Assembly (NCBI RefSeq): GCF_964204865.1
Contig: NC_135260.1
Span: 10,974,001-11,038,000 of the forward strand
Source: Styela clava
Lineage: Eukaryota
Reading direction: 5' to 3'
Length of the DNA stretch: 64,000 nucleotides
A model generated the notes under the pieces. That model searched no databases. It was not told where the DNA came from and saw nothing but the letters and a program-made list of their open reading frames with translations. Positions 1-64,000 of the stretch are shown here, piece by piece (position 1 is the stretch's first letter; every line of letters begins with the position of its first letter). Both the position numbers and the translations under genes were made by a program.

Positions 1-737
1 CTATAAACGAAGTTCAAGTGATATTATGTCAATGTATATATATATGTATATATGTTACGTAATTATACATTAGAAATATTAATATCCAATGGTTTTAAGC
101 TATTGGATACATCAGAACTAACTTATCTTGTAGGCCTACTGAGTATCGTATAACATTGCACAGTGCGGCGAAAATGCAAAAAAAAAAATTTAGTTTGGCC
201 AATGGCCATACCTCCAACTGCTTTGGATGACTGGTAAGTTTAAGATATCACAATATTCGGTTCATGGAATACTTTCAAAGAATATCGACGTGGTACATCT
301 TTGTCGATTTCTACCATAGTGGCATATATATCTGTAGGAAACGTAAAAAGGGGACTTTGCGAATGAATGAATAGGAGGGAATATTACATAAATATAAAAT
401 TAATACAATCACAAATTCATATTTTTCAACCGAAATATAAAAATAAGTTGAAAGTTGAAACAGTTGCATTGATCGAAATGTATTTCTTGAAATTACACCA
501 TAATATTATCTGGAAGTAATTATGCAAATATATAAACATAATATCTTAGTTTAGTGCACGATCAGATAGTTAGTATGAATAAAATAAAAATCTCGTAATA
601 GACCTTATCATTTTGTGTTTATGGCATTTGAAAAGATGTTTTGCACTCTACATATATTATATGTAGGCTACTCGTATAAAAATGTATAAAAAAAATTTCA
701 AAATTTACTGCAATAAAAAAAAATTAGACTAATCAAT

Positions 738-2230
738 TCACAAATCTTGGTGAGTAACCTTTTGGTAGATTTTAGCTAGAATATCATCAGCTTGTTTGTC
801 GCTACTGATATCCAACAAAATTTGTTTCTGTTCGTCTCGAAGTGTATCGTACTTTTGTTTCACATGCGTTAGTATTTGAGTTCTGAAAATCAACCCAGAC
901 GCATTGCTCACTTCTAAATAATCATCGTCGTCAAATCTTTTGGCAGACTCGAGTGCTCCGTCGTCGTTTTTCCATGACTGCCAAATAAGGTTAAATTTTA
1001 TATTTTAACAAATCAATTTACTTTTTTTGAAGCCTCTGTTAATATATTCGGCAGAGTATCTATTTATTTGCGTCAAGCCTTCCACACCTCACATATATAT
1101 ATATATATATATATGAAAAATGGTATAAGATACTTAGGGCCAATACGACAATACCTCCATCACAAACTCCATTCTTGCCGCATGCATCAGTAATTGTTCA
1201 AATTCTTTGGGAAATTCACCTTGAGCGATCAGATGTGCGTTGTTCAAAATCAAATCAACCGCCTAAAACAATATACGATTTGTTATTTTTTTTTTCAACA
1301 TATGCGCGTAAAACAATGAACAAATTTTTTGTATATATACCGTATTTATGATATAAAATAAAACAATGTTATGATCTTTTTTTTTTATGATTTTATTTCG
1401 GTGTTTGGTTGTTATTAAACTTGATTGGCGAAACAGCCCACCGAAATTTAGCAAATGGTTTCGTAGTATTTTGTTTTATGTTGACCCACTGTTTCCTAGA
1501 CCGATTATATGCGATTTGAGAGAAAGCTTCTAATTTCAACTGATCCACAGAAACTGAGGGAGGAACACATTATTTTTGTCATGAGAAACTTACCGCTTTG
1601 TCCAGAGGATACAATACATTCCATACATAAGATCTCCAACAATGAATCATTTCCGCATCTTTTTTCCTTCTTGCCTCACTAAGATATTTCTTGAGCCCTT
1701 TATGGCTCTTCATGACGGCGCGGTAGCTTGTATCACTAACAAGCCGGTTACCATACAGTGGCCCATAGAGATCTTTTATCTATAAGTATTTATTTTCAAA
1801 TATCATTTTTTTTTATTTAAAAAATTGAGAGATTTTAACAGTTTTTTATATTTTCAGTGACACGGTTGTTACACCCAAAATTATACTTTTTCATTCCCTT
1901 TAAAAAAATTGCATTTATAACAATCAATATATATATATCATTATCTACCGTTAAATCAAAAACAGTAAATTGTAAAAACAGTAACATGTTTTACTTTACC
2001 TGACTTTGGATACGATTTAGCTTTATTTCTTTTTGTACTTGAATTCTCTCATATCTAGCGTTCAAAAAGAAAGACGTTACGGCGACGACGAAGGAACAAG
2101 CAACTTTCCATTCTGTGCTGATGTTCCACCAACGTCCATCCCTATGATGATCGTCTTGAAAAACGGTCGCCTCCAGCTTGGATCCCGAATTTTTTGCGTC
2201 AGCGATAAAGCGGATGTTTCCAACGTTCAT
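738..2230 (-). CDS. Uncharacterized ~254-aa protein, one hydrophobic N-terminal segment followed by an LYGPL-motif helical domain; exons 2230-2000, 1779-1594, 1262-1155, 977-738
   Basis: Four exons join in frame through canonical GT-AG phase-0 introns: ...KLNRIQSQ|IKDLYGPLYG...WRSYVWNVLYPLDKA|AVDLILNNAHLIAQGEFPKEFEQLLMHAARMEFVME|SWKNDDG...YDTLRDEQKQILL...QDL*. An alternative short last exon near 331-311 is possible. Confidence 0.8.
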
Positions 2231-4336
2231 GGACTGTTGAATTGAGTAAATGAATATTAATTAATGCTAGTTAAACCGTGAAAACCATATGGTGTCGTTG
2301 TCTAATAAATACAAAATACTTGACTACAGTTGTTTGTGGTAATTTACTATATATATACAAAATAAACGCTGCCGTGATACCTTAATAACTTGCGTTGGTG
2401 CAACCAGGTACTGGCTGGTAAACGACGTTTTCCATTGGAGAGCTATGAAACTCTTCTGCAAAATATTACCTCTCATCGTCAATGGTTATGGCACTACTAT
2501 TTCTTTTCAAAATACACACAATATCAACCAAAAGAACTCTACTTTGTTGAGTAACATAAATATAACAACCTCAACCTCCGTATACTGCTGGATAAATACC
2601 TGGAAGTGTTATAAAAAGCAACGTATATTCGATTTTGTGACAGCTGAACAGTTGTCATTGTTTTGTGTGAGTCACACCAGAAGAAAAGCTTTTCACGCCA
2701 TCGCAAAGTTGCAAGTCTTGCAACAAATGTTTATATTCTGAGCGTGATCATAGTTAAATTTCCGAGTTCACATACGTTCTATTATATGCATTGAGAATCT
2801 CAATTATAATTTTGATACTGAATACTGACGTGAAATTAGAATGCCGATTTTGGTTTGATGCTAGGTCAATACTTTATCTGTTGATTGAAGGAACAGGCAA
2901 CCCTACTTGAATGTTTCCCCCGAAAATTTGTGGTGAATTAGCTTGATCTAAAACTTACTGGCGTTTATAAATAAAGACTTCAGCACTGAACAACCATTCG
3001 AACATTATGCAACTATACTCTCAAAACTGTACTGTTTAGCTATTTTCACGCAGAACATGAAAACTCCATTGAGCAAAGAACATTTACCTACAGAACGCTT
3101 AAATCTAGCAGAAAGACATGATGGAAAAGTATATTCACAAATTAAATCAAAAACATTATTTCTGGCAGTCTTGGAACCAAAGCTATAGCCTTGTATTGTT
3201 TTTACAGTGACAAACAAAGTGGGCAAAACACATTCCTTTTGCGAGCACCATGAGATAAATAACTTTTTAGTGATGAGAAAGATACGAAAAAAACAGGTTA
3301 TAAATTTAAGAGAAACCATTTAGGCTTTTGGGCAAATTGGAATCAGCAAACCCGAATCAAAAATATTATTTTTTAAGTGATTTTGAAACAAGCAGCGCTA
3401 AAGAGAATTTTTGTATTTCGCTGATAGAGGGTAAATGTGGCTTTATGATTTGGTAGTCCACACTCTCTCACCCAGTTGCTATCCTTGTATCCCAGATGAG
3501 GAAATAGGTAACAAGTTAAGGAATTAGTCAGAGTCATTAAAAGTTGGTATCAACAGAAGTATCAATATATTTTGACACTGAAAAAATTGTTCAAAATTGA
3601 ATAGTGCAATATATCTTTGCGTGACTGTGACGCATATATGGATAATATGACTCCTCATAATTGATTCTTAACAAGTTTATGTAAATGAACTTTGACGAAA
3701 AATTTAATACTCATACTTAATGTGCAAAAATAAATCACGATTTTTCTTTCTTTTAGAAAGAACAATATATGAAAACCAGTGCAATAATAAAATTAAACAA
3801 TAAAATTATAGCATTCACGATTAATATAAGAACCTAGCATTTCACAAATGCATCTGAATGGACAGGGTGTGTAAGGTACTATACCCAAGATTGCAACATA
3901 AGGGATACTAAGAGTTGGAATTCGAAGCTATTTGGACAAACCATTTTCTGTACTTGAAATAAATATGATATTTTGACATGTTTTCAATAGGTGTAAATAA
4001 TGCCAATTCTAAAACAAGCGCACACAACTTGGGAGATACAAATGGTATCGTCCCTTTTTCACACATGTAAAGAAAAAGCATTGAATACTGTTGGAAAATG
4101 CAGTGTTGTAACGACCTTTCAAAATCTGGTGGCTGATGACCATAATCACTTTTAATTTAATATATCATAAATATACTGTTTGGTTTCGGAAAATACCAAA
4201 GAACTAACCCAAAAGTTCAGAACGAAAAAAAACTTATTATCAGGCCATAAATAAACATTTTTATAGATCTATGCTGAATGAGGTCCAAAGAAAATACATT
4301 GGCTTGTGCATGGCTCACTTATCGCAGCATATTTTC

Positions 4337-7300
4337 TCATTTCTCCCCCTGTTCTGTTTGTGATAATTGTGCTAAACTAAACTGTTGCAGTTGATTTCTA
4401 TTGTCTGAGGAAATACTAAACGGTACAACAACGAGTTCTTCCCGACCTCCATTTAAATTAGTCTGGTGAACGGTTTCACCACCACCCCCTTCTGTAATGG
4501 TAATAATATTATCACGGAAGCGTGGATCAATAGTAGTTTGTACGGAATCTCTTTTGGGAGCTTTTTTACCCCCCGGCATGTGTACTCTGACATGCTTATC
4601 TAAGTGCCATCTCGTTACAAAAGATTTATTGCAAACATTGCATGTGACCGCCTGTCCTGTATGTATTTTCTCATGTTGATCGAGGTACCATTTAGTAGCG
4701 AAATGTTTGTTACAAAACTTACAGCCATGAGGTTTTTGTTGCACAGCATTTTGTATTGGTGAAACTCGACTTTGCGTCGTCGGGGCTTGTTGTGGGGTTT
4801 GAGCTGAAGGCTGATGCTGTTGTTGGGGTGGTGGTGGCAGTGGCTGTGCCTGAGAAACAATATGTATTTGTGGCTGCTGCTGTTGTTGTTGTTGTGGTTG
4901 AGTAACGACGTGTATTTGGGGTGGCGGAAGTTGTGGGATTTGTCTCGACTGGATCTGGACCTGAACTTGTTGCGGTTGAATTTGTTGCTGAAGCTGTTGA
5001 CTCGTGATAATCTGCTGTTGGTTCGTAGTCCGATCCTGTTGTTGCACTGGGGTTTGTGGTTGAATTGGAATTGTGATCTGTGAAATGAAAAGCAATATCA
5101 GCAGGCGTGTCGGCTTAGGGGTTAAAGCGTTCAACTTAATTGTGATGGCATCGCGGGTTAAAATCCTAACATATCAGTGACTGCTTGTGCAGAGCTTTGT
5201 TTGAAGTGAATAGCATATGAAAATGTCATATAAAAAGTATTCCCATCAGATCACATTGAATTACCCTATCAAATGAAACTTTGATCCAGAACAGAAAAAA
5301 TTTTGTATAACTGGTGTTATACAGTTTTCCTCCAAACAAGGCAGACTGCCTAATACATAAACCCCTTTTTGGATGAAAAAGGACCTCCACAGTCCAGTAT
5401 GGCCTACCTAATTTATTACTCATCGTGTAGGATAAAGTAGGTAGAGTTCATACTGGTTTTGTACAATCTTTAACACTAGCATACAGCTGTATTTCGGTTC
5501 TCAAGATATATATTTATAAAACTAGCTTATTAACTAATAAGAATTAGATACATTATAAACTATTGCTAGTATTCACTCAACTTACATTATGAGTCGGTAG
5601 GGAGGCAAGCATGGTAGGCAAACTGACACCAGCTAATAATGTGGGTGTGATTGGGGCTTGGACTTGAAGTGACGCTGCTTGCAAGGATGAAGCGTTAATT
5701 GTCCCGTTTTGCAATTCCTCTCGTAATACTGGCGTAGGATCGCATTTTGTATCCATCTGCTTGTTACAGAACTTGCAAACGTGATAAGGAGCAATAAAAA
5801 CAACTTGTTGTGGTGTGATTTGAACTTGCTGTGGCTGCGTTTGTTGTTGTTGCTGCTGATGCTGTCAGTATAAAAAGAAGACATGATAGCAAAAGAGAAA
5901 ACTCATCAGTATACACAGGTTCCTGTTTTTTAGTTTTTTGGACCTTGATGTTTCTTTGATGGCGTTCAATTGAAATATTCACTCCTGTAGTGTGTGTACC
6001 AGGTTAGGGTTAGGCCATAATTTTATTCCAATTTTCCTTACTTTAGTTCTAATACGTTCGAGGACTCCAAGGACTGTCTGTGTTAGCCACAAGTGAATAT
6101 ACCCCTTGTCCATAAGTTTCAGTCCCGTCATACAACTTGATGTAAAGTAGGTGAAACAAAATTAGTTACCCCCTGGTACACACACTTCAGGAGCGCCGAA
6201 TAAGATATATAAATATAGTTCTCATCGGTCACTTGAAACTCTTTATCAGTGCCATTTCTCCTTTTAGTCAATGGATCGAGACCATACATTAAGCGAACCT
6301 TAGTGGAACACTAAACTTGAAATATGCAATTCCATGTACTTTTGATTCAATAGTTTATATTATAAGTTCTGGCACATAATAACAAAATTAAAATATCATA
6401 GTACTCATGTACACAGGTAACAAAAAGTCTGTTATTAATTACTTCCATACCTGTTGTTGCTGATGAACAATAGCTTGTTGTTGTTGTTGAGGTTGACTTT
6501 GTTGCTGCACGATCATCTGATGTTGATGGTGTTGGTGATTTTGCTGCTGTTGCTGTACTTCTTGCTACATGTGAGAGAGAATATGGAATTATATCACGAA
6601 TATAATTTCAACAGATCCTCCACTATTTTTAGGCAGCATTTACTCAATATACACAGCCCCCTGCCAAAATTTCTACATTTTTGTATAGAGTTGAAATCTA
6701 TTAGTTTAAACAACTTTTTTTTACAAAAAAAAGAGGTTTTTCAATATCAATAATATTAAAATAGAAAATTTCCTAACATCATCAATTTTGTTGATGAGGG
6801 TATTAAACGTCTTGTACCTGCTGCTGCTGTTGAAGTCGATGTTGTTGCTGCTGTTGTTGTTGTACCTGTTGCTGTTGTTGAATTTGTACCTGGATTCTTT
6901 GAATCTGAAATTTTAGTAAATAGTTGCAAAAGTGATCATGTCCATGCCTAGATCAATGTAGGATTAACAGATCAGATATCTGTGATTCAAGATGAAGTCG
7001 GACAGAAATAGATTCTATGGAGCCTATTTCCTAACCTGGAGTGTAGCGAATTGGGTCAATATGCCAACAGGAATGTTTTACTGTTTTTACCGTATTAGCC
7101 ATTTGCCAATGACCACTGTTGCAAATTACCACCATTGCACCGTTTTGATGACTACAATACCAAATGAATAAAATATTATGAAACATAAATTTCTGTGGGC
7201 CGAATAGTCACCTCCTTCAAAATTGAATTTTTAGTCACGAGTAATATTTCAGTTACACAAGCTTTGAATCAATAATATGAATTGGAAAATTTTTCTGGAG

Positions 7301-10027
7301 TACTTTTTTCAAATGACGAAATAAATTCTGAAATGATTTTAATTTTAATGTTAATTATCAATAAACCTGCTGTGTGACTTGCTGCTTTTGCTGCTGTTGT
7401 TGTTGCTGCTGCTGCTGTTGTTGTTGTTGTTGTCTATGTTGTTGCAGGGCAACCTGTCGTGCGAGTTGCTGCACTTGTTGTGTTTGTTGCTGCTGAATAG
7501 TTTGTTGTTGCTGTTGTTGGGAAACGATCGGTGGTTGTTGTTGCTGTGGGGGTTGTTGTTGCTGTGGAGGTTGTTGAATCTGTTGAACTGTGGTAATCTG
7601 TGATGAAACGAGCTGTGCAACAACAGTGGATTTCGTCTCAGTCGACGTCTGATTAGGACTCTGATTGAGTGGAGTTTGATTCATTATTGCTGGTTGATCA
7701 AGAGATGTCTGAGAGCTGATCCTCGTGCAAATTCGTTCATGTCGTATCGCGTTGTACTTTGTGCTGAAATAATTGCCGCAAAATCGGCAAAACCTGATAA
7801 ATACGAAATAGACGAGGATTTACTCATATGTGTCAACTAACTACTATATTGAGCTCTTTCAAGATTTGATTATCAAGTTAGTAAAAACAGTGAAAGAAAG
7901 AGGTGGAATTTAATTAGAGAGATGCTGAAATAATATTCAAATTAATAAACCAAGTCTTCTTCGCACTTCGGGTATGTTTATCTGAACAATCCAAGATGGC
8001 TTACAAAACTAAGACAGATTTGTTTACATTTTCAATTTAAAAACTAACACACAGACATATTAAGTAGATGACACCAGAGTTGTCAAATGCGTTGAATAAC
8101 TCGACACTCGAATAATTCGGTTGTCAATCAAAAAATTTGAGTCAAAAATTCTGCGGTACTCAAAGAGAAATTTGGAGCTTAAACACCAGAGCCGAGTGCT
8201 TGGTTCGGGTGACGTCACCTTATTCACCAGCAGCACTTCGAGTCAGAACGCCAGTAGACGTTTTAGTAATATTTCGGTTATTTTAAAATACGTAAGAACA
8301 TATTAAACAATTACCATTGTTTCTTATGGCAAAAAAAGGTTCGGTAGTCGAACAAGATATCACTGTGTATGTATCAGGTGGTCGAATCGGAAGCATATTG
8401 AAAATCATATAAAATATTTAAATAAAAAATTCTTCCTTGGAATTGTCGTGTGAATACAAAGGAACTTGAAGTTAACTAAGTGTGAAAAATTTATTCTAAA
8501 TCATATTATTCACCTTTCTGGTTTCCGAGGAGTATACTGCGGCTGAGAGGACTGAGGCAAAGCAACAACCATTAATGATGTCATTACTGGTTCATCAGTT
8601 GTGTGAAAAAGATTTTCATGTCGTATTGCATTCCATTTTGTGCTGAATTGCTTTCCACAATATTTACACATATGAATTTTCTTTCCCGTCCAACGAGGAG
8701 AAGAGTTTTCAACATATCCCGTTGTCATCTAAGATAATAAAAATGTAAATATTTCAAGCAAGTGTATGAGTTTCCTTTACTTTTGAATGATTGCACATGA
8801 CCTTGCTTCAAGCAAATTCTCCTAAAGAATCTATAAACATGTATAAGTGTTAATTATAAACATAGATTGGGTGTTGAGTTTCAATTGTCTAAACAACAGT
8901 GTCTACATATACTGAGATATGAAAACATGATTTAACCTGTAACTTAATAAGATAAAACGACGACAATTACAACATACTAGCAAGTAATATAAAAAGTTTC
9001 CCAGGGAAACATAAATTGTTTTTTAACATTCAAATCAATCAATTATTTGTTAACTCAAAATACTGTGAGATGGGAACAGATACAGCAAATAAATGTTCTG
9101 TTACGCTATTTGTCTGATAGGAGTTGCAAGGGTCTTGGAGCGATGACACCACCTGCTACAAATGTTTTTATTCGTTTTTTAAATGAAAATTTGGATTACG
9201 AGTAGTAAAAGTACTATTTAGTAATATATTTCTAATAACTATTAGTATAATACCCAGAAAACAAACTCAATTTACCTAGTACAATCACTCAACCAAACTC
9301 TGATGAATGTGAAATAACATCGATATTACTTTATTTTTCAATTACTCAAGATTTGAGAATCTCATAACCTCCACAAGTTGGAGTATGGCATGTTATTGAT
9401 ATTAGAATCACAGTTAAACCTTCCTTCAATCTGAAAGAAAGGCTGAAATTTTTGTCATCGCGGAGACAAAGTTGTTCTTTAAATATAAATGACCCAGAGC
9501 TCGAGAGCCGAAAGTAAATCATTCACCAATGCCACAATCCTAATTTGAAGCAAAGATTAGATTTCATAAATAGTATTATATTTCAAATGCTTGAAATTAT
9601 TATATAAGTTTTTAGGTGGGGAATTGTTTCTGACCTTGCATTTCTTTTTTAAATGTCTTGTCATCCCATCATGGGTTTGAAAATGTTTTCCACAATTGGG
9701 ACAAAGAATTGGTTCTGCATCTGGTTGATTTCCACCACTGCCAGGAGGTGCCATTTTGCAGCCTTTTTCGTGCCTTGTAACATTGTACCGAGATCCGAAA
9801 CTTTTAGAACAATATGTACAGTGATAAGTCTTTTTTCCATCCAAACCAATGACCGGTTCCCTTATTTCTACTGGTGAAACTTCTAGCCCAGATGTTGATG
9901 GCATTGTATTTAACGATTGTGCAGACACTGTAGTCGAACCAGGTGCTGGAAGAGTATGAACCAGAGTCATTGGATTACTTGCGGACACAACTGGAAACAT
10001 CCCTGGCTGGGTGCTCGTGGCAATCAT
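4337..10027 (-). CDS. Polyglutamine-rich C2H2/C2HC zinc-finger protein; coding exons 10027-9635, 8728-8514, 7793-7367, 6904-6818, 6564-6451, 5861-5586, 5077-4337
   Basis: Exons join in frame through GT-AG introns. Fingers: CTYC..RHEKGC, CPNC..RHLKKKC, CKYC..RHENLFH, CRFC..RHERIC, a degenerate CKFC, and a C-terminal pair CKFC..QHEKIH-TGQAVT-CNVC..KHVRVH. Long mixed CAA/CAG tracts. Confidence 0.88.
5982..6193. mobile_element. MITE of the CTCCTGAAG-TIR family (Merlin-like), in a zinc-finger gene intron
   Basis: Inverted termini CTCCTGTAGTGTGTGTACCA / TGGTACACACACTTCAGGAG, same terminal motif as 22985, 35726 and 37848. Confidence 0.7.
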
Positions 10028-11429
10028 TTTTGCTACCAGATTAAAGCATGTGGTGGTAATATCTGAAATTGAAATGCGAACATTTTGTGAATTCCAAAGT
10101 ATTAAATTGAAGAGTAAATTATTTTCATATTTCAGTGATATATGTGTATATATAATATTTCGATCAAGCAGGGCATGTTGTAATATATAAATTCACTGTG
10201 AATAAATCGTCGGATGAAGAAACTAAAGCTTACGAATTGTTTTAAATCGCAGGCTAATGTAATTTAACAAGCAAATAATTTTATGGACGTAATCAATTAA
10301 TGATCTTGAAACATTTTAATGTTCTAATAATTTTAATTCTTCAGTTGGTCATTTTTAATACCACAGGCATAAAATTGTTTAGTTTGAGAGTGTAAGTTGT
10401 TGAAAAACTTACCACACCACACCAGACAATACGGCCAGCCATATTGTCTATTCGAGTCTTAAAGCAAGAAGAAATTGAGTGCACGAATAGCATTACACAC
10501 GTTGTCAATTTTTTAAACTGGGACTTTTTAAAAATATATATGGACAGTTTCTCTTTAAAAAATGAAAGACAGGCAGCCCGATATTCCCAAATTTGAATTT
10601 CCCCTTTCTTTGGACGTATGACGAATAATATAATAGCCAGCAATGAATATCATAAGTATTTTTTTCGTTTGTTCGAATATATTTTCAGTCATAAAAAAAC
10701 AATTTTCATAATAACAATAATTGGTTCTATGCTTTAAGTTTATATATCATAGTATATATTGGGTAAATTTTCTGACATTACAGAGCGAGTGAGAATAGGA
10801 AAAAAAATTTCTTTCTATTTTGTGGGACAAATATTCAGCTGCATTGATCTAATGAGTAATTATTAATTCATTGTTTATATACCCAATTTATGTTTAATTG
10901 CTGGTTATAGCTATGAATTGTCAGGTAATTTTCTGAGAATAATTGAATCTTGGTAGGTGGGGAATTTTATCATCAGGTAATGCTGTAAACAAGTTGTATT
11001 AATTATATTGAGAGAATTGAAATTGTTGTGCTTGTGTTTTTTAATCTCACACTTTTTTCGTGATAGAACGATTAGCCTATCATGATATGAAGAGCAAAAC
11101 ATGTGGTGATGACTTTTTACCTTACGCATTTAAATTTTGACATGCTGCCTTCTCGTCTTTTTGTTCTTTTACCAAAAGATAAAGAAAGATAAAAGAGCAT
11201 ATCCTGTCACTGTTCAAATGGAGATAAATACACGCAAAACCTGATGAGTGATAAGAATGAGCGCGTCGCCGCAAAAAGAGAAAAACACGGCCTCGCCGCT
11301 CTGCTAACTTAACACATGCACAAAGATACTTGAATGTTCACAACTTTTACATCAATTAATTTGCCTATAGCGGCTACACTGTCATCCTTGTGCATAGAAA
11401 ATTATTTAATAAAACTTCTGCAATAATTT

Positions 11430-11700
11430 GAAACTACCTAAAATCCACTACTTTCGCACATATAAACACCAATTCCCACTCAAATCTCGCAACCTACAGA
11501 AAAGAAAGAGAGTGCGAAAAGGAGGCGCCCGGAGAAAAGATGGCGGTGCGAGAGATTTATGACGTAAAAAGCTGTCGTGAATCCGACGAAGAAAAAGGAG
11601 AGAATTCGATTTATTACGTCATAATATTGCAGTTGCACAAATGATAGATGACGTATTTTGAATCAAAGTGATAATTCTTTGAACATATTTTTCCTACCAT
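11430..11700. promoter_or_regulatory. Probable bidirectional promoter between the zinc-finger gene and the TINF2-like gene
   Basis: Locally CpG-rich. YY1-type AAGATGGCGG at ~11537-11546, three CRE-like TGACGT(A) motifs (~11560, 11614, 11649), and minus-strand splice donors at ~11437 and ~11125 consistent with 5' UTR exons. Confidence 0.5.
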
Positions 11701-11802
11701 TACTAGTTTTGAATCAGAGAAATTTTAAAAGTTTCACGATTACCTGATAAATCGGATGTCGGGGATTTTGCTTTGACCACTGGTGGCGATTGCCGGCAAT
11801 TT

Positions 11803-14800
11803 ATGAATTCAATTTGCGCGGGCTTTCGCCTTTTTTCTTTTATAAACAAACGGTGGGAGCTTTGGAGGATTGGCGGTGTCGTGGATCTTTCTGTAGATAG
11901 TCTGTATGTCTCTGTTCTGCTTTTGTTGCTAGAATTTAGAAATTGGAATGCTTCCGAAGCACGCAGTACCACTGTTTTTAATATTGCGTGAGGTTATGTT
12001 CGATCTTTTTAATTGATAATATAGCCTAGTGAGTCCAAAATGTTACAAAGGACATATTTACAACCCAACTGTGATTGGTCATTGAATGGACTTGAAAATA
12101 TTTTTCACTTTGCTCTGGAGCAGAAGTCAAAATGTCTGATTCAAGGTAAGATGGTAGAATGGGTTCATAGGATAGTTTTAATGAAACTAAAAATTCAAAC
12201 AATGGTCTGGTGAGGCAAACAGACATATTTCGAACAACATGGATTTTCTACCTACTGACCTACCGGTACTGCAGTACTGACTGACCTACCAGCAGACCGG
12301 TATGAATAATGATTGCCAACCTTCAGACCTTTGCTATTAAGTTTATACAACATAGGGTGGTGCAGCCAGTTTGCGGACGATTTCATTCAAACCGCTATAA
12401 AATAAAAACCAATATTTCTAACCCGGTAATTTTTTCACTGTATGTTCATTGGCATTTATTCTACACGCTACAACTCGAATTAACTTTCTACGACCAGGGG
12501 TTAAAGCTATACAAACCACCAAAGTACGACACTCAGAAGACGAAACTGCGACCAAACGACCAGCGTGCGACCACGGATTTCGAGCCTTAAACATCGTTTC
12601 GGCTGCGTCGAGACTACAACATATGCAGTCATGCGTGGAAAAACTGGACTTTTAATTGCATTTTTGACCGTCATATATTTTAACAACACGGTTATTTCGA
12701 CAACCCATATGTTTTTGAATATACGTGCCGCGATTTAGCCTTCAATAGTGGCATCAAAACAATAAAATAGCATAACCCTTAACCGTCCTTGAAACAATAA
12801 AATTTTACTAAATGACTTTGTTGCTTTCGACGCAAACAGCAATTTTTACCTGATATTTTCAACAAAATTGCCATTGTGTTCACTTCTCATCAAAAGTTAT
12901 ATGTGATATTTTCAAGTTTCTGCCTTATATGTTAGAAACATTACCCTTTTGCGTATTTCGTACATCACTGGCAATTTTTAAAGACTATGTTTTGATTTAA
13001 ACTATGACCATATTTTTGTGTACTTGTAGATAAAATGTTGCTTAGAGAATATAAGACACACAATCAATTCCAACAAGAATTTTTTATTACTCACATAGTC
13101 GCAGTAAAATATTCTATATGGCAGAAATACATTTGCAGCAAAACCAACGAAGTCCCTCTACTGCTGATGCGCTTAAATGCGGATTCAGCTCTGTGCAGTG
13201 CAGATGGAACCACTTATCGCACTGATCGCACGCAATCCAGCGTGGTTCATCAGGCCCACCATTGAACTGCACCTTACATACATTGCAATCTTCCTTCTTT
13301 TTTTCTTTTTGTTTTATAGACAAATTTCGTCTCCTTTTCAGAGGTTTGACCTTTTCTAAACTCATATTTTTCTGTTTTTCTAATCTTTGAATTTTGCTTA
13401 TCTCTTTTCTGTCTGCCCTTTTCCTTTTTTGTTCCTCAGCTAGCCTTTTTTTCTCGATTGAATCTTTCAACTCCGTTACAGCTCGATCAGATGACAAATT
13501 ATGTAGTGGCATATTTTTGTAATTTTTCACGGGTCTTTTCTTTTCTGGTATTTTAAACAACTCTTTTCTAGCCAAATTTGTCGAATCCGTATTAACACAA
13601 AAACTTCTTATTTCTCTTTTTCTATTTTCTAGTTCTTTTAAAGTCTCCAACTTCAGGTGTCTCCATGCGATATATACCCCACTGCCTTCTATGTCTCCAC
13701 ACTCTAACTTCTTTTCAAACAGTGTCTTTTCATCTCTATTCATACCCCTTTCCAACGCCTCTAAAGCTCTCCTGCACTTAGAATCAATTGGTGACAGACT
13801 CTCGTACATTTTGGAAGCCGGGGATGCTAAAGCACTTGTACTCTGATCATTTAGATTTAGCTCAACAACATCTGTTGTATTACAACCAGGATCGGGTGAT
13901 CGAGATGTAGATGGCTGGTCATCCAATATATCAGACATAATCAAAGTGATAAGTGCGTCTTCAGGCTGTTCGTCGTTAAATAAAAGTAAATCCAAGTACG
14001 ACACATCATGATCTAGTTCATTCGACGCCAACATGCTTTTAGTCGGGAATTCTATATTTCCACCTTCAATAAACTTTGGGTCAGCAAGCGACATTGGGGC
14101 CATGTCGAGATTATCGAAGACAGGTTCTACGTCAGTAATCGCAGAGCCATTCGCTTCCCATATCTGTTGTTGAGAATTAGCGTGGGCCGAGGGCTTTGGG
14201 GATTTTGACATTGATGGTTCATCGTCAACAAATATGGTGGACGGTAATGCTTTTTCCAAATCCACAGCTCCAATATTTGGAGGCCAGACGCCACATGATT
14301 TAAATGAATTTACTATCACATCCAAGCGTGAGGTTCGTAAGTACGCCTGGGTAAAAACTCGACCAAAGGTGTACTTATCAACCACACACTGCTCTTTTCC
14401 AAAAAAAGAATTACAACAGCGACTCCAATTTCCTTTGAAAGGGCCATAAAATCCTTTGTCCAGTGGCTGCAGAATATGTGTAGTGTGGGCAGGCAAACAG
14501 TAGAGAATGATATTATTTTCTCGGGCTAACGTGCTTGTGCGAAAATCTTTGTGGGACGTGTGACCATCAAGAAGAAGTACGACGGCCCCCCTTGTTGACT
14601 TATTAGGTAAATTAGGTATGAATAGTTGTTCCATCCAGTCATAGAATGAATCTTTAGTCATCCAGCCCTTATCAGTCACATGACATCTGCTGCCATCGGG
14701 AAAATCCAGTGCATGAGACGGATTCATACGCTTGCCGGGGAAAAGTATGTAGGGCGGAAGGATGTTACCGCTGGCGCTGATGCAAATCAGCACCGTGATT

Positions 14801-17800
14801 TGAGTTTTATTGCTGCTGGTGATGTTATAGCAGGTTTTCATCCCCCTGTCAGCCACGACTTTTTTACCGGCTTTCGTTTGAAAAGAAAATCCGGTTTCGT
14901 CGCAGTTGTATATACTACTTCCGTTCGTGATGTTGTTTTCCTCTAACATTGCCGTGTACTTTTCCATCCAACTGCTCACCTTTTTTTCCGAACAAGCCAT
15001 GGCTCGCGCCACCTCCAATTTTTCCGTTGTCATGGTTTTCAGGTCCGGGTTCCGCGACAAGAATCCGCACCACCAGGAGTCACTTGGGAGATTATTCCTG
15101 AAATACCGCACACGCTTTCCCGACAAATCTAGCATGTTTTTTACCGTTTGAAGCACCTGAAAAAAGGTAATTATTTGAAAAAATGCTATCACTCAGATTT
15201 GGTGTAGATTAGGATATGTCTCACGTCTCTCTTGCCCATCCCGAGTCCACGCTTGGCCATGTCCTTCAAAAATGTTTTCAGCGACTCTTCCTCTTCGGAT
15301 GATAAAGCAGTGGGGGGCCCACGTTTAGGCATTACATCCAATGCCCTTTTTCATTGAAAATGTAAGATATGACGCCGTTACTATGATAAATTGGAATGAT
15401 TTGTAATAAAAAAAATATACATACCTGTTATACGATCGGTCAAAGTAGATTTGGGGATTCCGTAACGCTCTGCTGCTTCGCGATGAGACATTTTTTTTTC
15501 AGTAATGGCTTTTAAAGCTTCTTTCAAATTTTCCTTCGTGTACTTTATTTTACGTTTTGTAATGTGTCCAGGCATTTTTTTAATTTAATATATCTGTACG
15601 GAAAAAAAACCAACAAAGTTCATAAAATTTCATTTTTTTTTTTCATTTCGGCCAACAGGATGGATGTTTCCGTGACCCTTGACCCCATAAAAATTCTCTT
15701 TAATTTTTGGAAGCACTACTAAAAACTGACAAATAAAAATCTCTCTCTTTGAATAGCACGCATAACTACGAAAGCGAGGCAATGTTTACAACCATGCATG
15801 TATATCTACCTGGCCCGCTGCACTAATTCAGTCATACTCACCTCGTGTCAATTTATCAATAAATGTTGCTTAGGCCAGGAATATTCTGACAATTAAACTT
15901 CTACGCGTTGATTCTAATAAGTTAAAGGACGAACTGTTAACTCAACCTTTTAGGACATAACCCGTCAAATTACAAACGAAGCACCGCATGGCAGCAGTCA
16001 AACACACAAAAACATGGTGGTCGCAAATTGGCTGCCGAATATATTATCGACTTATTGGGAATGCGCACCCCCCCATTCCCCCCCCCCCCCCTTTTGATGT
16101 AGAAACGTGAAATTTTGAAGATGGTTAAATAAACCACAACTCCACTCACCTGCCAATTTTCATGTTTTTATCTATCATATTTCTATAAATTTTCAAGCTA
16201 TTCCAAAGGGACGATGGGTAGTTGGCAACATGAAAAAATAGTCCGTTTTTTTTCTTCGGTCGGTTTTTCGGTCGTAACTTTTTTGTGTGTGACCGCATTT
16301 TAGTGTAATTTCGCAGAGCTACGAGGGATAAGTGGGCGATAGCGTGTGAGAAATATCGTCGCGGTCCGTTAATTTTTTCGGCATTAAATAAATCGATGAA
16401 GTTGATGACCGCAAATAGGTCGTGTCCGCAAAGTGGGTAAGCCACCCTATAGCCTAAGTCAGTAAGTTGAAATAATACTGTAATACCCATTGTGAATCCG
16501 AGTCAACACTACAGCATAGTTCAGTAGTTATCCGATTCCAAGAACAGAAGAATTTGTTTGTAAATTTTGCTGAAAACTGTAAAACCGATTCATCCGACTT
16601 ACCGGTATAGGGTGGCTTACCAACTTTGCGGCCATGACCTATCTGCGACCATCAACTAAATCGATTGAATTAATGCCGAAAAAATTAACGAACCGCGACG
16701 ATATTTCTCGCGCGTTATTGTCCACTTATCCCTCGTAGCTCTGCGAAATTACACTAAAATGCGGCCACAAATAAAAAAGTTACGACCGAAGAAAAAAAAA
16801 CGGACCATTTTACCATGTCGCCAACTACCCATTGTTCCTTTAAAAAAGCTTGAAAATCCATACAAATATACAGAATATAAGAGATAAAGAGATGAAACTT
16901 GGCAGGTGGGTAGAGTTGTGTTTCTTTTAACCATCTTTAAAGTTTCGCGTTTCTACATTCAAAGGAGGTGGAGTAGGGGGATGCGCATTTCCAATACGTC
17001 AATAATATCTTTGTCAACTAATTTGCGACCACCATGTTTTTGTCTGTTTGATTGCTGTGATGCGGTGCTTTGTTTTTAATTTGAAGAATTTTGTTCGAAA
17101 TAACCGTGTTCTTAAAATATATGACGGTCAGAAATGCAATTAGAAGCCCATTTTTTTACGCATGGCTGCGAATGCCCTAGTCTCGACGCAGCAGAAACGA
17201 TGTTCAAGGCTTGAAATCCGTGATCGCACACTGGTCGTTCGGTCGCAATACGTCTTCAGAGTGTCTTACTTTGGTGGTTTGTATAGCTTTAACCCCTGGT
17301 CGTAGAAAGTTAAGTCGAAGTTCAGCGTGTAGAATAAATGCCAATGCACCTACGGTGAAAAAATTAACGGGTTAGAAATATTGGTTTTTGTTTTATAGCG
17401 GTTTGAATGAAATCGTCCGCAGACTGGCTACGCCACCCTATATGGTCTGGTACTATTACAGTGGTACGATACCTGGGTATCGTAGCGTTAGAATAGATAC
17501 AATATTTTCTCATTTTCAACATATTTGATGAAGCAACACAATAAACAGATAAATGTCTTATGGATATAATTCAGTAATTACTGAATTAGTTGAACAAGAT
17601 AACTCAAACAACTTTGTATTTTTCAGCATGCATCTTCATTGTCGAGAGGGAGTTTGCTGGTATTTCGTCATTCAGTCATCGGACCCAGGTTAAATTTCTC
17701 CTAGAATCTATTCGTCACATCATTGGCGACAATTGCCAGGAAGAATTCATTCATATAATGCAGTATTTGAAACTTCTTCATTCTTTATGTTCTGATGTTG

Positions 17801-20800
17801 GATGTGAAGAAGAATATGTAAACTCTATTCTCAGGATTAAACAATCTGTAAGTAAATTACATGAGGCCTTGTTCACATCTCTCCAGCACGACACAATTTG
17901 CCGATTTCAAGAATGGATCGATATGTAGACAGGCTATATAAAACAAAAACTATATTTGTCCCTGGAAGGAGGGTGTTTGGCATGGTGACTGAAGTTAAAG
18001 ATTGTGAAATGTTTACCATGGTGAAATTATAAATCGATCCTGATGTCTTTCTAATGAGATCACAAGTTTTTCAAATTCTAACTTGTAGACATATATTACT
18101 TCAACATTGCTGGTTTCCCTACATTATGCTTCATAAAATTGCCTGTGATGATCTGCCAACCACAGAAAACATATTTTGACTGCTTAGTTGCAGTTTGATA
18201 TAAGTTATGCACTACCATCTGAGGCATTTTTGTTATGCAGCATTATTTGAATATTTATTTTAAGTTAGATGTTAGTAATTATACCAGATGAAGTGATTTT
18301 TCACCAATATATGAGAAACTCAAAATGGGATTTGTTCTCAACTGTTGACCTAATTATTTCCAAGTTCAATAGTACTGCTGCTATAGAATTGCGCAACATT
18401 AGCTTGTTATGACATCAGATATATTACTATATTTACAGAATTTAATATCACTGTATTTCTATCTCCAGTTTATTCTGTTCACACTTCTCGATAATGAAAG
18501 TGCTGCCAACGTGTGTCGTGTTATGAATGATTTTTTTCCAAAACATGATCCTCTGGAATCGTTCAATATCATGAAGAGATCCTTGGTATGATCCTGTCCT
18601 ATTTCTTACATAAATAAAGTTGTTGTGAAGAAAATATATCATTTACCTTCTATGCTGATTCTTTGATATAACATTGTCGCATAATTGTTCGAATGATAAT
18701 AACAACTTTTACTTCCTTATTTAACCCTACCTATATTTTTAGAAAAAAAGGTTCTTGGCTCTCATCAAAAGACAAATTTATGGATTTAGGAAACTTGTCA
18801 CCAAATTATTAACAGACATGGAGTTCCGTTCTTGTGAGTATAGGTCTTCATTTGCCAGATACTGATACATTAACATGTATTCTTCCTTTTGTTCAGTGAA
18901 TTACTTTTCATCATTTTATCAGTAAAGCTAAGTTTATTTTTAATACATATCGCTTATTCTATCATATTCTGTTAGAAAGGGATTTGCTTCCAAAATGAAT
19001 GTATTTTGATTCCTGTTAGTAGGGATGTGAGCTGAATTCTCATTTAAGTAATAATTTGTAGATTGTGGTGTATATCTTGATTTTTCATGATTACTGTTTT
19101 AAATAAAGGTATTGATTACTGAAATTGTATTGCTCTCCCATAATTCTAGAAATTAAATACATTTTGGTATATCTCTGCCAGAAAGTTTAATAATAAAGGA
19201 CAAAGGTATATGTGAATGCATGCTTCTGAAAGTTAGCGAAATTCTTTTTCATTCAGATTACTTTTATGATGAATGGATGGAAGAATTCGGTTCATCTTTT
19301 CATAAAGATATGATATTAGATATTGACAAATATCTGAGGAAAATTGAATCATGTTTACTGGTTGGAAGAAAAACAAATGAGGTTGGTTCAACAGGTCATA
19401 TTTCCTATTGTATAACCTATTTCGGTTTATAATAATATGTTTGCTGTGAAACAAACAAAACTTTACGTTCCTAGCTGAGTTCTTTTTTGCCTATGATGAT
19501 TTGTCAACCACAGAAAATATCATTTGACTGCTTCATTGCAGTATGATATCAATTATGCACTACCATCTGAGGCATTAGTAGACTATGGAGTATATCTAGA
19601 ACACTGTCACACACAAGTTTTATAACTTTTCTGGATCTAGATTGGGACTAGTTTGACACCAGATTCTTTTTTGACTTCATTGAGCTTCTTTACATGCTAA
19701 ACATTAGACTTTGCTAATAATAGAATCCTGTCCAATATTGCCATGAGTTGAATATCCATTTGAATTTTTGCTGTTTTAAGGAATCACCAATGTATCATGA
19801 TGTTATATGATTCAGTTAAGGTGTGATGAAGAATAATTGTTTGTGTCTGTTATCTTATTGTGGTAAAGAATGACAATTTTTGACAGGAATAAACTATTTT
19901 GGATGCCTTTCTCTGCAGATTTACCAAAGTTGGCTCGGCGCAAAACAGATCTCAAATCCTGCTGTGTTGTATTTGTTGAAGATTTTCTTAGATCACACTG
20001 TGGAAAATGGTACAAAGGTGGAGGAAATGCAATTTTTAAAGTTGCTTAAATGGATGTTTCCTAGTTTAGGTAAGCTAGAATATCCACTACCTGGCTTGTA
20101 AACGGCTTTTTATGATTACGCCTATGATGATTTGGCAACCACAGAAATTGTATATTTGACTGCTTCATTGCAGCATGATATCAATTATGCACTACCATCT
20201 GAGGCAAATAGAAAAAAAATGAAACAATAAAAATTGAAAACTGCATTTATAAAATGCAATAAACATCTGATTATAGATTATTAAATAAACATTACAGTTC
20301 TATTACACCATGGTTGGTGGCTGTTTGAGAATTCAACGGTTTTAGTTGGTTAATTCTAGTATTTTATCAAGTAAGGCATTGTTCCCAACCTACGGGTCAC
20401 AGCCTAAAACTGGGCCGTCTGAAATTTCGCTTGTTTTTTCAATGGGAAAGTAAATTTTATTGTTTATATTATAATTGGTATTGAGTGTTCAATTGATTGT
20501 ATAAGTGGGAAGTATCACATCGTAAAAACTTCGTAGCATTTATATTATGTTGCTTGCTTAAGCAAAGCCACGCCACAATTCCTAAACCTCGCTGAGGGCA
20601 AACTAGCGCAGTTTTTTCACTTTGTTTTATATTAGTCATTCAATTTTGCGGCTGCAAAGTACTGCATGCAGTTTGATATTTGAACGTATCCTTGGGCCGC
20701 GAGATTTTACAAAATTCAATTTTTAGAAAATTTTGGTGGCTGAGAAAAAGGTTGGGAACTACTGAAGTAATATATTGATTATTCAATCGCATGTCCCTCA

Positions 20801-23559
20801 TTCTTGTTTGCCTACTGGTTTAAATCTGTATGTGGTACAGCAGCTATCGATAACTAATCAATTACCGGTCATAAAAATACATAATTTACAGATTTGGACA
20901 TCCTAACAATGCCACGTACCAGTTCATTAGAAATTCCAGAAGTTTTCACCGACTTGAAGTCTATGAAACTATGTTCTCGGGCTGGGTGGACAATGACAGA
21001 AAAAAAGCCCTGGGATTATGAAGACTTTACAACATGCATTTATGAGAGATTGAATCAAAATATTTTGGACGAACAAGTTGAACATGAAATTGGAGATAAA
21101 ATTAATGAAAAACATCTCAGTCAGGGCGGTCCAAACCAACAGAGGATTCCCTTTGCAGTTCTAAATGAAAACACTGCTCATCTTCGTGTAAAAACGAAAA
21201 AGAATATGAAACGCAAAAGAGATGACGCAGAAAACTTAGAGAATGAAATATCTAAAAGACCTCGTACTGAAATTTCTACAACAAAAGCAGTCTTCAGGAA
21301 AAGCCCAGTTGTAGATTTATGTAAAAAGAACATTTTTATGAAGCCTGAATTTTTTTATAAATATGGTAAGAAAGAAGACTCAACGATTAGGATCAGTATT
21401 GACAGTCCTCAATGTAAAAGATTACTTGAATCAGGTTCCAAGTTTTTTTCATCTCTTTGTCAAGAGAAGCGGATGGCTGTGGTCGAAGAAACTAGGACAC
21501 CCATTGTGAATGAGGTATAACTTATTTATTACTTTATGCATGAAAATGATGTTTGCTCCTTTTTCCTTGTAGTTACAGAGCCTGAATACCTGCATTTCAA
21601 TAATGGGTGCTTTGCATGAATGGTCATAGTGGCTCCAAATTTGACTGTGGAATGCGGATTAATAGTATATAAACGTGAACGGTGTTGTAAGATAGGGAAA
21701 ATGCAAAATAACTGTTAGACAGTTTTTGCCTGTTGTTGCACTTAAATTAATAATTCTGTTAATGCTTAATATTACACTTAAGGATGCATATTTGAGTTTT
21801 CTTTACTACTTTACCTTCTAAAGTCAATAACGCCAATGATGATTTGGTAACCACAGAAAATGTTGTTTGACTGGTTATTACAGCATGACATAAATATGCA
21901 CTACCATCTGAGGCATAAATCAATTGTTAATATTGAAGGTTCCTTTCATCGCCCAATTAAACAAGGGTAGTTTTGCGCTCATACTGTCTGTGTGGTACCA
22001 TAAACTTAGCTCTTGGGCGATTAACGAAAAATGTTTGATTTTCTTGATTTTAATTTCCAGATTAGTACAGAAGCAATTGAATTCAGTGATGTGGAAAATA
22101 ATGAAAATGATTCTGACCAATTAAATGTTACTGAAGACACAATGTCTACTGGACTAACATGGATTTCAACAAGAAGATATAATAGTAAGTGTTGGACTGA
22201 ACATTTCCTATTTCATATATTATAAACCTGGAATTATTGCTTTGTAACAGCCTGCCTTAGGCGATGGGTGTGGTTGATTAGTTGCTAAACTGCAAATTGG
22301 TAATGCATTGTTTATCCTTGATGTTTCGGAATTCCTGATGAAATATATTAAAGGTACCTGCGTGGAGATAAACGCAGTTAGGATTTGTTTTTGTAAAAAC
22401 TAACTTTTTCGAATATGCAAGTCTTGTCATACTAGCATTGGTGTACCATACTATTTGTAAACAAATCATTCAATAAATAACTTTGAAAACTGTCACTAGC
22501 AATGCCAATATCTTAACGACCTCTTGTACTACAATTTCCATCTTTTTCTTGTTAATTTGGAGAAATGATCTTTGTGTTATTGCACATCTACCAGTTCATA
22601 ACTGTGGCCAATTGTATTTTCAGTGAATTTTTTTTGCTAATAGTCTTTGCAAGTGCAACAATAAAAACTTAATCAAGTCCCAGTTTATAACACTAATCCT
22701 AACATTACCACTACCAGAAACATCACCAAAATCATCTAAAAGTGAAGTCAAAAGAACTTGTCGATCTCTTCATTTCAAATCAGAATCCTCTTGTGGTGAG
22801 TTATGTACTTATTGTCGTGTGTGAACTTGTTTACTTCAATACGATTTAACTTGTGAAAATTGTATTTTCAGATGATCACGTCAGTGAAAGTGAACCTGAA
22901 TCATTTACTTCTTCACAGCCTATGGTGGGGGTAAGCTTGATAAATAAAATATCTATCTGTATTAGTTTTGCGTGCATTAATATGGGTGCTCCAGAGGTTT
23001 GTGCACCAATATAAAGGTAATCAATTTTTTTCGCCTGCTTTACATCAAGTTGTGTAAAGGGAGTGAAACTTATTGGCAGGGATTATATTCACTTGGCTAA
23101 CTTACACAGACAGTCCGCGAACTCGTGATGGAACTGAAGGGAAATCTGAATAAAATTATGGCATAACCCTAACCTGTTACACACCCTACGGGAGTACCAT
23201 AGAATGCATATTCATATGGTTGAATATTTTTTAGAATTTTGTTTTGCGATACAGTCAAGCTTGATTGATAGCAGTCAGTGTACATATAGAACTCCATTCA
23301 TAATTCACTTATTTTTTACCAGTTGCAAAATTGTCTGAAACTCGTTGATCAGACACCTTTTCCGGATCTCACAATTCACATCAGCAAGTACCCAGAGACA
23401 AAACCATGTACTGTGCGATTGAAAATGTTATCAAAACCAAGGACAAAAACTAAGAATGAGGTTTTAATTGAAGGATACAAAATTTTAAATGAAAGTGATA
23501 TAAATATTTTAGAGAATGCTAAAACTGAAATCAGGTTTAGAAACTATAGTGTCCATTGA
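11803..23559 (+). CDS. TINF2: TIN2/TINF2-like protein (TINF2_N domain plus low-complexity C-terminus); ~12 exons: 11803-11903, 12030-12144, 17627-17847, 18469-18585, 18743-18833, 19257-~19360/19381, 19919-20069, 20892-21515, ~22061-22184, 22718-22795, 22872-22930, 23323-23559
   Basis: Spliced product FIHIMQYLKLLHSLCSD..EYVNSILRIKQS|FILFTLL..VCRVMNDFFPKHDP..QIYGFRKLVTKLLTDMEFRSYYFYDEWMEEFGSSFHKDMILDIDKYLRKIESCLL follows the TINF2_N pattern as I recall it (VLEFLRSLRAVAP..LCMGLKAKVVVELI..LNHHFPES..F..LV..LL.DP..R..FF.....EYG..F......L..YL..LEK.LP). Splice phases are compatible. The first two exons and the start codon are less certain. Confidence 0.68.
12355..16447 (-). mobile_element. Full-length pogo-superfamily (Fot/Passer-like, DD35D) DNA transposon, ~4.1 kb, in an intron of the TINF2-like gene
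   Basis: TA target duplication on both sides (TA|GGGTGGTGCAGCCAGTTTGCGGAC ... GTCCGCAAAGTGGGTAAGCCACCC|TA), imperfect ~24-bp TIRs, transposase gene inside. Confidence 0.9.
13114..15575 (-). CDS. pogo-type transposase: HTH_psq + CENP-B HTH + DDE_1 (DD35D) + C-terminal PHD finger; exons 15575-15425, 15352-15225, 15156-13114
   Basis: YTKENLKEALKAI..SHREAAERYGIPKSTL (psq HTH); YNCDETG / LLLDGHTSH / HILQPLD with 35 residues between the 2nd and 3rd D; CNVC..WIACDQCDKWFHLHC..WFCCKC (C4HC3 PHD). The intron-1 acceptor reads AT instead of AG. Confidence 0.9.
16610..17438 (+). mobile_element. Non-autonomous internal-deletion derivative (~830 bp) of the adjacent pogo family, in opposite orientation
   Basis: TA|GGGTGGCTTACC ... 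GGCTACGCCACCC|TA. 16610-~17090 is the diverged reverse complement of ~15960-16447, and ~17095-17438 is the diverged reverse complement of 12355-~12700. Confidence 0.9.
18140..18226 (+). ncRNA. SNORD33: Box C/D snoRNA, SNORD33 (U33)-like, copy 1
   Basis: TGCCT/AGGCA terminal stem, box C GTGATGA, guide ATGCACTACCAT directly before box D CTGA; intronic and sense to the host. Confidence 0.85.
19488..19574 (+). ncRNA. SNORD33: Box C/D snoRNA, SNORD33-like, copy 2
   Basis: TGCCT-ATGATGA ... TTGA-CTGC/GCAG hairpin ... ATGCACTACCAT-CTGA-GGCA. Confidence 0.87.
20120..20205 (+). ncRNA. SNORD33: Box C/D snoRNA, SNORD33-like, copy 3
   Basis: GCCT-ATGATGA ... ATGCACTACCAT-CTGA-GGC. Confidence 0.87.
20377..20764. 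mobile_element. hAT-type MITE in a TINF2-like intron
   Basis: Termini CATTGTTCCCAACCT / AGGTTGGGAACTACTG, degenerate 8-bp TSD AAGTAAGG/AAGTAATA. Confidence 0.65.
21832..21914 (+). ncRNA. SNORD33: Box C/D snoRNA, SNORD33-like, copy 4
   Basis: GCCA-ATGATGA ... ATGCACTACCAT-CTGA-GGC. Confidence 0.85.
22985..23198. mobile_element. Diverged Merlin-like MITE
   Basis: Termini GGTGCTCCAGAGG / CCTACGGGAGTACC, internal CCTAACCTG as in the other copies; no clear TSD. Confidence 0.55.
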
Positions 23560-25259
23560 AAAAGCTGTGCTGAGTAGAAGGCTTTAACAATCTGCCATTT
23601 TTAATTCAAGTCGTGTTATATGCTCCACCACACCATGGCACTGCCATATGAACCAGTCATATCATATATAAGTTACTGCAGCTCTGCTCGTCAATTCCTG
23701 AAGATATCTTATCTAGTTGTTTATGCACATTTGGCAGAATGCGCTGCAGCCAAAGCTTGGAGTTGAAATCTTATTTTGGTGCTTTATATAATGAACCATG
23801 GTTTCTATCTGTTTTTATTTATTTATATTGCCATGATATCTACCTGCAAAAGCACTTTATAAAATAAACACATATTGTAAATTCTTTTTTTTTTACTGTT
23901 GGTTTATTTTTCTGTGTATGCTGTTGAAATTTGTACTTATTACCAGTTTTTGTTTCCAAATTTTAATAATAAAGAGTTTTATTGGGAATTTGTAGCTTAT
24001 AATAATGTCTGAATGACAGTAGCACAGACCTTTCCATAATTGAAAATGGTAGCAATTAAATGGTAACTATGGGTACTGCTCCTGCATAATTTTGCACACA
24101 AGCTAATACAGCGAGACCTAACATGATTCGTCTTAGTACCGAAACTTTTTTGCTGCAAGAAAAAATGGTAATTATTTCAATACATTCTACCCATTTTCAA
24201 AACATTAAAACTTGTACCCGAACAATAAGTGCCATCACCCCCTGTAAAACATTAGCTTTCTTTATCATTTCCTAATTTTTTAAAAAATGGGAAATGGTAC
24301 ACTCATTATCACACTAAACTGATGCTTGTTGAATGGTAGAGAGGCAGACTAAATGCGCAGTCTGAATAACCATTGAGTACCGCAATATTTTTGACTAAAA
24401 TTTTTCGGTCGAATTCCGAATTGTTAGTTTAAGAGTCGTTCGACCATTTAGGTAGCACTGCATCTATATATCTGCAGTAAAACTATGGGCGTCAGAACTT
24501 ATGTTGTCTCATTTCATGCTGCCAATGAGTATCAGAACATTATGCACAATGGATTGACAAAACAGCACTTAAGTCCATCTCCATTGCCTCATTTACATCT
24601 CCATACCTTTTTTGCAAAACGTCTTAGATTCATAGAACTTTGAGGGTACAATCACACACAACCAGAAGTTCAAGTCTAAACAAAATCAAATGTTTAACTC
24701 CGTTTTAACAGAATTGGGAAACTAACGCGTTCAGTTTTTTGGGGGGGTTGGAATTTTCCAAATAAGCTGGTCACACTGAAATTAGTATGCAAAGGTAGCG
24801 ATTCTGTAGTGGCATGAAAAATGATTAATTTAAGCGCAGCCAGTGACGTTTTCATGACAAAGTTTTGTGAAGCATCCATAGGTTCCTTACCCTGTTGTAA
24901 TAAGTCATAACGCAATAATTTCACCATGTGAATACACAATCATATAGTATCAAATTTTTATTAAAATGTAAAAATGCTTACACTATTTTAGGAGGTATTT
25001 TATTTCCTTTTGTGCTACACTAATAATAAATCGTAAGTAGTTACCACTTTTGCAATTCTCTAAACCTTCAACCACTCCTTAGAATTAAGTCAAGTCATGA
25101 ATCATTCAAGTAAGAGTCTCTCCTTTTTCTTCTGCAAGTCATAGTTGATCTCATAAAAAGTTGTTTGGTTCAAATGACTGAAGTCACTCAAAGTCTTCTT
25201 CCACACATTTGATTCTTTACGCATGTTATTTGTGGCAAAATTTCCAACGGTGACATTAC

Positions 25260-26138
25260 TCAAAAGGCATGTTTGTATGCATACCATCCTATCAGAAGAG
25301 TACCACACCATGTGACAATAAGTGTGGTTATCTTGACAAAAGGACCATCCGAAAGTGCTCCTACAGGAATATCAATTTTTATTTCGGAGCCATTTTTATG
25401 ATCCAATGGGACCCATACACAAGTCGAACCTATAAGTGCAACAGTGTTTGTTACTATTTCTGCACAAGGGGCAAGGAACACATCTGATAAAGTTATGCAA
25501 ACTTGATCCTTTATACTCGAATGATACAGCAAAGGCCTTGAAAATCCTTCGCTATTTTCAATGCAAGATATCATTATTTTAGATGGTGGTATGACTGCAG
25601 TAATATGAGTTTTATTTACGTCATTCTCTGTGCTGCACAGATGGTATCTTGAGTGCCACGGCATGGAAATTTTCGATACCATTCTCCCTTCTATAACGCT
25701 TAATGAAGAATAAAATAAAACAGTGGATTCATGAGCAAAATACCGAGGAAGTTCCACATCTATGTTTTCATTGAAGAGTTCCACAAATTTATCTCTCTTC
25801 CTTTGTACTTCATATTGATCGATGAAAAATGAGTCTGGTACTGTTTGAACATACAAAATAACACAGTGGTTTGCAAAATCTTTGTCAGCAACAGAACTCA
25901 AATTGACAGTAGTGGTTACAATGTTGTGAAAGCCAGACTTTTCGATGTGTGAGTCAACAGTTACATCCAGAGGTGGCAGTTGAATAGATGACAAATTCAA
26001 TTTTGGTAATTTTAAGTTCTCTCTTATCTTGGAGCAATGCTTATCTTTATCAACATTATAACTGCATATCTTGCAAGGCCAAGCGTGTAAATACTTGATA
26101 TATACAAATAATAATATTAACTTGATATATATTCTCAT
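25260..26138 (-). CDS. PIGX: GPI mannosyltransferase I stabilizing subunit PIG-X (292 aa, intronless CDS)
   Basis: Signal peptide, GFHN, QTVPDSFFIDQYE, IDVELP, MPWHSRYH, IPVG followed by a C-terminal TM helix: PIG-X/PBN1 motifs. Confidence 0.88.
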   Translation of the reverse strand: MRIYIKLILLFVYIKYLHAWPCKICSYNVDKDKHCSKIRENLKLPKLNLSSIQLPPLDVTVDSHIEKSGFHNIVTTTVNLSSVADKDFANHCVILYVQTVPDSFFIDQYEVQRKRDKFVELFNENIDVELPRYFAHESTVLFYSSLSVIEGRMVSKISMPWHSRYHLCSTENDVNKTHITAVIPPSKIMISCIENSEGFSRPLLYHSSIKDQVCITLSDVFLAPCAEIVTNTVALIGSTCVWVPLDHKNGSEIKIDIPVGALSDGPFVKITTLIVTWCGTLLIGWYAYKHAF

Positions 26139-26725
26139 TGTATGCTGAAATGAAACATCCTGTTCAAAAAAGGAATTGATATCATCAAAGTTTTAATATA
26201 TCTTGAAATAAATTTTATATCCATTGACACAACAGGAAACAAGTGTCTGATTTTATCTTTATGTGGAGGTACTACGTACTAGGATAGATGCCAATTTGTG
26301 GTGGCATTTTCATTGAATCATGAAATATTTAATATAAATAAATACAGACAGAAGATAAATTAGGAATAATGACTGTCAAAATTTGTATAAATGGCACTTT
26401 CGACTTTGCAATAATTAAAACTTAAATATAAAAGTTGGCAAATATTTTGATGACCCACTTATATGATTTACCTATAAAGACTAGACAATAGAATAAGAAC
26501 TTCAAAATAGTATGAACTCTAAACATGGAAATCGAAAAAGAACACTTAGCTTCGACATGCATCCCACTAGAATATCTACTAAAGTGTTGCAATATAAAGA
26601 GAAAAGCACAGTGTAATACTGACGATTTGTGCTAATCTAGGCACAAAATTAAAACATCTTCCAGTTAGTAGGAGCTATCACAGGAATGTGAGTTGTCTAT
26701 GATTGCAGAAGATCACTGCCAAGTG

Positions 26726-27541
26726 CTAATCATCTGCTATCCTTAAAACCAGTCCACTGGTGGAAGGAATGCACTTTATCAAATCAGATCCAACTAGATC
26801 ATGTGTGTGATATGTTAGACCAAGTTTGATAGACGCAGGTGATTTACGAGACCTGAGTTCAGTTAATAGAATTTCTCTGCTCTTAGTAGCTCTAATCATT
26901 CTTATTGTTGCCTGTCTTCCTTTTTTAAAAATCTTTATAAATTGACCAGCGCCAGGTATAGAGAACCACCAACTTCCAGCATCTCTTAAAGTTAGAAGTC
27001 CGGCATTTACCAACTCTGTAATGTCTTTATCTTTAAATCCATATTGATTTATCATTGTATGTTCAGTAATAGTAAGTTCTGATATACTTCCAATAACCTC
27101 GATCAAAAATCGAGATATGATTTGCTCCCTGCTAGTTAACTTCTTATCATCTTTACGTTCACCCCGTCCTTCCCTAGATGAAATATTGTGATATCGATTG
27201 ACGTGAGCAATAAAATCTTTTGTTAATACAATCATATGCTCCTCATTTCTATGTTCCAAATGAAATATTTTTATTCGTCCACATTCAAAAAGATCATTTA
27301 CTTGCTGATCAACTGTCGTTCTATTTTCCAATAAAGCATACAATTGATGTTTAAAAACAATAGGCGGAAACCGGTTCTGCAGTTGTTCTTGTGGAAATAT
27401 ATTTCTAATGTGCTCAATTGCACTCATTGCATCAGTTATATTAGCTTCTGAATCTAGTTTTCCATTACTCCAAGGTATGAATGTTTTGGACTTCTTGCTG
27501 TTTCCAGGAGAGCCACGTAATATAGTATGTCGTCTCTTCAT
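26726..27541 (-). CDS. STK19: STK19 (winged-helix DNA repair factor, 271 aa, intronless CDS)
   Basis: PPIVFKHQLY..NRTTVDQQV; LVNAGLLTLRDAGSWWFSIPGAGQFIKIFKKGRQA; LGLTYHTHDLVG..TSGLVLR closely match STK19. Confidence 0.93.
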   Translation of the reverse strand: MKRRHTILRGSPGNSKKSKTFIPWSNGKLDSEANITDAMSAIEHIRNIFPQEQLQNRFPPIVFKHQLYALLENRTTVDQQVNDLFECGRIKIFHLEHRNEEHMIVLTKDFIAHVNRYHNISSREGRGERKDDKKLTSREQIISRFLIEVIGSISELTITEHTMINQYGFKDKDITELVNAGLLTLRDAGSWWFSIPGAGQFIKIFKKGRQATIRMIRATKSREILLTELRSRKSPASIKLGLTYHTHDLVGSDLIKCIPSTSGLVLRIADD

Positions 27542-28204
27542 TCCGTGACAAATAATATTTTAATTTAGTGTTAGTAATTATGCTGATCTATAGAGAAAAG
27601 AATAAAGTAATATAAAAACAAGCTTGAATATTTCACAGAAGTAAATTCACATCCAGTTGGATTGAAAAAAAATAGTAGAAGTACATTGGTACAATTTACA
27701 TCATTGTAACTCGAGAAATAATAAAGATTCCCCTCATGACGTTACTATTTCTCTAGAGATTTTGACAGCCAGTCATTCTTGATTAATTTTCACTGGAGAA
27801 AAAGTTTAACTGTTATCCAACTTAAACAGCAAAATAGTAGACAAGATTCGAAACATCTAATCTAAATTCCAGTCATATTTTATTTCGATTATTCTGTTTC
27901 ATTCATCAAGCATATAAATAGATTGAAGGCATGAAAAATATCATTTCTCTAAACAAATGACTGGGACTTCATCATAATATCCATGGACACATTAATACCA
28001 TGCCATTTCCTATCAAAAATATACACATAATCTAAAACAAGCCAAAAATAATAAATTTCCTCATCCAGTTCATATTATCCAAATGCCAGAAAGAATGCTT
28101 TTGGTAACAAGATTATGAACTTTGTCATATGTCGCTTGATACTATCCCTGAAAGACATGCCATCTTACTTAAATGATATAGGTGTGAAGTTCTATAACAC
28201 CCTT

Positions 28205-28957
28205 TCATGATTTTGGCACAAGATGCCGTGCGTTATATTTAGCACCCTCATCATATTTTGTCATATCTTTATCTGCAGTTCCGCAAGTACCAATTCCCAC
28301 TCTTCCAACAAGACCTTCAGGTGATGCAAATATACTTTTCTTGACGGCACCTTTCATAGACTTATGTGTGATTTTTTTATTAAATTCTTTCCATTTATGT
28401 TTCGAAATTTCAGATTCAGCTTCTTTCTCTTTTGCTCTCATTTTCTTTCTTTGATTTTTCTTTTTACGATATTCACGTTGTTGAATCATTAATTCCCGTT
28501 TACTGGCTTTTGATTTAAAACCAGCCTTGTCACCATCGGCAAGCAGTTTTAACTGCGTTAATTGACAAACATCTGGCTGCTCAAATTCATCAAATCGAAC
28601 TGCAACTGTTGCACTTTCAGGTAAAATTTCTTCGAGTACTCCTTTGTGATATTTCCCATCTCCACTCCATATTGCATAACATGGGTCACCTACTTTCCAC
28701 ATATGACGAGGACCACTGTCAGGCTGAACAGTCTCTTCTGCTATTTCTTCGGCGGTTTTTCCAGTTGTTGTTTTTGCTTTCGTTGAAGGTTTTGCAGCTT
28801 CTACTCCCATTAAATCTTTAGTTAGTTGAATAACTTCTTCAAGATCTTGCTTCAATTTTTTAAGTTCTTCATTTTCAGGATCTGCTGATAGAGCTGCCTC
28901 GACTTGCGCTAATTGCACTTTATAGTTTGTCAAATTTGCTTCCAATTCGGCAGACAT
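28205..28957 (-). CDS. SMNDC1: Survival motor neuron domain-containing 1 / splicing factor SPF30 (250 aa, intronless CDS)
   Basis: LTNYKVQLAQVEAALSADPENEELKKLKQDLEEVIQLT; Tudor domain WKVGDPCYAIWSGDGKY; KKSIFASPEGLVGRVGIGTCG. Confidence 0.96.
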   Translation of the reverse strand: MSAELEANLTNYKVQLAQVEAALSADPENEELKKLKQDLEEVIQLTKDLMGVEAAKPSTKAKTTTGKTAEEIAEETVQPDSGPRHMWKVGDPCYAIWSGDGKYHKGVLEEILPESATVAVRFDEFEQPDVCQLTQLKLLADGDKAGFKSKASKRELMIQQREYRKKKNQRKKMRAKEKEAESEISKHKWKEFNKKITHKSMKGAVKKSIFASPEGLVGRVGIGTCGTADKDMTKYDEGAKYNARHLVPKS

Positions 28958-29667
28958 GATTTTTTGTTTTAATAAAAATTCAAAGGTTTAAAAGATCTAA
29001 AGGTTTTCAAAACTGTTGTATTTGCAAAATGGTAAAATTATTCATTTATTAATTCTGCAATCCGGTACATATACGAAGAACCTCATTCCTATATTTCAAA
29101 CTTGAATTGTATAAATCCTGAAATCAGTACAATTATTTAAATTCATTTTATTTGTTAGACTACAGGTACAGGACTGGGCTTTATACAGATATACCAAATA
29201 TTACAAGTGAACACTAAATTAATGATAATGTAGTGGGGAAATTGAGATATATAGCAGTTTAAATTATACCGTACTAAACCTGATGAAAATTTAATTAATA
29301 TAATGTGTACAGGTTTATGACACCTGTTGTTCTATGGCCTACCGTACACTAGTTTATTATTAAGGTTTCGAGGGTGGCTAGTCTGGATTTCATGGCCTTT
29401 TTGAATGAGAAATCGGGCGTGCAATCAGAAATTCCTGCATGCAAATCAGAATTCCCTTGCGGGCGTGCGAAACAACTGCGCCCGCATGCAACTGACTTTG
29501 ACTTTAGATACCATTCAATACATTTATCAAAAAATTGTTATGCCACACCTACTACTAGCCTAGAAGTCTGTTAGGTACCGTAACAGTATAAGGTCAAGCA
29601 GAAATAAAAAAATGGAATACCGGTATGAAGGTACCGGTATCCCAAATCTCTGAATCTTGTGGATTCA

Positions 29668-30024
29668 GCGCGGCGTGGCGGTGTGGCTCAACGGGCTAAG
29701 TGTTAGAAATACGCTCGCCACCGCACCTCTAATTACTCTGCGTGGGTTCGCAGGTTCGAATCCCATGCAGGGATGGTTATGTGCGAGAGGATTGCTGGAC
29801 TCCTTGCCGTCGTTGGGTGGTTCACGTAACCGCTGGTCGGTTACCGTTCGGCTTCCTCCACCACCAAGTCCATGCTTCCGAAAACAAACAATATAACTAA
29901 TCCCATACCCTGATACCGACTAGGAATTGTAACCGGACGAGAGGCCGTGGTTTGCCATATGGATAAGCCGTCTTATCGGCTTTCCTCTCCCCTGGGATAA
30001 ATATGTAAATACTATCCTATCCTA
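29668..30024 (+). mobile_element. tRNA-derived SINE (full length)
   Basis: A-box TGGCTCAACGG, B-box GGTTCGAATCC, unrelated body, (TATCC)n tail; a diverged 3' fragment recurs inverted near 63810. Confidence 0.8.
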
Positions 30025-30229
30025 TTCAGGGTTTACCATAGTCTGATAGTGATTGTCCATACTCAGATACTGCCATACCGTCATACGTACCCCGATACGC
30101 GGCACCTGTACATTGATTGAGTACCGGCAACATTATAAATTTAGACGCTCGCGTTAAAACTGGAAAATGATCTTTCAAAACGCCAACGAACGAACCTACA
30201 GACCTAGGGAAGGGACTGAAGGATTGAGT

Positions 30230-30311
30230 TGAAACATCGCCAAAACGTCAAACAACAAATCTGGTGCGCAGTCACGTCACGTGACAAGCCAATCACAAGG
30301 ATCGATTGGGA
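30230..30311. promoter_or_regulatory. Candidate promoter for the SMNDC1-STK19-PIGX cluster
   Basis: GTCACGTGAC E-box, CCAAT/ATTGG boxes and CpG enrichment ~1.3 kb upstream of the SMNDC1 ATG. Confidence 0.4.
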
Positions 30312-30351
30312 CCACTGAGGTGTATAAATACTGTAGTGTACACCTCAATGG
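30312..30351. mobile_element. 40-bp hairpin micro-MITE
   Basis: 13-bp TIR CCACTGAGGTGTA / TACACCTCAATGG flanked by the exact direct repeat TTGGGA (30306-30311, 30352-30357). Confidence 0.6.
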
Positions 30352-30504
30352 TTGGGACATTCTCCAAAAGTCTCGATTTTGGATTTTATATTTATACGGT
30401 ATTTCTATTTACTGGCAATCCCAATCCCCAAAATCCTAAAAATCCCAAGTTTTTGCGTGTTGAATGTGAGTTGTAATAAACAAACAAATATTATATTCCC
30501 TGAT

Positions 30505-31330
30505 TACAAATCTTGAGTTCTAGTGATAATCACTCAAACCATATTTACGCTCAAATCATCCAGGGTGTAAAAAAGTTACTGCTTTTTTTGTAGTCTTGAA
30601 TGATGGAAATGGGTCAACTCCTTCATTCATTCAACTTTGAAGAAATATGAAATAGTGAGTAAAGCGTTGCACATATAGAACTTAACTATATTGGCATCGC
30701 AGGGTCAATATCTCCGACCAAAACCAATGGTCATCAGTCATCACATTGTTCCGGCTATGAAAAACGAAGGAGGGAAAGCCAAAACAGGAAGGAAACGGCC
30801 CTCCCTACAATAGTAGCTTCTTGCGCACAAGTGGCTGCGTGTGAATAGCCTTGTTTGAAGTGAAAGTGTGATGAACTCCTCATAAAAAATTATGGATTGA
30901 TCTACCGAAAGCTACATTTAACTAAAAGTGACAACACATCGGTTACTTTAGTAATTTGGAACAAGGTGGCGATTTTGCCACATCGGCTGTGAAAAGCATG
31001 TACTAATTTTCCGTTCAACACTATTTTATCTAACATTTTAAAATGCGTTACATATTACAGTAAATACCACATCAGTCAAGATATTCAAAAAAACGTTTCA
31101 CTAAATTCGCGGTCGAAATATCAGATTATAAACCAGTTCTAGTTAATTTAGCTCACTATACAAACTTCGGTTTGTTAGTTTCCTTGTATAAATTATATAT
31201 ATATATTATCACAAATTTACAAACTGCAAAATTATTAGTTGTTGCTCTGACAGTATTGAAGTGGGTTGCTACGCAGCTTGCCACTTGACCATCAGTCGCA
31301 TCTTACGGCTTTTAAATGGTGACATGCGAG
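30505..31330. repeat. Direct-orientation diverged copy of ~48815-50095 (left part of a local segmental duplication)
   Basis: Collinear matches, e.g. AAATCTTGAGT(T/A)CTAGT, GCGCACAAGTGGCTGCGTGT, TGCTCTGACAGTATTGAAGTGGGTTGC; the 49469-49910 MITE is absent here (empty site near 31226). Confidence 0.85.
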
Positions 31331-31527
31331 TCACGCGTGAAATTTTATCGCAGAGAAAATAAAATATTATCAGAGGAGTGTGTTTTAAAGATATATTGCT
31401 AAATAGAACTCTAGCACACGCTTTTAAAAAGCCACGAGTGAAGCTTTAGGGCTTGATGGTTGACAAATAAAATATTTAAAAAATAACTCATGCAAATTGG
31501 CCCAGGGAAGACGGCAGGAAGAAGGTT

Positions 31528-34490
31528 AATGCCGGTGGAGTTGATCAGACAACATGGAACATACCTATATTTTTTTTTATCAATTGACGCCACAGGCACC
31601 TGATGTTGCAGAAAGTCGTTCCGCCTGTAGCCTGCCTGTCAGACTAGTTCAAGACGCATGTTGTTTTGGACATTGCAAAAAAAGGGAGGAAGCAACATCT
31701 TTGTGGTATCAATTATCACCGTCGATTTTGAACGAGGTAACTTATAACTTGTGACTTGAAAGTTTTCCCGACTAAAATAAATAATTAGAATTGTTTTAGC
31801 GGTTTTCGAAAATCATTGAAGATTTTCCTAAATATATTGTTAGAATTCACAAAACGAGGATAAAACACGAATTTATGTTCCGCATCTTCTTGTACTTGAG
31901 TATAGGACATGGGTACAACAATTCAAGATAGTTGTGAATACCAATTAATTTCAGCGCATTTTGTTGTAGTTTCGAATTATTACTAGCAATGAAAATCGTA
32001 GACGTCTCGAGCGGTCTTATAATATACTTTATGCTCTCTCCTTTTTTCACGACACGCTCAAGCACTTCTTGCTGTATTATTTATCACTCCTCTTCAGAAT
32101 CTCAGTCGAGAACCAACTGCTCCACATCCTTTCGAAAAAATATTGAGGGAACGAAATAGTCTCGATTACATGAAAAGAGTGAGTTTATGTTAACTATTGT
32201 TTTGTTACTCGAATGCACTGCGTGCAATAACATCTCAATAAAACTCAATTCTCTTTTTTCAGATGGATATAGAATAGCTAAAATTAGATCATTGGTAAGA
32301 TTATTATTGATAAAGATTTCAAATTAATATTGACCGTTATATATTATATCTGTTATTACAGAATACTTACGCTTTAATTTACAGGATTAAGATGGAAGTG
32401 AATCGCCGACTACATGCTGGCTCTATTACCTCCCTTCGGACTAATTATTTTTCATGTAAAAAGTTCTATTATCATAGTTATATATATTTTAGTTCATGCC
32501 TTCATTGCCTTAATACTTTATAATTTCAGGCCGAGGGGAGTCCAGGTTTATTTTTAGATTGGAATAGGGTAAGGTATAGCTAGAATATCGATATATATAT
32601 TAACATAGAGTAGTTAAAAATTCTCTTCAAACTCCAGTGCACTTAAGAATTGTTCGACAAGGTTTTTGAGGCGTGTCGGCCCACAGTTAATGAAAATCAC
32701 ATATTTCTTCTTCGTTTCAGCCGAGTTCATTTTCCGTTCGCCAGGAAACACACCACTTCCTTTTACATCAGAGTGGAATTTAATGTTGGAGATGAATTTC
32801 ATCCATCGATATATTGGGTTTGGCACTTTATTCGTACACTCACCAAAAATATCATGCTGACTAGTAGGCTATAGCAGTAAATTCAGTTAGGTAGTCACAA
32901 TATCCATCAATTTAAGTTTACCGTTACAATTTTATATCTATGGGTCAAAACTGCCAATATTGAGGAAGAGAAAACTACAGAGATTCAGGTGAGCTGTGCA
33001 AAAATTGTTTTATGTAATTCTTATACGCTACTCATATTGTCAAAAATATATTTACTAGATTGCAATGGCAGTAGCTAAAAGAATGAACTGGATGATAGAA
33101 CAAGTTGAAAATAACGTTGAAGAAGGTGTCCTGGGAAATATTGGTTAAACTTGAAATCTTCATAACGCATATATCATACAATATCATGGTAATTTAAATC
33201 TTCACAAGAAATTTTTGTTACTGATTTGGGAACCGAATTTCTATCGTGTTTTTTCAACAAATTCTACACCATGATCTTATGAAAAAACGTATATCTGATA
33301 CTTTTTACCTATGTCGTTTTTTAAATTATGAGTAAGTCTACTAAATTGATAATTATCATCTTTTTAATTTAACTTGTTGATAATTATAGGATTATGTGGA
33401 ACTCAATGGGAGCGATGTTCTTTCGATATCAAGTTGCAACTATTTACAAGTATGGCAGTTTCCTTTTTTTGTCAGACATACTTTAGAACACGTCAGTTAT
33501 AATTATGAATAAAATCGAAGTTTATATTTATTTATCGTTATTACATTTTTTTTAAATCGCTGGAAGAAGCTCCAGTCTCCAGTTTGTTGAATACAATGAT
33601 CGAGAGGTAGATTATATTATATTTTAACAATATCCAATAAATGCAAAAAAACGATTCAAAAATATTTCTGCATTTCATTTTTGCCATAGTTTGTAATTAT
33701 AAATTTTTTAACGGCTTTATTTCAGTTTGATAGTTTATCAGTATCGGTGGATATGAGCTTGGAAGATAAAGATGAAATCAAGATTCGAGAGGTGCGTTTG
33801 AATTTTGTTCATTATTTTGCATTCTGAATCAATAAAATTGTAAACTTTGTGCTAAGGACAATATTTTTTTTCTATGTATATTTCAACGAGTTTTAGTTTT
33901 CAAGCCAGTAAATTGTCTCAGTTATTTGACATCAAATATTCCTATATTTATTTTTAAAATAAGTACAATATCTGGAATTGATCTGATTGATATCTGAATA
34001 CAATACCTGGAATTGATTTTTTGCAGCTTGATACAAGAGAAACTTACGTTGTTGAAGGCGAACTTGCCAATATTACCTCTCTGATTTCTGTGAGTATTTT
34101 TTTTTATAGAATAACATAATTTTTATTGGTGTTAAATGAACGTAACAAGTTTATGATAGACTGATAAAACATATAAACAATGGGTTGATGAAATTTTGTT
34201 TGGCGAGTTGGAAGTCGTCGGTAGAGAGGTGAGCACGATAGGTAGTATTAAAATATTTCCCGACTCTTATATTTGTAATCCCACATTGTTTCATGCTGGT
34301 GTTTGACGTTTTAGTCTGAAATGAGGAATCAAATATTTTTCAATTATTCTTTTTCATCAACTTTGTCGAAGAGATTTTCAACACATTTCATCACAGTTCA
34401 CTAAGACAATTAGTGAACGGATTCCCGTTTGAACTCTTACGTTCAGATTCCCGTTTTAAAAACTGTTGAATTGTTTCAACCTGATATTAA
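31528..34490 (+). pseudogene. Partial unprocessed pseudogene: inverted duplicate of 55140-51468 of the phase-0 micro-exon gene
   Basis: Exon-by-exon and intron homology to the minus-strand gene. Lesions: acceptor AG>AA (~31583), 1-nt deletion giving TAG at 32275-32277, both splice sites lost at the ~32658-32686 exon, acceptors lost at ~32943 and ~33561. Confidence 0.85.
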
Positions 34491-34799
34491 ATAGCTTTTG
34501 TCTCTATATTTGTTTTTTCACGTACATAATGAAGTAATGTTCGTTGATTATATACATATATATCTAATTATATGTATCTGTTTTTTACGGATTGTTTATT
34601 TCGTTAATAAACACATTGCGCCATTGGTATTTTGTTCCCGTTTATAACAAAAAATTAAGCATGAACTAATAATAATATATATATTAGGTCATGTATAGCC
34701 AAATCCGTAATATATATATATTAATTTTATTATGGAAACCTGGCGGGCTTGGATTACATTTGATTATTTAAGTAATTATTATTTGCGCAGAACGTTTGA

Positions 34800-35323
34800 C
34801 ATTCCATTGACATGCTTTTTCATAACTCAATGGTCCCTTCCCTTTGGCCGCATTTCAATTGGCACTTTTTCATAAAATCTACCATCTACCACTCAGTTTG
34901 CAGCGCAGTCTGAGACTAGAGAAAATTCAAAACAATTCGCTTCGGAATTAAATGCGTCGCCGATGACGTAATCTGTGAAGATTTATCTGCACTTCGATTA
35001 ATTCACTCGAATAGTAAACTGCGCATTTGCCACCGACCTCCGCTCTCGATACGATTACGACAGCCGTTGCAATGCAATAAACGCTTTTCACAACAAAGAA
35101 TTTGATTGCAACATAACAATGGACAATTACATGGTAAAATAAAGGCTTCCATGGGTATTCGACGCAAAAGACGAATGCATTATAAATCATAAAAGGTTTA
35201 TTCGAAACGTAATGAGTCGTAGTTGTCAGGTCATTCTTCTTCAAAATAATTAAGGCGGAAAGAGCCGCATGGAACTAAAGCAAGAGCCGCATGCGGCTCG
35301 CGAGCCGCGGGTTAGCCACTTCT
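34800..35323. mobile_element. hAT-like non-autonomous element remnant
   Basis: Right end with GAGCCGC subterminal repeats, GCGGCTCGCGAGCCGC palindrome and GGTTAGCCACTTCT terminus; left end not resolved. Confidence 0.5.
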
Positions 35324-35725
35324 CATGCGGCATGGACCCTCGTATATATTATATATATTGTCTTGTGGCCATTAGCATATGTCAGGCCAGCCCAATCTTC
35401 TAAGTCTCGCAGACCACTTTCACATGCCGAAATTACTTGCGTGCCGCAAACGTGTGGATCAAACTTCAATACTTGTCAAGTTCGGATTTACGTAAAAATT
35501 CCTATAATGCACGAAAGACAAGTTTATTTACATAAAATCAATTGAGTCAATAATCAATTACTGGTTACTGAGTAGGACTGGGCAAAATATTCGATTATTG
35601 TGTCAAATATTAAAATAGCAGTTTAACCTGAGGGACGTGACCTGGACACGGCACGTCACCTGCTCGTCGCTGAATCAAGGGCTTGGATTGCACTATGCTA
35701 TCATCTCGATGGATATTTAGAATCC

Positions 35726-35834
35726 GGCGCTCCAGAAGTATGTGTACCAAGATGGCGCACAACCTGATAACCTAACCTGGTACACATGCTATGTTCAGGT
35801 TGTGCGCCATCTTAGTGCACATACTTCGAGAGCT
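35726..35834. mobile_element. Merlin-like hairpin MITE
   Basis: ~40-bp inverted repeats; 8-bp TSD TAGAATCC/TAGAATTC. Confidence 0.7.
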
Positions 35835-37534
35835 TAGAATTCAATTGTTCTCGTGCCATCAATTATCACAGTAGATATTAACCGACCCTTATTAACGAAT
35901 TCAATATTTCCAATCGCTGGTCAAAAATTTGATTCGATAGGTAGGATATAGGGTACTAAACTTTGCATATTTTTTTTTTATATAAATGACAATGCACTGG
36001 TTATGGGTAATCCCTCTCTCGGCCGTGATGTGACTCGCTGTATCATCATCTATTTCTGGAAAGAAATGAATGTACCGATGATTTTGTGAAGAAAGCTTGT
36101 AATTGGAAGTTTCAGCGTGTTGCTCAATCATGTCGCAATTCTAGGTGAATAATAAAATTCGTAAATAGGCCTACAGGCCGACGTAAAGTTCAATCGTTCC
36201 TTCTTGGAAATAATTTGCTTTAATTGATTGCACACATTAAATCCACACGAATATGTTCAAAACAAAACGTTCTTTCAATATATAAATCGCAAATTAAACA
36301 CGAAAATATATTTGTTCCGCTGAATAAGTTTTTTTTGTTATACCTCTAGTAATTTGCAACGCAATTGCAAAACTATGCAGCGAATGCAACACGAGTTCAT
36401 AATTGATTTAGCAGAAAATTTTCGCCAAATGTCAAGAGTTATGTAAAGATAAAACTAAGTTTAGACAATGTACCAATTCCACGAATTTCAAAAAACGTGC
36501 ACGAATCAAACTTTCAAACTTTAAAATTGAAAGTTGAGAAGTTGATCTGAAAGTTGTAAAAGCGTTTGGTACAGAATGTAAATTGCATGACAATCTATTA
36601 TAACCAAACTTCCCCCCAAAAAAGTCACTCACACATTAAAATCACATTAATATTAGCATTGTGCAATAACGCTAAGATACCAGGCCTATAGTGTTTGGTT
36701 AACTTTTGTGACGAAATCCTAATTTAATAGGAACAGAGTAAAACTGCATTAAACTCGTAGAAATACACAGCTTGGGCATAATCACGCTGATCGGGTGTGT
36801 ACAAATGTGTTTTACTGCACATAATTTCTATCCTAATAGGCGCAGTCTAACAAGATCGAAAAAAAATGTTTTCTGAGATCTTGTTTAGAAACCATCAAAT
36901 TGCACATCTCGACCGATAGGCATTACAATGCAAAAATTGAGGTGGATTTTTAAATAGCTTTATTCGTAATTATGAAACCTTTCCAATAAATATATTTTTA
37001 CGAAAGTCTAGTAAGTTCAAAATTGCAATTCAAAATATAAAAAGATATATCAACACAATCAAGTTTATTCGGAGAGATCAAAAGATAAATTCCATAGAGC
37101 AAAAATACTTGCGCAATCCACACTGGTAAAAAAAGGGTAAATTACTTGTCACATCTTTGTAACTTCGTAATACTTGATTGAAATGTTGACCAAAACGTAT
37201 TAATATTCTCAATATGACAGCAAATGGACTATATGTTTCATTTCGGTTATATACTTTGTCATACTCAACTATTCTCTTTAAAATGGACCTCTTCATTAAA
37301 CTACTTGAGCAATTACTGCATAATTCACAAGAATGACTGCCATTTTATTACAGCAAACAAGCTGAAAAGTTGATTTAATCAGTTTCGCGAAACGTGTTCT
37401 TAAATTATATTTTTAGATTAGTCATGGAGAAGAAAACAACTTTTGCTTCTACGATATGTATATATAAGTGTAAATCATATGTTCCAATCATTAAACTAGA
37501 ATTTGTTTGATACCGAGAGGTTTATATTGCCAAT

Positions 37535-40500
37535 ATGGCCTCCATCTTATTGAGTTTGTGTTTGACGACTCTTGTATTTGTCACCGCGTCATGCTTATCA
37601 GTTGACACATACAGTAAGTTGAAAAATAGATATAACATTAATTTAGTATTGTGTCACCATTTTAGAAACTTATCATTCGAATAGACAAGTTTTGTGTTTT
37701 TATTGAAATAATATCTTTTTTGTATTCACAATAATTTATTTGAAATAGTCAAAACATTATAGACCACGGAATAAAATATGTCAGAAAACTACAACAGTGA
37801 TAACTTTGAAATATATATAATAAAATACAGCATAATGATGTTTATTGGGACCTCCTGAAGTATGCGCACCAAGATGTCGCACAACCTAAACGCAGGTTGT
37901 GTACCCACTGGACCAGATCAGGGTTCAGGTTGTGCGACATCTTGGTGCGCATACTTCAGGAGTACCGTTTATTGAGATCTGAGAAGGCAATATAATTGGA
38001 ATGAATTTATTTTGTCTGAATACCTTCCGACCATTTCATTGGCTTTGCTTGGTGATATGAATAAGGTTTTTTTGTCTGCTATATACTAATATGATTAAGT
38101 ATAAACAGCGTTTTATTGTGAATAATTTTAAACCAAAACTATTCTTTTTAGTTCCCCCGTGTGAGATAACTGGCTGTCCTCCTTATAAACAATGCGTTGA
38201 CGGAGAATGTATCGATCGTAAGTTATATCGGTATAAGTGTGAAAAAACTGCAAATTTTGGCATTTTTTTCAGTACTGGTTAATAACATATATATTTAGGA
38301 ATGATAAAAAAGACTTCTAATAATAATTTATATGTATGCTGTTGAAGCGCTTATAAGAGTACAACTGCATATTCAGTGATTTATTCTGTTCAAATACCTT
38401 AAAATTACTGAAGGAGGAAATATCAAATTTATTTTGTACTTTTTTTTTAAATTTATTTCTAGTTATAACCATCGGTCCACCACCTGCTGTATGTTGGCCT
38501 CGATGCAGACCTTGGGAATACTGCCGGATTGGTCGTTGTGTCCGTACGTATACAATTGTATATTCTTTCTGAATTTTTTTAAACAACCTCATACTGCTAC
38601 ACCAAAAGACTCTCTTTTTAGTAAATTCTGATAAGCAGCATGTTTTGGCTACTAATATATATAACATAGGATCTCCAGATGGCAGTTCTGGCGTGTGATT
38701 CAGTGATTACCAGCAAAATCAACGTATTTACATATACTATGTTCATGTTTATAATTTGTTAAAATAGGTAACTTTGTTGAAGAAAATTTTGATAAGTAGA
38801 CTGCATTTACTGCATATTTTAGGACCGCTGTACAGTATTTCTTTAAAATAAACATGAAACACGTTATATACAGGTAGAAGCACGTCATGTGCAGCAGTTT
38901 TATGCATGGCTGGTCAGATATGCATTGATGGAAGATGTGTCGGTAAGTCTATAAGATATAAATTTTATATTCAATAAGTTTTAGTTTTGCTTGTATATGG
39001 TTTAATTATGATGCTGACTTGGCTTTCATTTGATTTATGTGAACAACTGCCTTATTGCTTCACTTTCTTGCGTTTACAGATTCGGATACGTGTTCTTCAC
39101 CATGTGCACCTGGTCAAGTATGTGAAGACGGCAGATGCGTTTGCAGAATAGGAGACTTTCACAATGGAAGATGCGTTAGTAAGGATCATAAATATTTGAC
39201 AATTCATTTTTTATAGTTATTATTGTCAAGTGAAAAATATATCAACGCATGATGGCCATATGTAACATTACCCCTTCCAAAACTCAAATGATTTGAAAAG
39301 ACGTGAGTAGTCACTTAGTTATCTTTTTTCCTTTGCTCGATTCTTCTAAATCTTCATGCGCACTTTTATGTATTTTTTCGAATACCTGATAAGCGTAGAA
39401 GTATATCAGGAATGTTTCAGTTCTATAATTAGTAACAACTATGATTTGAACGTACTGTGGAGATCAGAATTTTTTAAATATAATCTGTGTTTAACCCGAT
39501 CTGAGGTTCAACGCTTTATTGTTTTTATCAAATAATAAGCTGAATAATAATTTTGTTATTCCAAGTAAACATGATTTCGCAAGTATCGTTGAAATGGAGA
39601 AAAGCCTCCTAATATGTAATATATTGAACAAAACAAAAAATAATTCAAGCTAATCTGTAGTTTCGAAGCTAATATAAGAACACGACTCTTGTGACGTTGC
39701 ATACCCCCGAGGGCGAATCATTCTCAATACAAGTAAATTTTGCGTTATATACTTCATTGAAAATATATACATCAATATCGTCCATAATTTTTTATCAGAT
39801 TATAACAGTCATAATCCAACAACATATTCTTCTGCAATATCAAATTTTCAAACCAATATTTATCCGTCAATTACGAATATGCTCGTCTGTTTGATTCCAA
39901 CGTGATTCGTGAACTTACGTAGAAACTTATTTTTGTATGGAATTCATTGTTTATAACACATTTTCCAAAACGAATGCGTGATGTCGATGTATTATATTGA
40001 AATCAATTGAATGATGATAATCTGGTATCATTATTACCTTCAACTATTTCAATTTTCAGCTTGTCCTCCCGGTAAAATATTCAGAGCATGTCCCTCGAAC
40101 TGTCCACCGACATGTGAAAAACCATTTCCGCAAGCATGTACCCTGGAATGTAATTTGGACAGGTTTTGTGTTTGTCCTGACGGGTTGCTGGAACACAATG
40201 GTGGATGCGTGAAAAGAGACCAATGTCCTAATAGTAGGTTCATAGATTATTTTATAACAAAGAATATTAATTAAATTAAACAATCGTTTTAGCACCATAT
40301 TCTACATAGATAAAAGGTGAAACAACACCCAAGGCAGACATTTTTAGTGATTAAAATACTACGAAGATTCATTCATTATTACTTCATTGGTGCAGAATTC
40401 TAAGTTTTGATTTGTACCTTTTTAGAATGTCCCGCAAATAAGATCCCTGTACCATGTGCCACTATTTGTCAGCCAAATTGTGACGACCCCAACCCTTTTG

Positions 40501-43500
40501 GATTATGCTTGGGTGTTTGCAACAAAGAGGACCCTTGCGTTTGTCGAGAGGGTTACATAGAAAGAAGTAGAAATGATGATACTTGCATCAGGAAGGAACA
40601 TTGTCATGGAAGTAAATGCCTATAGTTTGTTCGCTGTGATAGGTATTTCTTTTTTATGTAGGTTTTATATTTTGAAATAAATCTCATCAATTTTAAAATT
40701 ACGGTATTTTTAAAATATTTGCATATTCGTGATGAGAAGAAAATAATTTGCACAATAAACAACCAATTCTAACTGTACACAAGGAACCCTCATGCGGTGC
40801 ATAATTTTGCAATCCTATTTGTGCTGTATATTTGATCGTATTAGTAGTTATTGTAAAGTATATATCGTCACGCTTATAACCGAATTGCGTAAGTCATTTT
40901 TGGCGATTTTGAGTTTTTTATAAAATAGGTATTTATGTAATGCTGCGCACCTGTCTGTTAACTCAGATTTTATTTTAGGAATTCCGAAACCCATAAAAAT
41001 GGAGATTTAGTATGACATGCACATTTGTGAAATTGTTTCGTCATAATGAATTATTCTTGTTACCGCAGTACTCTTGTGACGTCACAAAGGCAAAATAACC
41101 TCGGCGAAGTATTTTCGAGTTTTTGCATCTCGGATTCTAGCTTAGCGCGTATTAATTTGAATTTTTACTACAGTATAGGAAGACGTACACTTGTGATATT
41201 CACTGTCCAAGTCAAATTTACCTTGGTTGGCTTTTATATTGGGTGCATTGCTGTTTTATTCTTTATATTTAATCTTAGTCCTATTTCGGTGGGTGTGCAG
41301 AACGTGTTATATTGATGAAATATATATTTTTAAACATAAAAAATGATGTAATTGAAACTGATTAGCTATTTTGGGGATTAGACATTGTAGATACTGTGAA
41401 TTACATTCGTTTTTGGAATGTTTAGTTTTCAGGACTGGTGCATATAGTGAAGCTGCAAAATTGCGTATGTCCCCAAGTCATAGACACATTTCTGCCTAAG
41501 TCACAGTGCGCCATTATGACGTCACTTAACTGCGTCATACAAATTAACTTAAATCCGGCTACGATCAAAAAATTGAACCATGGCAAATTATTGACTCTCA
41601 ATTGCAACACAAAATCATTAGGAAGTTTTTTACGTTTTTCTCAAAACTGCTAAAAATGACTTACGCAATTCGGTTATTAGCGTGACGATATATTACTTGT
41701 TCCGCACGAAATGCATTCATTGCGAAGTGCTTATGATATATAATAATAAAAAATAAAAATAAAAAATAAACAGGGAATAACCCAAACAGTAAATTTTGAT
41801 CTGTTTTGATCTGTCCCTTTTCAGAATGTCCTGCGAATAAGATTCCTGTAGCATGTGCCACTATTTGTCAGCCAAATTGTGACGACCCCAACCCTATTGG
41901 AATATGCTTGGGTGTTTGCAACAAAGAGGACCCTTGCGTTTGTCGAGAAGGTTACATAGAAAGAAGTAGAAATGATGTTACTTGCATCAGGAAGGAACAT
42001 TGTCCTGGAGGTAAGTATCTATATTTTGTTTGCTGTGATAGGTATTTCTTTTTTATACAGGTTTTATATTTTGAAATAAATCTCATCAATTTTGAAATCA
42101 CGGTATTTTTAAAAAAATTGCATATTCGTGATGAGAAGAAAATAATTTGCACAATAAACAGGGAATAACCCAAAACAGTAAATTTGGATCTGTTTTGATC
42201 TGTCCCTTTTTAGAATGTCATGCGAATAAGATCGCTGTACCATGTGCCACTATTTGTCAGCCAAATTGTGACGACCCCAATCCTATTGGAATATGCTTGG
42301 GTGTTTGCAACAAAGAGGACCCTTGCGTTTGTCGAGAGGGTTACATAGAAAAAAGTAGAAATGATGATACTTGCATCAGGAAGGAACATTGTTCTGGAGG
42401 TAAGTATCTATATTTTGTTTGCTGTGATAGTTATTTCTTTTTTATATAGGTTTTATATTTTGAAATAATTCTCATCAATTTTAAAATCACGGTATTTTTA
42501 AAATAATTGCATAACGTGATGAGGAGGAAATAATTTAAACAATAAACAGGAAATAACCCAAAACAGTAAATTTCTGAGCTACACTTATTTCCAACCTAGT
42601 CAAATCGTATTGCGGTACTTTGTATTTGTTCTAATCTTTGAAATTTTACCACATTTTATCTTCCTCGTATGACAAATTAGTAGAAATTCAATACGCCTGC
42701 TTCTTTTTTATTCTCTTATTCGCGGAAGAAAATATTCACATATTTGGTTTTGCCAAATGTTTATTATGATTTTGATTTTTAGAATGTGGATTTGCTCAGA
42801 AGCCTACTACATGCGCTTCGTTTTGTCCGCCCACATGCCAAAACCCTGGGCCATCGATTTGTGTTGACGCCTGCGATCCATCTAAAAAATGCGTTTGCAG
42901 AGAGGGATATGTCCAAGTTAGCAATCATGACACTAGATGCACTTTGTTAAGGAACTGCCCTCGGCCCCATCGTGAGTAAAACATTATAAAATTGAAATTT
43001 ACCAGATAGCAATATACATTTTTGTTTTGTGTATGTATATAGACATTTTTGATTGCTGGCCAAATTCAGGCTGTTTCGTTTCTGTACAATGTCTGTATTT
43101 TCACATTTATGTTGAACAAATAATTTACATACGAGCTTGAAGTATAATTTCGGAATATTAAATAATTATCACGTGAAATGAGCCACGTAGCACTATGAAA
43201 GTTTCGCATTGATTGTGAAAACTGAATTATTATTATATATGAGGTAACATTGATCATTTTACGACAAATTATTCAACCAATATAAATGACTCTGAATCAC
43301 AATCAATATATAATTCTAATTTTTCTTGATGTTGAATTTCTTTTCAGCGTGTGATACTAAGAAATGTCCGCCTGGAAGTGTTTGTATTGACGGAAAGTGT
43401 CAATGTCGTAGAAGATGTCCCCCGAACGAACATTGCCTCAATGGGATATGCGAATGTCTACCAGGACATTACAGAAAAAAGGGGGTTTGCGTGCCATGTA

Positions 43501-46291
43501 AGTGACTTTTATACTCTCCAGGAAAACCAAACGCGCTGGTTATAATTATAACATCAAAACGCTGATAAACTAAAACAGTTTTTAAAAACCTCCAGCAGGC
43601 ATAACAGAGTTATAGCAGAGCATAATAGACCTGGATATTTGGGTCGTTTTGGGGTCTAAGTTATAATTGGGGTAAAACAATTCAGGCCGTTTCGTTCTTG
43701 TACAATGTCTGTATTTTCACATTTATGTTGAACAAATAATTTTTATACGAGCTTGAAGTGGAATTTCGACGTCATTATTGAATAATTATGACGTGAAATG
43801 AGCCACGTAGCACTATTGAAAGTTTCGCATTAATCGTGAAAACTGAATTAATATTATATATGAGGTAACATTGATCATTTTACGACAAATTATTCAACGA
43901 ATATAAATGACTCTGAATCACAATCAATATATAATTCTAATTTTTCCTGATGTTGAATTTCTTTTCAGTGTGTGATACTAAGAAATGTCCGCCTGGAAGT
44001 GTTTGTATTGACGGAAAGTGTCAATGTCGTAGAAGATGTCCCCCGAACGAACATTGCCTCGATGGGATATGCGAATGTCTACCAGGACATTACAGAAAAA
44101 AGGGGGTTTGCGTGCCATGTAAGTGACTTTTATACTCTCCAGGAAAACCAAACGCGCTGGTTATAATTATAACATCAAAACGCTGATAAACTAAAACAGT
44201 TTTTCAAAAACCTCCAGCAGACATAACAGAGTTATAGCAGAGCATAATAGACCTGGATATTTGGGTCGTTTTGGGGTCTAAGTTATAATTGGGGTAAAAC
44301 AATTATAAATTAGAAGTAACATGTCAAACGAAAAACGATAAAGGCTTTTTAATCCATGTTTTTAAAATTAATAAATTCAGTTGAAAAATACAGCATGAAA
44401 TTGAATATCACAGATATATATGTGCATGATTTTTTCTGAATTTTCAGATAAAACCTGCCCAATATATTGTCCCCCTAACAGTATCTGTGAAAACGGAAGA
44501 TGTGTGTGTGAAAAGGGATATGAGTGGAGAGGAAACAAATGTGTCGGTGAGTAAAAGAGTAATTTATTTTAAGTATCAATATATCACAATTGTTAGTTTT
44601 AACTCTATGAAGAAGGCCAAACTTCGATATGACAGCGGTTCTTACATTTTATTACAATACATGTACTAGAGTTATATTATGCATCATGTTTCAAATGAAA
44701 AATACGCGAGGCAAATAGACGTAAAATATGCTGAACTGACTCAAGAATTTGAAAAAAAAACAAAATACAGAAAACACTGGACTACAAATAAATAGCTATT
44801 ATGTGTCTAAACGACTCTAAATTACCGAAAGCTTCACGTTTGAATCCACTTTTGAAGTGTTACTTTCTGTTTTGAGTTGATTAATAATGTTGAAAATATT
44901 GTTAGCTAAAAATTCATGTAACAGAAAAAAATATTATGGTCGTTTTTCGTTTCCTGTTTCAGAAAAATGTAGAAAGCAAATATGTGGTGATCACGGAGAA
45001 TGCAGGAATGGAAAATGCGTTTGTTTTAAAGGATATGAACTTGATAAGAGCGGAAAATGTGTCGGTATGTGTGAATTTAGACGCTATCATGAATATAACT
45101 TGCCAAACCAATGGATATTCAATTACATAAAGACAAGATTGTCTTGTTCGATAATCCACATCCGCCTAATATATGATTTTTGTTCTTGAGAGCATTCGAA
45201 TTTCATATTATTTTATATATTCTACTAAATATATACAAACACTTTGCGCGATTGATTTATTTCATTGTCCGATTCGTATCCGTTCATATTATAGGAATAT
45301 ATGCAAGTTAGTGTGCGAGATATGACAACGAAATTTACTCAGAAGTTCGTTAGTCCAATTAGGATCAAAAATAATTTCATATTCAAAAGTAAATTTTTCT
45401 TTAGTTCTCCAATGTTAAATTAATATAATAGTGTTGTAATTTGATCTTTTTCACCTCTTCCCTTTTTCATAAAACACATAGACCAGGTAGTGTTTGAGAT
45501 ACTTTTTTGATATTATAGATATATGCCGTCGAATGCTTTGTGGACCAAACGAAATTTGCCACGCTGGAGAATGCCGTCGTGAGTAAAAAATATTAGCTCT
45601 TGCCACATCTATATTCCGAACGTATGAGCAATTTTTTTCGACTTTCAATACTGCGGTAGTAACCACTATAAGAAGTTGTAATTTTTGAGTTATATTTATA
45701 TAATAAACTTACATTGTCAGTAAAAATATTATTTGAATGTTCATTTTCAGATTCGTGTGCTCTTATATTTTGTGGGCCGGGTACAACATGCATAAATGGA
45801 AAATGCGTTTGCAAAAATAGAGGGCATTCACTGGTCGCAGGCCATTGCATAAGTAAGTCATTTATGCTTCATGGAAATAACACAAATTTAAATTATAATT
45901 TAATAAATTTCAAAATAAACTAATTTTCACTATTTCCTGTATCTACTGATAATAACTACAAACCACTACCCCATACACATTTGGCTGAATTGAGAAAAAT
46001 ACATTCATATGTAAAATATTTTAAACTATTCAAATGAAAAGGGATCTCGAGTTGGTGCATTTCATGACCAGTTTCAATTAGCAATAATTACTTAACATTC
46101 CTTCCGTTTTCCAATTCTTTGAAACGAAATAATCCCTTTTTTGGAATATCGAATAACCAATACCAATAATAAAACATCTAATTTTTTTTTTCATTTGTTC
46201 TACAGAACAATGTCGCCCTCGTTGTAAACCAGGATGGAAATGCGTTTCAGGAGTATGTGTGTGCGTCGGAATCTATTGTCCGTACAGATAG
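37535..46291 (+). CDS. Secreted cysteine-rich modular protein: signal peptide, four short C-x-C..C.DG.C modules, five TIL (trypsin-inhibitor-like) domains, seven EB/EGF-like modules; ~17 exons, phase-1 introns
   Basis: MASILLSLCLTTLVFVTASC signal peptide. TIL exons at ~40060-40233, 40426-40611, 41825-42010, 42214-42399, 42783-42972 (10-Cys pattern C..C...C.PTC...C...C...CVC..G...C....C). Last exon 46206-46291 ends CPYR*. Confidence 0.85.
37848..37966. mobile_element. Merlin-like hairpin MITE in intron 1 of the Cys-rich gene
   Basis: GG...CC termini, near-perfect ~40-bp TIR, perfect 8-bp TSD GTTTATTG. Confidence 0.8.
40400..42575 (+). repeat. Three near-identical exon+intron units encoding TIL domains 2-4 (~40400-40760, ~41770-42155, ~42156-42575)
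   Basis: Introns as well as exons are almost identical, unit ~390 bp. Confidence 0.9.
43063..44303 (+). repeat. Tandem duplication of a ~620-bp exon+intron unit
   Basis: 43063-~43682 is nearly identical to ~43680-44303; ORF track shows identical 64-aa peptides 621 bp apart. Confidence 0.92.
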
Positions 46292-49200
46292 ATCCAACAT
46301 TGACTAAGTTCGAATACTTGTTACACTATTGTGAAAGAATATGCTTTAATAATCGTGTCATATATCACAGAATTAAATCACCATATTTTCACCTAATACA
46401 ATATATTCAGCATACAAATGTGTTTCAGGCTTTTTATTGTCGAGGAACAATTTAGTTAACAGAGTAAAAATATGAATCACAATTTAGAAAAATATTTGGT
46501 TGACACTGGCATATCTGAGAATAAATTCTACGAGAATCATTCTACAACAATTTTCCCAAGTGTAGGTCATTGGATTCAGTCGAGACTTGAAACTTCGTGC
46601 TTTTGTGAGGTTAATTCACAGAGAAAAAAATGATAAAAATGTTCCAGCACATCATTCAGACTGTCTTATCAACCTCTGTTTATGTATTTTGATCGAAACG
46701 CTATAGGTAGTACATATAATGTTTTTGAACTGCGAAAGAAATTAATATTGTTCCTTGTTAGTATTGTATGCGAATTATCAAGCAGAATTGAATGATTCAA
46801 AATTTGTTGAATTCAAAAATAAATCTTTACCCTGAATATTTTGAAAACTTGTCAATAATTACGTAGATAATACTTTTTGGGAGTGTTAAAAGGCAGCAAG
46901 GGAAGGCAGATGGTTGCTTCTCATATTAGGTTTTCATGATCTACGTCAAATATTTGATCACACAATTTCAGTTTGAATAACCGGGAGTCGGTTTGTTGAT
47001 GACATACCTACATAAAGTTTGAAATGTCGTAATGTAGTTAGCAAAGTTCTTTCCCATCGCGATTATCCATTACTTAGATTTTATGCTTACGCTACTTAGG
47101 AAACTATAAGTAAAACTATAAAATCGGCTAACTTTCCCGACGGCTAACCGTACAAAAAGTCGACTAGTGAGTATATTTGACAGGATCAGGTTTAAAAAAT
47201 GTTTGTGGGATAAAATATAGAACACATGGAATGGTTGAAAATTTATGTATTTACTGCTTTTCTGCATATATTTCAGATTTTCGTAATCAAGTAATTATGG
47301 CTGTTTGGTGTACAATCATTGTACCAAAAATTGTGTTCGGAGCAGTCGTTAGTCTGGTAAGTGTGATGTTAATGACTCGGGCAGAGAGCCACGAGCCATA
47401 AAGGTTGGAACCACTGTCGTTAGATAATAGTGACTGTTTGTACCTGACCTTGCTCACAGCAAAGACCCGAGTAATTGTCTTTTCAAAGCATTTGGCTCTC
47501 CACAAAAAAAACTTTGGGGTGGCTACGCTCTTGTTTCATCGAGCATATCATATTTTAATTCGACATCCACTTTCTTTCAAAACAAGAAAATATTTGTCTT
47601 TGTAGAGCGCAGGTGAACAATTTTCTTCGAAAGCAAATACCACCGACAGCATGTTAAATACAACAACGCCAATGCATTTGACAATTTTTTGATACTTGGC
47701 TTTACAAAAGGCTTGGACAAGGACATTAGCAATGGTATTTGCCACAGAGAGAAAGAATGAGATAGACAAGAATTTAAAAAAAATGCATATACTATTTTTA
47801 CTATGTATTACAGAATGACTTATTGAATAACACGTATATGTTCTGAACTGTTCATCTCTTATAATTACCGTATATTTTAGCATTACGGTATTCTTAGACT
47901 TGTACTATTTTGTCACACGGGAAGTTAGGATTGGCCAGTTATATTTTGATGAAACAATTTTTTCAGCATCCAATCACAATCGACATGGCACTTCAAATTC
48001 AGATTAGTAATATTTTTTTTTAATTATTCCCTTTAGTCCAATATCCAACACGACTAAATCAGCAAATTTATCATCTCTTTTAACGGAATGCGTTCACTTT
48101 CTTTGTTGGCAAACCACGATAATATTTGAATGCAGTAATTGTTTATTCGAATGAAACAAGTGTAGTACAAAAATATTTATAAAATGAAACACTTGAAAGC
48201 TTCACAGTGAAAAGTAAGGTAAAATGTCTCAAAAGAAATAACAATACACGACAGGGTCAATATCAATTGATGGTTACCCAAGGAGAAGTCGATACTTGTA
48301 AATCATTTGAGGCAAGTCTAGTCAAACTCAATTTTCGCTGAAATGTGTGAGACAGTTTAAATTGGCAAGTCAAAACATTTACGAAATGGGAAATTTGGTT
48401 TAATCTGATTAGGACACTTCCCAATGTTACAGTTCATGAGTCGAATAAAGTTGAGCCATTTCACATTATCTAAGTCGAATCATTTTAAAATATACGTCGT
48501 TTCCACAAAATGTCGAAAAGTATGACTCGGGTTGACACATGCCAACCTATACACACGATATATATATATTCTGTGGAAAGATAATTTGAGCATAAACAAT
48601 AGCAATACATGTTTATACATGGAACGATAAATATCATAAAAGTGTGGTGGCATATTGGTAAACAGGTTAAAATAACACTTTTTATAAACACCTCAGTTTC
48701 GAAATCAGTCTACCGATAGCTACTGCCTCAACAATCAAGTAGATTGCGGTGAACACTGAAAACATAAACCGAGTAGGCAGGCTTTCGCGTTTACTTCAGT
48801 TGGAATCTCTTATTAAAAATCTTGAGTACTAGTAATATTCACTCAAACCATCAAGGGTTTAAACAAGTTACTGTTGTTTTTTCTAGTTTTGAATGATGGA
48901 AAGGTGTCAACTCCTTCTTTCATCTAGCCTTGAACAAACATGAACGAGTGGTTGAAGCGTTGCACATATATATAGAACTTAACTATATCGGCATCGCAGG
49001 GTAAAGATCTCGGACGAAAACCCATGGTCACTACCTTGTCCAGGGTATGAAAAATTGGGAGGGAATGCCGAACCATCCCAAAATAGTAGCCTTTTGCGCA
49101 CAAGTGGCTGCGTGTTGAGCCTTGTTTAGAGTGAAAGTGTGATAAACGCCTCATAAAGTGTTATGGATTGATCTACCAAAAACTCCATTTAACTATAAGT

Positions 49201-49468
49201 GATCACACATCGGTTACTTTAGTAAGAATAAACAAAGTGGCGAATTTGTTACCCCGATCGAGAGAAGGAAGTTTAACCTTCAACACTATTTATCTAATTT
49301 TTTAAATCGCGTTACATATCACAGTAAATACCACAGCAATCAAGATATTTCAAAAACCGTTTCACAAAATGCTCGGTTGAAATACCAGATTATAAACCAG
49401 TTCTAAATAACTATAAAAAATCCGATTTGTTGGTTTTCCTTTATCACAAATTTAACGCGTTGTAAAAC

Positions 49469-49910
49469 CAGGGTTGTCCATGAGAATGGAATTCCCATGG
49501 GAAACGTCCCATGGGATGGGATGGGACAGCACACATTTGTATTTCCCATGGGACAAGTGGGACACGAAAATTGTATAATTTTCGGGGAAATGATGGTAAA
49601 ATTATTTAGTGTCTATATTGAGCATAGCTCTCTTGTTAGCTATAAAAAACAAAATATATTCAGCATTACCAATATACTTCGTGATGGGGCGGATGGTCAC
49701 ATGCATGATAGTTATGACTATAGAGTTAACAAATTTCGTAAATTTTTGTTGTTTTGCATGGCTCTTCGTACATGTAGTCCTATTTAGTGAACGCTAAACC
49801 AAAATTTAACAATTTTTATTGAATTTTATTTCAATGGGAATCTTATGGGATGGTTTAGGCATAATTTTTATGGGAATGGGACAGAAAAATATGTCCGATG
49901 GACAAGCCTG
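49469..49910. mobile_element. hAT-type MITE with ATGGG(A) subterminal repeats
   Basis: TIR CAGGGTTGTCCAT / ATGGACAAGCCTG, perfect 8-bp TSD TGTAAAAC; absent from the paralogous copy near 31226. Confidence 0.88.
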
Positions 49911-50368
49911 TGTAAAACTATTTCTAAATGTATATACTTGTTGCTCTGACAGTATTGAAGTGGGTTGCCACGAATCCCACATCAAGCGTCAGATCTGTCA
50001 CAGCAATAAATCAAAACGTTGCCCTTAGCAAGTCCGTGGAGGTTGCGACTCGACCATCAGCCGCATTTTGTAGCTTTTAAATGGTGACACGCGACCTTGC
50101 TTCGAGCAGTCTTACATACAAAATACTATTACATTAGAGAGGCCAAATTACGTTGAACTACGAGATAAATTCTAACTGTACTAAATATATATATATAACA
50201 AAAAAAAAACGAATCCGTTACAATAAAATTGTCTCGTTGGGTTTATCCTACATAAAATCATTTCTGATCAATTTGCTCTGAACAATTTGGTAAAATTGCT
50301 GCCGAATCATCCTGTCGTTTGTTGCCGAATATGTTGACGACAGGATGCTCATATTGATGTCCAGTCGT

Positions 50369-53300
50369 TTATACCAGTGTTGGTTCGGAAAGAAAATCCT
50401 GCAATTTTAAAATAAAAACTCAATGTGTAAATTAGAAAATTTCTGATTGTCAAGGTGTAGCTCTGTCAAATGTAATGAACGTCAATAAGGAAGGATTATT
50501 TTGAAGAAAAATATTTTATGCTACAACTTGATTTGAAACATATTTTGGGGATTATAATTCCATGTTTTTGGACGGAATAGAAAAAACGTCAGTGGTAAAT
50601 ATAGCAAGATAAATACACCTTTATGTGATTCTTTATCAATAGAAGTTTAATAGGCAAATAAATTTAAGTTTGCTTGGATCAGACAGAATTCACATAATAG
50701 CATTTTACAACTAACCTGTATAAATTTATCGACGTCTTCAGGATCTTCCTTTGAAGATGACTTTGTTTTTGATTTATTTTTCTCGTCCTTAAACTGGAAT
50801 TAAAATATTAAGAAATTGATATATTTCTGTTGCATTTGAACTTTATATTACTGAATTAATGGATTTCATGAATCGCATTTTCTTGTCAAACTAATTTTAC
50901 AATATTTTTGAGAAGAAGAAGACCGTAAATTATAAGGTGTGGAATGTTTTGGAGAATAAAGTTTTAATCGAGTTAAAAATAGCAATAAACTCACTCTCTC
51001 TTCTTCCATCAAACTTTTAGTGTTGTCCAAAATTTCGTTTATCATGTCATCGATTGGAGTTTCTGATTTTTCATCCATCTATCAAATATTATTATAAATT
51101 ACAAAATTTTTAATAAAATACGAATGTTACTTTAAATTAAATCGACTTTGTTTCGCCATTATGCCCTAACAGGACCCTAGACTAGACAAACAGTCTCATT
51201 TAGATAGCGATCTAATAAGATGTCGATCAATAGAGCCTAGCATGCACCAAGAGAAGTCAATCGAGAAAAAAAGTTGTACGCTGATTAATTTGTCTTCTCT
51301 ATGTTTAACTCATAGGATCTTATTGCTACGATATAATGATGAAACTTCAACTAAATAAAAAAACGTTGAAACGTATCATCATATCTTACAATTGGCTCGA
51401 GGTAGGAGGCATCTTGTTCAATAATGTATGTCGCTCGTGACATCATCTGTAAGCAATTACATCAATATTAAAATCGGTTTGGAATAATTCAATAGATTTT
51501 AAAAAGGGAATCTGAACGAAAGAGTTCGAACGCGTTTTATTGTATGCTTGCTTGTTTGTACTATTCCGACCAAAAAATAGTCTCAATGATCCGTGATAAA
51601 ATGTGGTAAAAATCTGTTCTACGATGTTGATTTCAAAAAAGAATTAAAATATATTTGATTGTTCATTTCAAATAGAAACGTCAAACGCCAACATGAAACA
51701 GTATGGGATTGAAAAAATAAAAGTCGGAAAATATTTTAATGCTATCTATCATGCTTACCTCTCTACCAACGACTTCCAATTCGCCAAATAGAATTTCATC
51801 AACCCACTGTTCACATGTTTCGTCAGTCTATAATAAATTTGTTGCTTTCATTTAATATCAACAAAATTATTTCAGTGTTATTTTATATAAATTTACTCAC
51901 AGAAATCAAAGAAGTAACATCGGCAAGTTCGCCATCAACAACGTAAGTTGCTCTTGAATCAAGCTGCAAAAAATCATTTCCATATATTGTTTTTCTTTTA
52001 AAGTTAAATATAGGATTATTTGGTTGTTAAATAACTGAAAAACATTTACTGATGTGGAAACTAAAACTTGTTAGAATATACCAGGGTTCCATGGAAGAAT
52101 ATTGTCTTTGGCACAAAGTTCACAGTTTTATTGATTCAAATTTCAAAATGCTACATAAGAAACAAAATTTAAACGAACCTCTCGAATGTTAATTTCTTCA
52201 TTGTCTTCCGAGCTCATATCCACCGATACTGATAAACTATCAAGCTGAAACAAAGACGTTGAAAAATTTATAGTCACGAACTATGGCAAAAATGAAAAGC
52301 AGAAATATTTTTGAATCGTTTTTTTTCATTTAGTGGGTATTGTTAAAATGTAATATAACTTACCTCTCGATCATCGCATTCCTCGTTGACTTTCAAACTG
52401 AAAACTGCAGCTTCCTCCTGCGATTTTCAAAAATATAATGATGATAAATAAATATAAACTTCGATTTTATTCGTAATTATAACTGACGTGTTCTAAAATA
52501 TGTCTGACAAAAAAAGTAAACTGCCATACTTGTAAAGAGTTGCAACTTGATGTCGAAAGAACATCGGTCTCATTGAGTTTCACATGATCCTATAAATATT
52601 GAACAAAATATTAAAAAAATGATAATTATTATCATTTTAGTAGACTTACTCATCATTTGATAAACGACATACTGAGAAATAAAAAGTATTTGAAAAAAAA
52701 TATAGGTGAAAAGTATCAGATTTAACGGTTTTGCATAAGATCATGGTGTAGAATTTGATGAAAAAACACGATAGAAATTAAGTTCGAAAATCAGAGGCAA
52801 AATTTTTTCGTTACTAAAAATTTTTAATAATACTGTTGATAATGTATGCTACATAGGTTTTTGAGCTTTAAGTTTGACAAATATTTCCCACGATATCGCC
52901 TTTTACCGATAATATTCAGAAAAAAAATTTTCAGCACTTCGAATTCATGCAAGACCAATTTCAACTCACTTTAATATTGGAATCGTTGGATGAATTTTCT
53001 TCAACGTTATTTTCAACCTGTTCAAGCATCCAGTTCACTCTTTCAGCTACTGCCATTGCAATCTAGTGAATATATTTTTGACAATATGCGTATCATATGA
53101 AAGTTTAAAATAAAGCAATGTTTGACTCAAACAGTTTACCTGAATGTCTGTTGTTTTCTCTTTTTCAATATCAGCAGTTTTGACCTGTAGATATAAAATT
53201 GTACTGTTAAACCTAGATTGACAGATACTTTCGCCTATCCAACTGAATTTATTTTTTCACTAGTCAGCATGACATTTTTTGCAGCATATATAAAGAGGAA

Positions 53301-56300
53301 TACTATAACACTAAAAAAGAACATAATAATGTTGTGTTTCTGTTCAAACCCAAGTATTTTGGTGAAAGATTGAGTAAACGAATCACAAAAAAAATCAATA
53401 TTTATTGCGACAAGTATAATATTTACTACTATATATACGTAAATATAAACTATTCATCAGACCTCAGGTATTCCATCTGTAACATCGTTGGCCACTTCAT
53501 ATTCCGACTCAGGAGAAGCGGTAGGTGTGATTTGTTTTGATTTGGCACAATCCTGTCATATAAATATATGTTATAATTGAATGAGATCATAATTGAAAAA
53601 AATTAGGTTAGAAATATATATACAAGTTTGAGTAGATTCTTGTAGTAGCGCTGTTAGAACAAATATTATTACATTAGACAGAATGCATTCTGAACCGAAA
53701 ACATATATAAGACCTAATTTTAGCCCTGAAGTGGACCCGAAACCTGGAATAGCCAAATAACATATCGTCGATAAGCTCGAGTTGTTTCATTCATCAACTC
53801 AAGATTTGAGATAACTTATTTGTTGTATTCCACCTCACGTCCGACCACATTTAAACTTTGAAGAATAAACTAGCAAACCCTAAACATCGATTAGCCAAAT
53901 TTATCTCTAACCTCTGATTCTTTGTTAATATTCCAGTCCGATGGAAAAGGAGGTGGTGTGTTTCCCGGCAAGCGGAAAAATGGATTCGGCTGCAACGAAG
54001 AAAAAATATATGTGTGTAATTTTTTATTACCTGTGAGCCGACACGCCTTAAAACACCTTGCTAAACAATTCTCAAGTGCACTGGAGTTATGAGAGAATTT
54101 TTTAACTATACCCCATGTTTATATATCGATATTCTAGATATAACTTACCCTATTCCAATCGGAAAAGAAACTTGGTCTTTGCTTGGCCTGAAATTGTGAA
54201 GTAATCATGTAATGAAGGCATGAATTGAAATGATATAACTTATTATATAAAAATAATTACTTCGGAAGGAGGTAATAGAGCCAGCATGTAGTCGGGCGAC
54301 TCACTTCCATCTGAATCCTGTAAATTGAAACGTAAGTATTCTGTTTTAATAGATATCACGGTCAATAATAATTTGAAGGCTTTATCAATAAAAATCTTAC
54401 CAATGACCTAATTTTAGCATATTCTATGTCCATCTGAAAAAAAAAGAATCAAATTTTAGTAAGATGTTATTGTACGCAGTGCGTCCAAGTAACAATAGTT
54501 AACATAAACTCACTCTTTCCATGTAATCGAGACTATTTCGTTCGCTCAATATTTTTTCAAATGGATGTGGAGGAGTTGGTTCTCGACTAAGATCCTGAAG
54601 AGAAATAATGAATAATATAGTCAGAGGTGTATGAGCATAAAGTAATTATACGACAAAGTGAGAAGTCTACGATTCTCATTGCCAGTAGGCTAATAATTCA
54701 AAACAACAATAAATGCGCCGAAATGAGTTGTTATTTAAACTTATCTTGGGTCGTTGCATGTATTAGATGGCACGATATAGGAATTGGCGTTTTATCCTCG
54801 TTTCATGAATTCTAGCAATATATATAGTGAAAGGTTCAATGCTTTTCTAAAACCGCCAACGCAATTCTAATTGTATATATATTGGCCTGGACAATTTACG
54901 CTCAAGTCACAAGTTATGATTTATACCTCGTCTGAAAACGACGGTGATAGCTGATACCACAAAGATGTTGCTTCCTCCTTTTTATTGTTTCTAATGCAAT
55001 GTCCTGAACAACATGCATCTTGAACTAGTCTAACAGGCTGGCTGCATACGGAACGGCTTATCGTGACATCTGGTGCCTGTGGTGTCAACTGATAAAACAA
55101 AAATAAAGAACGTTTTCTTATCAACTTTAATCCCGACATTGAATAGCTTTGGCCTTTATTTTGTTTTTGGTTTTCACGTACACAATGAAGTAATGCACGT
55201 AAATTATATATAAATGTGAACGTGGTTGGATATTCATCAGAATGAATAGTAGGCCTATGTCCTATGTTTTATGGACGCTTGGCTAGAGGCTTGTTGGTAA
55301 AAATCGGCAAATTCTTCACGAAAAGTGTAAACTACCTGGATTGTAGATGTGTATTTTCCTATCGGATGATCTTCTTCAAAACTCTCCGTTTCTCTCTCTT
55401 GACTTTGCATGCATACACACAGCTGAAAATTATACGAGTTTGAAATTTCTCGATTTTCTTGTTTATAAAAATATTCACCAGAGATCAATCGATAACAAAA
55501 TATTGTTACTTCAGTTCTGACCGGATGATGTAGTAGAGATGTGGTGTTAGAATAAAATAAAAAAATCTGTGACCGTGACCACAGCTTGATAAAACTTTTG
55601 ACCCGAAAACAGTTATCAAAAAATGACCTATTGTATTTAGAGACAACAAATTTAAGAAACACTTGACTTGTACTGCATTGTAACCTATTTCTAAAACTGC
55701 AGTAATCAGATTCATTTGTCAAACAAATGCGAGTAAGATGCTACGACACTGATAGTTCGTGACTCAATAACAGAGATACGAACCTTGCTAGACTGTTTCC
55801 TTGCCCAGTCACGAATGATATTCAAGATTGTAGGAGGCAACTCTCCTTTGGATGGATCCTGGAAGGCCAATGCATGTAATAACCTTTTTTAATTATATCG
55901 AAGGGCAGATCTCAAAAAAGTAAGAAGGATTTGTGCTGTAGGGATCCTGGTCATACCTTTTCTTCGGACATAGGCTTACATTTATTAAGACGTTAGCTAA
56001 GTGTTTTCATAAGACAATTAGGGAAGGCTAGTGTTTGCATTTATTATCCAATTTTCTCGGAATTGCAATCGAAGTCAAAACTTTTTTCAGTCCAGAGTCG
56101 GGGGCCGAAGACAAGTTTGAGCCTGAGTCGTTTATTAATATGTTAAGAGTCTGGTGCGTATTTCTCTAACTATGCGGAATTTCTTTTCTACAAGCAAAAG
56201 AATTCTACGTTAAATTCTATCCCAACATCACTGTGTTGCGAAAATTGAAAATGGGGGGAAAATAAGTCCATCTATCTGTTTTGTTTTGTCTTGTGTTAGC

Positions 56301-56799
56301 TATATCTATATTATCTGGCCGGTGTAGACGCCCTACTTATGGTTGAACGACATTTCAAGGCTTGACTAAAATATCGTCAATTTAAATATATATATATATG
56401 ATTACACCAACTATTATCGGATTTCGAGGATTGGTTAGGGTTTTGTACACAAGCTACAGTAATTTAGACATTAACCGCGAACAAATAAATTATGACGTCA
56501 TAGATCTGTACAGAAGCAAATGCATTTCATTCATGGAAAAGCTTAATCTTGTATGCTGAAATCGCGCCATTTTACCCTGCTCCTACTAAGAAGAATATCA
56601 ACCCTTATATCAATATAATATTTATATCTTTGTTAAGTTATACCATTGAAATATTTTATCCAACCTTTTCGAGCTCCTCCTTTTGCCTCCTGCAAAAAAG
56701 TTTGGCACATTTTTTAAAAGCTTTGACTGCTTTGTTTATAGATTTTTGCCATCCCACTTGGCGTCTGAATACTCGAATTCTTCTTTTTCCTTGACCCAT
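50369..56799 (-). CDS. Orphan ~520-aa protein (basic N-terminus, acidic low-complexity remainder) encoded by ~23 small symmetric phase-0 exons
   Basis: Exons (nt): 56799-56665 (135), 55974-55957 (18, tentative), 55858-55784 (75), 55422-55336 (87), 55088-54927 (162), 54594-54514 (81), 54433-54401 (33), 54340-54305 (36), 54187-54149 (39), 54060-54031 (30), 53989-53912 (78), 53552-53463 (90), 53184-53140 (45), 53062-52970 (93), 52589-52530 (60), 52417-52364 (54), 52244-52179 (66), 51963-51901 (63), 51827-51759 (69), 51446-51390 (57), 51078-50995 (84), 50793-50716 (78), 50398-50369 (30, stop). All GT-AG and stop-free in frame 0. Confidence 0.72.
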
Positions 56800-58258
56800 T
56801 TTCTACGAAGAAATAGGAATATTGAATAAACAACGAATTCCAAAAACTATTTCAGATAATACGAAAAAATATCGAGCAACTTACCATAGGTGTAGAAATT
56901 GGAATAAAATACAATTTTCATAAGTGTAACGAGTTGATAAAGTCCATTGTTTGCGAACATTTAGAACCTTTAGTGACGTCATAATACAAATCCGTTACCA
57001 GCTATCAACACGTCAGATGGTCACAATTTATGGTGAGATAGGGCTCAGGGATAAAACATCATCTATCGATCGTACTTCAGTTCAGGTTTGTTATGGAAAT
57101 AGCTAATTTTACAGTTAATCCAACCAAACGCATGGAATGGAAACGTATGCCTTATCGCGTTGTTCAAATGGTCTTTATGACTTTTCGCTAAGTTGTCAAC
57201 TGCATTCTCAAGTCGTCAAAGCCGGAATAAATAAATTTACTGTCACATGACCAAAGCATTTTGCTAACCCCTTCCCTGTGAGATATAAAAAAATCATCTG
57301 TATCATACATAGCAAGTAGTTTGAAACGCATTTTAGACCTTCAAGATTCTCGAAACCCCACGTTTTCCGGCCCCAGCCGGACACGATAGCGGTTGACAAA
57401 TTTCGACCCACCCCCATTCGAAAATTCCTGGATACGTCCCTGAATTACGCGGCCTAATCATATGGAGAACGACGGTTTGCGAGCGCATTCAGTACTGGGG
57501 ATGGAAAAGCACTGATATGGTTGGAAAACAGCGTGTCAGTGAGCCTAGCCAATGTGCGTAGTGAATAGTGGGCGTAGGTAGGTAAATTTGCAAAATTGCA
57601 CTGATTTTTTCCGTCCTTAAGAAAGCAATTTTTTTGCTTTATCGAATATTTGTGAACTGTTATGCTAATTATTATACCCTATTGAATTTTATTTTTGGAT
57701 CTTCCCAAGTTTAAATACGATATCGTGGATGTTTTAGTCATGATTGTCGAACAAGGAAAACAGCATATTCATCCGAATGACTACATTTATCATCGTACCA
57801 CCCACTCCTTTCAAAACTTTAATTCACATACCTCAGGCAACAACACACAATTCTTTCCAAATTAAATAAAATTTAAATATTATACAGGCTTAATTATTCG
57901 CTGTGCAGACGTCGATCATGCCCGATTTCGCTCCAAAACTCACATCGCGCATTTTCCAAATCAAGCGGAAAAGGCGCGTACTCTTCCCCATGATATACAA
58001 TGCCGATATGTAAAAGTCAGTTAGTCATTGTTCCGATGGACAGAAAGGAAGCAGGGTATATAAAACGCCAATCGATAGTTTTTACAATATAACTTCTGAA
58101 ATAGATTTGACGTAAATCTGTATATATTGCCAAACATAGCGCATATTGAAATGATTTAATGAAAAATATACATGTATCATAGTTTAAATAAAATATGTAA
58201 CTAAATTTACTGAAAAATTGAACAATAATCTTTTTACTTTGATACTGAACGTCTAATG

Positions 58259-59640
58259 CAGGGGTGGCCAACCTTTCACATACCATGCGCCACGTTTTAA
58301 ACATAATGTTTCAGATGCGCCGTTAATCTCTTGTATTCCCACGCCTAATGTCCGCTTCTTGTTGAAATTATATAAATTTATAATACACACACATATATAC
58401 ACACGTATATGTAGTTTTTACAATTTACAACTTCACATGAATAGAAATTAAGCAAGGAAGTATAATAAATAAAACTGATCAATTTTATTTTTAAGTACCG
58501 CCTTTATGAGACTTTTGCTGCTGTTTTAATTTCGCCATTTTTTTTTATTCTTGGAGTTAAGTTTGTTACTGAGAGGAGGAGTGCATTCTTCAAATTTAAA
58601 TCTGTAAGTCTTGACCTCGCTTTGCTTTTAATTAGTTTCATGGCAGAAAATGTTTGTTCACATCTATATGTCGTTCCGAAACGACATATAAAACCCTGGG
58701 CAAATTTTCTCAGTTCTGGAAAATTTTCACGGGGTAACGATTGCCAGAACTTGATCATGTCAGATGCACTTGGGACTGAAGAAAGCTCATCAAATTTAAT
58801 TGTGACGCCATGCTTCAAGTAAAAACTACAGCCTTCCTGAAAGTAGGAGAAAAACGCATTCTGTCTTATGAGCATTACGCAATAAAGCTGTTTTTAACAA
58901 CGAAGAGAAAAAGGTACGATTAAGAAGTAAAGTTAGGCGTAATATTGTGACAACAGGCCTTTAGTATCAATATCTACTCTACCCTCGATTCTAATCGGCC
59001 TTTGCTAATCAGCTGTTTGGCCTAGCGTCGCGTGACTTTACTCCAGGCTTCTTCGAGATTAGAACTTGCGTCACAGCAAGCGATTTTACGCTTCGCTTTT
59101 GTTGACAACGGTCATTTGAGGTTTGGATGAAAAAGGTGGTATTTAGGGGTCATTTTCAGCATGTTGTGGGTTGATTTATAATAATTTTTTTAGGCTTGGG
59201 CAATTCAACTGGTTGTTCAATAGTTATTGGGAAGTCTGGGCAATGGAAAATCCATGTTTCAAGCTGATAAATGACGATTTTCTATTTTTCCAGAAGTTCT
59301 GAACTTTTTACTTCAGTAGGGAAAAAATAGTAAACTTTACTAATTTTTGCTAAAAGTCTAGATTCTAGAATGAATGTCATAAAGTCCGTCCAAAAGCTAA
59401 CGTCGATAATCGCCTGTTGTTTCTAATTCCAACAAGCCGTAAGTGAGCGACGTGGAGTAAGGAGAATAGATTTTAGGTACAACCAAAAGTCACCATGTAA
59501 ATCGCAAAAAAACGGCTTGGCGTGGAGAAGCCAAGTGCAATTAACAATTTTGGCATGAAAAAGGTTGAAGATGCAATGCGCCACCTCTAATCATGCAATG
59601 CGCCACGTTTGGCGCATGCGCCATAGGTTGGCCACCCCTG
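58259..59640 (-). mobile_element. Non-autonomous hAT (Buster/SPIN/Charlie-type) deletion derivative
   Basis: Perfect 16-bp TIR CAGGGGTGGCCAACCT, TSD GTCTAATG/GTCTAGTG, ATGCGCCA subterminal repeats. Confidence 0.92.
58504..58800 (-). pseudogene. C-terminal fragment of a hAT (Buster/GTF2IRD2-like) transposase, dimerization domain
   Basis: FWQSLPRENFPELRKFAQGFICRFGTTYRCEQTFSAMKLIKSKARSRLTD. Confidence 0.88.
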
Positions 59641-59665
59641 GTCTAGTGCGACAAACAGCATGTTC

Positions 59666-59718
59666 TATGAAATGCAATAAAAAAATAAAATAAAATAAAA
59701 TAAAATAAAAAATAAAAA
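59666..59718 (+). mobile_element. Extremely 5'-truncated retroposed insertion (polyA signal plus (TAAAA)n tail)
   Basis: Flanked by an exact 16-bp direct repeat GACAAACAGCATGTTC (59650-59665, 59719-59734). Confidence 0.65.
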
Positions 59719-62700
59719 GACAAACAGCATGTTCCACCTTTTTTTTGTTGTTCTGCTATTTTCTTACGCCGCCTAGACATGTGATTCCTAATAACGAATG
59801 AAAAAGCGCCTTCATTTTGCGGTCTTCTCCACCTTCTTTGTTTCTTTATTATAATCACACTTTTTTCTTGCCACGTCAAAATTTGTCTGCGCTCAGGCGG
59901 TTTTTTCAAATTTGACGTCGTCAGGTGAGCACTGATTTTATGTTTGTGAATTTTTAGGTTTAAAGGTTTATGTGCGTACTTGTGTGGGTAATTTTTTCAT
60001 GATCCAACGCTTGTATCTTCAGCCATTTTTCATAGCTATACTAATGCAGTTAAACTAAGTTATGGGGTACAATTATTGATTCAAATGTCTACAAAGTGGA
60101 ATTGAGATTACAAGATCTGAAATTGATGAGATAATCTAAATCGGCAATAAGTATTAGAGATAATTTAATTCTTTCAGTTAGTTAGCCCATAGCGTAATAC
60201 AAAATGATTCCTAGTGTGTAATTATTGAATCAAAGACGACGGCGTAAACAAATGGAGGCGATCGAGAACAATGAAATGTTCGAGTTAGAACAAGTAAGAA
60301 ACCCAAAACCGTACTCAAATTTACGCTTTGGATATATTCCATATACGGTATACGAATTGCCCTATTCCTGCTTTTAGCTTGTGTTAGCTCTTATTCAACC
60401 TATATAGGGCCATGTTACCTATTTCAGATGGTGTTTATGCAAACTGACTGAACGTAAACAAGCTGCGAATGTTGACATCGGAAACTGCTGCTTGAGCGGA
60501 ACAAAAACTACGGTTAAACAAATATTTATTAAATTGTAGATTACAGTTAGGCCATAATATAGCACTAGATTGAATTGAGAGTATAATTGTGTTGAATCAA
60601 AGACCCCTGGGAAGATATGCCTGTGCAATGATGTTTGGACCATTTCATAAATACGATCTACATCATTGATGAATTAAAAACTCAACAGAGATGCGGTTGT
60701 GTTGGGATGTTCCGGATATAGTACAGGTGATATTATTTGCCTCAATTTTTTTTTCAAATTATTTCAACGGTCACTTCTTTTGTTGTTTATATCCAAACCT
60801 TTTTTTTTCATGTCAAGAATTTACGTGAGGCCTAAGTAGCGTTCACTTTTTCCATATCTTTCACAGTTATTATACTAATGCAGTTAAACCTAGGTTTGAG
60901 CTATATTTTTGATTCTGTAACGTAGAATGTTGTGTTGCTGCTATGAATGGTCTTCTATCTGCGTACTTATCCGATAGTCCCGTCGACTACCTACTACTTA
61001 TTATATATTAGACTTCTAGAATCTGGACTCCGATATAAAGCACTATATTAATCAGGTGGTATACGTGTTCTATTGAGAATCCTTGAATGGGATAGTTGCG
61101 GGTTGCCTCCTATATTTCCTACCTTCTCCCCCTTTTTTCGCTTTTCTGTCTGTGCTATTTTGGGTTATTTAATAGCTTTTGGAACTTTTCCGTTTTGTGG
61201 ATAAATTCTCTATCTTTATTTAGTACTTTTTCAGAAAGGAGTTTTTTTTTACCCAATCAGAAACAAGTTCGTTTCGTTTTTGATAGGAGCGATTTTGGTT
61301 GGGCAATACTAATATTATGTCCGGTTTATAGCAACGGCGCAGTAATTAAGGTCAAATATATTGTAACTATATATATAGCAAAATAGATTGAAATAGCATA
61401 GATTTCATGGGAATTACGATGATCTCATTGTTTTAAGAACATGAGATCATTGTTTTATGCAGGTGGAAAAATACCTGTGTTCCTTTAAAGTCCGCATCAA
61501 AAATTAAGTCTGCATATTCGATAATTTTTGCAAAGTAGCAATTGAAAATTTGTTACAATTCAATTGTCTACCAAGTGGGACTGTCGAGGTGGAATGAAAA
61601 CGAAAGACACGTGGACTAATAGCTAAAGATAAACTAAATAATAATACAGTTAGGCCATAACATGATCGTTGCCGAATTCCTGACTCGAAGACTCACGGAA
61701 ATTTAGTTGAAGAGATGCGATCAAGGATTAATAGGATGATTGTTAATTTATTTACATTTATAAGTGCACAACCGCATGGCAATATAGTATACAATCTTGG
61801 TCAAACCAAGTGTTAGGATTCCGTCAGTGTCATTGTATTGTCTTCTTAGATTACCTTTAACATGAATCTGATTACATATAGGTTTTATACTACTGGGCTC
61901 TTGCGCTGAGAAACCTATATATATTTGTTGTAAGTGCATTCAGATTTACATTTTGAATAGTCTTCCAATTATTCGTCCTTTCGGCTGTTTGACAAATTCA
62001 TTTATTCTAACGGCAATTAATAAATGATTTGGCTTCATTTACAGCTTTCTCGTTTCTTTGCAGGCGATTTATATGTTTTTACAGTTATATGTTTATTAAT
62101 GCAGTTAGCCTAAAATTATTGATCTGGGTGGAATTGTATCACAAATTCTGAAATTGTTGGCATCGGGATCTGTTGGAGGAAATGCGGTTGAATGAACATT
62201 TATCCAGTTAAGTATGAAGTATTAGATTGATATTGATGATTGGGAATCTGCGGTCCGGGTTAAAGTCGTTTCATTTATTGTAACTTTCGTATTTTGTGAA
62301 GCCAATACCCTAGTAAGATTTCCGTCTACCATTGCGAATTGCGAGTGTTTTTGTTGAGGAAGGCAATAAGTAAGATAAAAATCTGTCCTACGCAATAAGT
62401 AATTCACCCTTTGTAAGGATTGCCCTTCGAATTTTCTTTTGCACGTTCAGACAAAAGTAGATAAGAGACAATCTTCGGCATAGCTGGACATGGCAGCTAC
62501 AAGTGCGTTTTTATCAACACAGTCATTAAATATAACCCATGTGACGACTGATAGCGACGGGGTAATTACTTGGTATTAGTTTCAATATTATTAGACACGA
62601 ACTGAACATATCGTTATGCTATTATGTTGTTGTTTTTTTGTTCATGTTCATTTCCTTGTTAGTATCTTTTTTTTTTTAAATTTCAGAAATTTGAAATCGG

Positions 62701-63809
62701 TGATTGAATTTCTTCAAACGCAAAAGGAAACGTTTTCATTTGAAAAGCAAGAGGAGTGACTTTGCGATACGTCTCAAATATAAGAAAGTATGTAAGTTAT
62801 TATTATTTTTTTCAATTTGAATCATGGTTTATTTTTATTAAAAACAAACTTCAAAATTCATTTTTTTTAATAATACTTAACGGGCTTAATCAGAATCCGA
62901 TGTTTGTGTTACCGAAATCGTGGTGTGCAATTAGTTCTTAATGTATTTAATGGAAGCTGAAAACTGTTTATGAAATTTATGTAGTATTTCCGCTGCGTCT
63001 GAGACAAAAACAAGCAAGCATTAAACAATTTAATTAAAAAATATTGTAATTACCTTCAAAAATTTTCAACGTACAGTGTTTTCTGCAGTGGTTTTATTTT
63101 GCTTCGGAAATTGTCAATCGGTGCTTAAAAGTATCCAATGTGAGTGAAAAACATGTGGAGCATAGTACGGCTTTCCGGCGTGTCTCAAGCATAAGCAAGG
63201 TATGTTAACTTTTTATCATAGTCTCTTTTAAATTTATTTCCCTTTAACGTTCCGAAACGAGGAGAATTGTGCTCAGTATTTGCTGAAATACAACTACTAA
63301 TATTCTGTATTTCTTCAATAATAATATTACCATAATAGATAATATTAACACTTAAAATGTACAAAAGTGTGAGTGCGCATGATCCATCAATTCAAAAAAT
63401 AATAAAAAGTTCCAAAATAGGCGAAGTGGAGTTTTAACGATAAAGGTTGGAACACTGCTCAAAAATTACTCTTACTCTTTGCAAGTGGCCGTGTTTCATA
63501 ATTCACACTGAAATTAAATTGCTATCATTTATTCCAAGCCGAAACATTCTATCTGTACCGGCATAGGCATCTATGTGTTAAGTGAAATAAAAATAAATGC
63601 AAAATAGCAATGGCGGAGGTCATTTCGCTTTTGCTGAAATCATAAAGGCGTTTTTAATTGGGCTGGAATATTTCGGATTCGATAGTTTCTTAACTTGTAT
63701 TCTATCATGCAGGTTATGTCCTTGTTACGAGGATAAACGAATAAGGTGAAAGCGAATCTCACGAATCGAAAGTTTGTTGAAGTAAGTGTAGATATATATA
63801 TTTGTCTTT

Positions 63810-63960
63810 ATATATTTATCACAGAGGGAGAGGAAATCCGTAAGACGGCTTGATTACGTGGACATCACGGCTTCTCGTCCGGTGATCAGTCTATATCGCC
63901 TATCGGGATTAGTTAGCTAGTTATTATTAGTCTTGGATGCATGAACTCAATGACGGAAGT
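63810..63960 (-). mobile_element. Diverged 3' fragment of the tRNA-SINE family seen at 29668
   Basis: Reverse complement matches ACCGGACGAGA.GCCGTG, AAGCCGTCTTA, TTTCCTCTCCC..TG.GATAAATAT. Confidence 0.7.
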
Positions 63961-64000
63961 ATGACAGAACAGTTGTACGTAAATCACCTCCAGGAGTCCA

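Follow-up and report, generated by a model that had tools for sequence, protein, structure and literature searches.

We found that LOC120347021 of Styela clava, which lies in the 64,000-nucleotide stretch of DNA analysed here (the window), is a real, spliced gene that is read on the minus strand from position 56799 to a stop ending at position 50369. In our preferred reading, to which we assign a probability of about 0.65, it belongs to a spliced, lineage-restricted family of five genes that has been remodelled by exon turnover, and whose predicted disordered protein would act as a membrane-tethered scaffold of motifs in the cytosol, the doubt in this figure being mostly about function. The uniform intron phase of the gene is best read as both a trace and an enabler of exon-module evolution, over a device for combinatorial splicing.

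Exon structure of LOC120347021 and evidence for its junctions

Rebuilding the gene from minus-strand splice signals gave 24 candidate exons, of which 21 were kept after consideration of the joints seen in sequencing contigs. The translation of this 21-exon CDS (511 amino acids) is identical at every letter to RefSeq XP_039272761.2 (P0001). The latter is an automatic model annotated as uncharacterized, and its exon structure is the same as that of the rebuilt gene. All 20 introns are GT-AG, in phase 0 and 73-806 nt long, and the 19 internal exons span 33-162 nt (median 69) and are all multiples of three; one of them is 36 nt or shorter, and three are 51 nt or shorter. An initial annotation of this DNA had counted about 23 exons, 21 of them internal and 18-162 nt in length, whereas RNA contigs and RefSeq support 21 coding exons, with 19 internal ones of 33-162 nt. 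What it said of canonical sites, phase-0 introns and lengths divisible by three holds for every intron and internal exon of the shorter model, and as each internal exon preserves the frame, any of them can be skipped in frame.

Contigs of four public runs (X1, X2, X6 and X9) were aligned to positions 49500-58500. We take X1, X6 and X9 to be RNA, which is a guess, given that none of the 11 runs is recorded as RNA, backed by spliced joints that are missing from X2. The X1 contigs cover the junctions of at least 17 of the 20 introns (15 as listed CT..AC joints, one in a second table and one as matching loose ends), and among the joints listed X6 repeats five of these, X9 two and the comparison run X2 none. 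The junctions 50398/50716, 54187/54261 and 54594/54927 are not among the joints listed. Exon 2 (55784..55858, 75 nt; like all exons given here, on the minus strand) is placed by RNA joints, and the RNA contigs likewise include exons 10 (53463..53552, 90 nt), 11 (53140..53184, 45 nt), 15 (52179..52244, 66 nt), 17 (51759..51827, 69 nt), 18 (51390..51446, 57 nt) and 19 (50995..51078, 84 nt). Exon 7 (54261..54317, 57 nt) is given by the matching loose ends in the X1 contigs and by RefSeq, and exon 20 (50716..50793, 78 nt) by the X1 joint in the second table and by RefSeq. Exon 21 (50369..50398) holds the final 9 codons and the stop, and is followed by the 3' UTR.

Two short candidates are unused in the RNA contigs: one of 18 nt (55957..55974, minus strand), which is skipped by the joint 55857/56664 in X1, X6 and X9, and one of 30 nt (54031..54060, minus strand), which is skipped by the joint 53989/54149 in X1 and whose splice sites are missing in a pseudogene copy within the window. 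Since adding both to the 19 internal exons gives 21, they are most likely the extra exons of the initial annotation. A 22-nt candidate of our own (52671-52650), which has a strong donor, was rejected as well; the joint 52588/52969 skips it, and its inclusion would break the frame. In the bins of all three candidates cover is no higher than in adjacent exons, and RefSeq omits the 18- and 30-nt ones. The caution that choosing exons by eye favours in-frame solutions was well placed, as within 5 of the 20 real introns we could choose six in-frame, stop-free candidates of 18-45 nt.

Depth differed between the runs, at about 114-172 for X1 against 3-4 for both X6 and X9, and X7, X8, X10 and X11 each had a word share of zero; we took neither as evidence on expression. 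Among the 40 of 207 variant rows listed, eight variants are exonic and four of these change a residue.

To gauge how unusual the run of phase-0 introns is, as the initial annotation had advised, we used human phase-transition rates as a proxy (Table 2 of PMC3632108). With this human background, which may differ from that of Styela, the probability of 20 phase-0 introns is approximately 1e-6 at the rates for ordered proteins and 3e-4 at those for disordered ones. The run is real and uncommon, yet expected occasionally among disordered proteins.

A dispersed family of five genes under purifying selection

Searches of the S. clava genome itself, another check that had been suggested, returned four further genes, so that the family comprises five genes over four contigs, besides exon-1 fragments on C3 and C16 and a pseudogene in the window. 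In alignment A3 the C8 paralog (17,768,366-17,776,732, minus strand) is 77% identical to the window gene, the C9 paralog (15,207,445-15,215,954, plus strand) 83% over its first 230 amino acids only, the C14 paralog (12,658,178-12,665,821, plus strand) 39%, and the C6 paralog (10,250,713-10,255,640, plus strand) 36%. The sole resolved group in the family tree consists of the window gene, C8 and C9.

Across the five gene models 92 of 95 introns are canonical and in phase 0, a count that steps over an internal repeat of C9 and whose paralog boundaries come mostly from RefSeq models; we placed those of the final C8 exon and of the 3' parts of C9 and C14 ourselves. Three introns depart from the pattern through a C8 donor changed to TT, a C9 acceptor that could not be placed, and a frame break in exon 14 of C14. 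Another database model, P0019, reads through this frame break.

It is these genes that support the exon boundaries, in place of the pseudogene to which the initial annotation had turned for independent support. The latter is a partial, inverted copy (31584..34490, plus strand) that spans exons 4-17 together with their introns, has frameshifts, stops and lost splice sites, and has exon 10 deleted. As a copy of genomic DNA, in which introns (82% similar to those of LOC120347021) are nearly as well kept as exons (87%), it offers no independent evidence on the boundaries.

The family is under purifying selection. In the proposed dN/dS comparison the window gene gave 0.29 against C8 (CI 0.21-0.40) and 0.25 against C9 (0.18-0.35), and the constraint is uneven along the gene: dN/dS is 0.19 (C8) and 0.08 (C9) in exons 5-9, versus 0.43 and 0.37 in exons 10-21. 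For C14 and C6 dS is saturated.

Whole exons have been gained, lost, duplicated and resized in frame between the copies. In C9 a 1.5-kb repeat, 94-97% identical, spans exons 3-8, and its six copied exons are all in frame. The C14 gene has exons 11-12 twice, and exon 8 (54149..54187, 39 nt in the window gene) is absent from its model. C6 carries three Cys-led exons that resemble exon 3, has exon 12 in duplicate and lacks exons 15-21. Exon 12 (52970..53062, 93 nt), a predicted helix module, is therefore present in two copies in both C14 and C6. Exon 14 (52364..52417, 54 nt) has decayed in C8 and is omitted from its model, and no counterpart of exon 13 (52530..52589, 60 nt) was found in the genomic stretch of the C9 paralog. 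Exon 3 (55336..55422) is 87 nt long in LOC120347021 and 60 nt in all four paralogs, and the 27-nt difference likely reflects an in-frame shift of the donor. Exons 16 (51901..51963, 63 nt) and 18 are homologous, scoring highest among the 210 exon pairs (z 6.1 for protein, 4.8 for DNA), and are likely an old exon duplication judging by this similarity. As this is the only one of the 210 pairs in the window gene with clear duplication, tandem copying does not account for most of its phase-0 introns.

Upstream in-frame ATG and a conserved, probable promoter motif

An upstream ATG (56885..56887, minus strand) at the end of an exon 0 is in frame with exon 1 (MK-MG) across an 82-nt intron (56884-56803, minus strand), whose junction is not among the joints listed. 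The arrangement ATG|GTAAGT at the end of exon 0 is found in four of the five family genes, and the RefSeq proteins P0005 and P0018 begin with MKMG. Further upstream, 97 nt from the exon-0 donor, lies the palindrome TGACGTCA (56974..56981, no strand assigned), which we take to be a CRE-like sequence. It recurs exactly at -96 to -102 in four of the five genes, with TGACATCA at -97 in the fifth, and is likely a promoter element given this fixed position. Such a shared element may indicate that expression is regulated, possibly in testis.

In the best surviving alternative the protein would be a structural or anchoring component of sperm or testis, driven by CRE and bearing AKAP-like helices. The positional conservation of the motif across the family suits such a role, and CREM-tau reportedly activates spermatid genes in mouse. 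The helix of exon 12, moreover, is amphipathic and repeated. Against it, the 8-mer is enriched over the whole window anyway (5 occurrences versus 0.73 expected), and although amphipathic helices are predicted, the strict AKAP pattern matches none of seven sequences. We consider this alternative unlikely, and prefer a scaffold family shaped by exon turnover.

Alternative splicing within the family

The initial annotation had proposed an undescribed family built for combinatorial splicing, in which many skip combinations in some cell type would yield a repertoire of proteins. That all internal exons preserve the frame would permit this, and ordinary in-frame alternative splicing does exist in the family, in two-isoform pairs of two paralogs: the RefSeq pair P0004/P0011 of C9 differs by the skipping of a 162-nt exon, the counterpart of exon 4 (54927..55088, 162 nt), and the pair P0016/P0010 of C8 by an acceptor 57 nt upstream, both in frame. 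Exon 7 is missing from P0002, exons 15, 16, 18 and 19 from P0006, and exons 1-2 from a third model, all three being 91-97% identical to P0001. In addition, the bins of exons 3, 5-6 and 18 show surplus depth (402, 195 and 174 per exon base, versus 114-172), and FF genes of Botryllus are spliced combinatorially according to PMC12582321.

For LOC120347021 itself, however, a combinatorial repertoire is unsupported, and one dominant form is present in the RNA contigs: a single X1 contig path at a depth of about 114 runs through exons 8-18. In both of its RefSeq versions the gene stands without an isoform label, protein database searches returned no further isoforms of it, and dN/dS stays below 0.45 throughout. 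The three near-identical models, LOC120347023, 931 and 933, are separate loci that seem to belong to an earlier assembly, and each could be a copy, an allele or an error; P0002 and P0006 in particular may be assembly artefacts, and a stretch of P0006 resembles a repaired frameshift. The surplus depth could come from minor isoforms, from paralogs or from allelic contigs that overlap. The joints were taken from those listed, and contigs drop rare forms, so minor isoforms could escape such an analysis. The family is indeed undescribed, but its combinatorial use seems rather unlikely, and we favour exon turnover between genes as the explanation of the uniform phase.

Predicted protein: a proposed disordered, membrane-tethered scaffold

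The 511-residue protein contains no transmembrane or signal stretch (maximum KD19 0.57), and its charge is strongly polarized, with +13 in residues 1-45 and -46 in residues 241-511. This agrees with the initial annotation, which had described a protein without signal peptide, with a polybasic N-terminus and an acidic, probably disordered remainder. Disorder is predicted by the structure models, as the Atlas model of the protein reaches a pLDDT of 0.39 and a pTM of 0.18, and AF2 applied to the paralog P0017 gave a pLDDT of 56.5 with isolated helices only, the best at residues 131-160. FoldIndex assigns 81% disorder to the protein, but also 50% to ubiquitin, and is a weak measure here.

Exon 1 (56665..56799, 135 nt from the second ATG) encodes the polybasic segment and a predicted amphipathic helix, and its residues MG.G..RIR..RR...W are invariant across the five paralogs. 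Gly2 is among these, yet the N-myristoylation that had been suggested alongside the polybasic patch is not supported: the consensus (Gly2 plus a small residue at position 6) fits none of six MG-starting sequences, and four of the five genes have the in-frame ATG upstream. Further predicted amphipathic helices fall in exons 2, 17 and 19. Also invariant are C.C in exon 3, ESPD.M in exon 7 and PN.F..LPG.TPP in exon 9 (53912..53989, 78 nt), which carries an NPF and a proline-rich motif; the NPF is kept in four of the five paralogs and is NSF in C14. The core of the protein begins with exon 5 (54514..54594, 81 nt), where 13 of 27 residues are invariant across the five paralogs, and exon 6 (54401..54433, 33 nt) is the shortest and most conserved exon, with 8 of 11 residues invariant. 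These motifs are short and common, and in shuffled sequences they arise with P values of 0.40 (ITIM), 0.24 (CxC) and 0.05 (NPF).

We propose that the protein would be held at a membrane by the invariant CxC, likely palmitoylated, together with the basic amphipathic helices that exons 1-2 encode. The core encoded by exons 5-9, which comprises ESPD, PNxF, TPP and a helix whose two tyrosines are invariant, would recruit partners. The acidic tail would act as a spacer between short amphipathic helices, which might also recruit partners, and the uniform phase 0 would let the gene gain or lose modules with its reading frame intact.

Database searches yielded few relatives. Neither a search with exon 1 among 1.84 billion representatives nor word-based searches turned up a homologue outside S. 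clava, save P0012, an unnamed 52-amino-acid fragment that is 49% identical to exon 1, such searches being weak for short, fast-evolving exons. Two other matches to exon 1, P0014 and P0015, are repeat proteins and were taken as chance. No Pfam family scored above cut-off, Foldseek against the PDB gave nothing at E<=0.001, the PDB sequence search gave a single match at E 0.49, Rfam gave no match, and the best Atlas features (0.77 for the whole protein, 0.75 for residues 140-250) stayed below threshold. A wide VIA search peaked at Z 7.3, but with generic long helices. Searches of publications by topic, by six identifiers and by title found none on the family.

A second function to weigh is that of a phosphotyrosine adaptor without transmembrane helix, anchored by lipid and using exon 6 for an ITIM; its logic would presumably be that of LAT or PAG. 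Three tyrosines (exons 4, 5 and 6) are invariant, and a segment I-x-Y-x-x-I in exon 6 fits the ITIM consensus (as given in PMC12582321) in all five paralogs. A fourth tyrosine, however, is Phe in two paralogs, and the ITIM pattern appears in 40% of shuffles. The segment is also predicted to be helical, unlike SH2 ligands, which are bound in extended form. Such an adaptor is about as doubtful as the combinatorial repertoire. Slightly less probable still is combinatorial splicing confined to some tissue or cell type, by which a cytosolic scaffold anchored by lipid would have its tyrosine, NPF and helix modules exchanged, and would vary by whole exons between alleles and between copies too; if true, it would be an intracellular counterpart to the diversification of schistosome micro-exon genes (MEGs) or Fester. 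Least probable by some way is a ubiquitin-binding endocytic adaptor with a UIM in exons 5-7 and the NPF of exon 9: the spacing phi-x-x-A-x-x-x-S-[LM] is present in all paralogs and resembles a UIM of this genome, helix 144-159 lies inside the best-predicted part of the model and NPF is kept in four of five, but a profile of six Styela UIMs scores at most 12 here versus 26-34 for true UIMs (leave-one-out), and there is no acidic N-terminal run and no PF02809 match. Pairing ubiquitin with residues 160-204 (score 0.02) said nothing either way. A membrane-tethered motif scaffold remains our preferred reading.

Comparison with known systems

The initial annotation had likened LOC120347021 to the MEGs of schistosomes. 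According to PMC10526429, MEG exons are 6-81 bp and mostly 15 bp long, introns reach 5 kb, and the proteins have a signal peptide. The Styela genes are like MEGs in having 10 to more than 20 exons, mostly multiples of three, and in forming a lineage-restricted multigene family, but the name micro-exon gene does not suit LOC120347021: its exons (median 69 nt) are some four times as long as a typical MEG exon, RNA skips the two shortest candidates, its introns are only 73-806 nt, it has no signal peptide, and one main form was seen in the contigs, which drop rare forms. Fester and FcoR of Botryllus (PMC12582321) also form multigene families in an ascidian, and they too have skipped exons and tyrosine motifs of the ITIM type. 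They are, however, transmembrane receptors with Ig or Sushi domains, whereas the Styela protein has neither a transmembrane helix nor an Ig or Sushi domain, and its paralogs are under purifying selection.

Disordered human proteins built from symmetric exons offer another parallel, and include calpastatin and MAP2 (phase 1,1) and MBD1 (0,0), according to PMC3632108. Like these, the Styela genes have many exons of one phase that coincide with short functional modules, exons duplicated within the gene, and disorder, predicted in our case. The Styela family differs in that no homology to these proteins was found and in that it appears lineage-restricted and dispersed over four contigs. Calpastatin was rejected as a relative on its phase of 1,1 (PMC3632108); the PF00748 search matched nothing, its controls included.

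The best reading by analogy is that the architecture resembles that of secretory calcium-binding phosphoprotein (SCPP) genes, on a cytosolic protein. According to PMC6732285 and PMC3632108, virtually all introns of SCPP genes are in phase 0, and their 0,0 exons have been added, duplicated and deleted. Database searches gave no match to SCPP or SPARC sequences, a weak miss as SCPPs are poorly conserved. Like AMBN, ENAM and the SIBLINGs, the Styela family has phase-0 introns (92 of 95 here), encodes proteins predicted to be disordered and diverges by exon turnover, and as in AMBN there are two in-frame starts, the upstream one weak and the downstream one strong. SCPPs differ in being vertebrate proteins of mineralisation that are secreted and have a signal peptide, which the Styela family lacks, its N-terminus being basic. 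The principle is already known from SCPPs and human disordered proteins, and what is new is an example from an invertebrate chordate, in an uncharacterized family. It would gain greater weight with cell-specific exon combinations, or if the helix of exons 5-6 proved to be a new binding motif. In this series of five paralogs, exon gain, loss, duplication and in-frame resizing can be traced in a young, cytosolic, disordered protein.

Intronic sites and possible paralog defects

Within intron 12 of the focal gene LOC120347021 we noted a 22-nt stretch (window 52650-52671, minus strand) that carries a consensus GTAAGT donor and is skipped by the RNA. Its donor-like site is also kept in the pseudogene, the partial inverted copy of the gene, and in the paralog on contig C8; an acceptor is present only in the focal gene. 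This stretch is possibly a decayed exon. The first coding intron holds a second occurrence of the CRE-like palindrome TGACGTCA (window 56493-56500).

Two of the paralogs display defects in the present assembly, namely a frame break in exon 14 of the C14 paralog (L013:7304-7371), which is read through by another database model, and a TT donor at the last intron of the C8 paralog. Both may represent null alleles or assembly errors.

Exon-1-like repeats and flanking sequence

On contig C16, exon-1-like sequence of this family forms an 89-bp tandem repeat of 8 copies with 82% matches (L015:3768-4469, corresponding to G000:C16 about 1,656,770-1,657,470), which sits amid many broken exon-1 fragments, and further clusters lie near C16:1.669 and 1.70 Mb.

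The focal gene is itself bordered on both sides by high-copy repeats (window 49500-49910 and 58250-58500), where depth reaches about 3900 in X2, the comparison run in which no focal-gene splice junction was seen. Directly past the window, upstream of the gene, lies a long tandem array (G000:C14:11,038,001-11,058,000; stretches L019 and L020) whose translation has a period of about 24 residues, with open frames of up to 2952 codons, and which is broken up by two transposase-like frames, assigned by reading the sequence.

Other reading frames in the window

Elsewhere in the window, C2H2 zinc-finger exons that are Gln-rich were seen at 4337-10192 (minus strand), and an intact 692-aa frame at 13114-15192 (minus strand) resembles a DDE transposase, with a PHD-like finger at its C-terminal end. 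Three tightly clustered single-exon frames at 25260-28987 (minus strand) resemble PIG-X, STK19 and SMNDC1. CRE-like 8-mers were also observed at 41077 and 41517, and the repeated Cys-rich exons of 41800-45868 resemble TIL and EGF-like modules.
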